Assembly (NCBI GenBank): GCA_002633005.1
Contig: NMRA01000668.1
Span: 1-64,000 of the forward strand
Reading direction: 5' to 3'
Source: Phoronis australis
Lineage: Eukaryota; Animalia; Phoronida
DNA: 64,000 nucleotides
The position numbers and the translations under genes were made by a program. Below, one piece after another: positions 1 to 64,000 of the stretch. The notes under the pieces were generated by a model. It was not told the origin of the DNA. It worked only from the letters and a program-made list of their open reading frames with translations, and searched no databases. Within the stretch, counting starts at the first letter, position 1; each line of letters begins with the position of its first letter.

Positions 1-1029
1 AGCAGAGTATAAGCCAGGGTTTTGTCCATCATACATTCGTACCCTCGAACTCCCAAATGGAATCTAGGAAAGTTTTAGGGAGGACCATGTCCCCCTTGGC
101 CCCCCGTGAATTTGCCATTGAGAACTGTCCTGTTCCCCTCAAAGCCTACTGGATAACTTTGTAATAATGTTCCGTTGTAATCAGCATATTGTCTTTTCCA
201 TCCGTACCTAAACACTGTATATGTTTAAACGCGTAAACATACGTAAAGTAATGGTGGTTCACGTCAAATATGAATTACTGGCGGAAATTTAAGGCAACGT
301 GTTTTCAATAACAGCCTTGAGTAGCGGAAAGTGACAAAAGAAATCGAAGAAGCGTAAATAGAAAGCGAAAGTCGCTTGAAAGTGTCGAGTGCGTGGCTGA
401 CGAACATTGTTTGCCGGCGAAATGACTCGAACATTGCTGAGTCTACGCACAAACACTTTTGACATGTAGAACAAGTTCTGAGTGAAACAGAAGATTAACT
501 GCTGCGCTTGTCTTTCTTTTATTACAAAAACAAATACTCTGAACGTAGTGCGGGTGTCTCACACCCACGGTATAAGTCCTGCTATATTGTTTCCCTGCCA
601 AGAGGTGCCTTTTCTGACAAAATTGCCTACAAAACGGTGTCTTAACGACGTAAGTCTCAACAAAACGGTTCGATTTGGGAGTTTAAAACTCTGCAAAAGA
701 CTCTGTTTCCATCCAAAAAAGTTATTGGGTGTGTTTTGATATTGAATATGCCATCGAAACGTTGTTTGTAAAAGGATTTTTCATAACATGGGGTCCCTTC
801 TTTTACCGTTTCAGAGTTATTGGTCTAAAGACAGCTGTTCAAAAAATTGTATAATAAAGTTTCAGAAATTAACCCCTGGGAAAGGTTAATGTTTTTGAAA
901 CAAAGTATTGAGAAAAATTAAGCAGAAGAAAGAGGCAGGGATAGAGGAACGTGCGAAAAGGGAGATGGCGCTGAGTGCAGGGTCAAGGGGAAAAGGACAA
1001 GGAACGGAAACAAGCTACAGTTAACTTCA

Positions 1030-1505
1030 AACATGTTATAATGAGCTCCGAATTCAAGTATGAGTTGACAACTCGTATAATATGATATACAGGTACAAAT
1101 TCATTGCAGTTGGTTGGCATCTCATTGTGTTAGGTCAACAACTTATAGTATTTAGTTAGTTTTTGAACTCATTACTTTGAGTTGACAAGGCATGGTTATG
1201 AGCTGAGAGCTCATTATAGTAATTTGCAAACTCATAAATGATACCAAACACACTATAGTTTGTTGCGAATTCATCAAATTGACGGGACGCCTTATTAGTT
1301 GCGAACTCATTATAGTGACTTATATTAACATATTGAGATGCGAACGTGTTACAATTGTCTTTTACCTACTGTAAGTGTTATGAATAGATTTAAACGAATT
1401 GTCTCTTATGTTATTCAACTGAGTTGCAAGCTCCTAATAATGAATTTCAAACTCATCATAATGTGTTGTTAATTTATTAGGAGTTATTATGGTGAGTTGA
1501 AATTT
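1030..1505. repeat. Degenerate palindromic minisatellite (gagttg..aactcatta-type units)
   Basis: Recurrent self-complementary gagttg/caactc words at roughly 20-25 bp spacing. Confidence 0.55.
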
Positions 1506-3326
1506 CATTTCGCAGCAGAGTCGGCGTTAGAATAACGCGTAAAATACAGACCGGAACACGAGTCTTGGAAACGGAAGTATGACAAATAGGAATAGAATTA
1601 CGTAGGGCTGATAAGCCATCGAATTCTCACGTAACTATTTATTTTGCTATTAATTAAAGCAATAAATTAACTATTTGAAAGTCGTTTACAGCTAGTGGTT
1701 ATCTGGGCGTGGATTAGTTATAAAAGTGCAGTTTTGAAATTTCGTATTAAACACTCGAGTGATTCAACGACCTGTTATGTAATGAAGCCATGTTACAGTT
1801 TAAGGTTATGAAGGACCCTAGAAAAATGACCAAATTTGGCTACCTTCGAAATGGCTGATGGGACTCATACAGGTTTAGATACATGTACTGTGCTTTATGC
1901 ATTTTCTCCACAACGGTGTTAGGATTTGTTTGTAAGATATTTAAGTTTTGCATAAGAGGGTATCAAAACATAGTGGTTTTAAGATTTTTTATGAAGAACA
2001 TTCAAGAGTTGCATGTCACGAAAACGAAATGATCATTTTAGAAAACTATAAAAAATTAACGTAATTTTGCCAAATCTCTCCTTACGTCCGTTCTCGCGAG
2101 TTTTTTTTTGCAGAAAATTTTTACTCGAGTGGGCAAAGTTGATAATTCCGCAAATCTTGCAATGGTCTTTCTGTGGAAAACATTTTCGGAATATTTTCCT
2201 GAAAATTTAACAAAATGTTTGCTCCAGTTATGTCAAATACACGTATTTGCAGACCAAGGCCCGTGGTTTGATTTTTTTATACGAAAATATTTTTGGGCAT
2301 TTTCTGTGGAAACTCAAAATTTGATCGAAATATGGTGTCTGAAGACTAATGATTTTTCATAAAAATAACGGTTGTTTCATTTTCATACAAAATAACGATA
2401 GTTGCATACCAGGCCTGAGTAGAGATTCGTAGTTCATCGTACCAAAGTACGTCCTAGAACTGTGCCTATCCGCTAGACTACGAGGCAATACGCCGACGGG
2501 TAGACGAGATGAAAGCTATTAAATTTTGTCTTCTACATGTACATTAGGGACAGAGAACTGGACGTACAATGTGTACAGTTCTTAAGCAAGCCGACGCAAA
2601 ACTATGCAAGTCTACGCATAAACACGCAAGTCTGCGCAAAAATACGCCATTCTACACAAAACTGTGTTACTGCACGTCATCTCCATGCACTAGTAAGCTT
2701 CAATCGTTGCAAAGACAAAAATGATACTACACCGGGTATCAGTAAAGTGTACATCGTTTCCGAGCCTAACATGAATATCCATATCATTTTCGAGTTTTGC
2801 AGCATGGGTAACTCCAACTGACGAAGCTGAGTGTTACCAAGTAAAAATTAAAAAGTAAGAACGTAGTCAAATCCTACCATACGCTCACATGTATACACAC
2901 ATGTATAACCTTTTAAGGTTATACATGTTACAGTTTAAAAACTGTAACATGGCTGCACTACACATCTACTGCGCAAGGTTAACAAAGGTTAACACCACGA
3001 GTTCTTTTCCGATAATTCTCGAGCAGGCATTAAATTGCAAAAATATTATGTTATCAATTGATTCTTTGTGTAGTAAATATATGACCATCATTTTACCTGT
3101 CAAAACTATCTTGAACCATGACATGACGGTTATTACTTGCAGATTTATTGACCACATTTCAGCGATTTCCTGATGTCTTCCAGCAGCTGAAAAAAATTAA
3201 AAACGTAGCCGTTCAAATTCTCGTAACTAAATCACAGGCAGTGTATAATGTTTCCTTTATTTATGTAGAAAATATATCTGAAACTAAATTAGGCTATCCA
3301 GATTCTCCCAATGATACTATTGTTTC

Positions 3327-3570
3327 ATGAAATGAAGAATATTAATCGGTAAATAAAACAACAAGAATGGATCAACTTAAATTTGAAATTTTCGGACGTA
3401 ATAACTTCCTTTATCAACAAAAACAACATGTTGTAAACGGCCCTTGGATAACGTTCCTGTGGCATATTCAAACTTTTTTGTTGATAAAGGAAGTTATTAC
3501 GTCCGAAAATTTCAAATTTCAGTTGATCCATTCTTGTTGCTTTATTTACCGATTTATATTCTTTATTTAT
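3327..3570. repeat. Long inverted repeat (about 95-bp arms, about 50-bp spacer); foldback/MITE-like
   Basis: Arms are near-perfect reverse complements; the ORF track shows the same peptide on both strands. Confidence 0.9.
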
Positions 3571-5939
3571 GTGTACACATGGCTATCAGCCCAAAGTACA
3601 ACAGACAAACAAACAGAATCTTTGGAGTGCTATGACTCTAGTCAGCAATACACAAGCTGTTCCGTTTTTTAGATGCGTAGTATGCATATTTCACAACTGA
3701 GGTACATAACAGTCTATGAAATTTAAACAAAGAGGGACTTGTCCAGGGGCTCTCACTTAGAAACTTAGCTCTGATTTCGGAAAAAGCGTCGCAAACTAAC
3801 AAAAATGATATCCATCCGCGACACAATTCCTCGAGCATAATGTACAGACTCTGTCTTGATATATCACATTTACGTGGCTACCAGTTTCTACTGCCAGTCT
3901 GTGGTTTGCACGTCAAAAACGAGTAAAACTTTGCACGAACACTCTTGGAAGATTATCACTTTCTAAATAATTTTCATATTCAAATACAACCTTAAGATTT
4001 TTGTAATTAATTGGAATCAACATCGGACTGTCACCTTTGCAAAGCACAGTCCTGAACACGTTGAGAGAAAATATTTACAAATTACTCTTGACATACGACT
4101 CCTTGGTTTACCCAAACATCATAGAAACCATACATTGACAATAAATTGCAGACTGAGCTTGCCCAATTATACATACGTCTACCATTTTCATCTAGTCTGT
4201 ACAACATGTTGTAAGCGGCCCTTGGATAACGTTCCTGTGGCATATTCAAAATTCAGCATTAATACAGCTAACAAAGTATCTCGTAAACATGTGTAGGGTA
4301 CGTCATTTCAGGTCATTAATGAAGCACAACTTTTATTGCTTGGCGAAACCTGCATGGGAGCATAGTTCTAGGTGATTTGTTATGCCCCGTTGGCCATCAT
4401 CTAGGCTGATTGTTTGCTCCCAGAAGTGATTCGTCACATGATTTTATGCCATTATAACAATGGAAAAGCATCCAGCGACTAGTGAATAACTTTCCTTTAA
4501 CAAAATGGCTACGAAAGTGACACTACTGGTAAGGCCTAAGAGCATAGCCTTAGACGGTGACACAGTTTAGTGTCAACTATATGTATACATTGGCTGGGCG
4601 AATGACATGCTTCTGCATATCATTGCGTTGTTGTTCGCGTCCATAAAATCACAGAAAAGATAAAGCATCGTCTCGAGATTCAACAAAATTGTAGATTGAA
4701 CCACAATAAACAAGAAACGTGGCCACCTACTGCAGAGTATTAATTAATTACGAACGCATAGTGTCTGTTTGATTAACAATGTCCTTCAAACAAAGCTCTG
4801 ACTTTTACATTGGAAATACTTTGCATAATTGCGACAAAAAGTGGAGGAAATTTCAACAAAAGCAACAGAACAGTATTTTTGATTTTCAAAAACCTTAGCA
4901 AACCTAGAGCGAATTACATTTTGAAAGAACAAATTAAAGGGTTGAATCAGTTAAAATCAAGGCATAATGGCGTATTTACACATTTTTTCTCTACTCAGAA
5001 CTCTCAGGCTATCACAAACTCTTGGATTGCTTTACCAAGTACCACATTTGTCATGATTCTATGCCAAGTTGGCTCAGGGGCAAGTGTTAGTCAAACATTG
5101 GTGCACTTCACATCTCAATCTTGATCATAGGCCATCAGCTAACAGTTGAGTTCCGGATAAACTGAATCTCTGTTCATTGCTGTAACTGTTATGAAATCGT
5201 TACCATTCACAAAGGTATTTCTCTGCAGTGTGGGCTTTTTAGCTTGTTATTAGTCTAGGTAATGTAATGTAAAGCAACTTAGCAGGGGGGCAGCTCAAAT
5301 TTATTATGACTTAGAGATTTCTGCCAGTAGGGCAACGCAATGTTAGTCGAGACCACTGAAATACAGATTGAATATTTCTCATTTGTTGTTGCTTTTTATG
5401 CGAAATTCATAAACCTTCCCACGCTCACCTGATCTTGAATTGTTGCCGATGAATTCAAAATTTTAATAAACAAACCGAAACAATACATGGTGAACAGTTT
5501 AACATTTGTTTAAGAGGCAGAAAACCATAATGAATACGTAACCAAATTTAGTCTGGTTTTGCGTTCCAGGCCTCTTTAAAGGCCTATTTGGATATTGGTC
5601 TTTAGCCACCAAGAGAGGGCACTGCAGCTCTAAGAAATGATGTGTCATTACATACGCTTAAAAGATTTTTTGTTGACAGCATAGAGTTTACATCCTTCAA
5701 ATTGACTTCTCGTGCACGTAAACACTCGTTTGTTCGACTACTTACCGCGGCAGCCACGTGATATTCGAAAATGAAATCAGGCGCTTCGTGAAATAGTGTA
5801 ATAAAGGTGCTATAGGTTGCCGAAACTTAGTAGTTACAGTGTAAGCTTGATCTTTGATTTTTGTATTTGGAAATGCACCACGCAGCTCTTCACCCTAATC
5901 TCCGTCTCCCTAACCGCCTCATTTCGCAACAACCAAAAT

Positions 5940-6220
5940 GTCATCAACAACAATAATAATGATAATAATAACATCAACAATAGCATTCGAGTGGTTTATG
6001 ATAATGATAATATTATGTTATGATTCTTGACAACATGATGATTGACAACAAAAACAATACCTTAACAATTATTAAATTATAACATGGACATTATTATCAC
6101 CATCACTACGACTATAACTATAGTTTTACCACTTTTTATCATCTTAAGTTTATTCATATTATCGTTATTGTTTTTGTTATTAATCATACTATTGTTATTG
6201 TTATTGTTATTGTTATTAAA
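5940..6220. repeat. AAT/ATT-type trinucleotide low-complexity tract
   Basis: (AAT/AAC/GAT)n followed by (TTA/TTG)n. Confidence 0.85.
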
Positions 6221-9200
6221 GTAACTATTCCCCCGAGGGTGATAGATAACAGGTGCAGAACTATCATGGCCTCTCGACCACACTCTCATTTCATTCACCT
6301 GAACCTGTTTTGATCCATCAAGTTGCCATGTTAGTAAACAAGGTTGACATTATAGGATAGGGAGGATGCGTAGATTGTAACAAAAACGACACTGGCATAT
6401 GGTCATTGTAGCTCTCACTTTGCTTAAAGACAAGCTGACAAATATTCACGTAATTTATGTGTTTGTTTAGTGTAATGCATATGTTAGTTTATGTGAAGAT
6501 TATTTATCTTAAAACTTTAGGTCCTCTTTGAGTTATCAAACCCTGTCTGATTTAGAGAAATGCTTGCACATAAACTCAACATAATTGTCCGACACCATTG
6601 CACACGCCTCTGGTGAATACTATTGCCAATGTGACAAGAGTTGGAAATTCTCGGAATACATAATAAGTATAAAAATATGAGAGTTAAACTTTTTACATAT
6701 CCGTCATTTAATAACCAGTCCTATAGAAGTGCTTTATTAGCACACCGCTGATATTTCAAGTATTCTCAAAAGTAACATGCAGATTTCAAAGAAATGTTTG
6801 CATTGTCTAATTACCCATGTGTGTTAATGGGTCACGGTAACTGCGTTTACAAAAGAATTGTACTTTTGATGACCTAAGTGCTTTTTTATATTTTTGTATT
6901 CACATAAACTGTAACGAACCTGGTCAAAATCAATACGAAAACAATCATAAATGTAACTCTCTTCATAGGAGAATCTGGATCTTGTTTGATGGAGTATGTG
7001 ATATGAATTTGCTCGAAGTTCACCAACCTGCGTCAAAGGCACATAAACAGGAACAATTTCTGAAAGAGTTAGACTTCAGATCAAAAACAGTGCCTGGCTT
7101 TTGATGTTTGGTCATCGAATGATGTAGATTTTACCGAAGTTTGACCTGCATTAAAATGGACTGATCATCAATTTCTTTCAAGATGGGTTTATACATGTAG
7201 TTCGTAAAACATATGAACTGAAAAATTAGTAAGAGACTAATTTTTACATTTGAGTCATCTTATACACGGCAACTCATAATACAAACTTCATAAATTTGCA
7301 AATTTTCTGCATGCCGAGTTGCATGGATTTTTAGAGACTACCAATGCGTCCAATCTACTTACTATATTCCTATTTTAGTTGTCGCAGAATAATTCGGATA
7401 ACTGGTCAACTTGTGACAACGACGCGCAGCTGATTGCGTGATCAAGCGACACTAGGGGTCACAAGGTCACAATGAAAAGTTTCTGCCCGTCATAAAACAA
7501 CTTACAAATTTCAGTTCTTGCTGCATTTTGAGACGGATTTGTAAAGATTGTTTAAGTATCTCCAAACTGTAACATAGCAGTGGCTTTGAGAAAATTGGAG
7601 CGAAACTTTTGTAGAAAATTTTCACTGCACAAAATGAAATGCATAGATAGTCTCTAAAATCCAGTGAAGAATCTGTTGCTTACAAATGCTTGATTTGGGC
7701 ATCAATGAAAGAGTTGGCGAGTTGGAACACATCCAACGCAGGAGTCGAAACATCCTCCATTCATAAAATAAACTAAAATAATGATAATGATGGTGATGAC
7801 GACGGCGGTGGCGGCGGCGACGATGATGATTCTGCAGTAGCTAATCTACGTATTGTCAACTGGCACTTGGTTTGCAAATAAACTTTCAAAACAAGTTCTA
7901 AATGAAATGCTTAACTCACTGTAATGTCCAACGTAAACAAGTAATGTCGGCGATTATGATGATTGTTGCGATCACGATCAACTGTAACGTGACGGTTATA
8001 ACTTCCTGTGTTTCTCAGTCGCATAACATCGATCAGTGTAGTGGTACGTCATTGGTAAAACTGCGAACTTGTGAGACAAAGTCTACGATAACCTTTAGGG
8101 TTTTGTTACCTCAGCGCTTTGAAGCGAGCCTAAACCAGACAGTGACTTACCCGTCGTAATCGATCATAAATTGATACTCGTTGCTTAGCCGCGATGCTAA
8201 AGAAAATCTTCTCCGCTAAAGCCTCGATTTAAAAAATCAAAGATGGCTAATATTTACTTTTCAATTTTAAAAACAATCATGTTGGTCTTTTGCTTCACTT
8301 ATGGTTCTTGTTTTCATAAGGTTAACAGGCGTGTTGGTTTACGAACGCAATTATCTCATCCAGGACGTTCAACCAAGCGTATGAATAATGAGTACCTTCC
8401 TTCAATCCGAGACTGCGACATCAAGCCTTTGCGCCGAGGACTTCTCCAGATACTCTGTGGGTAAATGGTGCACGCTTTCTCGGTTTGCCTAATTTACACT
8501 AATTCATTTTCAGCCCAAATTCAGGTACGTCTGAATGCCTTGTCATTTCAATCGATTATTGGTAAGCGAGACATTTGTTCAGGAAGCTATTCTTTTCCTA
8601 AATCGAAGTTTGCGCCACGGATTCTATCTCCGGATTGAGCCCCAAGAGGGGTACTATCGATTTAACTTCTGTTGTATTCATTAAGGATTTTCAGCCTTTT
8701 TACCATTTCACGAGTCTGTGTGTTTTATTTTAATATACAGTATATTATATTGGAGAAGTTAAACAAATAGACAAATGTTAGATATTAGATAGGTGTGCAT
8801 TGAATTTGTAACTCCATCTTAGTCAATAATGAAATCATGGTAGAGACTTTTTTAAGTGGGAAGGTAATGTTTCAAGTCTTAAAGATACGCTTTCCTTACA
8901 TTCACCAATATAGAACGCAGAGTGTGTTGCGACAGTTGAAAGACATCATTGAAATATAAAACTGTGATATTTGCTTTAGCCTCGTTTTTGTTTGCTTTAT
9001 TTTACTATTAGATTTTTCAAAAAGTGAAAAGGGTTTGCGGAAACGTCATTGCATATGGCGGCAGCTGAGAGAGTCAGCTGCGTCACTCACTATACGATGG
9101 AAATTTTAGGTTGTGGTGGTGCATCACCAAACATAAAACCAAATTAAAAATCATATTAAGTTGAGTTCAGTTTGAAAATATATGGAACTTTGTGGAACGA

Positions 9201-10059
9201 GTACTATCTGAGCTTAAGTTCCGATTCAACTAACTTGCGTTAACATCCGTTTTATAAAGTTTTTAGCTAAAATGAGGCGAGAAAATAATCTTTAAGATTT
9301 GACAAGAGGTAAACGTAACAACAGAAAATAAACAAACTATGTGATTATGTGGCTATGTGGCAATGTGGCTAAACCACACACGAGGTATACATGGAGCTAC
9401 TGCTGAATATGACCACGCAGAAAAAATGGGGCCATATTTGATAGCCCCCCCCTCCCCTCCGCTGCCAATGGAAGGAAGCAGTGGGCCCATTATCTGATTC
9501 TAACAAATTCCGGACTTACATGTACTTATGAAAAACCTAATGACTAACTGCATATACTTACAACAAAGTCCACGTGAGTCTCAGTTAGATGATAGAGGAT
9601 ATACCAGTCTTGGCATACGTCAGGCGGAAGTTGGTTTGGGACCGGCACTAGCAATCTTTTTTCAAACCAGTAATGGAAACTGCATTGTAATCAAGTATTT
9701 TACTAGTGATTAGCTTCACGGACAAGGACTATAAATAAATACAAGCCTAACAGATACGTATTTGATTGAAAACTATGATTGGTACAATCTTCGTTTTCGA
9801 TTCGCGTCCAGGTATAGTTATCCAAACTGTACATCAACAAATGTCTGATCCATTTTGGGGTGCTCCGTGACCTTGTGGACGCTCTAGGCATACAACCGTG
9901 AGGCAGTGATTTCAGTTACATATACAGAGACGAGATATGTATTGCTCAACTCAGTCCTTTGCAAATCTCTTTTTCAGGGAGATTACATGGGTGGCACAGC
10001 ACTGAAAAATGTGGGGGCTATAGCCTCCCCCAGTCCCCTGTAGTACACGGTCCGTAAAC

Positions 10060-10101
10060 CATGGGCGGCGAAGCACTGGGAAAAGTGGTGCGCCGCCCAT
10101 G
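10060..10101. repeat. Small MITE-like hairpin catgggcggcg...cgccgcccatg
   Basis: 11-bp perfect terminal inverted repeats; a related decayed copy starts near 9986. Confidence 0.55.
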
Positions 10102-12465
10102 TTTTAGATCCGATCCCAATCGGGGGATCGCAGGAAACAATTCCATAGCCGCGGCCCTAAAGTCCAAATGCAATCCTCTACTCTGTCAAATTCCAGTCAC
10201 GGATCAGCAGACAGTGACCAAACTCGAGTTACAAATCCCCATACCTACACCCTTATACTTCACACCCGTGCCGAAAATGCTGCACACATTTCACCATCAA
10301 TAGTATATAATAATTATTATCATCATCATTATTATATTATTATCATATGATTTTAATGGCATTATTGAACCATTATAATAATAAATATCACATTAAAACG
10401 AATAACAAATTAGTGGTAACACTGACTGTAGTGAATAGCAATAATTCCAGTGCGTAGCGCTTTTCAAGTTTTATAATTGCCTTGTAACCTATTACTGTTA
10501 TTATTAAATTGGTGTTATTTTTATCATTATTATGATCATTCAATGATGTTCATCTTACGCTCGCGTTCGGATATACGAATAACAAATCCGTAACCAAAAG
10601 ATGCCCCTGACAAGAAATTCAAGTTTAGTAATTTCATCTAATATACAGACTGTATTCACTGCACATCCCTGAAAAGGCTAATGTATATAAAAACAAAATA
10701 TCCACATTTCCTATAATCCCTCTTGGGTAGTTTACAAAGAAAGAAATCTCTCCTGAATAAGTCTGAGACTAAATCACTACATGGTAGCAACGCAGAGATC
10801 TGTTACTCACGTTCTGACGTGCGCACAGCATGTCTTGACCTCCAACGCTCACTTCAACTCTGTCAAACGTTCGTCGATTTACATAAAAATACTCAACAGG
10901 TCTTTAAAACGGCTGTGTCAATTAGTCTAGCATTAAAGGCTCCTGTAAGGAATAACCTGTCTTTTTACACGAATTATTACATTTACTCACCGCAGTTGTT
11001 ATAAAGATGGCTATCTTCTTGATTCCCGTGCAAATCACTGACGCCTGTTAATCAGCGGCAAATTTACCGATTACCTGGCGATATCGTTTCTTTCATACAA
11101 CACCCGGTTTTGTAAAATTCATTTACAAATTCCGCTCTCGTATCCGGTGGTCACGTGATTCGAGAAATATTTAAGCAATAAATAAACTCGCCGATGACAG
11201 CAATCAGATAATCCTATCAGCGGTGTGACAGGGTGTCGTGACTCGCCCTTTGAATGTAATACCGGGGGTAATTCCGTTCCGTGGTAATACGTGCATGGCA
11301 CCGGACGGATTACCTTTTCAGCCACATGCTTTTGTACATGCACAATTAAATACAGTGCCAGCTAAAAAAACAACGACAAATGTTGAACTTCAATGTGTCT
11401 TGTGACACATATTTGTTATCATAGTTAAAGCTATTGTTACCTCGCCGTCAGTCGAATTTTGACCATTTACGGTTAAAGTGTTCCTTAGTCAATTTGTAAA
11501 TGATTTCAGGGTTTAGTAAGTTCACAATATTGCTGAAGACCACGCTCTTCGTGTTGGCTTTGTCATGACGTGTCACTGCAGTAAGCGCACAGCATACATG
11601 TACATGTAACAAACTGTGTCAGTTACTTGAAAATCCAAAATTCATTAGTCAGTTGGATAAAGGAACACGTTGCGATATAAGCATATCAAAAGAATCTAGG
11701 CATTTTTCATCGGAACGCGGGTTCTAATCGTTTTTTAAGTGATATTGTGTCATTTTCTACTAATTCTTCATAACCTGATTGTCATTTCAAAGCATCAGCG
11801 ACACACCTTCATTAAAAGTACAATAATACCCCCGGCAACCATACACAAACAACCACGGCCTCAAGGCTGATAACATCCGCAGAGAATGAAATATTGGGAA
11901 AATGTTGGGCGGAATTTTATTTTACGAAGGTTTTGCTACCACTAGCGAGCAGATAGTACTTTCTTAACTAGCTGCTAATCTACTCCATAAACTGCAAATT
12001 ACATTATATGAACTGGTTTACTTAAAAGGATACCAAGCCCTGTTTTGATGATTTGGCGAGTCAAACCTGCGCACCTTCGCCCGCTGGTGCACCAGTCTTT
12101 GCTCTGTCGAGTGGTGAAGGATTATTCAGACAATTTTGGTACCCTTAGTCTACCCTCGCGGCTATAGTTGTGTGGTCTTTCCCACATGTGTCTCGGACTT
12201 AACCTGCCAAGAGTGTTAGTTACGTTTTTCTTTTTAACAGACTTTGGTTGGGAAGCATCGGGCTTTTAAGTGTTGATGTGAAAGTAATATCCCCTGCTAG
12301 TGCTTGTGGCTGTAAATCCCAAAACGCCGCACTTTCCAAAAATGTGGCGTGAGATACGTAAACCAAGAAAATGTGCACTTACTGAACAACAAGAGCTTGG
12401 CGTTTGAGCATATTCTGATGACGGTCCAGTCACAAGATTAATGACGCAATTGCTAGGCGTTTTAG

Positions 12466-13545
12466 TTAAAGGGGCACGACTTTGTTCTCTGAAATTGGGT
12501 GTCATTATTCCGTGCTGGTACTTTTCAAGGCAAGTTATGAGCACCTTATTACCCTTGATACATTACAAGCTTAGTACCAGAAAGCCAGCCTGTTAAGCTG
12601 GGTGTAGTTCACTTATCTGCGCAGTGTTTTTGGCTTCTGCTGGGATCGATGAATATATTAAAGGGACTTATCTCTATTAGGCCTAGCTACAGCTCTCAAC
12701 GTCGCCTGTCAAGCACGATGGGAAGGCCGCGTGACATTTTGAAATGTCAAAACACGATTTCAAACTGATGTATAGAAATAATGGAGCCTTGGAAAACCCC
12801 AAAAATAAAAAAAGAAAAAAACTTCATAGAAAATGTCTTCCGAAGAGTAAACAGTTGTGACACTTCTTTAGATCACTCAGCTACATGTGAGTTATGTAAT
12901 TAGTTTGTAACAGGTCAGTCACCTAATTATACAAACTAATGTATGCGCATATTCATGCCATTAGAATTTCACTCGCAGAGCACACTTCACAACGTCACGT
13001 CATATTACGATGCTGGTGCCCGGTTTGTTAAACAAATAATAAAAATGCAGATGTTGGAAAAATAAGTTCTCGGGTATATTCACTCAACGCTTATCATTGC
13101 TTGAAATCATTATAAGAGGGAGACACTGCGCAGACGTATTGTGGCCGTCCGTAGTAAAAGGTAATCCAACTTGCGGACGGACGAGCTCACTCTGAGCGGA
13201 ATGCGTGGGCGCGTATCTCGCACCTTCTCCGGTACCGGTAAAAGTAGTTGGCTTTCATCACGTGGGTAGCGGAATGAGTTTTTGAATTGATGGAGAACAA
13301 TTGCGTTAAGCCGTGCCCCGTATAGAGTGTGACCTTTTGGGTGTGCACGTCTTTAACGTATTCTTGTATATATCAGAACGCGTGCTAATTTTACTTACAT
13401 TTTTTCATAACGCACCAGAACTAAGTCATTGGGTTTGAATCGTGTTCTGACCTTTTCAAAAAGTCCTACTTCTTCTCAGTTGAGATGCACGACAAATGAA
13501 GCAAAGATGCGAGCTATGGCTATAACGCAGAAATTGCCCCTTTAA
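12466..13545. mobile_element. Possible non-autonomous TTAA-flanked DNA transposon (Kolobok-like)
   Basis: ttaa-aggggca ... tgcccct-ttaa ends; only a short TIR match. Confidence 0.35.
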
Positions 13546-16500
13546 TATGTTCGTCTAAGCAGAAACCTAACAACCTGTCCAGATAAGTTCTTGATCACAG
13601 CAGTTAACTTGAACGTTTATGGCTTTTTGATGTTGATCTTGTAATACATTATGGATAATAGGCCTGCGCGCACTAGTGGCTTCTATCGTTGTCGGTCTGC
13701 AGGCATGACGTGGCTTGAATCACGTCTTTATACAGTTTTGAATGTACGTTGTGACCGCGAAACAGTCACCTGCTACAGTATACTTCAGTTACTAAAAATA
13801 CAATTGCAAATAATGCGTACCTCAATCGACTTAGCCAAAGGAACAACTGATGATCCGAACTATATGGTCAATCATCACTCCTCAAGGAGCAAATGCTGTT
13901 CCACTGAGAGAATTATTCTTAGCCTCTGAAGTCTTCGACAACATTATGAATATAAGTTGAAATGTAGTACTATGACCACTCTGGCTTTTTCGATCGACAA
14001 CGCAACTACAGGGCCGTGGGAAGCGGGCGTCAGGGTGACAACCGACATAGGCGTGGCCCGGGGCCAAGGACAGTCGAGAAAAGATAGACTATGAAACATG
14101 GAGATGAGAGAAACGTCAAAAGAACATTTGACAACTCAATATCAGTACATGGTTTTTCCTGGTGGCTCTGTCGTCAATAAAATGACTCAGTAGAAAAAGG
14201 TCAGAACACTTTTCTCCTGAGAAAAAGGTTTCCTCACAGAACTGATTACAGAACAAATTGATGTCGCAGAAGGAGAGCAACAAAAGTGGCGGGTGCCAAG
14301 TCAACGGAAGCAACAGGCTTGGCGGGGACAGTGAGTTCAGACTGGGTAAACAGTTCCCGCAATCAGAAAAACGCATAAACAGTCAAAGGACTTTTGGAAA
14401 CTGAGTGGAACGAGGGAAGTTGTGTGGTCGTCCGAGGACATGAGATGACAGAAATAGTTTTATAAAGGTATTTTTGCGAGCGACGGAAACAACTCGACAA
14501 CTCAACGCGGGCTGCAACTTAAAGCCAATGACCTTACTAAATTAGCATATAGCTTGTTTTGCTCCATATGCGTAAAATACATTACTGTTTACCCCATTTT
14601 GAGTGTTTTGTTACAACAACAACGCGAAGTCCGTTGCATCCAATCTGCAAAATTTAAGCAATTCATTCTTTGGTGGGTAATTGATCACGTTACTCGAGAC
14701 ACGTTCGCGAACGTCGTTTTTTATGGAAGTACGGTTGCGCGATAGTCCTATTCTTACACGTTGTCTTGGCGAATTCAATTAATGAAAATACTCCCGACGC
14801 CTATCCAGAATCAAGAATACATATCCTCCTCATTACGTGTGTCCTTAGTCTCGCTGACCATGGACAGACATGAAGCCATTGACTAGCCGGCTGAATGAAA
14901 TACGCCCTCTGTATTCCCTTCATTGTCTATACTCTTTTACTATTTTATCTTCTCCAATTAGTCCATTTTTAACATTCATAGCGAGAGTAAATTTAACGAC
15001 GTCGAAGCCTTTTAGTGTACTAAATTGAAAATGAATAGCAGTGCTGAACTTATTTTCATTGAATTATCCTAATTTAAGAAGCGTCTACATTTATTTTCAT
15101 TAAAATACTAGGGCCCAGCTTTCATATTATTAGAAACTGTCATAAATAAAGGAGGACCTTATAATAAACATGAGGAAGTAAGAAAAATGTCATAAACGAG
15201 TAAACAAAGTGATTAAACAAAGTACACAAGTGGTGAGAAGATTAAAGGAATCAATCCCCTGGGTCCCATCTCGATGCACCACAGCAAGATGTTTTCAAGA
15301 ATTAATGTTTCGTAAAATGCCCGGTAACTGCATGGAAGAGAAAACAAAAATACAGCACGGTGAATTTGAACTATCGCTAGCTACTGTCAAACCACTCGCC
15401 GGTCTCTAATCTTTCAGTTGTACTCGAAACGAACTCGAAATTGTATTTGTCAATTTCTCTGCTCCTTTACTCGAACTCAATATAAGTGGTCATCAGACTG
15501 TGCTCGAATACAGTTATATAGTTTATGCCCATGAGTTTCTAGTGCAAGTTTGCATTTGAAGACCCTTATATTCATGCTACAAACTCACAGCACAAATATG
15601 CAGTAGTTTAAAGGGAATAAAGTGGAGTCGCTATTTGGGACTGATTCACTGGACCCCAGCATCCGTGCCTGATGGTATCTGAAATGGGTAGCGAAAATGG
15701 GGTGGGTTGTGTTGAATGAAACTGGATTCAAGAGGGATAGGGGGTTGAAAACCAGGGACGAATGGAATTCCAGTGCATTCCAATAAACCTGCCTTATATT
15801 CCCATAGCCAAGACGCCTTTAATTGGATACACAGTCCATTCAGGGTAGTTTTTATGACGATGCGTTCCACCTCTCGTAAAACATTCACATTTTTTTAAAT
15901 CAACGAACAGCACTTAGTTAAGACATATTCAGCCTACACCGGCAGCTAAAAGTGGCCAATTTCAAAGTAAATAACATAAGGACGCCTTATATTCTGACTT
16001 GATGTTTTAAGACCCGTGTCAAAACAAAAATCTAAAGAAACGACATCGTCACTGAGTGTGACGGGTTTTCCAACGTACTACATACTACCGAAGTACCGAC
16101 CGATGTAAGACTTAATGTGCTTTTAAAAGAACACTTCCTTCGACACTTCTTAAGGGAAATTATCAAGCGGGGTTACCAAACCCATACAATTAATATTTAT
16201 TATGCACTGAAGTCCATATCATGATTACATAATATAAATTATTGCCCAACGATGACCAGATTGTTAACTGTTGTATGGAATCACTGTATGGAAGTATTTT
16301 AGATAAGTAATAGCGAATTAATAAAAACAATGAATAAATAAATAAAAATAAATAATAATAAATACAGAACGATAAAACAATTGTATGATAATATAACAAT
16401 AATAAAATTAGTAAATAAAATATAGTAATAGTAAATATTATAATCTTTTAGATCTGAATGTATTAAGATTGCAGAAAGAAATGAAAGAAAGTAATTAATG

Positions 16501-16596
16501 GGCATAGAATAAACTAACCAATAGTTCCCTAACTCATGCAAACAATTAACGATTATTTTCTATATAAGCGACCAAAGGCAGGGAACAGTAAAGACA

Positions 16597-17319
16597 TTAA
16601 AAGGGGACTGTAGTCAAAATAATGTTGCAGTTAATCGGTTCTAACATACAAATAAAACTCACATTTGCCTGACTTGCGTGCCAAACTAAAGCCAATTCGA
16701 ATTCATGGTCAAAACACTGAATTCTGAAAGCGATCGCTGATTGGCTGATGTGTCAGTGACGTGAACGGCGGGGTATCGGCTGTTTTACACATTCATTGCT
16801 TATGTCATATTTGAAGAGTTTACATCGTAATTTATCATTGTATCAATCGTCCTTATTTTTTTATTTTTTATTGTTTGCCACAGTGCTGTAAAAGGTTCGC
16901 TCTGCCTTTTTGTATGGCACCTGGTTTCTCAAACTCTTCGAAAAAGGCGTCTTCTAAAGGGATGGTAATCACATACCATCGCCGGGTTACCCAAGCCTTG
17001 GCCCAAAGCTCAGTGTAGATATGGGCCTACAGGTTTTAGCCGATATGGGTAAAAAATGTACAAATAAAATCTGACTCAAATAAATGTCCTTAAAACTAAG
17101 TCATCCTTGAGTAAACCTAGGAACCAGGTTCCTAGAGTAAACTAACTTCTGTATTTACCGCTATTTANGAGACTAAGCAGCGCTCCAAGCCGGTAATTTT
17201 TTTAGCTTCTTTAGAGAATATAAGTTTAATTTTTGGTGTTGAATTATTTGTGAAATTAATCAACAATTCATAGAAAACTATCCAGAATATATTCAGAATA
17301 AATTACAGTTCCCTTTTAA
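16597..17319. mobile_element. Non-autonomous TTAA-flanked DNA transposon (Kolobok-like) about 0.5 kb upstream of the PXK ATG
   Basis: TTAA|aaggggactgta ... tacagttccctt|TTAA, an 11/12 TIR match; contains the N at 17169. Confidence 0.6.
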
Positions 17320-17829
17320 GTTTAAATCACCCGGTCCATCACTGGTTGACTGGCAGCAGTTTCACACAAAAACATTCTTTGTTTCAATCGTGAACATCAT
17401 CTATTTTAATCAGTGGGGAAGTAAAAAAGTCAGGAATTTTCAATTAACTGTTGCTGCAGAAGCAGGTATTGCAAAAAGCACCGTTGCTTTTTACCGACTG
17501 GTGCCGTCATATCTTGCCATATTTCTTTATTGCACACACGTCCGCTAGAGCCAGAGGTCAGAGTTCAACGATGGAGAGAGACCGAGCTTCATTTATTTCA
17601 TTGGAGAGACCCCTGTTGGAGACTGTCTCACGTGGTGTTTTAAACTCTCTAATTAATGACAAGAAAAAAATATATTCAGTAAGCCACACATTGACTCTAT
17701 TAGTCTTGTCATTCTTAATTTTTCATTGTTCTCTTTTGCACTATGAGTTTAACTTAGTAACGCAATGACTGTACTTTGTAATGTAATAGATTAGGCGAGA
17801 GTAAATAAGAGCTTCCGCCCCCTTCAAAC

Positions 17830-17931
17830 ATGGCTGTTTTTGAGAAAAACAAATCGTCCAAAGTCTTGTTAGACGACACTGTACCGCTGTCGTGTTTTAT
17901 AGAAACGTCACAGAATGTCAAAGATCACGTT
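17830..17931 (+). CDS. PXK: PXK exon 1 (MAVFEKNKSSKVLLDDTVPLSCFIETSQNVKDHV)
   Basis: ATG in aaacATGG context; conserved PXK N-terminus; gtaagt donor at 17932. Confidence 0.93.
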
Positions 17932-20900
17932 GTAAGTTTCAGAAGCTATTCATTTATTATTGACGATCTTAGTTATTATCAATTAATTAGTAGACACTTT
18001 TCATGTTTGTATTTTCCAGGAAATTATTGCCAACCACCTGGCCTACGGCTACGTCAGTGCATGTTTTCGCTAGGCCTATTAATCAGAGACTTGTGTTGTC
18101 AAGTAACTGTCACAAAAGACATTTTGAGTGTTCCTAACTTCTATCCTATAACATCGAATGAAGCATGCATACAGACTATAGTATGAACTGAGTTATAATA
18201 AACTCACACCATGACTCTGGAGCCAAGAAACAGGATTTCAACATATCCGTGACCATGAATCTTTTGAGGTTCCGTCACCAGGTACCATTTTTAGGAAGTT
18301 TCATGAAATCACGATTATTTCATGAAAAAAAGGCCAAGGGATTCAAATCTCCAGATATCCTCCCATGCTACTTTTTGCAAACTGTATGAACCACCAGGTC
18401 ACATGCTCTGCTCTTTAGCCTCATGTTGTGGCCTAATACGCGTGACGTCAATTGATCAACTTGTGGTGATACATGCGGCAAAAAAGTTAACAACATCCAA
18501 AAAATGAAGTTTGAATTCTTTGCCAAAGTTATCTTAATTTCATAGACATGTTTCATTGAGGATAGGCGTAGAACTAGAGATGATCGCTGAAGAAAGTAAA
18601 CATGTTATTTTTAACTGTAAAATGTATTTTTTGACGAGGTGAAAACCTCATATTCGGTGACTATGTTTAGTACATATAGGGAGGGCTCTAGCCTCTCCCC
18701 GGTCACCTGGGGGATAGGAGTTGCCAAGTGATTTCATTGCTTAGTGAGTATCCTTTGCTGCTACTTTTTGCAATAAATATCATTCACACCTATTTTGATT
18801 TTCATGAGTTCAACTATGCCAATTTGTCCTGTTGAACAAGCAGCCTTGCCCTGATTTTGTCCGGACCTACAAAGTGGCTGTTGTGTGCTGTCGGACTATC
18901 GTTAATGTTGAGCTCTGTATGTAATAGCAAGTTCGCATAATTTGACACGGATTGCAATTCAGTTCTAAGACTGTTTTTCAATAAAGAAATCTGGTTCACA
19001 AAATAGATGACCCCTGTAAGTGACTTTTATCACAATTTCTTTTCAACGGGTTTGAGCTTTCAATGACTGGCAAAACCTGATTTGTCTTTTCTTTCACTGT
19101 GTTCAGGAAATGGGTTCTGAATAGAAGTACCAAAGGGGTCTAAGACAGTCTTTGAGGAAATTTGTTACACAACAATGTCCGATTCAAGTGCTTTCTGGCA
19201 TTGATAGCTTTTATTGCCCTTCAGAATGTCCAGTGCTATGCCAGAGCATTGCACATTCCAATTTGCACAACCCATTACATCCGGCTCAAACTAACAAACA
19301 CAGCTGAAAGTCCATCTGCAGTTAAACTGTAGTTTACTTTCTTAGTTTCTGCTGTGACTTTGTGCAAAGACATCTAAAAAGCATGGTTGGTCTTGAAATG
19401 AGTAAGAAACAAATATTCAATGTTTATTTTGTTGTTGTTGTACACAAGACCTCTGGCCCATATACACAATCTTATACATTACAAAATGTACATGTCTACA
19501 TCATCTCTTCTATCAGGTGCTAGCAAGAGGACAGGATCATTCCTTACCACCCCCCCCCCCAATGCGCCAGTGTCTTTATTCTGTTACTGCTACACAACAA
19601 TTTTCCAGCTGTTGTTTAGTTAGGTGGACATAAAAATCTTCCTTATTTCATTAGATGTTACTTCATTTCCTCTTCTAAAATCTATCCGATTTGTCTGTTG
19701 GCTTTGCTTGCCTCTCTCCAAAAAAAATTCATCAACTTCATGACTTTCTCAAATTTCCTGTTTCTAGGAATATACAATTAGAGTTCAAAGAGGACTTGTC
19801 CCGTCCGCAGAATCACAGTGGTTATTGCAGAAAAGGTATTCAGATTTTGCCCTCCTGGATGCCAACCTCAAGATTGCCGGCTATGATCTTCAACTTCCAC
19901 CAAAGAAGGTGTTTGGAAATTTCGATAGAGAATTTGTTGCTGAACGAAAACAGGCTTTACAGGTAACAACAATTCGGGGCGTGATCGATGTAGCTCGTGG
20001 CAAGCATGAACAAGCTGTGTGTGTTGTGCTATCATTGACTTGAAATCATTCCTGCATTGAATTGATCTGAACAGGCCATGCATTGATTAAATGGTGATAG
20101 AACTCTCCTTTGTCCTGGAGATAAGAAAGCGCGTCATCTCGTTTTGGAAATGGGGCACATTTTCACATCTCTCATTGATGTTGGGTATTTGTCTCGAGTT
20201 AATGAAACTTTCTCACTTCGGAGTTGCAGCCAACAGCACAACAGTAATACTTAATTAGCATTGGAAGGATAAATAAGAGTAACGCAACCGAGAAAACTTT
20301 TATAAAGAATCAGGTAGCAACAAATAACATGTGAAACCCCAATGGCGCGAAAATGAGGCAGCAAATGTGCCTGAGAGATGTTTGTAACATTGTGGGTAAA
20401 TACAGTGAGATTCAAGTCTCGCCTTGTAGTTCGGGAAGGCCCTATTTGTGTAAGGTGTCTGTACAGTTCCTGATTGTATTGATTTCCTTATTGTGGAAGT
20501 TACGTGGATTGGTTTGCTAAATAGGTCTCGTATGATTAATTTCACATTTAAAAAAGATTGCGTACAAAAAATAAAACACTGCATACTTCTTTATTTATTA
20601 CTTCGTACATAATTACGATTAAATAATTCATTTAGTTAGCGGACAATCGGTCTGGCAGTTAAAATTCTATCTTTCCAAATTTCTCCACAAAAATAAAATT
20701 AAAGAAATTTTAGTCTAATTTTAGCTTTGTTTGTGCCTTGTAGATGTCATAAAACTACTTTAAATGGTAAAGTATCCATCACTTGCACATGGTAATCATC
20801 TCTAGGTACATGCATAATGACAATTGGCCGTACATCTACTACAAAAGAATGTTCACCAGCATAGTATAGGTGCATAGTTCGCTTACTGGTATCAAAGTGT

Positions 20901-23900
20901 TGCTATTGAGAGGCAGACATCGATGTTGAATTACAAGTAAAAGTCATCTATTGAGGGGATACAATCTGTTCCCTGATAGGAGGGCTAGCCTCCTTGCTCA
21001 TTTCCTAGGCATTTTTTGGCCAATCATGAGACAGAATAGTTTGGATCCTTTACTCACTTCTAGGAACAAAACTTGTCGGGTGTAATGTACTGGCAGTTAT
21101 TTTTTGTCTCCATAAAAATATAAGTGACCTTAAAATCAAATTTAGTGAGCTATGAGGTATATTTTCCCAAGCCTTGAAGTGCTTTACATTATCAAACAAT
21201 GCTAAGGATTGCAGAGAAACTGTAGAAAGCTAATTATTTGATAAGCACCTATTAAAGTTACCCGTTATTGATTTCCAGTGTTTAGCATTACCCCATTCTT
21301 CAAATGAATGCACTATTGTGTTGCAAGTTTTGATGTATAGTAATGTTATTCTTCTGATTTTACATTTTAGGCCTTCATCAATGGAATATTGAACAATCTC
21401 ATGTTGGCTTCATCAATTTATACAAAAAGGTTTCTTGACAGCGTCAATTATGCTGCTAACTTACAAGGTATCGATTTATATTTCACTGAGAAGGAATTGA
21501 ACATTAGTGTATTGCACTGGCGCCATTTTAAGTTTACGTTTCTATCATAGTACGCTATTTTTTCAGCCATAAAATCTTTTGCAGCTGCAGTACCTTGTTC
21601 TTTTCAGTGTATTTTAAATGTGATTTTTAGTTTTAATCTGCACTCAAACTTTGAACATGCAAATGCGGCCTGCTGGGTCCAAGCATGACAAAAAGCCTGG
21701 TTTTCAGTAAATCTCCCAACAGTTGTCAGTAAGAATAAGGTAGAAACCAACTTTTTCCACAGAAACGTTCCCCTGTCCCTGACAATTTCATTTCCGTCTC
21801 TTTTCAGAAATAGCTCTTCAGCAAGTGTCCATGTTCTTTCGTTCTGAGACCCAGTGGGAGGTCATAGAGTCCTTGCCAGACATTGGTTGGAGACTACGCA
21901 AAAGTTATTTTCTTGTTCGTTCCAAACACGAGCCAAAAACAAAATACGTGCTGTCGTGGGTAGGTGATTTAAGAACTGATGTGTATATTGTGAAGTACCA
22001 TCATGATTTTTCGCAAATGTTGAGTCTTAGCATTGGTATCAAGTTAATGAATGTTTAAATCAAAAGTACGTTTTACTATGAATTGTTTTTCAACAGAGTG
22101 ATTTTGGCCCAGACAAGTTCATACCTGATAAAGACCTGAGTGCCATTATGAAGCTTATTCCGTCTTTCCAGGTAAGTTTGAATGAAATTATTTTAATGGC
22201 TTTTAATATAAATTATTCAAAATCAATTAGACTTCCACAGAACTCTACCAGACTCTGCTAAACTTGGATAAGATAAACAGCTTGTCAAAATTATTTGTCA
22301 GTTACTTTTGTCGTAATGAAATGACATTTTTTGTCGAACTTCGTTGTCTGTGTTTAATAAGACTTTAGTACTACACCTAGTTGCTAATTGTTTGTTTAAT
22401 GCAGCAGACTTGCCCGGTAACTTGTCATGATTTTAACAGCATTGACGAAGCAAAACCTCGAGCTTCTGTCACTAGACGTTTTGTCGAAATTGAAGATTTT
22501 GTGGAAAATAATATGATATTTAGTCGCTGTTTTGTGTGCCGAAACGTCAAATCTCGAAGTTATTCAGTTCATTTCTAAGACTACCTGCAGTGCATACCAT
22601 AGGTTGGAGAGCCAGAGTATTTTTTGACAGCTACCAATTGAATTCTACTGTGATTATGTCAGAAAAATTATTAATCTATTAAGTTTAACTCTAGAAATAA
22701 AATTGCAAGTGAATAAGCGGATGAAGTCATATTTACCCTACTTAAATGAGGTCAAGACGTTTCGTTGACTTTACTTTTTCATCAGTGAAAACCACACTAT
22801 GACAAGGTGAACACTGTAGAACGATACAGCATTAGAATAGCAGTCACAAAATGAAAACGGACAGGAAACAGAAGCTTAAGGTTAGCATTTTCAGGCTACG
22901 TGTCATGCTGTTTAGTCAGCCCGCCAGGTGGATCTTTGTGCATTATAGTTTTATTATATTTTTTTTAATGTCTTGAAGCAACACCACCTCCTTTTAATGT
23001 TCAGTTTGAGTGTCCTGTTTCCGTTTTAATGTAGTTCATTTTGAATTACGTGTCTTCATTGTAGCATGACCATCTTTACCCGACTGTGTTAGGCTATTCC
23101 AATGAAGTGGGTGGCCTCACTATCAGGCCTTACATCGAGAGAGGGTCGCTAAGAGATTACATAAATAAGGTGAGTGATGGAACTTACTGTCAATAGTGTA
23201 TTGACACTCTGTTGAAGTGTGCTGTTGTTGATAGTTCAAAAGTTTTCAAAAATCTGTTCGTGTGGTTTGACATATGTTGTGAAAGTGCATTGTTTTCTAA
23301 AGTTTTTCATGGTTTTTATGTTGATTTAATGAATTCGATATCTGCTTTCTCTGAAGATAGTAGAGATGATTAGGTATTATATGGATGTAAGATTAAATGC
23401 GATTTTCTTCTTCTGTGTGTTAGGCAAAGCCAAGGAACTATTATTTAAAAAAGTATGGAAAACCTGATGTTAAAAAGACGACACGACTCGGTTTAGGAGA
23501 CATTAAATCCTTGGGGGCGCAGGTCCTAGAGACACTCAAATACCTCCATGAAAAGGGCATTCCGTACGGTACGTTCTGCTTATTTCATCCTTTCTTATTC
23601 GTCCACATGTAAAGTTGTGGCTGCATACTGCTTCCGTTCCTGTCCAGGCATCTGGTGTCTTGCTGCTTTATCTCCAAAATTACTCGGCGGATCTTCATGA
23701 AAGTTTGGAGATGCTTTCCTATGGTGCTGAAGACGAATGATGATTTTTGGACAGATCTGACTACCGCCATGCCCCCAGTGGCAATTTTAATTACTAACGT
23801 GACTGGATCACGCACAGGGTGAAAAAACAGCAGCAGCGTTAAAATTGGAACTTTATTTTTACATCAGACCTCAGTATAAGTCTAGATGAAGAAGAAGAAG

Positions 23901-26900
23901 AAGAAGTTCAATCTGAAAACAAACCAAAAATCACCATAAATACAAGAAGTAATAATCTCTGCATGACACAGCAAATAAACCAACGTAAGTAAGTAATATC
24001 CAAAACCTGTCATGAAAACCCTAAGCACAATTCAAACTCATATATCAAAGCCACAAACCCGCTAATCAAAAACCGGATGTAAATAAACAAACCACAGCGC
24101 CACACGGTGAACGGAAATAAACGTACTGCTAAGAGCGCCAACTGTCGAAAGAAATCTAAACTACACCTCTGAAAACACGTGTCTCTGAAACGAGAACCTT
24201 CACTGCCAAAGAATTACCCCTATTTTAAATATAAGAAGTCAGAAATTACAATATTACCTACACTGGAATACAACTAATAAGTCAACAAAAAAAACTTACT
24301 TTCTTGAACGCTGTAACACATATTTCAATTGANAGTTCATTTTGAATTACGTGTCTTCATTGTAGCATGACCATCTTTACCCGACTGTGTTAGGCTATTC
24401 CAATGAAGTGGGTGGCCTCACTATCAGGCCTTACATCGAGAGAGGGTCGCTAAGAGATTACATAAATAAGGTGAGTGATGGAACACTGTTTTGGCAGTAC
24501 TCAATAGGGTATTGACACTCAGTTGAAGTGTGCTGTTGTTGATAGTTCGAAAGTTTTCAAAAATCTGTTCGTGTGGTTTGACATATGTTGTGAAATGCAT
24601 TGTTTTCTAATGTTTTTCATGGTTTTTATGTTGATTTAATGAGTTCGATATCTGCATTCCCTGAAGATAGTAGTGATGATTAGGAATTATATTGATGTAA
24701 GATTAATGTGATTTTCTTCTTCTGTGTGTTAGGCAAAGCCAAGGAACTATTATTTAAAAAAGTATGGAAAACCTGATGTTAAAAAGACGACACGACTCAG
24801 TTTAGGAGACATTAAGTCCTTGGGGGTGCAGGTCTTAGAGACACTCAAATACCTCCATGAAAAGGGCATTCCATACGGTACGTTCTGCTTATTTCATCCT
24901 TTCTTATGCGTCCACATGTACAGTTGTGGCTGCATACTGCTTCCGTTCCTGTCCAGGCATCTGTTTTCTTGCTGCTTTATCTCCAAAATTACTCGACGGA
25001 TCTTCATGAAAGTTTGGAGATGCTTTCTTATGGTGCTGAAGATGAATGATGATTTTTGGACACATCTGACTACCGCCATGCCCCCAGTGGCAATTTTTAA
25101 TTACTAACGTTACTGTTTGCTTGGAGTTCTGTAATGGATTTTCATAAAATTGGGCCAATAAGTTTCTTTGAAGGAGATCCTGTGGCTGTCGCATTTAAAA
25201 CATTCTGCGTCACCTATTGGCCTCGTTTTTATTAACGCAAACCACTTGAAGGATCATAACAATTATGGACAGCTGTGCTCCTGTTGGGAAGACCAAGTCA
25301 TACGGCTGTGATTTTCAGACGAATACGACTATTTTGACACCATCTAGTGGCAATTTTTGTGTCTGTTTTTTCTTTAATCCCTCACAGGATCTCTGAGAAT
25401 GTTGGCACTTGTATTTCTATATGTGATAATGGAGGTCTACTACATTAGGACATAGATGACAGCTGGTGTGATCTGCCCCTCTTACTATATCTTCAGAGTT
25501 TCTTCACAGATTTTCATGTTTTGTCTGTGGCACATAGGTTTCTATTAAAGAGATGACGTTGCCTTAACGTCTTTTCATTTAATAGATAGATTCAACATAT
25601 TCTGCATCACCTGTGGGCAATTTGAATTATTTTTCCGGATGAGTCTATTCTTGGCATCAGCCATTCTGTTCACCAAACCCCTCGAAGGATCATTATGAAA
25701 TGAGGCTTATTATGTGTTTATAGTGTGAAGACCAGGGCTGACGTCGATGTTCTGATTGGTATGACTACTTTGGCACCCCTTAGTGGTATTTTTTGTGTCT
25801 ACAACTGAATCTCCTTGAATCTTTGCTAGATTTTTGTGAATTTTTGTGATAATAAATAACTATGACTTTTGGACGGATCTAATTCCATTGTTTCGTGTGC
25901 TTCTGTGTCTTTGAAGTTCTCAGATGTTTTAACATGAAGTTTGGTGACTAGTAGGCTTCTGTTATGGAAACAACAGTAAAAGATGTTCCATTTTCAGACA
26001 GATTCAACAAATTCTGCGACACCTATTGGCAGTTTTATTGTTTATTTTATCCATAACTCATTTTTGTTTGGATTTGATGGATTTTTGCACCACTTAGTGG
26101 GTGTTTTTATTTTTTTGGGAGCATTTTTTGTTCCTGATAAGAAGACCTTTATTTGCAGAGACAGATTTGTCAACTGTGGTGCCTCCTGGTGGCAATATTA
26201 GTCTGTTTTGCTTCCCCGGCTTTATCTCCTTAAGTCCTTTGAAGGATCTTTGCGAAATTTTGCAAGGATTTGTTTTATGTTTTAAATAAATGTAACTATG
26301 TCTGCCTGCGATTTTTGGACGCTTCTGACTAACGCTGTAATGTGTCAATTTTAGTTTACACATTACGATTGCATAATTCTGTATATTTAGAGCTCTTTAA
26401 CATCTTTTGTTGAAATGTTTCTGTTATGATGGCGTTAGCATCTATCCATTTTCGGATGACTTTGACAAGTTGTGCACCACCTAGTGTCCATTTTTGACTA
26501 TTAACACCTCGAGAAGCACACTGTTTCCATTGCTTTTGTGGGTGCATTTCAACGCTGTGCATTGCTCTTGTTTAACTTTTGCATCTTTGTCTGCAATGAA
26601 AGATGGCAGCTTTGAATTTATGACGGTGTTTCCATTACGCCATCTAGTGGCCATGTTTGTGATACACCCCCAGAAGCATACTGTTTGCTTTTCAGTCAGG
26701 TGCACATTTCAGTGCTTTGCATTGCTCTTGTTAAATTATTTGTAACAGGGTGGTGTTGTAACTCAATATCTGGTTAACAAGTGAACTTTCTTTTTTCGTT
26801 GACCATGGTGTACTTATTTAATCTCGTTATAGTTGATTTCATTTTCATTCAATGAATTGTACATTCTCAATAATGTGATACAAGTGTGAATCAATGCACA

Positions 26901-29900
26901 CTGAGGAAATATTGAATCTGAAGTCCTAGAAGTTGACCTTGAATATCTTTTGAATGCTATTGAAACTGTCTGAGCATTAATTTTTGCCAGATTTGGATGT
27001 CTAGTATCTAAAATTATGTTGGTTTAGGGTTCTACTTTCACTCATTCTTTTAAGACACCAGTTTTGGCCACAATTAGCTTGCGAAATGTATGCGCCTTTG
27101 GAGAACTACTCCTGGTATTGTTACTAATTTGCACATGACATCTTGGGTTCACGACATCTTGGGTTCACGACATCTTGGGTTCACGACATCTTGGGTTCAC
27201 GACATCTTGGGTTCATGACATCTTGTGTTCATGACATCTTGGGTTCATGATATTTTGAGTTCATGACCTTTTTGACCTTCTCTACTTGTGTTTGCAGGTC
27301 ATCTGAGCGCTGCCAATATTATGCTTGAAGGACGAGTAGTAAAGTTGATGGATATTGAGAACACTCTGCTTGGTCTTCCCCCTTTCTACAGGACATACGT
27401 GGCAGAGTTCAAGAAGATGCAGGTTTTGTGAACAACTGATTCTTCCAAAAACCATTAGGGTTCTCTGATCACCCAAGTATACGGTTTTTAGTTGTTTGAA
27501 AAACAATTCAGCAATTCTTTGCAAGTTTGTGGAAGTTGCGGCAAAATTGTGAAGAGATCGTAAGAGAACGGAAGTTTGTAGAAAACATGACAACCATGAT
27601 CATAGTTAAAATCAAATAGATGTTGCAATGCCGTGCAGTTACCGAGGAATAAAAATATAATAAAACTAGTAAAACTAAAATGTGCATCGGTATTAAAATA
27701 CGCTCAATACATGGGGATTATTTTTATGCGCCCACATATTTATATGTGGACGCATTATGCCGTCATCTCTGTCCGTCCGTCCGTCCGTCCGTCCGTCCGT
27801 CCGGGCGGCGTCCGTCCGGCGTCCGGCGTCCGCTGCTCTATCTCCAAAACCCTTTGACATACGTTCATGAAATTTGGCACATATGTTCCATTCATGAATG
27901 GGACGGCATGTGCGAACTTTCGGACGGATCCGACTACCGGTGTGCCCCCTAGTGGCAATTTTAGTTTTTTACGCTTACCTTTGTATCTTCAAAAGTATTG
28001 AACGGATTTTCATGAAATTTGGTATGTAGGCACCTATTAGTGAGATGACGCTATCCTACTGTTTTCAGATGGATTCGACGTAGTTTGCGCCACCTAGTGG
28101 CCATTTTTACTGTTTTCGAGTCTGTATTTTTGCGTCCACCCCTCTATCAACCAAACCGCTCAAAGGATGATTGTGAAAATTGGCGTGTATGTGCTTACTA
28201 TAAGGAAGACAGCTGACAATGATTTTCAGACGATTTGGACTACTGTGGCGCCTCCTAGTGGCAGTTTTGTTTTTTTGCGCCCATGGCTGTATCTCCCAAA
28301 CCGTTTGCAGGATCTTTACTAAATTTAGCAAGTGTATTTATGTGATGTTGACAACGGACGATGACGACTTTAGGATGATTCTGATTACCGGTATGCCTCT
28401 AGTGGCAATTTTAGTATTTGCCTCTAGTGGCAATTTTAGTATTTTACATTGACCTCTGTATTTTCATAGGTCTTCAGGTGTATACTTTGTGTTACTTCGT
28501 GACTGTGAAGGAAAAGTTCCAAGTAGAAATTTGTTTCTGGCATTCTAATGCTGTGCTAATCTCGTATGTTGGTAAATTTGTTTTTAATTCTATGTTTCTG
28601 TGGTGCTTTAAGCAACTGGTGTATAGGATGTGCTTGTATTATGAAGATTACTCACATTTTGCCCCTAGCCTATTGAGGAGACAATGACCATGCCTTTCCA
28701 TTTTGCAAAGTATGCCCTCTACTGGCCACTTTATGGTACCAATAAACAACCCTAGAAGGATACCGTATGCGGTGCAATTGTGGGCGCATTTCAACGCTCC
28801 GCGTTGCTCTTGTAGTATATTTTAGTACCGACGCTCGTCATTTTAGTTTTACTAGTTTTACTATTTTATGATCATAATTTTGTTGTTAAGGGTTTTGTTT
28901 TAGTTTGGTTTTGTATTCATGGCAGTTATCGAAGTGTTAGTGTCAGAACTAATGCACTTCCCTGCACAGATATCAGGTGCTCAGGAACTCGGAGGTAAGA
29001 GCACTAGACCGGCAATCTAGAGACCTGTGGTTCGATTCCCATTTGGAGTTCCTGATTTTTCTGTTGTACGCTTTCCCACATTAACTAGTCCTATTTCTGT
29101 GACCTCTGTGTATGGTATTATATTAGTGAGCTTCAAGCAACACCGACTTATTTCGTTAAACTTCCAGACTACGGAAGCCATTGACGTCTATGCCTTCGGT
29201 CATTTGTTGTATGAAATGGCTTTTGGGGAGCTGCTGAATGACTCCACGTGTTACATACTGCCACCTGACTGCCCAGCAGAACTCCGTAAGTAACGATTTT
29301 TTGTTTTCACATTCTACAAGTTGTCATTGAAATTACTGCACTTTGTTTAGCGTAGATGATGTTCAAATAGCACTGTCGTTTATTTCCTGTTCTACATTAG
29401 CATTGTTTGAGCATGCAAATAATTGGTTGATGGTTTGGTTGAGATGCAGAACTGTTAGTATATAGGTGCGATGGGTATTTATTGCCGTAAATGCTAATTA
29501 TCACAAAGAAATTATCAAAGAAAATCGGTGTACTTAAACGTCTAGGCAAATTTTTTAATGTCCTTACTCTTAAGACCCTTTACCATTCGATTATTCAGCC
29601 TCATATTGATTATTGTTTACCGGTTTGGGGGCACACTAGTGACACACTTGTAAACTAAGTCCAAGTAATCCAAAATAGAGCCGCGAGGGCTATCCTGGGT
29701 ACTAAAATTAGGGACACTAGGGTTGACGACTTGTACTCCAAGCTGGGATTTATGAAAGTAAGACAAAGAAATAAATATCTCTCTGCCTGTTGTATATACA
29801 GATGCATCAATGGCTTGGCTCCTGCATATCTCAGCAGTAAATTCAATAGCAGTCAGGCTGTTTATTCTACACGTTCTTCTGTTGCTGGCAATGTTTCTTC

Positions 29901-32900
29901 TAAAAAAATTACAACCGAGACGGGCAAGAGATTTTTTATCTATGCAGCTGCTATAATATGGAATTCTTTTAGCCCAGAAATTAAACGGTCCAATTCAATT
30001 ACTACCTTTAAAGTTAATGTTAAAAAGTGGCTGTAATTTACTTAACCTTTTATACCCTGCCTGTCTTAATCATGTCATTTTTTNGGTCATTTGTTGTATG
30101 AAATGGCTTTTGGGGAGCTGCTGAATGACTCCACGTGTTACATACTGCCACCTGACTGCCCAGCAGAACTCCGTAAGTAACGATTTTTTGTTTTCACATT
30201 CTACAAGTTGTCATTGAAATTACTGCACTTTGTTTATCGTAGATGATGTTCAAATAGCACTGTCGTTTATTTCCTGTTCTACATTAGCATTGTTTGAGCA
30301 TGCAAATACATCTTTAATTGGTTGATGGTTTGGTTGAGATGCAGAACTGTTAGTATATATGTGCGATGGGTATTTATTGCCGTAAATGCTAATTACATTT
30401 GTTGTGTTACAGGGTCCGTCCTCGAGTCTATACTGACACTTGAAGCCTGCAAAAATGGCCTGCCATCAGTCACTGACCTGTTGACACATCCGTAAGTGGT
30501 ACAATAAAACAAGAGCATGGTGTTGAGTTTTTGCTCGTCATTGAGGATTGCATCTTAGACCTTTAAAATTTTGTAGAAATCATTATTTTCTTGGAAAATT
30601 GATATGGGATTAATTTCAGTGATTATCTTGTTGTCTTTTCACAACTGGTCACAAGTTCACACATCGTTGCCTAACATTTATCTTCATTTTTCCAAAACGT
30701 TTAGAAAATAAAGTGAGCTTGCCTTGCAAAATAGTTACTTTATCTGGCATAACAAGCTGGAGTACTCGGCTCCCATTTGTCACTTTTAAAGCCCAATCGT
30801 TGTCTGTGTCCAATTGAAACAGAATAAAGCCAGTGACAACTGGAGTAGTTAGTAGCATCAAATATCATGATTAAGATGCTTATTACACAAAACGTACCGA
30901 GAGTGGCGTACATGAAGTAATACCCACGAGACATTGTTCCGCGTATCGACCGAGACCGTTTTGTTCCGTACGCTTCGAATTCCTAAGTTCCTTTTATTTT
31001 TTCCGCAGATTTTTTAAATACTTCACTCAGACTGTTCACGTGGTGGATCACATCCTATATGTATGTACTTGCACGTTAGGCTGCAATAAAAAAAAGTTTT
31101 AAATGTGACGATTTATTACATGATAAGATATGACAAAGATGAAAACAAGGGTAACTTTTCATTGAACTTGTAACATCTCCTGAAAATAGTTTAATAACAA
31201 CAATATTTGATATTGTAGTTACCGAGGAATCGGCACCTCAGCAGCATTGTTGCAGACGATAAAATATTCAGCAATATGAATGCAAACGGAGACAGAACTG
31301 TCATATAATTAAGTCCTGTCCCAGATGGTACAATTGAGACCTGATTGTAAATTGAGCGTTATTTACACTGCTCTAGTTGTATTACTTTAAACTGTTTTTC
31401 GAAAGTTTGATGATCGAACGATGTCGAGTCGACATTGACTTATCTTCTGAACTTTCCATGTCAGAGGTCACTGTTGAAGTAGTGCGGGAGGTGAATACAG
31501 AAAACTTTACTACATGGCCGTATTTCCGTCGACAGATTCAACGCGTATGGGATAAAGTATTAAATACTCTGAGCACATCTCTTGACAGTGTGTGTTAGTT
31601 AAATATTAGGTCCTGCAACATATTGGCTTTGCAGCCGTTACTGTCTTACTGTCACTATGTCATGGCTTGATGCTTTCAATAATGCCAACTTAATACATGT
31701 GTCCTGGCAAAGTCTCCAGAGTTGCCAAGTTGGAAGTCAAGGTGCCACAGCGAGGAAACCTTGCACTGAGTGTTTGCTTGGCTGGTACGTGATGACCTGG
31801 AATTTTTGTCAGGTCCCCGAACAAAATCTGAGGTCGGTTTGGCTAGCTGCAGGTCACCGAATCGAGCCCTTTTCTGCAAATGCATGAGCTCTGTTGTATT
31901 GCCATGATGATAAATCACTTAGCTCAGGTATTGCAGTCTGTAGGTCAAGTTGAGTGCCTTCCACATTCTTTGGTGGTTTTCACCAGCTGATGACTGATTG
32001 CTTAATTTTAGATTGTTCAGTGAAGTCATCCTGCCACCATCCACCAAACCTGTTGTGAAGATTCCAAGTAAGCTGAAAGACGTCATACGGTTAGCTAAGG
32101 ATGCCACGGAGCGGAGGCTAAATGAAGAACAGAAAATCGTACGTATTTACTAAATGTAGTGCACAATGTATATCGACAAGTTTGTATTTAATGTGTGCAG
32201 TATAGAGTTTAGGTATTAAATAAGTTCTTGAAAGTAGAAAGTCTGTAGAATTTGATGGTTTATTTTTTGTCACGCTGCCATTAATGGAATTATTTGTGAA
32301 TAGTCACATTGATAGCAACATAATGATACTAATAACATGATCAAAGATCATTTGAAAAAATGTTCATGGTTGGAGTCAGTTTTAAGCACGCTTTAAGTGG
32401 TCTAACTATGCAACAAGTAGTTTCTTTGATAGATTGCAGGCTTTTAGCTGCTTTAACAAATTATCGTTTTTATGCGTCCATCTGGCATTTGCTTCAGTGT
32501 ACCTCCAAACCTCTTGCAGGATCATGAGAAAATTTGGCAAATGTGTTCCTATGAAGCTGACACCAGACTACGACAATTTTCTAACCAATCTGACTACTGC
32601 TCTGCCCCCTAGTAGCTGTTTAAGTTTTTAAAAAGTTTGACGTCCGTCTTTCTATCTGCCAAGTTGTTCTTAGGATCATTATTAAATTGGCAGATGTGTT
32701 TCTGATGAGATGATTGGTTCGACTACTCTGGTGCCCTCTTGTGTCATATCTGTTTTTTGTGTCCACAGCTGTATCTTATAACTCTTTGCAACGTCTTTGT
32801 GAAATTTGGCATCTGTGCTCTTTTAAAAATGACAACAGATGGCGACGAGTTTTAAACCAATCTGACTACAACTGTGGGCCTAGAGGCAATTTTAGTGTTT

Positions 32901-35900
32901 TATGTTGCCTAGTCTGTATCTTTGAAGTTTATTGGGATGGATTTTTGTGGAATTTAACATATAGCTTGCTGTCAAGTTAATAACATTGCCTTTTAATTTT
33001 TGGTTGAACTTTTTTATGTTCCATAAACAAGTTAAAGTTCATAGCCGTTTTAACAAATTGTCATTTCTTGTCATCACAATAATAACGCTTAGGTGTTGAC
33101 AGTGGTGTCGCGATCAGTTTTTCTGTAGTGATCATTAATTTCGTGCACACTTTAGGTATATATCTCTACCATTTCAATCAACTTTACTTTTTAGATCAAT
33201 AAAATTCGTCGGCGATCCAAAGCCCAGTCCTACCACATGTCTGAGGAAGAAAAGAAAAAGAGAAGGAAATCCAAAAAGGTACGCCACCTGTTGAGCTGTT
33301 GAGGAGTTTGTCCCATTTTAAAATTAATAATTTCATTGCCATGCAATGTCCTGACCTTAACAAAGGTTCTATTGATAGCCACGGTTGCATTCCCACATAG
33401 ATGCAGGTCCTGCACTGCTCAATATGCCGCATAAATTCGCTGTACACCTCAAGGAGTTTAGTCCACATTGGTTCATCGGGAGTTGCATTTCTGTCATGTT
33501 CTATTACCTTCGGCCGGACTTCGATTTTTTAACGACACCTTGACACCTAATCATATTTCCTATTGTAGAAGTCAGTAGCTGATGAAGATGTTCCTGATGA
33601 GCACAGAACCACCAATGGGTCGTCGTCCATCCCGCCTGCTACGCCCACCAGCCCCACATCACCCACAGTACCAGGTAAGTGAGGCTGTTGACTTGATGAC
33701 CATCATGTACTGCGATCAACTAACAGATCTGATTTAAGTTTCTGTGTAATGATTGTTGGATTTGTTTTGGATTAATTTACAGTGAGAGCCAGTTAATCTT
33801 TTCGTTAAGAACATTGCGGTGAAACCTTGTCTTACTCACTTCATTGCTATGCAGGCTGACTTGTTTGTATGCACCCCTTGTTTGGTATGATCACCTGAGT
33901 TTAATTCAGAAGTTTCCTGTATCACTGCAAATGCTTGAAAGTTTAGCGAAATATTTTTTGGAAGACTGTGACTTAAAATTCTTGCTAAATGCAGGTTGTG
34001 AAATTTGAAGTCAACTTTATATCCCAATCTGTTAAGTATTCACTGCAGTTGCTGCCTCATCTGGGCTTGAATTTGAATTGCCACTGGAAATTATTTGCAT
34101 ACAAGAAGTGGAAAAGTTTCCAACATACTCCTATTATCAGTTCTATAATGACCTCCAGGTTCATTCCCCTTTCAGTATCCTAGCAACAGATTCTCCCGGT
34201 AACTATCATTGATACGCAGCTGTTGTCCGTGCATGTCTGTCTATCATATTCTACTCTGTGGATATTTTAAGAAAGCCTCACAGCTCTCACGTTTCTAGCA
34301 GGTTTTATTGGTGCCAGTTGATTTCAAAGTTGTTGCGAACTGCATATGACGGGCTTGCAAAGCTGAAGCTTTTCAAAAATAAATTCTTGTTTTCATTCCG
34401 CTTGCCCCAACGTTCTCAGTCTCCATCTGACCCTTTGTCCCCTTTAGTACCTCTCACTCAGTCCGACTGCTTCCCAGTCAATCTCTCCCTTAGTCCTTTC
34501 TTTAGTTACTAATTCGTGGTTTTCAGTCACTAAATCCTTCCATAATACTCTGGCCTTGTCTTTTCATTCCTTCATCTGCACACATTTTCCCTATCAGCCT
34601 GACCAGTTTTACTCTTGCCCGATCATTTACAAATTCTTGCATTCATCTCTTGACCTTCTCCCTTTCTTATGTGCATTTTTCGTAAATTCATCTCATTCCA
34701 TGCAAATTCCTTTTAAAGCGGCTATAATAATCTGTCTTTCGTCACGAAAATCAACACAATATGGTTTAGACTGGTGTATAAGATGGGTCTTAACTTCTTT
34801 GATGGTTCAAATGGATGTAATTTGTAAGCTTGGAAATAACTGACACTTCATTATTGCTTGAGACCAGGCTTTACAACATTTTGTGTTGTTTGGCAAGCAA
34901 TAACATTCAAGTAACTTTCAGTTCTATGCAAGACCAAAAATTATTCTCTTCTGACTAAAGACCAAGTTGAGACCAATTCTCACTCCCATATGTCTTCCTG
35001 ACCCACACACACACTTACACGCACACACATACATGCGCGCACACACCCTAACTCACCCACACTCACACCCACATCAATACCATCACCCACAACCTCACAC
35101 TTTTGCCCACACCAACATTCCATACTTAATACTTGACAACACACATGCATGCATACACTCACACACGCACGTGCACGCGCACGCACGCGCACGCACGCGC
35201 ACGCACACGCACGCACACACACACACACACACACATCCTCATGCCCTCACTCACAACTACATCAAGACCCACATTCACACCCTCAGTGACACCCACACCC
35301 TCTTTCATACCCACATCCACACCCATGCTGTCACGCACACACCAACACCCACGATCATGATCACAACCACAACCACACCCTCATCCTCTCCCCTTGTTTC
35401 TCTCTCTCGTCCTTGTTCAAGACCTTTTCTCTACTCTTCTAATATCTCCTGTATGTCCCTCAGTGCCTCTCTCCCTATTCCTCATTCTGTCTACGAGACA
35501 TTAATGTCTTGATGGCTTTGCACAATAACTGTTCTAAAGCATAATTTTTTAAATAGAAAACAGGTGTGCCGTTTAAGAAAGTTATACAAGTGTCATTCTC
35601 TCGGACATCGTCTTAAAATTGAATGTACCTGCTACACAGTGTGCATGTTTCGAGTCCCCTTTTGTTGCTAGAAGTTTGTATATTCCAGTATGAGTGGGAT
35701 GTTGTTTTATTTAGATTATGTAATGCAAATTTATGGAACCTGTATGCAAGGTCCTGATGGACAGTACCTAAGTCGTGATCATGGGATTGTGATGTCGTCG
35801 TCACCATTCATTAAAATCATGGCATTGTCTCTACAGCAAATTTGATATTCAATAACCCTACCGTCTTCATTGTTGTAATCATAGACTATAGTAGATTGAC

Positions 35901-38900
35901 CGTCAACTCCGTTTTTTGTTTTCATTGGACGAAATCTGTGATCATACTTGACGTCACTATTCACTAGCGACACCTGGCAGACATAGCATGTTTTACTTCC
36001 GACAAGTGCGTCATCTGTTAATTATGGTCGTGTGCATGACCAATAGCATTGCCAAAAGTTCTACTATTGGAAGACTTTGAACAGCATTGCAATGCCAAAA
36101 TTAATATTTTTTGTTGTACTGGACAATAAAGTAGATGCAAGACTTTACTGTCACAATACACTAACTAGAAGCTGAGTATGCTATGTTTAAAGGGTGGCGC
36201 CTCCAATAGGATAGTACGCAAGAAAATTTCGGTGATGCGAATCTGTTTTCTATAATCTATGCTGTAATTGAGGAACATGTGGTAGCAACAAACTATAATC
36301 TGACTGTCTGAGTGTGTAGATGGTATTAGTTCTAATTGTTCATGTTTGACTGACTGTTGTATTGCTCACATGCAATACAATGTTGTCATCGATGGTCAAT
36401 AAAAAATGTTCTCAAAAAGTGCCAAATTTTCAACACTGCACTGAAACTGGTCAAGGAAATTCTTCAAATAATACATTTTACATTATAGTTTTTCTAATTA
36501 AGTAAAAGGTATCGGGTTTTTAACATATTGTCTAAGGGGTAACAGTGCTTTGTGATTATTTATAAAGTGAAGTCGGCATGAATTGAGATAAATTTCATTT
36601 AGTGAGATGTTCAAATTTTAAGTCAAAATTGTGTGAGTTAGTACGGTTACCGTAATAGAATCTCAATCTGTCGACATTGTATCAATAACAGTTGGGTAAA
36701 ACACAGTTGAAACATTTTGCAAAATGTCATGGTTTTAAACCAGAGTGAGTGTCACTGAGTGTCTAAAATCTGTAACTTGCAGAGTAACTGGATACAGGTC
36801 CTAATGGTAAGGTTTCTAATGCATCTCCTAGAAGGTTTCGGGGTGCAGGTTCCTGTGCATAGGTCCTCATGGACCCTACGTTCAATGGTCCAAAGGTTTA
36901 AGACTCATCAGTCCAATTCAACAGTTTGTCATAACGATAAATGCCATCAGTGCAACTTTTGCCCTCGGGCTGTTGGGCCACAGATAATTTATTAGACAAC
37001 CATTTGAATTTTGATTTATAAATAATAATTTTGTTACTTTGATTTTAATTTAGTGAACATTTCTTCTGCAAACTGGCCCTTAAGACCAACAAATCTTGAA
37101 AGTGTGTTACCTTTGGACCATAGAAATATTGGCCCACTTTTCTGGCAGTCTTAATGACTCGATCCAAGTGCAATTTCAAGGATTTTAACATTTCCCTTAG
37201 TTAGTCATTCACTAAATATTTGTTCTTTGGTGTATTTCTGTTGCTTCAGTGTGGTAGACGTTTAACTGTGCTGGATAGTTAGAATCTCAACTAATTTTTA
37301 AAACTAGTTTTGTCTTGACTTGAAAATATTTTGAAATGTACGTCTAAAAGAATCTCCGGGTTAAGACAGTCTTTAAAATTTGTGACACCAAAATTTAAGT
37401 ATATTCTGAACATTGAGGCATGGAGATTTTGGCGTTCATCGTATTTCTTAAATATGAAGACAGTGATTGTGTTTTGTATCAACAGAGCTGGAAAATTGAC
37501 TTTAAGTTGGCAGCTCATAAAATAGCTTGTGACGCAATGTATTTTTATGTTCCCATAGTGTGTGACATTGAAGTGAATGATTGTCGTTGCTCGTACTTCT
37601 TGAATCTGGGACAACCAAGTACAAGCTTTAGAAAAATGGAGAATTTTTATAGTACACACTTTTGATTTGTAAAATACAAGTTGAAATACAATCACTATTA
37701 TTTTCTGAATCAATCAAAACTTTTTCTGTTGGTCAAATACATCTGGTGCCATGTTACTACTTTCTACTCTAAACTTAACATTTATACTTTAATAAATACT
37801 AAATAGTAGAACTAGTAAAACTAATATAACATGCGTCAGTACTAAAATATATTAAAATATCCCCACATATCGAGCGATGCAATCTTTTTCAAGAATGTGC
37901 TACAGAGGTTCATCATTTTAGTTTAACTAGTTTTACTATCGTCGGTAACTACACGACATTGCAACATCTATATGATAAAAATACTAAGTTTTTCGTTACA
38001 ATACAACACCCACAGAGTGTCTACTTTAAAGAAAAAATAGCCTTAATCTAAGTTTTTGGTATTATGATGCCGTTTTTCAAAAAATATTGAAAGGTCTTTA
38101 TTAAAATGTGTGGCATCCTGAACTTGTGACACTTCATCTACACATCATTTTGTTGTATGACCGAGGACGTTCAACAGTTTGCAGTTATCTGTTGTTTTGT
38201 ACAGGCTGTAATGCTACAGTCCAGTGCTGTCTGAAGTCAGTTTCTTGAGAATTTCAATAAATGGAGACTGATCACGTNAAGTGCCGACCACAGAGGCGAC
38301 TCAGTAGACGGCTCCTAGCCGACCGTTGTTGGTCGGCTGCTGGTCGGCTAGACGACCGGTCGACGGCCGGTCGTCGACCAATTTCCGACCGGTCGGCCAA
38401 AAATTCGTGATGTGTGCTGTACATCTGGTGCCATGTTACTACTTCCTACTCTAAACTTAACATTTATACTTTAATAAATACTAAATAGTAGAACTAGTAA
38501 AACTAATATAACATGCGTCAGTACTAAAATATATTAAAATATCCCCACATGTCGAGCGATGCAATCTTTTTCAAGAGTGTGCTACAGAGGCTCATCATTT
38601 TAGTTTAACTAGTTTTACTATTTTATATTTTTATTCGTCGGTAACGACATTGCAACATCTATATGATAAAAATACTAAGTTTTTCGTTACAATACAACAC
38701 CCTCAGAGTGTCTACTTTAAGGTAACAATAGCCTTAATCTAAGTTTTTGGTATTATGATGCCGTGTTTCAAAAAATATTGAAAGGTCTTTTATTAAAAAG
38801 CGTGGCATCCGGAATTTGTGACACTTCATCTACACATCATTTTGTTGTATGACCGAGGACGTTCAACAGTTTGCAGTTATCTGTTGTTTTGTACAGGCTG

Positions 38901-40848
38901 TAATGCTACAGTCCAGTGCTGTCTGAAGTCAGTTTCTTGAGAATTTCAATAAATGGAGACTGATCACGTCACAGGTGACTGGTAGCTTGTGCCCTTTGTT
39001 GAACTAGGGGAAAATGACTTTGTGCAGAATACCCGGAGTATGCCCAATGGACTTTCTTTGACTTTTTTGTTTACGCAGTCATAACTTCCACATTACCGCT
39101 CTTCGTAAAATAAAGATTTATTCTTGAATAGTTAGCCAAGTGGTTGCAAGACATTCTCCATAGTGTGTTATAGTGGTCTTGCAACTGTGACACTGCATTT
39201 TTCATACTCTTCACTCAGAACTGAATCTTGTAAAGGCTCTGAATAAAGTATGGTTCTGTCACGCTGAAAATTTTGATGCACATGGCTGGGCTTTTCAAAA
39301 TTCATGGGGGTAATAAAACAACTGTCTTCTCAGCCAGGACCATAAAACTTTGGTTAAACATACACAGGCCCATTGGGTAGTTATATGACTAAAACCAGGG
39401 TTAACAAATAACTGCTTTCACTGACCTTGTAATAAACACAGTCAATTTCCAAAGGCCTTAACTGTGTGAACAATACCAATGATTTACATGGGTATGCACA
39501 ATTTAAAGCCACAATGGGGAGTAGTTACCCTGCCACGCCCAAAATGGTAGGGTTTGAAACTAAGTTTGAACAGAATAAACATTGAGGGCAGTTGTTAAGA
39601 TCTAATCTTGGCCATTTCATCAAGATATTACAAGGGGCTCTGACACTGAGAACAGGTTTGGCTTGACAAGGCTGTAAAACACTACTCATGCATTAAGGAG
39701 CTGCTTCCATTGCGGTGTTTACTCTTAATGATGTTTGAAAACGCTCTAAATGTTTTTTTTACGACTGAGTACTCTGTGCTATACTTTGTGTTAAACTTTT
39801 AGTTTCTGATGCTTTGCATGTGGGTTTCGGGTTCTTAAGCGTTAGCAATGCACAGGTCTGTGTTCCGTAGACTCACGAAACTCTGTCTTATAAAATCAAG
39901 GAGCTTACAAGTGAACACTTGAAGTGATTGGTCGGTGAGGTTGGAATGTTGCATTATGGGATAGAATTCACAGTTTCTGTTTCAACAAGCAGACATTTCT
40001 GACTGCGATTGCTTTTTGAGTACATGATTTTACGGAGCATCCCCAGTTTATAGGTGCATGGTAGATTCTAGCTTGGTGCCATATGAATTTATACCAAGCA
40101 GAGGTGATGGTTTGAAAGATTTGCATGCTACTGTACACTTATGGTAGTTTTAAAAATGAATTGTACAAAACTTCGATAGAAAAATGGTGAACTTCTTGCT
40201 AGGAATTGGTGAGGTTTTACTAATAGATATTTGTCAGTTTCTCCGAGTGAATTTGCTCCCTTGTCCACTAGGGGGGCAGTTGGTTGTGCTCTGATTCCAG
40301 GTGGTCTGTTGTTAGTAAATGGTCTTTCATTCCTAAAACATTTTCTTTGTGTATGATATGATGGTACGTACTGTAAAATCACACGGACGTATCAAATTTT
40401 ATTACTTCAATATGGTAAACAGTGCCAAATAACACTCATCATTTAAAATTACTGTGCCATAGCTGCCTCCAGAAAATGAATGTTTTTGGAAGTTTTTGAG
40501 GAATTAAAAAAATACTTTGATGTGAAATTGGTCAGATATTATTGTATGTTAAAACTGAGATTTGTAAAAGTGTGCCTTTATCAGCCAAAACAGTTCTGAT
40601 CATATTCTTTGCTGATTGTTTTAGTTTCTTGTACAGTGTTTTGTGTTTGTATTGTTGCAGCTCCGCCCCCACCACCACCTCCCACTGCAGGTCCTCCACC
40701 TCCCCCCGCTCCGGGGAGTGCTACAGAGTCTAGTCGGCCCTCAAGCTCGTCAGCTGAGCGTGGGGCACTGCTGAGCTCAATCACAGGTTTCAGCAAAAAT
40801 GCCCTGAAGAAGGCAGAGACTGTTGACAAAAGTGCACCGAGAATTTGA
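17830..40848 (+). CDS. PXK: PX domain-containing protein kinase-like protein (PXK/MONaKA, Slob family); whole spliced gene, 14 coding exons, 1698 nt, 565 aa
   Basis: Hand-joined exons 17830-17931, 19768-19962, 21371-21467, 21808-21959, 22097-22171, 23065-23169, 23424-23568, 27298-27422, 29168-29285, 30413-30491, 32012-32138, 33195-33278, 33569-33674, 40661-40848. All are GT-AG and phase-consistent. Motifs: KVLLDDTVPL, PX (KRYSDF, LPPKK), pseudokinase (GHL..NI, DIEN), WH2 (RGALLSSI..F.K..LKK). Confidence 0.95.
19768..19962 (+). CDS. PXK: PXK exon 2, PX domain core (EYTIRVQRG...KRYSDF...LPPKKVFGNFDREFVAERKQALQ)
   Basis: ttctag acceptor, gtaac donor; PX-domain motifs. Confidence 0.95.
21371..21467 (+). 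CDS. PXK: PXK exon 3 (AFINGILNNLMLASSIYTKRFLD...)
   Basis: ttttag/gtatc boundaries; last PX helix with KRFLD. Confidence 0.9.
21808..21959 (+). CDS. PXK: PXK exon 4 (IALQQVSMFFRSETQWEVIESLPDIGWRLRKSYFLV...VLSW)
   Basis: ttttcag/gtaggt boundaries; conserved DIGWRLRK motif. Confidence 0.95.
22097..22171 (+). CDS. PXK: PXK exon 5 (SDFGPDKFIPDKDLSAIMKLIPSFQ)
   Basis: caacag/gtaagt boundaries; GPDK motif. Confidence 0.92.
23065..23169 (+). CDS. PXK: PXK exon 6 (HDHLYP...GSLRDYINK)
   Basis: tgtag/gtgagt boundaries; kinase subdomain V-like GSLRD. Confidence 0.9.
23424..23568 (+). CDS. PXK: PXK exon 7 (AKPRNYYLKKYG...QVLETLKYLHEKGIPY)
   Basis: gttag/gtacgt boundaries; kinase subdomain VIa. Confidence 0.9.
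23801..24332 (-). mobile_element. Haplotype-specific insertion, possibly an LTR-like sequence
   Basis: Absent from the duplicate copy, which diverges after ttactaacgt. Minus-strand TATA-like (about 24220) and AATAAA (about 23852) motifs; gtaaca near the end; no TSD found. Confidence 0.35.
24334..25110 (+). repeat. Second near-identical copy of PXK exons 6 (24366-24470) and 7 (24733-24877) with introns; probable uncollapsed haplotype
   Basis: Starts right after the N at 24333 and repeats about 23033-23800 with scattered SNPs (exon 7 G>S and A>V plus synonymous changes). Including both pairs would add 250 nt and frameshift. Confidence 0.85.
24906..26571 (+). mobile_element. Decayed Helentron-associated element (HINE/DINE-1-like) with internal tandem repeats
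   Basis: 5' atgcgtccaca..tgtggctgcat hairpin; 3' tgtgggtgcat plus caacgc..gcattg stem and ctcttgt; internal units of about 130-160 bp. Confidence 0.7.
27134..27268 (+). repeat. 16-bp minisatellite (gacatcttgggttcaY) x about 8
   Basis: Directly visible tandem array ending about 30 nt before the PXK exon 8 acceptor. Confidence 0.95.
27298..27422 (+). CDS. PXK: PXK exon 8 (GHLSAANIMLEGRVVKLMDIENTLLGLPPFYR...)
   Basis: ttgcag acceptor; degenerate catalytic loop (GHL for HRD) and DIE for DFG, as in the PXK pseudokinase. Confidence 0.93.
27610..28870. mobile_element. AT-rich MITE interrupted by the HINE; related inverted copies at about 37800-37975 and 38480-38665
   Basis: Arms aaaactagtaaaactaaaatg / cattttagttttactagtttt flank the HINE. 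Confidence 0.6.
27726..28813 (+). mobile_element. Complete Helentron-associated element (HINE/DINE-1-like)
   Basis: T-run then subTIR atgcgcccaca with inverted partner tgtggacgcat; (GTCC)n microsatellite; about 150-bp tandem units; 3' subTIR tgtgggcgcat plus caacgc-tcc-gcgttg stem-loop. Confidence 0.85.
28961..29064 (+). mobile_element. tRNA-derived SINE-like repeat
   Basis: ggtaagagca, ctaga-ccggcaa-tctag arm, B box ggttcgattccc, T-run; same family as 49251-49695. Confidence 0.7.
29168..29285 (+). CDS. PXK: PXK exon 9 (TTEAIDVYAFGHLLYEMAFG...)
   Basis: ttccag/gtaagt boundaries; kinase subdomain IX DVYAFG. Confidence 0.94.
29500..30083 (+). mobile_element. 5'-truncated CR1/L2-group LINE, ORF2 C-terminus and start of the 3' UTR
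   Basis: ITKKLSKKIGVLKRL...YHSIIQPHIDYCLPVWG...IQNRAARAI...GLAPAYL...YSTR...WNS...FK, with one internal stop; absent from the duplicate haplotype copy. Confidence 0.88.
30085..30395 (+). repeat. Partial second copy of PXK exon 9 (30085-30172) and following intron; probable uncollapsed haplotype
   Basis: Begins right after the N at 30084; near-identical to about 29198-29500; lacks the exon 5' end and acceptor. Confidence 0.85.
30413..30491 (+). CDS. PXK: PXK exon 10 (SVLESILTLEACKNGLPSVTDLLTHP)
   Basis: ttacag/gtaagt boundaries; conserved EACKNG motif. Confidence 0.93.
31009..31060 (+). CDS. Candidate alternative PXK exon (FFKYFTQTVHVVDHILY)
   Basis: Strong acceptor ttccttttattttttccgcag, gtatgt donor; phase 2 start completes HP-FF after exon 10. 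Confidence 0.35.
32012..32138 (+). CDS. PXK: PXK exon 11 (LFSEVILPPSTKPVVKIPSKLKDVIRLAKDATERRLNEEQKI)
   Basis: ttttag/gtacgt boundaries; resembles the post-kinase helical region of PXK. Confidence 0.92.
32452..32990 (+). mobile_element. Partial, decayed HINE-family copy
   Basis: atgcgtcca start; aaatttggca and gccccctagt units like 27726-28813. Confidence 0.6.
33195..33278 (+). CDS. PXK: PXK exon 12 (INKIRRRSKAQSYHMSEEEKKKRRKSKK)
   Basis: ttttag/gtacgc boundaries; conserved basic segment. Confidence 0.92.
33569..33674 (+). CDS. PXK: PXK exon 13, Ser/Thr/Pro-rich linker
   Basis: ttgtag (NAGNAG tagAAG) acceptor, gtaagt donor; phase 0 to 1 fits both neighbours. Confidence 0.85.
35000..35385. 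repeat. (CA)n / (CACG)n compound microsatellite
   Basis: Directly visible. Confidence 0.95.
38279..38418. mobile_element. End of a GC-rich palindromic MITE, haplotype-specific
   Basis: Repeated ccgacc/ggtcgg words; ends ...gtgtgctg|tacatctgg where the other copy reads caaa|tacatctgg. Confidence 0.6.
38419..38969 (+). repeat. Near-identical duplicate of 37738-38277; probable uncollapsed haplotype
   Basis: Direct repeat across the N at 38278 with scattered SNPs and indels. Confidence 0.85.
40661..40848 (+). CDS. PXK: PXK terminal exon, polyproline plus WH2 actin-binding motif
   Basis: ttgcag acceptor; PPPPPPP...RGALLSSITGFSKNALKKAETVDKSAPRI*. Confidence 0.95.
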
Positions 40849-43800
40849 AGTAAAGTGGAAGAACAATTGGTGTGCAAAAAAAAACTTCATCATATCCTGT
40901 TTTTCACATAGAACATTACCTAGTCTTTCTAAAGTCGGATTCGAATTACGACTTTACAGAATTTTTTTACAATTGCATTGAAGGCCTTTGTACACTGACC
41001 TTCAAGGTGTTTCGAATCATAAATCATTATTTGGAAACAAAAAAATGAATACAGTTAGCTCTTACCAATATCGCACCTTTATTTTAAGCTGGAGTGTCAT
41101 TAAAATTCTATTTCGGAGCGTGAGTTATTGGGGCGGCATTAAAACTAAATGGTCTTGTAAAATATTCTGTGGCCAGCCGCATGAGTTGTAGTGTGGTGAA
41201 CACTGCCCAATGCTTCCATGTGAAATGTGACCACAAAGTGGTGTGTGCCATCCTTGACCTGGCTACTCCTTTGCGAGCAAGGGTTAAATTTGGGGTCACT
41301 GGGCATTGACTTGTATGAGCTTTGCATCATTTCTGTCAATGAAAAAAAAAGGTGGTAAGCAGAGGGTGTTTCTTGGTCGATTCAGCAACTTGGGGTAATG
41401 TTAATAGTTGCTCGCCTATTAAAATCCACAGGAGTCTTATGGTTAATGTTGGTGGAAAAAGATGGCCATATCTGGAACTGTGTTAGGCTGCAAATGAATC
41501 AGAATGGTTCATTGCCTATGAGTTTTCCTCTCCCAGTTTTCTGTGCTGTAAATATAAAAGCGCAAGGTTTATCAGCTTATCCACAGTTTAAGTAGAACGA
41601 GATTCCTTTACAGGGTTAAATTATATGCATAGGAGTCTTCTTGTAAGTAAACTGCAAGTGTCTTAACCTGTCCTCAAATCTTCGATATTATCTTCCAACT
41701 GAGCTGTCAGATGGTTATGAGTCATATAAAACTTTATTTTTGTTATTGAAGAAGTGGTTGTGCTCAGTTTCCAAGGATGGGGTTAGTATAAAGCGTTGTT
41801 TTGTCAGCTAGTCTGAAGATAAATTTATGGCTTAGCTAAGTGTTCTCCCCTCTTGAATGCAGCACTCTGTTTTTAGTTAAACAAAAATAAGACTTAACTA
41901 TGTCCGCCTTATGCGAGTTTTAAAGTTTTGCTGTGTGTTCATTTGCAGAGAACCGAAATGTGTAATATTATATTGTTTTTGGTATTGTATATTTGTTGAG
42001 GAAGGTTTGTGAATCGGAACATTTGACTGACAGAACTGCATAATTATGAACTTGATAAGATTTTCATTTTTGACTTGCTGTAAATGTGCCAAATGAATGT
42101 ATTTTAAATGATTGATGTGTTATTTATATTAATTGAAAGGGATCCAAACTGGTGTTCTGTTGTTTTTGTTGGGTGAAGTGTCTGAGTTGACTCAATACTT
42201 TTCGGATCATTGTGCTTGTATGCTCAGTGAATTACTTGCCATGCTGTTTCCATGTTCTGGGGCAAAAGTGAAAATGATGAGAGACATAAAACCATGTCCA
42301 TGCTTCCTTATATTACACACAAGCTAGATCCTAGAACAATCACAGTTCACTAAGTGTTAAGCAATACCATCCGGTGGGACAAAACTTATTTGAAGCTGGT
42401 GGAAATGGCAGGTGCTGATTACCGATTTACATTCATAAAATTTAAAATGGTTGGTTTGTGAAGCAGACGTCAAATTAGTGTTTGCTTTGTTGATAATTGG
42501 GAAGAGAAAAGGTCGAACAGGTTAGTGGAGGTGGAAGGGGTGCTAAGTGAGGTCGAGTCATATTCAGTAAAAAACTGAGGTCTCCTTCTTTGACTTACGA
42601 AACTCATTTCCAGAAAATCTGAGCCCATGTGACTTTGATGATACAAGTGTGGGACAGAGGGAAATTGTCATGATATTGTGACACCTCATCTACTGGTTTC
42701 ATATTTTTGCCCGAGTATAAAATTATACTGTCTGAGAATTACCCAAGAGACTGGAGGGAGTTCTCAAAGCCTGACTGTGCACTATTTCACCCTTGGATGT
42801 TTTTGTGCTCACTCATCATTGGACATAGTTTACTCCATGTGAAACCTTAATTGAATATTTGTTTTTGTTTATTTATGCTATGATAAAAGAATATTGTATT
42901 TGGTGCATGTCGAGTTCTGGATTACTTTCACGCATTTATGAAACTGAAGACGCAGATTTTTGAGAGATCTTCCGATATAAAGCCACCTGTAACACCATCT
43001 TTGAATATCATTGTAGGTCATATTTGGAGTGTAACCCTTCGTTTTGGTTTTTAATGGGGTGAGTCAGTTTTCCTAATAACATGAGCACACCTTGGCCCAA
43101 ATGGAGTTGATTGGCTCAACTGGAAGATTTGTTTGTTGAAATTTTGGTTTAACCTAAAAGTAATAGGGCATGGTACTTTCATGTTCTTGTTTCCTCGGAG
43201 TGTGCAGCCCACACAATCTTACTCACAAGATTAGTTTCAAATTGCAATTAGTACTGGCTTTGAGTTCCAACAAAATATTTGCAGTATAAATTCATACCAG
43301 GTAACATATGGTTTTCAGTGACCATGAATTGGCAAGTCAACAGAACCTGCATTGTATTGACATCCATCTGCACTGACTGCTATTTTATTAATTCCAGTTG
43401 AACTCCTTAGTCCTAAGGTTTGGGCACATTTAATTAGGATTCATATTTGTGGTGGACATGGGCAGAGACTGGTGTGCACATGGTGCATGCAAGACACTGC
43501 GATTCCTGATGCAGCAAAGATCACAAATTTTTATCGAACTGGTCAGAAATGAGTCGGCAACCGGTCCGAAACAGAATAGTTGACTTGTCTGCAAATTTTC
43601 AGCAGCACACACAGCCAACATCAATACAATATTTCCATTAAAATTTACTACCGGGTATTCCAGTTCAATTTCACATTAATTAAAATGAAACGTTGTGTCA
43701 TTGCACCCTCAAGGATGCTTGGCATGTAAAGATGGTTATCTCCTTGTCCCAGATTTTTGACACAAGTGACCACCCCTCAAGGGACTGATCTAGCAACTCT

Positions 43801-44089
43801 TAGCAGACTTCTTGCCATCAGGTGAAGCAAAGGTTCACTACTTGTGACATACATACATGAGCTCTAACCTAAAAAATACTGAAGGGAAATTGTGAAATAC
43901 CAACAAACTGGAAATTTTGGACAATTTTTTTCATTGGAGAAGGAAGGACATGCATAGCTTTGTCAGTCCTGACTTTCCATTGCACTTTTAATTTTTCAGT
44001 GATTCTATTTTGTAGCAAATAAGACTTTAGAATAACGTTTGATCTATGTCACGACCTGATGTAGTTCAATGTTACCAACAAACAAAATT

Positions 44090-44110
44090 AATAAATAAAT
44101 ACTATTTATT
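44090..44110. terminator. Opposed polyadenylation signals (candidate 3' ends of PXK and SLC2A13)
   Basis: AATAAA on + at 44090 and 44094; TTTATT (AATAAA on -) at 44105-44110; lies between the two convergent stop codons. Confidence 0.5.
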
Positions 44111-44867
44111 ATTGACACAGACGCATCTCAAAATCCAAACAAAAACAAACGGACTTTTTCTGCGATACATCCCCTGTTAAGCTTTATTAGTCACCACCTG
44201 GTAAAAATTAAGATGTAAGGGGTTATAAACAATACAGGCTTCTATTCCAGTTTCAACAACACTGAGAATTTAAAAATTACAATAGGTCCATCCTGCATTG
44301 CACTCTCCTTTTGCAAAGGAAGAAAATTACATTTTGCATGATTACACATGTTAGGCACTTCTGAGACGGTTAACACCCAGCAATGATATTTATCCTTTTT
44401 ACCAAGTTTTTGCTACCGAAAATGCAATAATGCACAGACAGCTTGTATTACAATCGTGAATTACATTACAGGATATGAGATTGTTACTAGACATTTTTGT
44501 ATGTGAACAACCACCATGGGTGTGTTGAATTGTGGGTAAATACTTCGGACTGAGTGGCACAGAGCTATTTCATGTTGATTTCATACAAACAAGAACTGGA
44601 ATGTAAATATCTTGCATCAATAGGACTGCGTTCATTTCTTGCATAGTTTAAGAACATGATTGCGTACGTACCCAATTGACTTTTAAATGTTAGTTTCAAT
44701 GCCATACACAACACAACTAAAATCTCGGACATCCTGCTAATCTCACTCTACCTCGTAATAGCCCTGTTTGATACTAGCTCTCCACATCCTTATACATATT
44801 GCAACAAGAATCACTACTGTAATGATCTTACACCCACTACCAGAGGTCTGTTTCATGAAAAGGAACT

Positions 44868-44976
44868 TAACCATAAACGTTCGGGTTAACGCCCTGGGCG
44901 GTTAAATTGGCAAACCCAAAAAATCGGGGGTGGGCGGTTAACTGAGCATGGGCATTACCCCGAACGTTGTACGGTA
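44868..44976. mobile_element. Hairpin MITE in the probable SLC2A13 3' UTR
   Basis: aacgttcgggttaacgccc ... gggcattaccccgaacgtt inverted arms; tacggta end. Confidence 0.65.
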
Positions 44977-45349
44977 AGTCTTGACACACAAATTTGGTCT
45001 CCGGGTCCCATTTATTGGTGAACAAAGCTATAGCCAAGTATTTATTGAACGTTTCACAATCTAGAGATAATTTATCGAAAGTATCTACTGTACTAGCAGT
45101 TATGTGTATATTCGTAGAGACTGCACTTTTGCACAAGTGAGAATTATTTTTCAAAAATGTGTGGAGCATTAAAACAAAATTTCTGCCTAAGTCTTCATCA
45201 CTTCATAAAACGCCTCAGAGCTATGGATGGAAGAATATCATTTAATAAACACTGCTTCGTGTATCTGAGACGTTCTAGACATAATTGCCAATAAATTAAG
45301 GTCTAGCTCTATATTAAATCCAATGAAATGAGACTTCCGGTCAAAGCGT

Positions 45350-45477
45350 TTAACAGCACCAGGGTTTCATGAAGAGAGTTTGTACTTCTTCAAGAGTTTT
45401 GCCTTTTGTTTCTGGCAAAATCCACGTGAAGATGATCAGTCCTAGCAATGCCAAGCCAGTGTAGAGATAGAAGGCAC
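45350..45477 (-). CDS. SLC2A13: SLC2A13 terminal exon (GAFYLY...[21 protein letters not shown])
   Basis: ttctag acceptor; PETKG motif; TAA stop. Confidence 0.93.
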
Positions 45478-48400
45478 CTAGAAAAGTAATTCCAAATAGT
45501 TGGAAATCATTACTCAGTACTACTACAGACCAGTGGAAATAAATCCAGATATAATGAATAGATGCATTGCTGCTCATATAAAATCCAGGCCAGTGTAAAT
45601 GCAAACGCAAGACAATTACACTAAGTGATGTATAAAGTTACCCCAAAACTCAAACTTTGTCCTTGTACACCACTTCTTCCATTGACACAGTCACCCACTG
45701 TGGCACCTTCCATAACACAGAGCTAAAATACCCGCACAAGAAATCGCACTTGAGAAATCAAAATATGAACTCAAGTTGGCAGCAGGCCTCTTCCAATACC
45801 TCCAGAAGTTCCCCAGGGGCTACAGACCCTTCAAAATCAATTCTGTATGAAATTTGAAGAGTTCCATTGCCACACAAGAAATTCACCCAATTTGAGTGGA
45901 GTCTGAAAATAACTAGAAGACAGTGCACAATGCAGTTTGTAAAGAGACAGTAAAAAGTGTGTCCTGCAGCCTGTGTCACTGTAGGATATAGGCTTTGCTG
46001 AAAATGATAGAAGTACGGAGTACCCCTGATATGCTGTTGGGAGTTGTTCTTATGAAACTTGGCAAATTTCTTACTTTGCGATAAAACCCCGGGCTTCATT
46101 TTACTAAAGGCAACAGCCACCTCCTATATATGATTCCATTGACGAAGCCTACCCATGGATTGGCCTTGATCAGCACATGAATACGTACCGTATCGTGTCA
46201 GAGCCTCTGTCAACGTGAGAAATGTCATAGAGATGAGGAGGTTGAACAGCCAATTAGAGCATGTTGCCATGGCAGCACCAGTACTACGAGCCCACAGGGG
46301 GTAGATCTCTGAGTTGATTGTCCATGGCATAGGGCCAACACCTGAACGTTTTAAACAGTTGATGGTTATACTCACCACATAGTAATTCACACAATATATC
46401 ATAATGATTGACAACATTAAAAGTCATTCAGTGTCTTCTATTATATTCAGTGTCTTCTATTAACTGCTGGATTATGACAAGGTCCTTCCCCTACACTGTG
46501 GTGGGGGGCACTACCTTCACTGATAAAAAGGATGCCGTCGGTCCCTGTAAGGTACTAGTTTGTACCAAAAACCTTGCACTAAAGCTGGGTTGGGCAAGTA
46601 AGCTTCAGGAACTTAAAATAAGTGGTCCGCTACCTTGGAAATATTATGCTACATATTCCTTTTTCAGGTGGCATGTTTACCAGACCTAAGATTGTACATG
46701 GATGTGCACAATCTCTCCAGACTTAAGATTGTTCTCGATATTCATTTTTCGGCAATAGTCGGATATAACGTTACCATATTTTAAGAACCAGTTTGAGGCC
46801 CATTATTCAGTGAAGAAAACTGATTCTCTATACTCGGGCATGTTATACCCGACCATTACCCATTTTTTCACTTATTATAAAGGCTTGTACCTGGAGCGAA
46901 GAAAGCTAAATAGATCATCAGGCCTGCAATTGCCATCCATGAGTATGGTGTTGGACAGTAGTCGTAGGCCCAGGCAATGTCCTGTGGTAGATCAGTGCTG
47001 TTGCACATGCCTGAGAGTGATGAATAGGGATCAGATGGTCTGGTTGGGAGACACAAGAGGTCGCTGATGTTGCCGCCACCAAAGTCGGTGTAACAAAAGC
47101 CACAGTCAACCAAGCTGATACATTGGTCACATGACCTGAGGATATAACCATGACATGTTACATCTTGATGACAAAAAGTTATTTATTGTCACGAATTAAG
47201 AATTAAACCCATTGGGAAAGTGTTTTAAGCATTTTTGCTGCATTGTTTCAAGCATGAAATTTTCAATCAACAAAATAAAACAAAAAGTTAAATCTAAATT
47301 GAATAGTGCCAACACAGAACAACAGACCGTCCATGTCTATCAAGTGCATTAAATTTACACAAACAATCCACTACTCTAATTTTTACATTTTCTTGACTTG
47401 TGACGAGGAAAGATGTCCATTTTTTCAAATTAGTCAGATGGTAATGAAACTCACGTGGTGTTTCCGCAATCCGATGACATACCACCCAGAGGTGGCGTCA
47501 AGTGAGGAGAGTTGAATGCTGACAGATGGAAGCCGATTCCAAGAAACCCAAGGCCTAACACTGTGCCAGCCAAACTACCAAGGAATAGGGGGCGCCGGCC
47601 AATCTTTTCAACCAGGGCTAGACCAACAAATGTAAACAAGAAGTTGACAGATGATGTCACTGCTGCTAGCCAGATGGCACTGCTCTTATCACGAATTCCT
47701 GACATGGTAATGATAGTGGCACTGTAGTACCTGCAAACAGATAAAAGCATGAATTGAGACATCCAGTTGAGATATCAAAATACAGGAAAAATTAAGTCAA
47801 ATACTGGAATTTGCTTGCTTGAGTTAGAGATGTTGTGCCTGTCTCTCATCGACTTGATGACGTGGCTACTCCGTGCACTCTTGAAGAGCTTCTTTGACAC
47901 CCCTTCTGAACCAATCCTCCTCACGGTATAGGATACTGACACCATCAATTATATCAAAATCATGTCCCGTGGCACATTAGTGGTTAAAAATAGCTACGAC
48001 ATTTGTCCCCCGTAACACGGGCGACGAAGTTGTGACATAGGCATTTTTAAGAACTAGTTTCTTCTAAATAGCTGTCTTGAGCACTGGGACTTTGTGCACT
48101 GAACACCAGAAAGATAGTAACACTACTAGCCAAGCTGAAGTACATGAGACACAGAAGCAACGTTGTTAACTCAAGAAAGCAAATTCCAGGATTTGACTTG
48201 ATGTATTTTTTTCTGTATTTTGCAAATAGATAAAATGTAAAACACTTGACACTCAATTCAAGAAAAAAACATAAAAATCTCATTTTCCAAATGAGTTCAA
48301 TTGACAATTCATGACAGCTGGGGTCAAGGATTCAGTGCAAACCGTGAGAGAAAGTGAAATCATCAAAATTTGATAATTGTTCTTTTCTTTGATAACAACA

Positions 48401-51400
48401 AACGTCCGAGATTGAGATTTTCTATAATAGAATTCAATGTCTCAAAGTGGCACTAAATCCGTGTTTTCTGCCAAAAATGGGATTTGATTTAGGTCATTTA
48501 TCATTTAAAAATTGGTCTTATCTTGTTCCTTATTCAGTTTAAAAGTGACCTTGAGGCTCAGGTAGAACCGACAACTTGCTATTACAATTCCAGGTCACAT
48601 GACATGAAATTTAAAGTAAACAAAAATTTTATGCTAGTTGGTTTGAAGCCCTGAAATCACTTGAATTTTAAAGGTAAGTTGCCTAAATCAAAACTTGTTT
48701 TCTATAAAAAACAAGTTCTGACTTAGGCAACTTACTGTTGAATTTGAGGTTATTTCAGGGCTTGGATGCACTGCAGCTTTAGATCTTGGCCCAAGAATCA
48801 CTGAGTATACAAAAAATTGTTGCATCACCTAGTCACCAGTCAGCCACAATTCTGCTTTAAAGTGAAATTTGTAACCTTCAACAGACTTTTAACAATCCAG
48901 CAGTGGTCACAAAATGAAGCATCACTAGTTGAACCATCAAAAGACAACTTGAAGGTAATAAAACGAAACAACTTCCAACGAAAAACTGATAGATGAAAAG
49001 TTAAATACGGTACGCATAGTAACAACTGCAAGTAGTTGTTTGCCAAACAGCACTATGTAATACGTACATGACAGTGTTAATGCCGGACAACTGTTGGAAC
49101 ATTTGTAGAGCACACCCAAGAATAACAGCTCGCCGCACGTGTGGAGTGGTGAGTATACGGATAATTACGGTACCAGAAGACCCTGGCAGATATAAAATAG
49201 AACAGCATGAAAAATACTACAAAAATGCTATATCATTTTAATATAAAATAAACACATAAAAATCAGGAAACCCAACTAGGAACCAAATCACAGGTCTCTT
49301 TATTACTGGTCTAGTGCTCTTACCCCTGAGTTAATGAAGACGCGATATCTGTGAAATTACAGTTTGTACCCACCTGTTATTTCATTTATCTCATGAGTGT
49401 CCTTTTGCCTTTTTCACACGAGATTTGGACAATTAAGTTACAAACATGTGTTAATTAGATGAAGAAAATATAGACGCTTATGTTAACTAGAGTAGATTGA
49501 TTAATAATAAAATTGTCCGAATCGTATGTGAAAAAAGAGAAATGTCACTCATAGGAAAGATGACATAACAGTTAGCTGCAAACAATAATTGTGCAGATTT
49601 CAAGTCCTCAGTAGTTCAGTGGTAAGAGCACTACACTGGCAATCTAGAGAACTGTGATTCGATTCCCAGTTGGGGTTCCTGACTTTTCTGTGTTTACTTG
49701 ACCTCCTTATTAGTTAAACAGAATCCAGAATGCAGACAACACAGTTTTGGCACGGACTCAAAACAAAAACCTATTTGCTGAAAACATCAAGAAAATCCAT
49801 TGCTGAGCTCCAAAGACACACTCTTAACTTTGCCATGAGGGGGCACAGCAGTCGACAGGTCTGTCCAAAGTCGTGATCATATGTTGGATTCGTAGCAAAA
49901 TGCAATTTCACAAAATTGCCACTGTGGTGCCACAATAGACAGACTCATCCAAACAATCAACGTCTGCTGTGGTCTTCTCAACAACAATACATGGAGACCA
50001 GTGTGGCATACAGAGAGGGAGATGCTAAAAAATTGAAAACAGGAATAGCCACTGGGTGGTGCAAAATATTTCGCTTAAAAATCACAAGGAGTTATCGCAA
50101 TTTTAAACAAAACCTACACTCCAAATTTCTTGAAAATCCAACTAGGATTTCTGAAGATACAGAGGCAAACGAAAAAGATGAAACTGCCATGAAGGGTCAC
50201 AGCAGTAGTCAGGGCGGTCCGAAATTCATTGTCTTTTGTCATCAGTTTCATTGGAACACATCTGCCAATCATATCACGATTTTGCAACGGATGTGGAAGA
50301 TACAGCAGTGGACGCCAGATGACCGGAACCCCACACCGATACGACAGCAATGAGTACCCACATTATGTATAAAAACAAAGTAGTAAGTTTAAACTTGATG
50401 CTAACATTGCCTTACTTTTAACATAACAGTAGAGTTCTGAAAACTGTCATTAAAGGAGAATGCAACCATTTATGTTATATTTAGTAAATATGCAGGTACC
50501 TGGTTACCATGGAGGCACAATTTTCTCGTTTCAACTATTGCTCCCCTGACGAGTATTTACTATGCAAGCAACAACAAAACCTCACATGAACACAGAGCAA
50601 AACGCCCGCATCTTGGATCTACATAATTTCATTTTCATCTACAGAGCAAACACAATATCCTATTGACTTTTGAATGCAGTCTGTGTCGCACGTTGTGTTT
50701 GCTAAATGGAAATGAACACAGAACCAAGATGGGGGCTCTTTGTTGGTCTGTGTACATTACTGTGCATTGTTCAAAGGATAGCAAATAAACGGCATGGGAA
50801 AAAATGAACAGGGAAAAATGTCTCTACAAGATAACATTAAATTATTACCAATAATGAAAGATGTTTACTCATTAGTATACATGAACAATGACTGCTTTAC
50901 CCTCAAAATCCTCTGTACCACATCTGAGACCACAGGTTTTAACAGCCTAGTTAATGGTGATTGAATATATTTATTCAAAGCATGCATCATCAATGGCTTT
51001 TCTAGGGGTACCTGGATGTCATATTGAAACGATAGTTCATGTCAGATAAGACATGAGTACACTAAAATAAAACAACTGGGTTGTTTTTATGAGTGTTAAC
51101 ATAATTGTTAAGTACACGCATCATCATTCATTTGGTAAAATGCATAATTTTGACACGGTACTCGATTTCCCTGAACGACTTAAAAACCCAATTGATGGTT
51201 ACTTTTTTGGCTAAAAGAACAAATTAACCTTCGAAGGTTACTTGATTACATAACTATTCATCTCGTGGCAGAGGTATTTAACTTTCTGATTTACAAAAAA
51301 GGGGACATTTTACCAAAATTCATGTGGAGTCGTTAAGCTTATAAGCAGTCATAGTTTACATGAATGCTGCAAAAGGCCTAATTTAAAAACACTGAAACTG

Positions 51401-54400
51401 ATTACAGCAACAAGAGTTCATATTAGTACTAACACCACAACAAATGTTACAACCTATTTCAATAAACTGACATGTAAAAGCAGTGTACATTGTCCAATAA
51501 CTTGCTGCATCAATTGCCCTAACTACAGTCTTAACTTTGCAATAAACATTTTGACTTTGCAATAATAGACCAGGCAGTAACAACACAGGAGCTTAAAATT
51601 CATGAGGCTTTACATATCAGTTGGTGCAAGCCCAATCTCAATAGGAAACTGACACACCACAGGTTGTCATTGTTGGTCTAGTTCATTGTCACTCCCTGTA
51701 ACTGACTGTATCTGTGCTTCATTACTTGTTGCTGGGCCTAGCTAGGTGGCCACTGTATTATGACTTCTGAGGGTGGTGTTTAATAAATGACACCGAAACA
51801 TGTCAAGTTTTAAAACCGTAGTTATTTTCTTGAATTTATGCTGCTACTTGCTATCATGGAAAACATTACTTCGATTTTGATCTTTGATAACATGCCCCAG
51901 GTGAATTATCAGACAAAATGAACTCTAGATGTGTTAACAGTGACCAGTAAATTTGAGGAATGTGCAAAGATACGTACCAGCCTCTCGCTTTGCCTGTTCA
52001 TCCTCTTCACAACTGGCTTTTATTTGTTCCAATTCATTCTCCTTATAACTTGCACCTCGAATGTCTAGAAGAACTTTTTTGGCCTTTGAAAAATTTCCTA
52101 AAACGACAAGGCGCGCAATGCTAGTTGGAAACATAAGCCTACCAGATCCACTTGGAATTTTTGCAAGAAATCATTAAATTCAACATTTAAAAAGTAAGAA
52201 GAGTATCTGTCAGTGCATAGCTGCACTTAATGTAGAATTTCTTTGTCATAATTATTTTGAAGCAGCCGTCCAAAATTTGTTAACACACAGCAACGTTCAC
52301 GTTTCATAAATTTTCAACGAAATTTGTTTGATATCCGTTTGCAGCCCAACAATAAAGCAGACGACCAAAAATTATATTGTCATGGATACGTATTAGGTTC
52401 CTATTTAAAGTAGAGATGGAAGCGGTATGCATAACTTTTTAACATAATGGTAACACCAACACTTATTTTCTGGTCAGTGACTTCTGACCTCAGGTTTGGC
52501 AAAATCAGTTTTCATTTGGCGACCTGGGATTTTCCACCAACTCACATTTGGTACGTTGGTATTAAGCTAAGTGTTGAGCACTGACTTGTGAACATTTTTG
52601 TGTATTCAACACATTTTGTCCATATGGCTATGCTGCAAGTCTACCATTGGTTTTGTGAACCAGTTGACTAGCTCTAATACCTTTTTGAACAAGCCACCTT
52701 GGACTTTCTGGTAAATATAAAAATCCAACAAACTGGATAACAGAGGGCAGTGCAGCTAATCCCAGCATGAACCTGTAAAACAGGAAATTGCAACAATCCA
52801 CAGCTGTCTCGTAACTAAAGTCATGGCAACTAAAAGTTACTTTTAATTAATTCCACTAAATAAACTAAACGGTGTCACATAAAAATTCTTACAAGTTTTG
52901 GTCAAGTCAAAAACTGAGAGCATTTCTTCAAATACATTTTCCTATTTTAAGCAAACAGTAATGCTCATCCATTTTCATCATCTTATAAAGTTTTCATCTT
53001 AAACAAAGATAAAATAACACTATGAAACTTTTTAAAATCAGCGCATATGTAAATGAAGACATTGTATTGGTCGACCAATACAATGTCTTTGTTTATGAAA
53101 TACTATGTAATGATTTTGAAGTTCTGACTCATATTTTGGCCAAAAACAAATGTAACTACTCTGAAAGCATTCAAACCATTTCTTACAAACAAGTCAATTA
53201 AGTCCTCATGGGGTTAAAACATTCTACTTCCCCAAATCTTTTGCAGTCAGACACACAGTGTTATCTTTAAAGCCTTGTTAACGTTGACCGCAATTAAAGT
53301 GGGAATTTGTTAAAAAAGTTCACGACCAAGTTCTAGAGGCATCACACTTTCACAAAATCTTAATTTTTTGAGAGTTCAAATTTACAATTCTGTAGACGTT
53401 TGGCCAAAGGCAAACTGAGGAGGCCATGTTTTGGAAAGTCCAAGACGAGCAAATACTAAATAGGAGTTTCTTCAACACAACAAAGTGGGCATTCAACAGT
53501 TTACACAGGTCTAGAGAAGCTGTTTGCGTCTCCTTGGATAGATTCTTTGAGTACCAGTTTCACTACTGGGACTTGTTCAACTTGACCATGGCGCAATTAC
53601 GACCTTAAGTTTAATAATTAAAAATAAAGCAGCCAGTGGTCAGCAATTGATCTCCACTTAATTCACACAAATATCAGCCAAAATTCTCATTTTTCCATTT
53701 TTCAAACACTGATTACTCGACTGCAAGTAATGGAAAATAAAACAAAATCCCTTTTTTGACAATAAAACCTACAAACTACAAACCATGCTAATAACATAAC
53801 TGTCATGTACACTAAAATTTTCTTAATCCTTTTTGTGGAAAAATTAAACAAAAATTATATCATTTGTCGCCCATATTGTAAGCTACATATACATGTACGG
53901 TAAGTAAAGAATAATTTTCAAAACACTGAAACAAGCAAGCTGGAAAGCAGAATACCAAATAAGCCTGCCCCGTGTCTGATAGCCACTTTCCAGAAATGAA
54001 ACAAGTCAACAGCTTACACTATTCACCTGTATCCTCGCCACATTCAGTTTGACAGGAAGCAAGGAGTACGCAAGGAATGGAATGAAAGACATAAGACAGA
54101 ATGTGAACGGCTTGAAGAACACACAGAAGCTAAACAGAGAGCTGAGTCAGACCCATTTACACGACCCATTTACACGACGTTGTTGGCCAGCATGCAGGTC
54201 TACACAGTCATTTCCATCACATAATGACAAGTGACTACTTTTTACTAGATGGGTGTGTTTGTACTAGTGCTAGTTCAAACATAAACTTGTCACCCGACAA
54301 TGGAGGCAAGCCTATCCCATCACTGGAGAAGTAAAGTAGAAAAAAGTCAATGAGGATGATTTGAATAATGTATAAGGAAAGAGCATAGTTTGAGATGTTA

Positions 54401-57400
54401 CCACCGAGTGCACAAACATGAAATTGGTGAATATTGAGACCTTGTTTATTTTAATTTTACAGCTGATCATCTCCAACATGAACGGATCGTTTGTTGACAT
54501 CATTTCTTGCCTCTGAAGAAAGACAGACGGACAACAGACAAGCAAGCAAAGTTGTCAGAAGTAAAGGCATCAACTGTGATAAAAGACATCAATTTGAAAG
54601 ACAAGTTAGTGTTAACACATTGGCAGATTTAGAGGGTGCTCAAGGGACATGACCTCCCCCTATGCACACGACCAAAACATCAGCATGACACATTAGGGCT
54701 TGGTTGCCCCCCCTTATGGTATCCTAAATCCACCAGTGAAACACTCAGTCAGCGAGTGGTGCATACCTCCAACCGTAGTCTGTGTAATAACTAAACACTC
54801 CGTTTAGTATAGAGGTGACCAGTATGCCAGTAGTAATTGAGATTTGGAAAAAATGCATGATGGCACCTCGTTGTCCACTAGGGGCCGCCTCCGCCATGTA
54901 AATGGGAGTCGTGACCGACGATAGTCCTAGGCAATAATGGAAATGCACAGGATATAATGACAATATGAATGTGTGCCATATTTAGTGACTAAAGGCTGTG
55001 TCCGGGTTCGAGGACAGCAAAACACATTTTCAAGCATTTCATATTATTGCCACGACACCTAGTGTCATCCATGTAAAACACGTGTGACGTACAAGCAACT
55101 GCGCTTATTACAACCAGTGGCATAGCTACGATCATCACCATCTGGGATGGGTGGTGATGGTGCAATCAATCCCCATATTGCCCAAGTCGCTGGCCATCCG
55201 ATGTTGAAGCCACCATCTCTCAGGAACCCTTTAGTCATGCCACTGGCTCCGCGATAAAGAAGAGAGGAAGGTAGGTCATGCAGCACTCAGAGAACGGTAC
55301 AGAGAATAATCTAAAACAGAAGACAGTGGCACAGCCGGAGAAAGCAGCAATGGTCATTAGTGAGTTTTCAAAAAGTGATGAATTTCGTAAAAAAAAGCCT
55401 GGCTTCATTGAAAATATGGCAGAAAGAAAACTGAGTGAAAAGAATAGTGTAAAAAGAATTATAGTTGATACCAGTTTATTTGTTTCCCCTAAAATTTGGG
55501 CAGAGGTGTAGCTCTAAGTTGTCATAGGCAGGCGACCATGAGGTGACTTGGCAAAGTCATTACATTGCCTTAAAAAGCTTGCTTGTATAATGGTGTGCTT
55601 TTTGGAACCAGTCAGAGTTGTTGGCTGAAACTGAAGCCGGTGGCTACTTTTTTAAGTAGTATTGCACAGATTGCAAAAATAAGTTGGGTGCAGGCCAGAA
55701 CCAACTAGACACTTTTTTCTTTGGCCTAACACTAATTTCACTTGAAGTTTCACCACCTTCAACCAGAGGAAATTCCATTACCTTTTTATAAACTGCTATA
55801 CAGAAGAGCACAACATAGCACGACGCATGTCCTAAGAGCAGTACAGTACATACGACATATAAATTGCTGGTGCAAAAAACATATTGTACAATGAAAATCT
55901 TTAATTCGTTCAAAAATGTTTGGAATGAGAGATGTGTCCCGGTATGGCAATTGTCGCAGTGCAGTAATATAAATTTTAACCTTAAACCAAAACACGTTAC
56001 AGGTGCACTTTTAACACTGTCAGCTGTACTATTCATGTACAAACAAATCTACTACTACTAACAAAAAATTTATTAAACGGCATTCATCGATATATCATAA
56101 GTACCAATAATACTCCTACGAAGTGCAATGAGTCGCGTGCAAGCATGAAGACCGGCAAACAGAGTGAAAATGTTACAGTAGTCACAGCCAGAATCATTCA
56201 TGCTGATATCAAGTGTAGAAGAAACTAAAAAGTGTCACACATTACAAAGGCACGGGTCAAGATAAGTGCACAAGTCAAGATAAGTGCACAGGTCAAGATA
56301 ACTGCACAAGGCAACATGCACATAGGGTTGCTTAGGGTGGCAACAAACAAGCATTCCATCAAAGACAACGGACCTTTTCTTTAGACCACTTGCCACTACA
56401 AAATTGGTTCCTTACTCAGATGGGAAGTGATTTCTGGATAACTACAAATAACTAGCCATTTGTTATTCCTCGGGACCATGCTTGATGAATAAAATGACAT
56501 GCCATGACAAACAAACTACATGTAATAGAGCTGGGTCTCAAAGAATAACAAACTTCATTCTTTTGAAACTCTGATATCGGCATCAAATTCAACTTTTTAA
56601 GCATCAATTTCACAACTGCAAATGGCCTAAATCAAATTTTTTGCGACGGAAGGTGGAAGATTATAGTTGCTTACAGTAACTGTTTGCTGACTCTTCAGGC
56701 TTAACACAGTAAAACTACCCTAAGCATAATCTGGTCAGTCTATCAACAATCTATGGCTTTTTATATTGGGTGCTTAACGAGCCATAATGAGCACACATAA
56801 TGGATCTCGTTATAATGCTACTGATACTGGTAGAACACAAGTTCAGACGAGATCAGAAGTGAAAAGACAATGTTTTAGAAATGAAACTCAGTACAATAGT
56901 TGTGAAAAAAGTATTTAGTGGTTCAAAAACAGTCTCCATATGATCTTGGCAAGTCCAGGAAGTGTAGATTTAGTAAAACAATGGACAATGCTTATCATGC
57001 AGTGAAAACATTTTTTACCGAGAGTAAGTTTCAAAAAAGTAATGTTTTGTTAGTCAGTTTTTTGAAATGCAGCCAAAATGGCCTAGATGACTAAGCACAC
57101 GAAATAAAGGATTATTATCTGGCTTCACTTTGACAATAACAGTTGTTGTATTTTATCCCAATTCATAGCAAAGCAATGAAAACGAAATGTCAAACTTAGG
57201 CAATCAGTTCCACAGAAGTGTGATGCTTACATTGAAAACTACAACTGTGACATATTAAACTAATCATAAGGAAAAGGAAAGTTAACATAGTGGTGACATG
57301 CATTATTACCTCCACCCATTTTTTTGATCGTAGCTAAAGCCTCCATCTACAAGACAAGCGACAAATTGTCCGCCTGTAATAAATATGTTGTTAAGCGTAA

Positions 57401-59159
57401 CAAGGCGACCACGGGCACGAACTGGTGCACTTTCGGCAATGTACATAGGAGTTGTCATGGAAGCAAGACCTGAAATGACAAGCCATCCAAAATATGCAGT
57501 AAACACAGCTGCAGTCACATCAAGCTACTAGAAACATGTTACGCAGTTTGTTCAGTATTAAGGTAGTAAATCGGATGATGAATTGAATAAGGGTCGATTT
57601 CACATCACATAGCACCTTGGAGCCCTCAATCCCGTCATTGCTGTGTTTGTCAAAGGCTGCGATTTTGCATCACTTGAATCAATTAAGTGTAAGAAAATGC
57701 AAATCAAGTGGATGGGAAAATTGGGAGGGTCCCCTTGGACAAAATTTTGTTAATAGCAAAAAAATCACCAGTTACTAAATTATTTATCAATCAACTTCCT
57801 GAAGTGGATTTGTCCATTTTTTCCAAAGCATTGTGCATCACTTCATAGATACTTGAAATGGACACTAACAAATGCTGAGAAGGCGAGTCCATCGGACTCG
57901 GGACTTTGAACGAGTAAGGCGTGCATTGATTTGCCAACCAGCAGGGCATTCCTCTCATATTAGCACACTGCTGTCTCACACTGTTGAGGAGAAAGGTGCC
58001 GATATTCGGCCTCAAAATCGAGGGATTGAGGGCCATGGAAAGTTGTCGCACGTTCAACTTAATAGCTCAAATCACTAACAAGACAGTGATCACCGCCATT
58101 TTTACACTGTGCATACCAGGGGATATAACGGCATACTACCTACAGCGTGCAGTGTTAAAAATAATGAGTTACCGATTTAGGGAGCTGAGCGAGGGACAGC
58201 TCAAAGAAGAAGTTTGATACCGGGAGTATTTCTTCAAGTTGGAAGGAATTAAATACACCGACAGCCTTCTAAGGTGTCCCCTCTATGCTCAAAAGGTATT
58301 TATAACAACACGACTTTGATGATTTAATCAGTGTGAGGCATAATTCGCTGAAAAGCTTCAGCTGACTAGTGATTTAATGTTATTCTTTGTAAATGATGTA
58401 TACTGTTATTGTTATATGTGACATGTAATTATCATACTAGAGCAAAATATAAAAAAAAAACAAAAGTGTCTAGCGCATGAACCTCCTACAAGAGCGCCAC
58501 TATCTCTACCTGGCCAGTTAGACACAGTGATCACTGTCTACTAGTATGTCTTGACCATACATACCTATACCAACTCCTACAATGAAGCGCCCCAACAATA
58601 ACATAGTTTTATTCATAGCCAGGCCTAGCACCAGTGCTCCAGCAGTGAAAATAAAACTAGCTATGAGAGTTGTGGGTTTCCTTCCAAGCCAATCATTCAG
58701 GTAACCACCAACAATAGCAAAAAAAGCTGCAGCTCCAATGGTGACAGAGACAATCAACTCCTGCCAAAGAGAGTTTAAATGAAACTGGTCTCGTATTATA
58801 ATCATTGCACCAGACACAACACCCGTGTCATACCCGAACAGGAAACCTCCGATGGCGGAGAAAAAAGTCAGTAAGTAAATAAAGTACGATGACCCCCGAC
58901 CAGGTTTTGCAGCGCCGTCACCGTTGACGTTTCTGTTTTGATGCAGGTTATCGTCATCACCCCTTTCGTTGTGGCGCACACTTTCATCCTGTGAGGCAAC
59001 GTAAGATTTAAGCGGCTCCTGTAGCTGCCCCTTATCTCCGGAAAAAAGCAATGGAGTTTCGTCAGAATGCTTGGTCGCAATTCCAGTGTCCGACTCCATA
59101 TCACTGTAGCTGGAGCTCGACTCAATTCGCACAAGAGCGAAGTTGTTTTCCATCCGCAT
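45350..59159 (-). CDS. SLC2A13: Proton myo-inositol cotransporter (HMIT/GLUT13, MFS sugar porter); whole spliced gene, 1884 nt, 627 aa with either exon 2
   Basis: Exons 59159-58565, 57469-57310 (or 54926-54767), 52772-52681, 52097-51978, 49182-49068, 47730-47455, 47135-46891, 46341-46189, 45477-45350, all GT-AG and in phase. Motifs [36 protein letters not shown], Cys-rich CGFC loop, [20 protein letters not shown]. Confidence 0.95.
46189..46341 (-). CDS. SLC2A13: SLC2A13 exon 8 ([22 protein letters not shown]...)
   Basis: gttcag/gtacgt boundaries; conserved sugar-porter motif. Confidence 0.95.
46891..47135 (-). CDS. SLC2A13: SLC2A13 exon 7, Cys-rich exofacial loop plus TM10
   Basis: cctcag/gtacaa boundaries; SCDQC..CGFCY...[12 protein letters not shown]. 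Confidence 0.94.
47455..47730 (-). CDS. SLC2A13: SLC2A13 exon 6 (YYSATII...VEKIGRRPL...)
   Basis: ttgcag/gtgagt boundaries; TM8-TM9 with GRR. Confidence 0.95.
47865..48030 (-). mobile_element. Penelope-like retroelement fragment, C-terminus of the GIY-YIG endonuclease
   Basis: Translates [36 protein letters not shown], resembling the recalled PLE motif H...GH.F...V.IL.RE..WF.RGVKEAI. Confidence 0.7.
48646..48762. repeat. Palindromic MITE-like hairpin (about 55-bp arms)
   Basis: aagccctgaaat..gtaagttgcctaa..aacttgtttt / aaaacaagtt..ttaggcaacttac..atttcagggctt. Confidence 0.8.
49068..49182 (-). CDS. SLC2A13: SLC2A13 exon 5 (...[23 protein letters not shown])
   Basis: tgccag/gtacgt boundaries; TM7 QQLSGIN motif. 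Confidence 0.95.
49251..49695. mobile_element. Inverted pair of tRNA-like repeats forming a foldback element
   Basis: Arms about 49251-49435 and 49508-49695 are diverged reverse complements; each ends in a tRNA-like module with A box, B box and T-run pointing outward. Confidence 0.75.
49740..50375 (-). mobile_element. Decayed HINE-family copy in reverse orientation
   Basis: Reverse complement resembles the head and tandem units of 27726-28813. Confidence 0.55.
51763..51808 (+). ncRNA. Minimal type I hammerhead-ribozyme-like motif (Penelope pLTR type) with one core mismatch
   Basis: ACTT-CTGAGGG-T-GGTGTT..GACACC-GAAAC-AT-GTC-AAGT: stems I and II pair, palindromic ACATGT in stem III, core A9 is G. 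Confidence 0.55.
51978..52097 (-). CDS. SLC2A13: SLC2A13 exon 4, central cytoplasmic loop ([15 protein letters not shown]...)
   Basis: ttttag/gtacgt boundaries; AKKVL..IRG loop motif. Confidence 0.9.
52681..52772 (-). CDS. SLC2A13: SLC2A13 exon 3 ([30 protein letters not shown])
   Basis: ttacag/gtatta boundaries; PESPR motif. Confidence 0.94.
53056..53089. repeat. Perfect 34-bp palindrome
   Basis: aagacattgtattggtc|gaccaatacaatgtctt. Confidence 0.95.
54618..54738. mobile_element. Short MITE (cagtggcggatttag-type TIRs)
   Basis: cattggcagatttag ... ctaaatccaccagtg. Confidence 0.6.
54767..54926 (-). CDS. SLC2A13: SLC2A13 exon 2b, diverged paralogue of exon 2a ([33 protein letters not shown]...GWR)
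   Basis: 160 nt, gcctag/gtatgc boundaries, same phases as 2a, no stop or indel; 25/54 aa identical to 2a. Confidence 0.85.
55114..55246. mobile_element. Short MITE (cagtggcgtagc-type TIRs)
   Basis: ccagtggcatagcta ... tagtcatgccactgg. Confidence 0.6.
57310..57469 (-). CDS. SLC2A13: SLC2A13 exon 2a, canonical HMIT type ([33 protein letters not shown]...GWR)
   Basis: 160 nt, tttcag/gtaata boundaries, phase 1 to 2; ITGGQ signature. Confidence 0.94.
58565..59159 (-). CDS. SLC2A13: SLC2A13 exon 1 (N-tail with DETPLL dileucine motif, TM1-TM4)
   Basis: [20 protein letters not shown]...GRFIVGVGI; GTATG donor. The true start could be the 2nd or 3rd ATG. Confidence 0.95.
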
Positions 59160-59479
59160 CCGCCAGCATCACAGGATTTCCGGGTTTCTTGCGCAACCGC
59201 AGTAGCCACGCTCGCACACTGACATCTTGTGGAAGACCGGTCATGAACAACCTAGGGTAGGTCCTAGCGCTGCGTCTACTGAACGCACGCCCGGTGTCCC
59301 GGCACAAAGCCAAAGAAATTTATAGTATCTTTCACAAAGCCCCGGTCCGGCGTCGGGGTAAAAAGAGCTCTCGACCACAGTTTGCGATAGAAAAGAAAAG
59401 CCAAAGAGGAAAAATTCCAGGACACATATTTTTTATTCAGGACTAAACTCAGAGGCAGGACCAATTATCAACTGACTCA

Positions 59480-59700
59480 AAACCGGAATTTATCACGCTA
59501 ATACCTGAAGTGATTTATCACGTCTATCTGGACCAAAATTTAACAAATCAGAACGAAAATTTATCATGCCAGAACCAAACATTTATTATGCCAGAACCGA
59601 AAATTTATCGATTCCAGACAGAAAAATATCACGACAGACAGAGAATTTATTACATCATGTACGCCAGGACCGAAAAATTTCCTGTCAGGAACTTAAACCG
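59480..59700. repeat. Degenerate tandem repeat of about 22 bp (accgaaaatttatcatgccag-like) upstream of SLC2A13
   Basis: Repeated gaaaatttat/ccaga words; inverted remnants near 59930-59985. Confidence 0.6.
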
Positions 59701-62700
59701 CGTAACTCCCACCAACTTGATTCGACAATGAAAATGTTGATGTGTCTCTGTAATAGTCGGCCGTATTCAAGTTTAATGTGTCCAACAAAAGGCAGACTGT
59801 GCATTGGTTTCTGTTGTGAAGCGTGGAAGAAAAACACTGAGATTCAACCTCATTGCCACAACGGTTACGTACCGTACGTACGACGAGACACTTTTAATCT
59901 TGACGAGATAAATTAAAGGTTTTGGCGGGGTCGGATAAGTTTTCGATCCTGACGTGGGAAATTTTGATCATTTTTTGGTCTTGCTAAGTGAAAATACAGT
60001 TTTGAACTGATTTAATAATTACACATGTAGCCTACATGTCCTATAATTTATTTCGCTTAGTACTAGGTTTTCCCGATGGCCGCCCGCTTAATTAGCACTA
60101 TCAATTTCCACCTCCGGATAAGGTATGGCAGCATGTCGCTCTGTTTAGCTGGCTGAAACACCAAAATCGAATTGAGAGTTTTACCCTCAAGTCACAAAAG
60201 GCGTCGGATACGGTCTTACAGCAAACCCCTTGGTTCCCCGCGTACCGCTAGGTGGTAGCCAGCACGCAGGTATCATTTAATTTTCCTCGGGAATTTTTTT
60301 ACATCGGTGTTTCTTAATGGCTGGTCGATAGGGCCTTCGGCTAACAAACTGGCATGATGGAGGATGTGTAGTACCATAGACTAACAAGTATCTATGGTTG
60401 CACAGACAAATGGATGCATAAAATTCACAGAAGAAATGTGAACCCCCCAAAAATGTGGTTGCGCCTTTTCGGAGTGCATCTTTCTGTTGTGGTTAACTCT
60501 TGTTTACGTTGCTGTCATGTATTCATGCAGTATGAGTAACACACCAGGTAAACTGGCCAGATGTGTGTTTATTGAACATGTATGTGCTTCAAGCACGCGG
60601 CTATTCAACCTTAATACTGCAGAAATGTATAATAGATGCTACTACGCCACTTGCATGACAAGGCTAAAAATGTTCATAGTCTACAATTACCTCACTTTGT
60701 TGTAAAGATCACCAATGCTATCCGAGGTTACATCAACCAAAGATCAAGCGCGTGCCGGCAGCGTTTTTTTATTAGTAACTTCACCAGACGTAGGGGGTTC
60801 TGCGCGTGTGATAACATCTAGCTTCTTTGTTTACTGCCAAGTACACTCTTTTGTCTGTTATGACAACAAACAGGCCACTTAATTATCTACCAGGATTATT
60901 ACAGACCACGTGTGAAGACAGTCAAACTCAAGTGAATTGGTATTCGGATATATAATAGAAAGTCCCAACTTCGAATGCAGTAGGGCGATTTTGGCGATTC
61001 AAAAATTAACGTGAGTGATCACCGTTTGACGAAGACGTCAGAAATGCTATTGGTTTATGTTGAAATATGTTATAACTTAACTTTTATTTTTAACAGCACA
61101 GCCCAGTCAGGGTACAGGTGTAGATACGATCTTATTGAAGATTAGAGCAATTATCGAACAAAATAGAGCTGGCCCTCCAACCATAAATGCCAGAATGGAG
61201 TTAATCAGTCGTGTAAGATATTGGCTACGGGGGTAAACTTCCCAACTTCTGGTTGGGCTATAGAATCGAACAAGTTGGGAGCAACGGGAAGACGCCGTAA
61301 TGAGCGGCTACTGAATGGTACACTTTACCTGCTTGTGATCTCTACACGCAGGAAACCAGCGAGACCGCAAACCCTCTGACACAGCGCGTCACCTATAACG
61401 ACCTTTTGTGGCACTGTGGAAGAGTGGAACCGCAAACCTTACCGAAATTTCGGTGCGAAGAGAGTCTTGTACAAGACTCTGTTTCCTTTCGCACTTGAGG
61501 TAACTGACAACGCGTGCGTACGCTGCGCCAATTTCACATTTGCTATATGAGGTTGGCCAATCCCAGTAAACTTTGAAACATTTTAATGAGGCGTTTATTT
61601 TTTGTGTCGGATATAGAACCCTATCAAGGTATGGAATATTACGAAATCGATATTCTGGAAGTAAACAGCACATTTCTGTTTTTAGCCAGCTATGCAAATG
61701 AAGTTGTAAACAAAACAGCAACGACATAATGTTTTGGGTCAAAATTGTATGAATGTATAATATTTACATTGAATACCCGCTTGGACCGACTCATTATTCA
61801 GCGAGAAAACCAATATTCATACCGTGTCTTAATTATAGTGCAAGTCTCAAGGTGGGGGTAATTTAGCGCAGACTCATTATTTGTTCTTATCAGTCAAACA
61901 ACCGGAGTCAATTTATTTTTCACATAAACAGTTATGGCGAAACCATTTTTTATTGAATACTGATTTCAATTACATTTTATTCTGCAAACATTAGTTTTTG
62001 AAGTTGAGTTGTTTTTCAAAAGCAGTCTTATCTTTGATACGCCGCGTTGTTTATTACATTGTTTTTACTTTGATCGCTACTCTCAATTAACCCTGTTTGT
62101 GCCTGTGAACACAAGTACTAATGAAATATGTTAGCTGAGCTATGTAAGTCCATGGCGCATTGAGTTTAGCGTTGTGCATAACAGTGACTGAGGTGTGCGG
62201 ACCCCGCCCGTTCATTAGCAAACGTAGAAGTCAATATACAGTAAATGATGCATCCAAGTAAAGGGGACTTCTTACGTTGTTGCAAACAGCTTCGTTGAAT
62301 CGACATTAAAAGAGCAGACACTTCAGAACTTCTTGTTGACAAGAAGCTGCGTTCGGGTCCTTGGACAGGTCGGATGCCGTTATGGTCCAGGGCCTTGGAG
62401 CGGTAACCAATGAGCCTGGTTGGCGGCAACCCGCTTTCGCTGGGCTGACGACTAACCACCGCACAGCAACCAGGAGCACCATTAAATTCCTTCGCAGATC
62501 GGTTCATCTGCTGGATGGACTTGCTTCTCAAAACACAGAACTTTGAAAGTCAGGGTCTCTTGAAATCACCGATTGTAAGCAAGGTCGTGCCCGGCACGTG
62601 CTGACGGTGATCACGAGGTGCTACTGCAGCGGTAACTGTTCCGCGTTGGTTAATTTTCTCAATTAAAATACGTACCCGGTCATCACCCGGTAGCGTGACG

Positions 62701-63026
62701 CAGTGACGCTGTTCAGTCTCCGCCTTTGTTCACTTCGACACACTCCGTACTGGACTCATCAAAATTACCTGTTAGTATTGACCTCTTGGCGTCTAAAACG
62801 GTCACACCGACCCAGTGGTGTAGATCCACGGAGATGCAGTACATAAACATCATCTCAAAATTTCCTTGTTCATCTGGTGTATAATCACAGTAACTTTGCA
62901 TCAACATATCGATGCATTCCGTCACACAGCCTGAAATGGTGTGTAAAGTTGACAAACCGAGTTATCGATAGGCCTACATTTATTTCCGATAACTCGATAA
63001 GTTGTTTAACTTATGTCAGATTAGTA

Positions 63027-63090
63027 AACACATACGCAGGCCACACGCACACACACACACGCACACACGCACACACCACACACTCACTCA
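63027..63090. repeat. (CA)n microsatellite
   Basis: Directly visible. Confidence 0.9.
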
Positions 63091-64000
63091 AAGGTCATTT
63101 AGTTTTCGAGAACACGCATAAATTTTAACCATCTACTGTATCTCCAAATCTATCAAACTGTTAATGTTTGCCAAACAAGTTTTCTCGGTGACAAAAGCAT
63201 AGATATATTGGCGGTATGTGGGATGTTTTGTTGGAATCAAAATCAAATTTGTTGATCGATACATACATGAATCATTGATTCCAGAAAGAACATTAGAATT
63301 CGTTACTGTTTCAAAATTGTGAGAAAAGTTTGGAAACATCCTCCCTAAACGTAGGTTCTGACCAGTTCAAATTATTAAAACAAAGATGGCAAAGTTTTGA
63401 GGGCTTGTTTACAAATTGTACAAGCAGAGGACTCCGTGACGCCTATTTTATGAAGATATAAAATTGCTCACTATATTCTATGAACTAGTTGATACTGAAA
63501 CCATCTCAGTTTAACATCAATAGAAAATAATTAAATACATTCAAGTACACATGAAACCCATAGTTAATTCATTGCCAAGTTGAGAAATCCATTTTCCTGT
63601 GTTTCGGTTTTATCTTCAAACTACGAATAAATATATCGCACATTGTTCTATATTCTTTTTTATCTGTTTTAACATTTAAGAATTAATGTGACAGACGCAG
63701 TACAACACTAGTATTTGACTTTCAATCACTGTGCTAGCACACAGTAATGCTTAATCCTATTACAATTAGCTGTTGTGATCGTAGGTCTAAAGTAAAACTT
63801 TGTACAAAAAGCCTCGTAAAGTTTCCATCGGTATCCATTATATCACATACAAATCTTACACCTCTATCAACTGTACGCGTAAATCTGTTAGAAAGTAGAG
63901 TGCTGGTAGTCTGGCCATTTTAACCGGATTTTTCCTCATCCAAGTATACGTTTTTTTGTAACCTTATGGATTGTATGTTCTCCAAGGGTCAACCAATGAA

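What the first reader, a model, noticed from the sequence alone, without database searches (positions are those of the whole stretch)
54767..57469. Duplicated exon 2 in SLC2A13/HMIT: candidate mutually exclusive splice switch of the substrate pocket (inositol type vs hexose type)
Seen in sequence: two 160-nt exons (57310-57469 and 54767-54926) have the same phases, intact GT-AG sites and no stops or indels, yet share only 25/54 aa. All other exons are single-copy, and including both copies frameshifts. This is not a haplotype artefact, since divergence is high and no N join is nearby. Established: the exon encodes TM4-TM5 of the sugar-porter fold, GLUT1 Q161 and I168 in TM5 line the sugar site, and inositol transporters carry ITGGQ. 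Exon 2a has N and Q at those two positions (NNIFITGGQ). Exon 2b has Q and I ([10 protein letters not shown]), as in GLUT1/GalP/STP hexose porters. Inference: one gene makes two transporters with different substrate preference. I know of no such arrangement in vertebrate SLC2A13 but cannot check the literature.
Basis: partly seen in the sequence, partly recalled or inferred. Interest (0 to 1): 0.85.

Follow-up and report, generated by a model that had tools for sequence, protein, structure and literature searches.

The report
Swappable sugar-pocket exon in inositol transporter
An invertebrate inositol-transporter gene carries two intact copies of the exon that lines its sugar pocket, each seen spliced in RNA at one end, and it likely uses one or the other to make either an inositol carrier or a predicted glucose-type carrier, a swap that also appears in gene models of a ribbon worm, a lamp shell and a sea spider.

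Summary
Confirmed. A lophotrochozoan-type HMIT/SLC2A13 gene has two 160-nt copies of exon 2 (end of TM4 plus TM5). Either gives a 625-aa protein; both or neither frameshift. RNA reads join exon 1 to 2a (16 reads, 3 of 3 runs) and 2b to exon 3 (9 reads, 2 of 3 runs); the joins 1-2b, 2a-3 and 2a-2b were not listed, so exclusivity here is inferred. Annotated isoform pairs of Tubulanus, Lingula and Pycnogonum differ only in this segment, with the same x..Gln to Gln..Ile/Leu swap; Daphnia, termite and thrips models also carry two versions, and molluscs have the Gln..Ile pocket as a separate gene. The two positions are STP10 Q177/I184 and XylE Q168/Q175; 2b raises the match to the STP10 glucose site from 9 to 11 of 13 residues. 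A hexose switch is likely but untested: XylE Q175I alone does not give glucose transport. One origin versus convergence is unresolved. Ten literature searches found no description; this scan noted a like exon pair earlier in another genome (e1-7596782).

The parts
58565..59153 (-). Coding exon 1 (589 nt): N-terminal tail, TM1-TM3 and start of TM4; carries D109 and R189 (STP10 D42/R142 proton pair)
   Evidence: PF00083; RNA depth and join to 2a
57310..57469 (-). Exon 2a (160 nt): end of TM4, loop, TM5; canonical HMIT type, N224 and Q231
   Evidence: join from exon 1 in 3, 3 and 10 reads
54767..54926 (-). Exon 2b (160 nt): diverged copy, Q224 and I231 as in STP10, STP6 and GlcP
   Evidence: join to exon 3 in 0, 2 and 7 reads, 6 loose ends in X3
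54165..54179 (-). Intronic stretch that can pair over 15 bp with nt 21-35 of exon 2b; weak candidate for a splicing control element
   Evidence: 15 of 300 shuffles reach the same helix energy; picked after the fact
52681..52772 (-). Exon 3 (92 nt): TM6, PESPRW motif
   Evidence: joins 2b-3 and 3-4
51978..52097 (-). Exon 4 (120 nt): central cytoplasmic helices
   Evidence: join 3-4 in 13, 12, 18 reads
49068..49182 (-). Exon 5 (115 nt): TM7 with Q350, Q351, N356, M359
   Evidence: loose ends of 35 reads at the exon 4 end match it
47455..47730 (-). Exon 6 (276 nt): TM8-TM9
   Evidence: not covered by the RNA lays
46891..47135 (-). Exon 7 (245 nt): Cys-rich outer loop typical of HMIT and TM10
   Evidence: 8 Cys between residues 447 and 511, the first from exon 6; for the family feature
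46189..46341 (-). Exon 8 (153 nt): end of TM10, TM11
45350..45477 (-). Exon 9 (128 nt coding incl. stop): TM12 and short tail

Best explanation
The gene is an HMIT/SLC2A13-type sugar porter with two intact copies of exon 2, which are likely spliced one or the other so that one gene makes two 625-residue transporters, an inositol-type form (2a) and a form predicted to accept glucose-like hexoses (2b). Shown: both copies are intact, under purifying selection and each is spliced in frame at one end. Shown by alignment: the swap moves the TM5 pocket glutamine from codon 34 (2a) to codon 27 (2b) and puts isoleucine at 34. Inferred: in 2a Gln231 hydrogen-bonds a ring hydroxyl of inositol where a hexose has its C6 arm; in 2b Gln224 would bind the C1 hydroxyl and ring oxygen and Ile231 would give the hydrophobic face, as in STP10. 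Inferred: mRNAs with both or neither exon are removed by nonsense-mediated decay, which enforces exclusivity. The proton pair D109/R189 is shared, so both forms are predicted to be H+ symporters.
For: Gene model and frames. Selection pattern; of 3 variants read in RNA inside 2b two are silent and one is Ile>Val, both in 2a are silent. RNA joins 1-2a 3/3/10 and 2b-3 0/2/7 against 3-4 13/12/18; in the deepest run 10+7 is close to 18. Isoform pairs differing only in this segment, always x..Q against Q..I/L: Tubulanus XP_074645505/507, Lingula XP_013395117/118, Pycnogonum CAM1300376/375. Among 267 aligned proteins every one with I/L/M/V at codon 34 has Gln at 27, and only 5 of 197 with Gln at 34 do. 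Codons 27/34 are STP10 177/184, XylE 168/175 and GLUT1 161/168; STP10 Q177 is the only polar N-domain contact to glucose and I184 part of the hydrophobic face (PMC6345825); XylE Q175 bonds the C6-OH of glucose, is Ile in GLUTs, and Q175I/L297F transports glucose (PMC13095657, PMC8784342). Isoform B matches 11 of 13 STP10 glucose-site residues, isoform A 9. The mollusc gene that has the B pocket permanently has also changed the XylE-297 site from Met to Ile (47 of 55 B-type rows; one clade, so one event).
Against: No read was listed for 1-2b, 2a-3 or 2a-2b, so use of the 2b acceptor and the 2a donor, and exclusivity itself, are not shown; X1 has no 2b-3 read. All three RNA runs come from one study and under a fifth of each was read. 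In X3 the depth over 2b (about 15) is not far above the surrounding introns (1-20). XylE Q175I alone did not transport glucose; the shared TM7b residue here is Met (as in STP10), not the Phe of GLUT1-4. 29 residues differ between the isoforms, so kinetics, gating or sorting could be what changes. The relatives are annotation models whose DNA and read support I could not see. No assay of any B-type HMIT was found.
Confidence: 0.58

Rival explanations
1. The exons are mutually exclusive, but both isoforms remain inositol/polyol transporters; 2b changes affinity, stereoisomer range, pH dependence or localisation rather than substrate class.
For: The other 572 residues, including the Cys-rich loop and all C-domain pocket residues, are shared. 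A single Q>I change at this site is not enough in XylE. Known transporter exon pairs such as SLC12A1 exon 4 and SLC7A2 mostly tune affinity (recalled). Inositol is close to glucose in shape (PMC7462842).
Against: The swap recreates both TM5 glucose contacts together and does so in several phyla; the C-domain pocket is already the same as in glucose porters, so TM5 is where A differs from them.
Confidence: 0.27
2. Exon 2b works mainly as a regulatory (poison) exon: it is added after 2a, shifts the frame and sends the mRNA to decay; isoform B protein is rare or absent.
For: The only joins listed, 1-2a and 2b-3, are also those of a 1-2a-2b-3 message; double inclusion stops at nt 798, 1112 nt before the last junction.
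Against: No 2a-2b join was listed either. A poison exon needs no conserved protein: 2b shows codon-position bias, an intact sugar-porter motif and matching isoforms in other phyla.
Confidence: 0.07
3. 2b is used from an internal promoter or as part of an unspliced 5' end in the 2a-2b intron, giving a transporter that lacks TM1-TM4 or a non-coding RNA.
For: No spliced read into the 2b acceptor was listed; X3 has a depth peak of 15-20 at 55110-55313 just upstream of 2b.
Against: No pile-up of read starts was reported; 2b keeps a pyrimidine-rich acceptor and the exact phase of 2a; a porter without TM1-4 would not fold; relatives are annotated full length.
Confidence: 0.05
4. 2b is a decaying duplicate or an assembly artefact.
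For: 2b is the longer branch (0.85 against 0.19) and has no close relative in the collections (best identity 54%).
Against: Neutral decay to this divergence kept frame, splice sites and codon bias in 0 of 20000 trials; no flanking similarity and no N nearby; RNA of other individuals covers and splices both copies.
Confidence: 0.03

Closest known systems
HMIT / SLC2A13 / GLUT13 (H+/myo-inositol symporter)
   Same: Best hits are proteins named proton myo-inositol cotransporter; Cys-rich TM9-10 loop, TM1 Asp/TM4 Arg, and in isoform A the ITGGQ motif of human HMIT.
   Different: Second exon-2 copy with Gln..Ile; 0 of 70 named deuterostome cluster representatives have that pocket. The vertebrate gene was not examined as DNA.
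SLC12A1/NKCC2 exon 4 A/B/F, SLC7A2 (CAT-2A/2B), SLC25A3 exon 3A/3B
   Same: Tandem-duplicated homologous exons in solute carriers, listed as such in PMC8373072 (passages), which also argues for SLC12A1 that joint inclusion frameshifts and leads to decay. Such exons are enriched in transporters.
   Different: Other protein families. Their isoforms differ in affinity for the same substrates (recalled, not from a call); here the predicted change is of substrate class, and it recurs across protostome phyla.
Hexose/H+ porters STP10, STP6, GlcP and GLUT1-4
   Same: Exon 2b's best solved matches are STP10, GlcP and STP6; Gln and Ile at the two TM5 pocket sites; the model of the Tubulanus B isoform overlays STP6/STP10/GLUT3 (target TM-score 0.84-0.87).
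   Different: About 25-29% identity overall; the protein body is HMIT. It lacks STP10 L43 (Thr) and T437 (Asn) and the GLUT1-4 Phe at the XylE-297 site.
XylE Q175I/L297F (engineered xylose-to-glucose gain)
   Same: Same TM5 position, same Gln-to-Ile change.
   Different: XylE already has the first Gln (Q168) and needs L297F as well; here the change is natural, by exon choice, and brings the first Gln with it.
Mollusc B-type HMIT paralogue (e.g. Lottia P0227, Magallana cluster P0200)
   Same: Same Gln..Ile pocket on an HMIT body.
   Different: A separate gene clade (support 100), only B-type isoforms in the sets checked, plus Met>Ile in TM7b; uncharacterised and still named inositol cotransporter-like.

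Membership tests
Sugar porter family (PF00083, TIGR00879) | Profile match and 12-helix MFS fold | tested here: met
   Exons 1, 2a, 2b pass the Pfam cut-off on their own; Tubulanus isoforms pass TIGR00879; model of the Tubulanus B isoform pLDDT 85, overlay with STP6/STP10/GLUT3. The window's own spliced protein was not folded.
HMIT/SLC2A13 clade | Placement among animal H+/myo-inositol cotransporters | tested here: met
   Search with exon 1; tree without exon-2 columns puts it among lophotrochozoan HMITs, with weak support for the exact place.
HMIT/SLC2A13 clade | Long outer loop between TM9 and TM10 with conserved cysteines (PMC2890515) | tested here: met
   8 Cys at residues 447-511; feature.
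HMIT/SLC2A13 clade | TM5 motif with Gln at codon 34 (ITGGQ), isoform A | tested here: met
   Q231; human HMIT row P0248 has the same.
HMIT/SLC2A13 clade | TM5 motif with Gln at codon 34 (ITGGQ), isoform B | tested here: not met
   I231 with Q224.
HMIT/SLC2A13 clade | H+-coupled myo-inositol transport | not testable with these tools
   D109 and R189 are present; no assay.
Homologous mutually exclusive exons | Tandem, homologous, same length and phase, each giving a full frame | tested here: met
Homologous mutually exclusive exons | Each exon spliced at both ends to the shared neighbours | tested here: inconclusive
   1-2a and 2b-3 seen; 1-2b and 2a-3 not listed.
Homologous mutually exclusive exons | Never both in one mature mRNA | tested here: inconclusive
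   No 2a-2b join listed, but no join longer than 1994 nt was listed at all; joint inclusion frameshifts.
Homologous mutually exclusive exons | Both forms kept across species | tested here: met
   Annotated pairs in Tubulanus, Lingula, Pycnogonum, Daphnia; orthology of the copies unresolved.
Homologous mutually exclusive exons | Competing docking/selector RNA pairings | tested here: inconclusive
   One 15-bp candidate, 15 of 300 shuffles as strong; no related genome to test conservation.
Hexose porters (STP/GlcP/GLUT1-4) | TM5 Gln and Ile at the glucose site (isoform B) | tested here: met
Hexose porters (STP/GlcP/GLUT1-4) | Descent of the whole protein from a hexose-porter clade | tested here: not met
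   Body is HMIT; isoform B may work like one but is not a member.
Hexose porters (STP/GlcP/GLUT1-4) | Measured hexose transport | not testable with these tools
   No assay available or found.

The most novel reading that the evidence does not exclude
Protostome animals have repeatedly turned their inositol transporter into a hexose/H+ transporter by one TM5 swap (Gln moved two turns, Ile put in its place): as a splice switch in this animal, a nemertean, a brachiopod, a sea spider and a thrips, and as a separate gene in molluscs. A whole class of proteins annotated as inositol cotransporters would then be active sugar importers, switched by exon choice.
Probability: 0.42. Interest if true: 0.85.

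Novelty: new variant of a known kind. Interest (0 to 1): 0.7.

Why it matters
What makes a sugar porter choose inositol over glucose is not settled, and no inositol-transporter structure turned up in the solved-structure searches. Here nature supplies matched pairs that differ in one 53-residue segment on an identical body, in several phyla, so the question can be tested directly. If the switch is real, splicing sets whether a cell imports an osmolyte and signalling precursor or fuel, and many mollusc and other invertebrate genes named inositol cotransporter are misnamed.

Tried and rejected
No whole genome is held for this window, so paralogues and related genomic DNA could not be searched. 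A word-indexed search with the 2b peptide alone found nothing at E <= 0.001; the full-library search gave 79 hits of at most 54% identity, unnamed. The run search listed no RNA holder by index; four runs came by species label; X4 (contigs, RNA status guessed) did not cover either exon. Single-sequence fold of P0004 failed (pLDDT 39.5) and was not used. A single origin of all B exons: the clade of 15 of 16 (95/89) dissolved when pocket columns were dropped (5, 6 and 8 changes), and AU tests rejected none of four species pairs (p 0.085-0.55; one pair already grouped), so neither one origin nor convergence is shown. A third exon copy or a second last exon in the window: none. Minor-spliceosome or steric exclusion: both donors are GTA-type major sites and the intron between the copies is 2383 nt, so neither applies on its face. 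RNA pairing as the exclusion mechanism: weak only. dN/dS as a number (about 0.17) is unreliable because pS is near saturation. The original HMIT paper (PMC125574) is not held.

Full report
1. The observation. On the - strand the window holds a nine-position gene from 59153 to 45350 with two candidates for exon 2: 2a (57469-57310) and 2b (54926-54767). Both are 160 nt, flanked by AG and GT, in the same phase and free of stops. Either gives a 625-aa protein; both together stop after 265 aa, neither after 201 aa. They share 87/160 nt and 23/52 whole codons. Profiles built from homologues and run over all six frames found two copies of exon 2 (E 9e-29 and 4e-17, next hit E 2) and one copy of each other exon. 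The nearest N is at 38278 and the flanks of the two copies are unrelated. Identity by codon position is 28, 40 and 16 of 52 (p = 4e-6 for position 2 against 3); pS is 0.735 and pN 0.368; 0 of 20000 neutral copies simulated to the same divergence kept frame, splice sites and this bias together, 329 kept frame and splice sites. The copy is old and has been kept as protein code.

2. What gene. A search with exon 1 returned 598 proteins, the best 120 listed, most of the named ones called proton myo-inositol cotransporter, led by Lineus and Lingula. A FastTree tree of 54 chosen proteins without the exon-2 columns puts the window's protein among lophotrochozoan HMITs; its exact place is not supported. 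It has the Cys-rich outer loop that marks HMITs (8 Cys; feature from passages of PMC2890515) and the Asp/Arg pair that couples protons in STP10 (PMC6345825 passages). So it is an invertebrate HMIT/SLC2A13.

3. RNA. The run search, made with 2b and its flanks, listed no indexed RNA holder and added four runs by species label: three raw-read RNA runs of one study and one contig set. With 18-19 in 100 of each raw run read, the joins listed were exon 1-2a in 3, 3 and 10 reads, 2b-exon 3 in 0, 2 and 7 reads (8 start places), and 3-4 in 13, 12 and 18 reads, all at the predicted sites. A narrower lay gave loose ends that read into exon 1 at the 2a acceptor (3, 3, 12) and into exon 3 at the 2b donor (6, X3 only), with two rows not shown. 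Against my reading: 1-2b (3638 nt), 2a-3 (4537 nt) and 2a-2b (2383 nt) were not listed in either call. In X3, 10 plus 7 is close to the 18 reads of the next join, as a split between two isoforms would give, but X1 and X2 are too thin. Depth over 2b in X3 (about 15) stands only modestly above nearby introns. Variants read in RNA: two silent and one Ile>Val in 2b, two silent in 2a.

4. Relatives. I looked up 29 different clusters. Three hold an isoform pair whose differences all fall in the exon-2 segment: Tubulanus polymorphus XP_074645505/507 (25 differences), Lingula anatina XP_013395117/118 (28) and Pycnogonum litorale CAM1300376/375 (30). In each, one form has x..Gln and the other Gln..Ile/Leu at exon codons 27 and 34, as here. 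Daphnia carinata and D. pulex have pairs, split over two clusters each, that differ only here too, with a longer Ser..Arg form. Gene models of a termite (Coptotermes P0186) and a thrips (Frankliniella P0268) contain two copies in a row, one of the thrips copies being Gln..Leu. In the other clusters the members I compared showed no swap (for Schistocerca 3 of 6 members, for the oyster cluster 6 of 15 listed). A profile search biased to the B type returned many mollusc proteins with NQLFITIGIL; they form their own gene clade (support 100). Of 267 aligned proteins of 250 aa or more, 197 have Gln at codon 34, 59 have Gln at 27 with I/L/M/V at 34 (four of these are two-domain non-HMIT porters and were dropped, leaving 55), 11 are other or gapped; the proportions reflect the biased search. 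No row has I/L/M/V at 34 without Gln at 27, and 5 of 197 have Gln at both. None of 70 named deuterostome representatives is B type. All these are annotation models; I saw neither their DNA nor their read support.

5. The pocket. Codons 27 and 34 align without gaps to STP10 177/184, XylE 168/175 and GLUT1 161/168 (the GLUT1 letters are recalled). In a model of the Tubulanus B isoform (pLDDT 85, 70-row alignment) the exon spans the second half of helix 180-208 and helix 211-239, that is TM4 and TM5, and the model overlays STP6, STP10 and GLUT3. STP10 Q177 is the single polar contact of the N domain to glucose and I184 belongs to the hydrophobic face (PMC6345825, passages). Of the 13 STP10 site residues named there, isoform A matches 9 and isoform B 11; the two gained are these TM5 residues. 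XylE Q175 bonds the C6-OH of glucose, GLUTs have Ile there, Q175I alone does not transport glucose and Q175I/L297F does (PMC13095657 and PMC8784342, passages). At the XylE-297 site the window's gene has Met, as STP10 does; 47 of 55 B-type rows, the mollusc clade, have Ile, as GlcP does. Human HMIT, which is inositol-specific (PMC7462842, passages), has Thr..Gln.

6. How it likely works. Shown: two selected, spliced copies that swap the TM5 pocket. Inferred: the spliceosome picks one; messages with both or none carry stops more than 900 nt before the last junction and would be removed by nonsense-mediated decay, the logic argued for SLC12A1 (PMC8373072, passages). A 15-bp pairing between 2b and the downstream intron could damp 2b use but is weak (15 of 300 shuffles). 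Inferred: A carries inositol with H+, B carries glucose-like hexoses with H+. I put alternative one-or-other use at about 0.88 and, given that, a shift toward hexoses at about 0.65.

7. Origin. With all 52 columns, 15 of 16 B exons from five phyla or classes group together (95/89, 57 rows). Without codons 27 and 34, or more pocket columns, the group breaks into 5 to 8 changes; the sea spider pair and the thrips copy tend to join their own relatives, while the window's 2b stays with Tubulanus B (82-92, both long branches) (Frankliniella copy 1 left out as a long branch). AU tests on 31 rows reject no species pair. One old duplication and repeated duplication with convergence both remain open; the second looks somewhat more likely across phyla.

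8. What is known. Homologous mutually exclusive exons are a known kind, enriched in transporters (passages). Ten searches of the paper library were made; five addressed novelty: SLC2A13 + mutually exclusive + exon (2 unrelated papers), two four-term searches on duplicated exons in transporters (0 papers), proton myo-inositol cotransporter with splicing terms (none of 30 listed held the name) and SLC2A13/HMIT with mollusc, Daphnia and splice terms (none of 25 listed held either name); I saw only listings for these. The library lacks most subscription journals, and supplementary exon tables were not searched, so a listing in an exon catalogue is not excluded. The isoforms sit in RefSeq unremarked. 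This scan noted an exon pair of the same kind in another genome (e1-7596782); I had reached my reading before seeing it and confirmed only its termite example.

9. Verdict. Real, selected and transcribed; a new variant of a known kind. The breadth across protostomes and the repeated Gln..Ile pocket make it more than a local oddity, and it offers matched pairs for a direct test of inositol against hexose choice. Interest 0.7.

Noticed in passing
window 17800-40900, + strand: A PXK-like gene (PX domain at 19768-20019, WH2 motif at 40600-40845; kinase-like pieces between, name recalled) ends tail to tail with the transporter gene.
   Followed up: partly
window 55110-55313: RNA depth peak (15-20 in X3, same strand as the gene) inside the 2a-2b intron, as high as exon 2b, with no join or start pile-up listed. 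Unexplained.
   Followed up: no
window 52773-58564: Introns around the two exon copies carry more sense-strand reads in X3 (mostly 3-17) than the intron between exons 3 and 4 (1-2), as if they were spliced late.
   Followed up: no
window 54152-54179 and 53050-53095: A 13-nt tandem repeat whose unit can pair with the 5' part of exon 2b, and a 23-bp hairpin with no loop spacer near exon 3.
   Followed up: partly
proteins P0001/P0125 (Lineus) and P0012/P0140-P0143 (Branchiostoma): HMIT isoforms with two homologous versions of the last exon (TM12 and tail); the window has only one.
   Followed up: partly
proteins P0110, P0116, P0127-P0129, P0134, P0135 (Daphnia): The alternative exon-2 segment has Ser..Arg at the pocket sites and a 46-47 residue insertion, a third pocket type kept in six Daphnia species names.
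   Followed up: no
proteins P0006, P0010, P0023, P0024, P0046, P0122: A lophotrochozoan HMIT paralogue with yet another TM5 (NIAMVAxGQ); the Lingula gene with the exon pair belongs to it, whereas the Tubulanus gene with the pair does not.
   Followed up: partly
proteins P0069, P0070, P0075, P0099, P0104: Pipefish and seahorse HMIT-like proteins share an altered TM5 (ITVLITAGQ).
   Followed up: no
unnamed proteins P0365, P0331, P0343, P0319, P0327, P0328: Further HMIT-like sequences with a Gln..Ile/Leu pocket outside the mollusc type; P0365 has a loop like the nematode row P0003.
   Followed up: no
window 37830-38048 and 38512-38739; 3328-3669 and 3967-4293: Near-identical repeated stretches; the first pair flanks the N at 38278 and may be an assembly join.
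   Followed up: no
window 29659-30033, + strand: Open frame that looks like the end of a LINE-type reverse transcriptase gene (resemblance recalled, not searched) inside an intron of the neighbouring gene.
   Followed up: no
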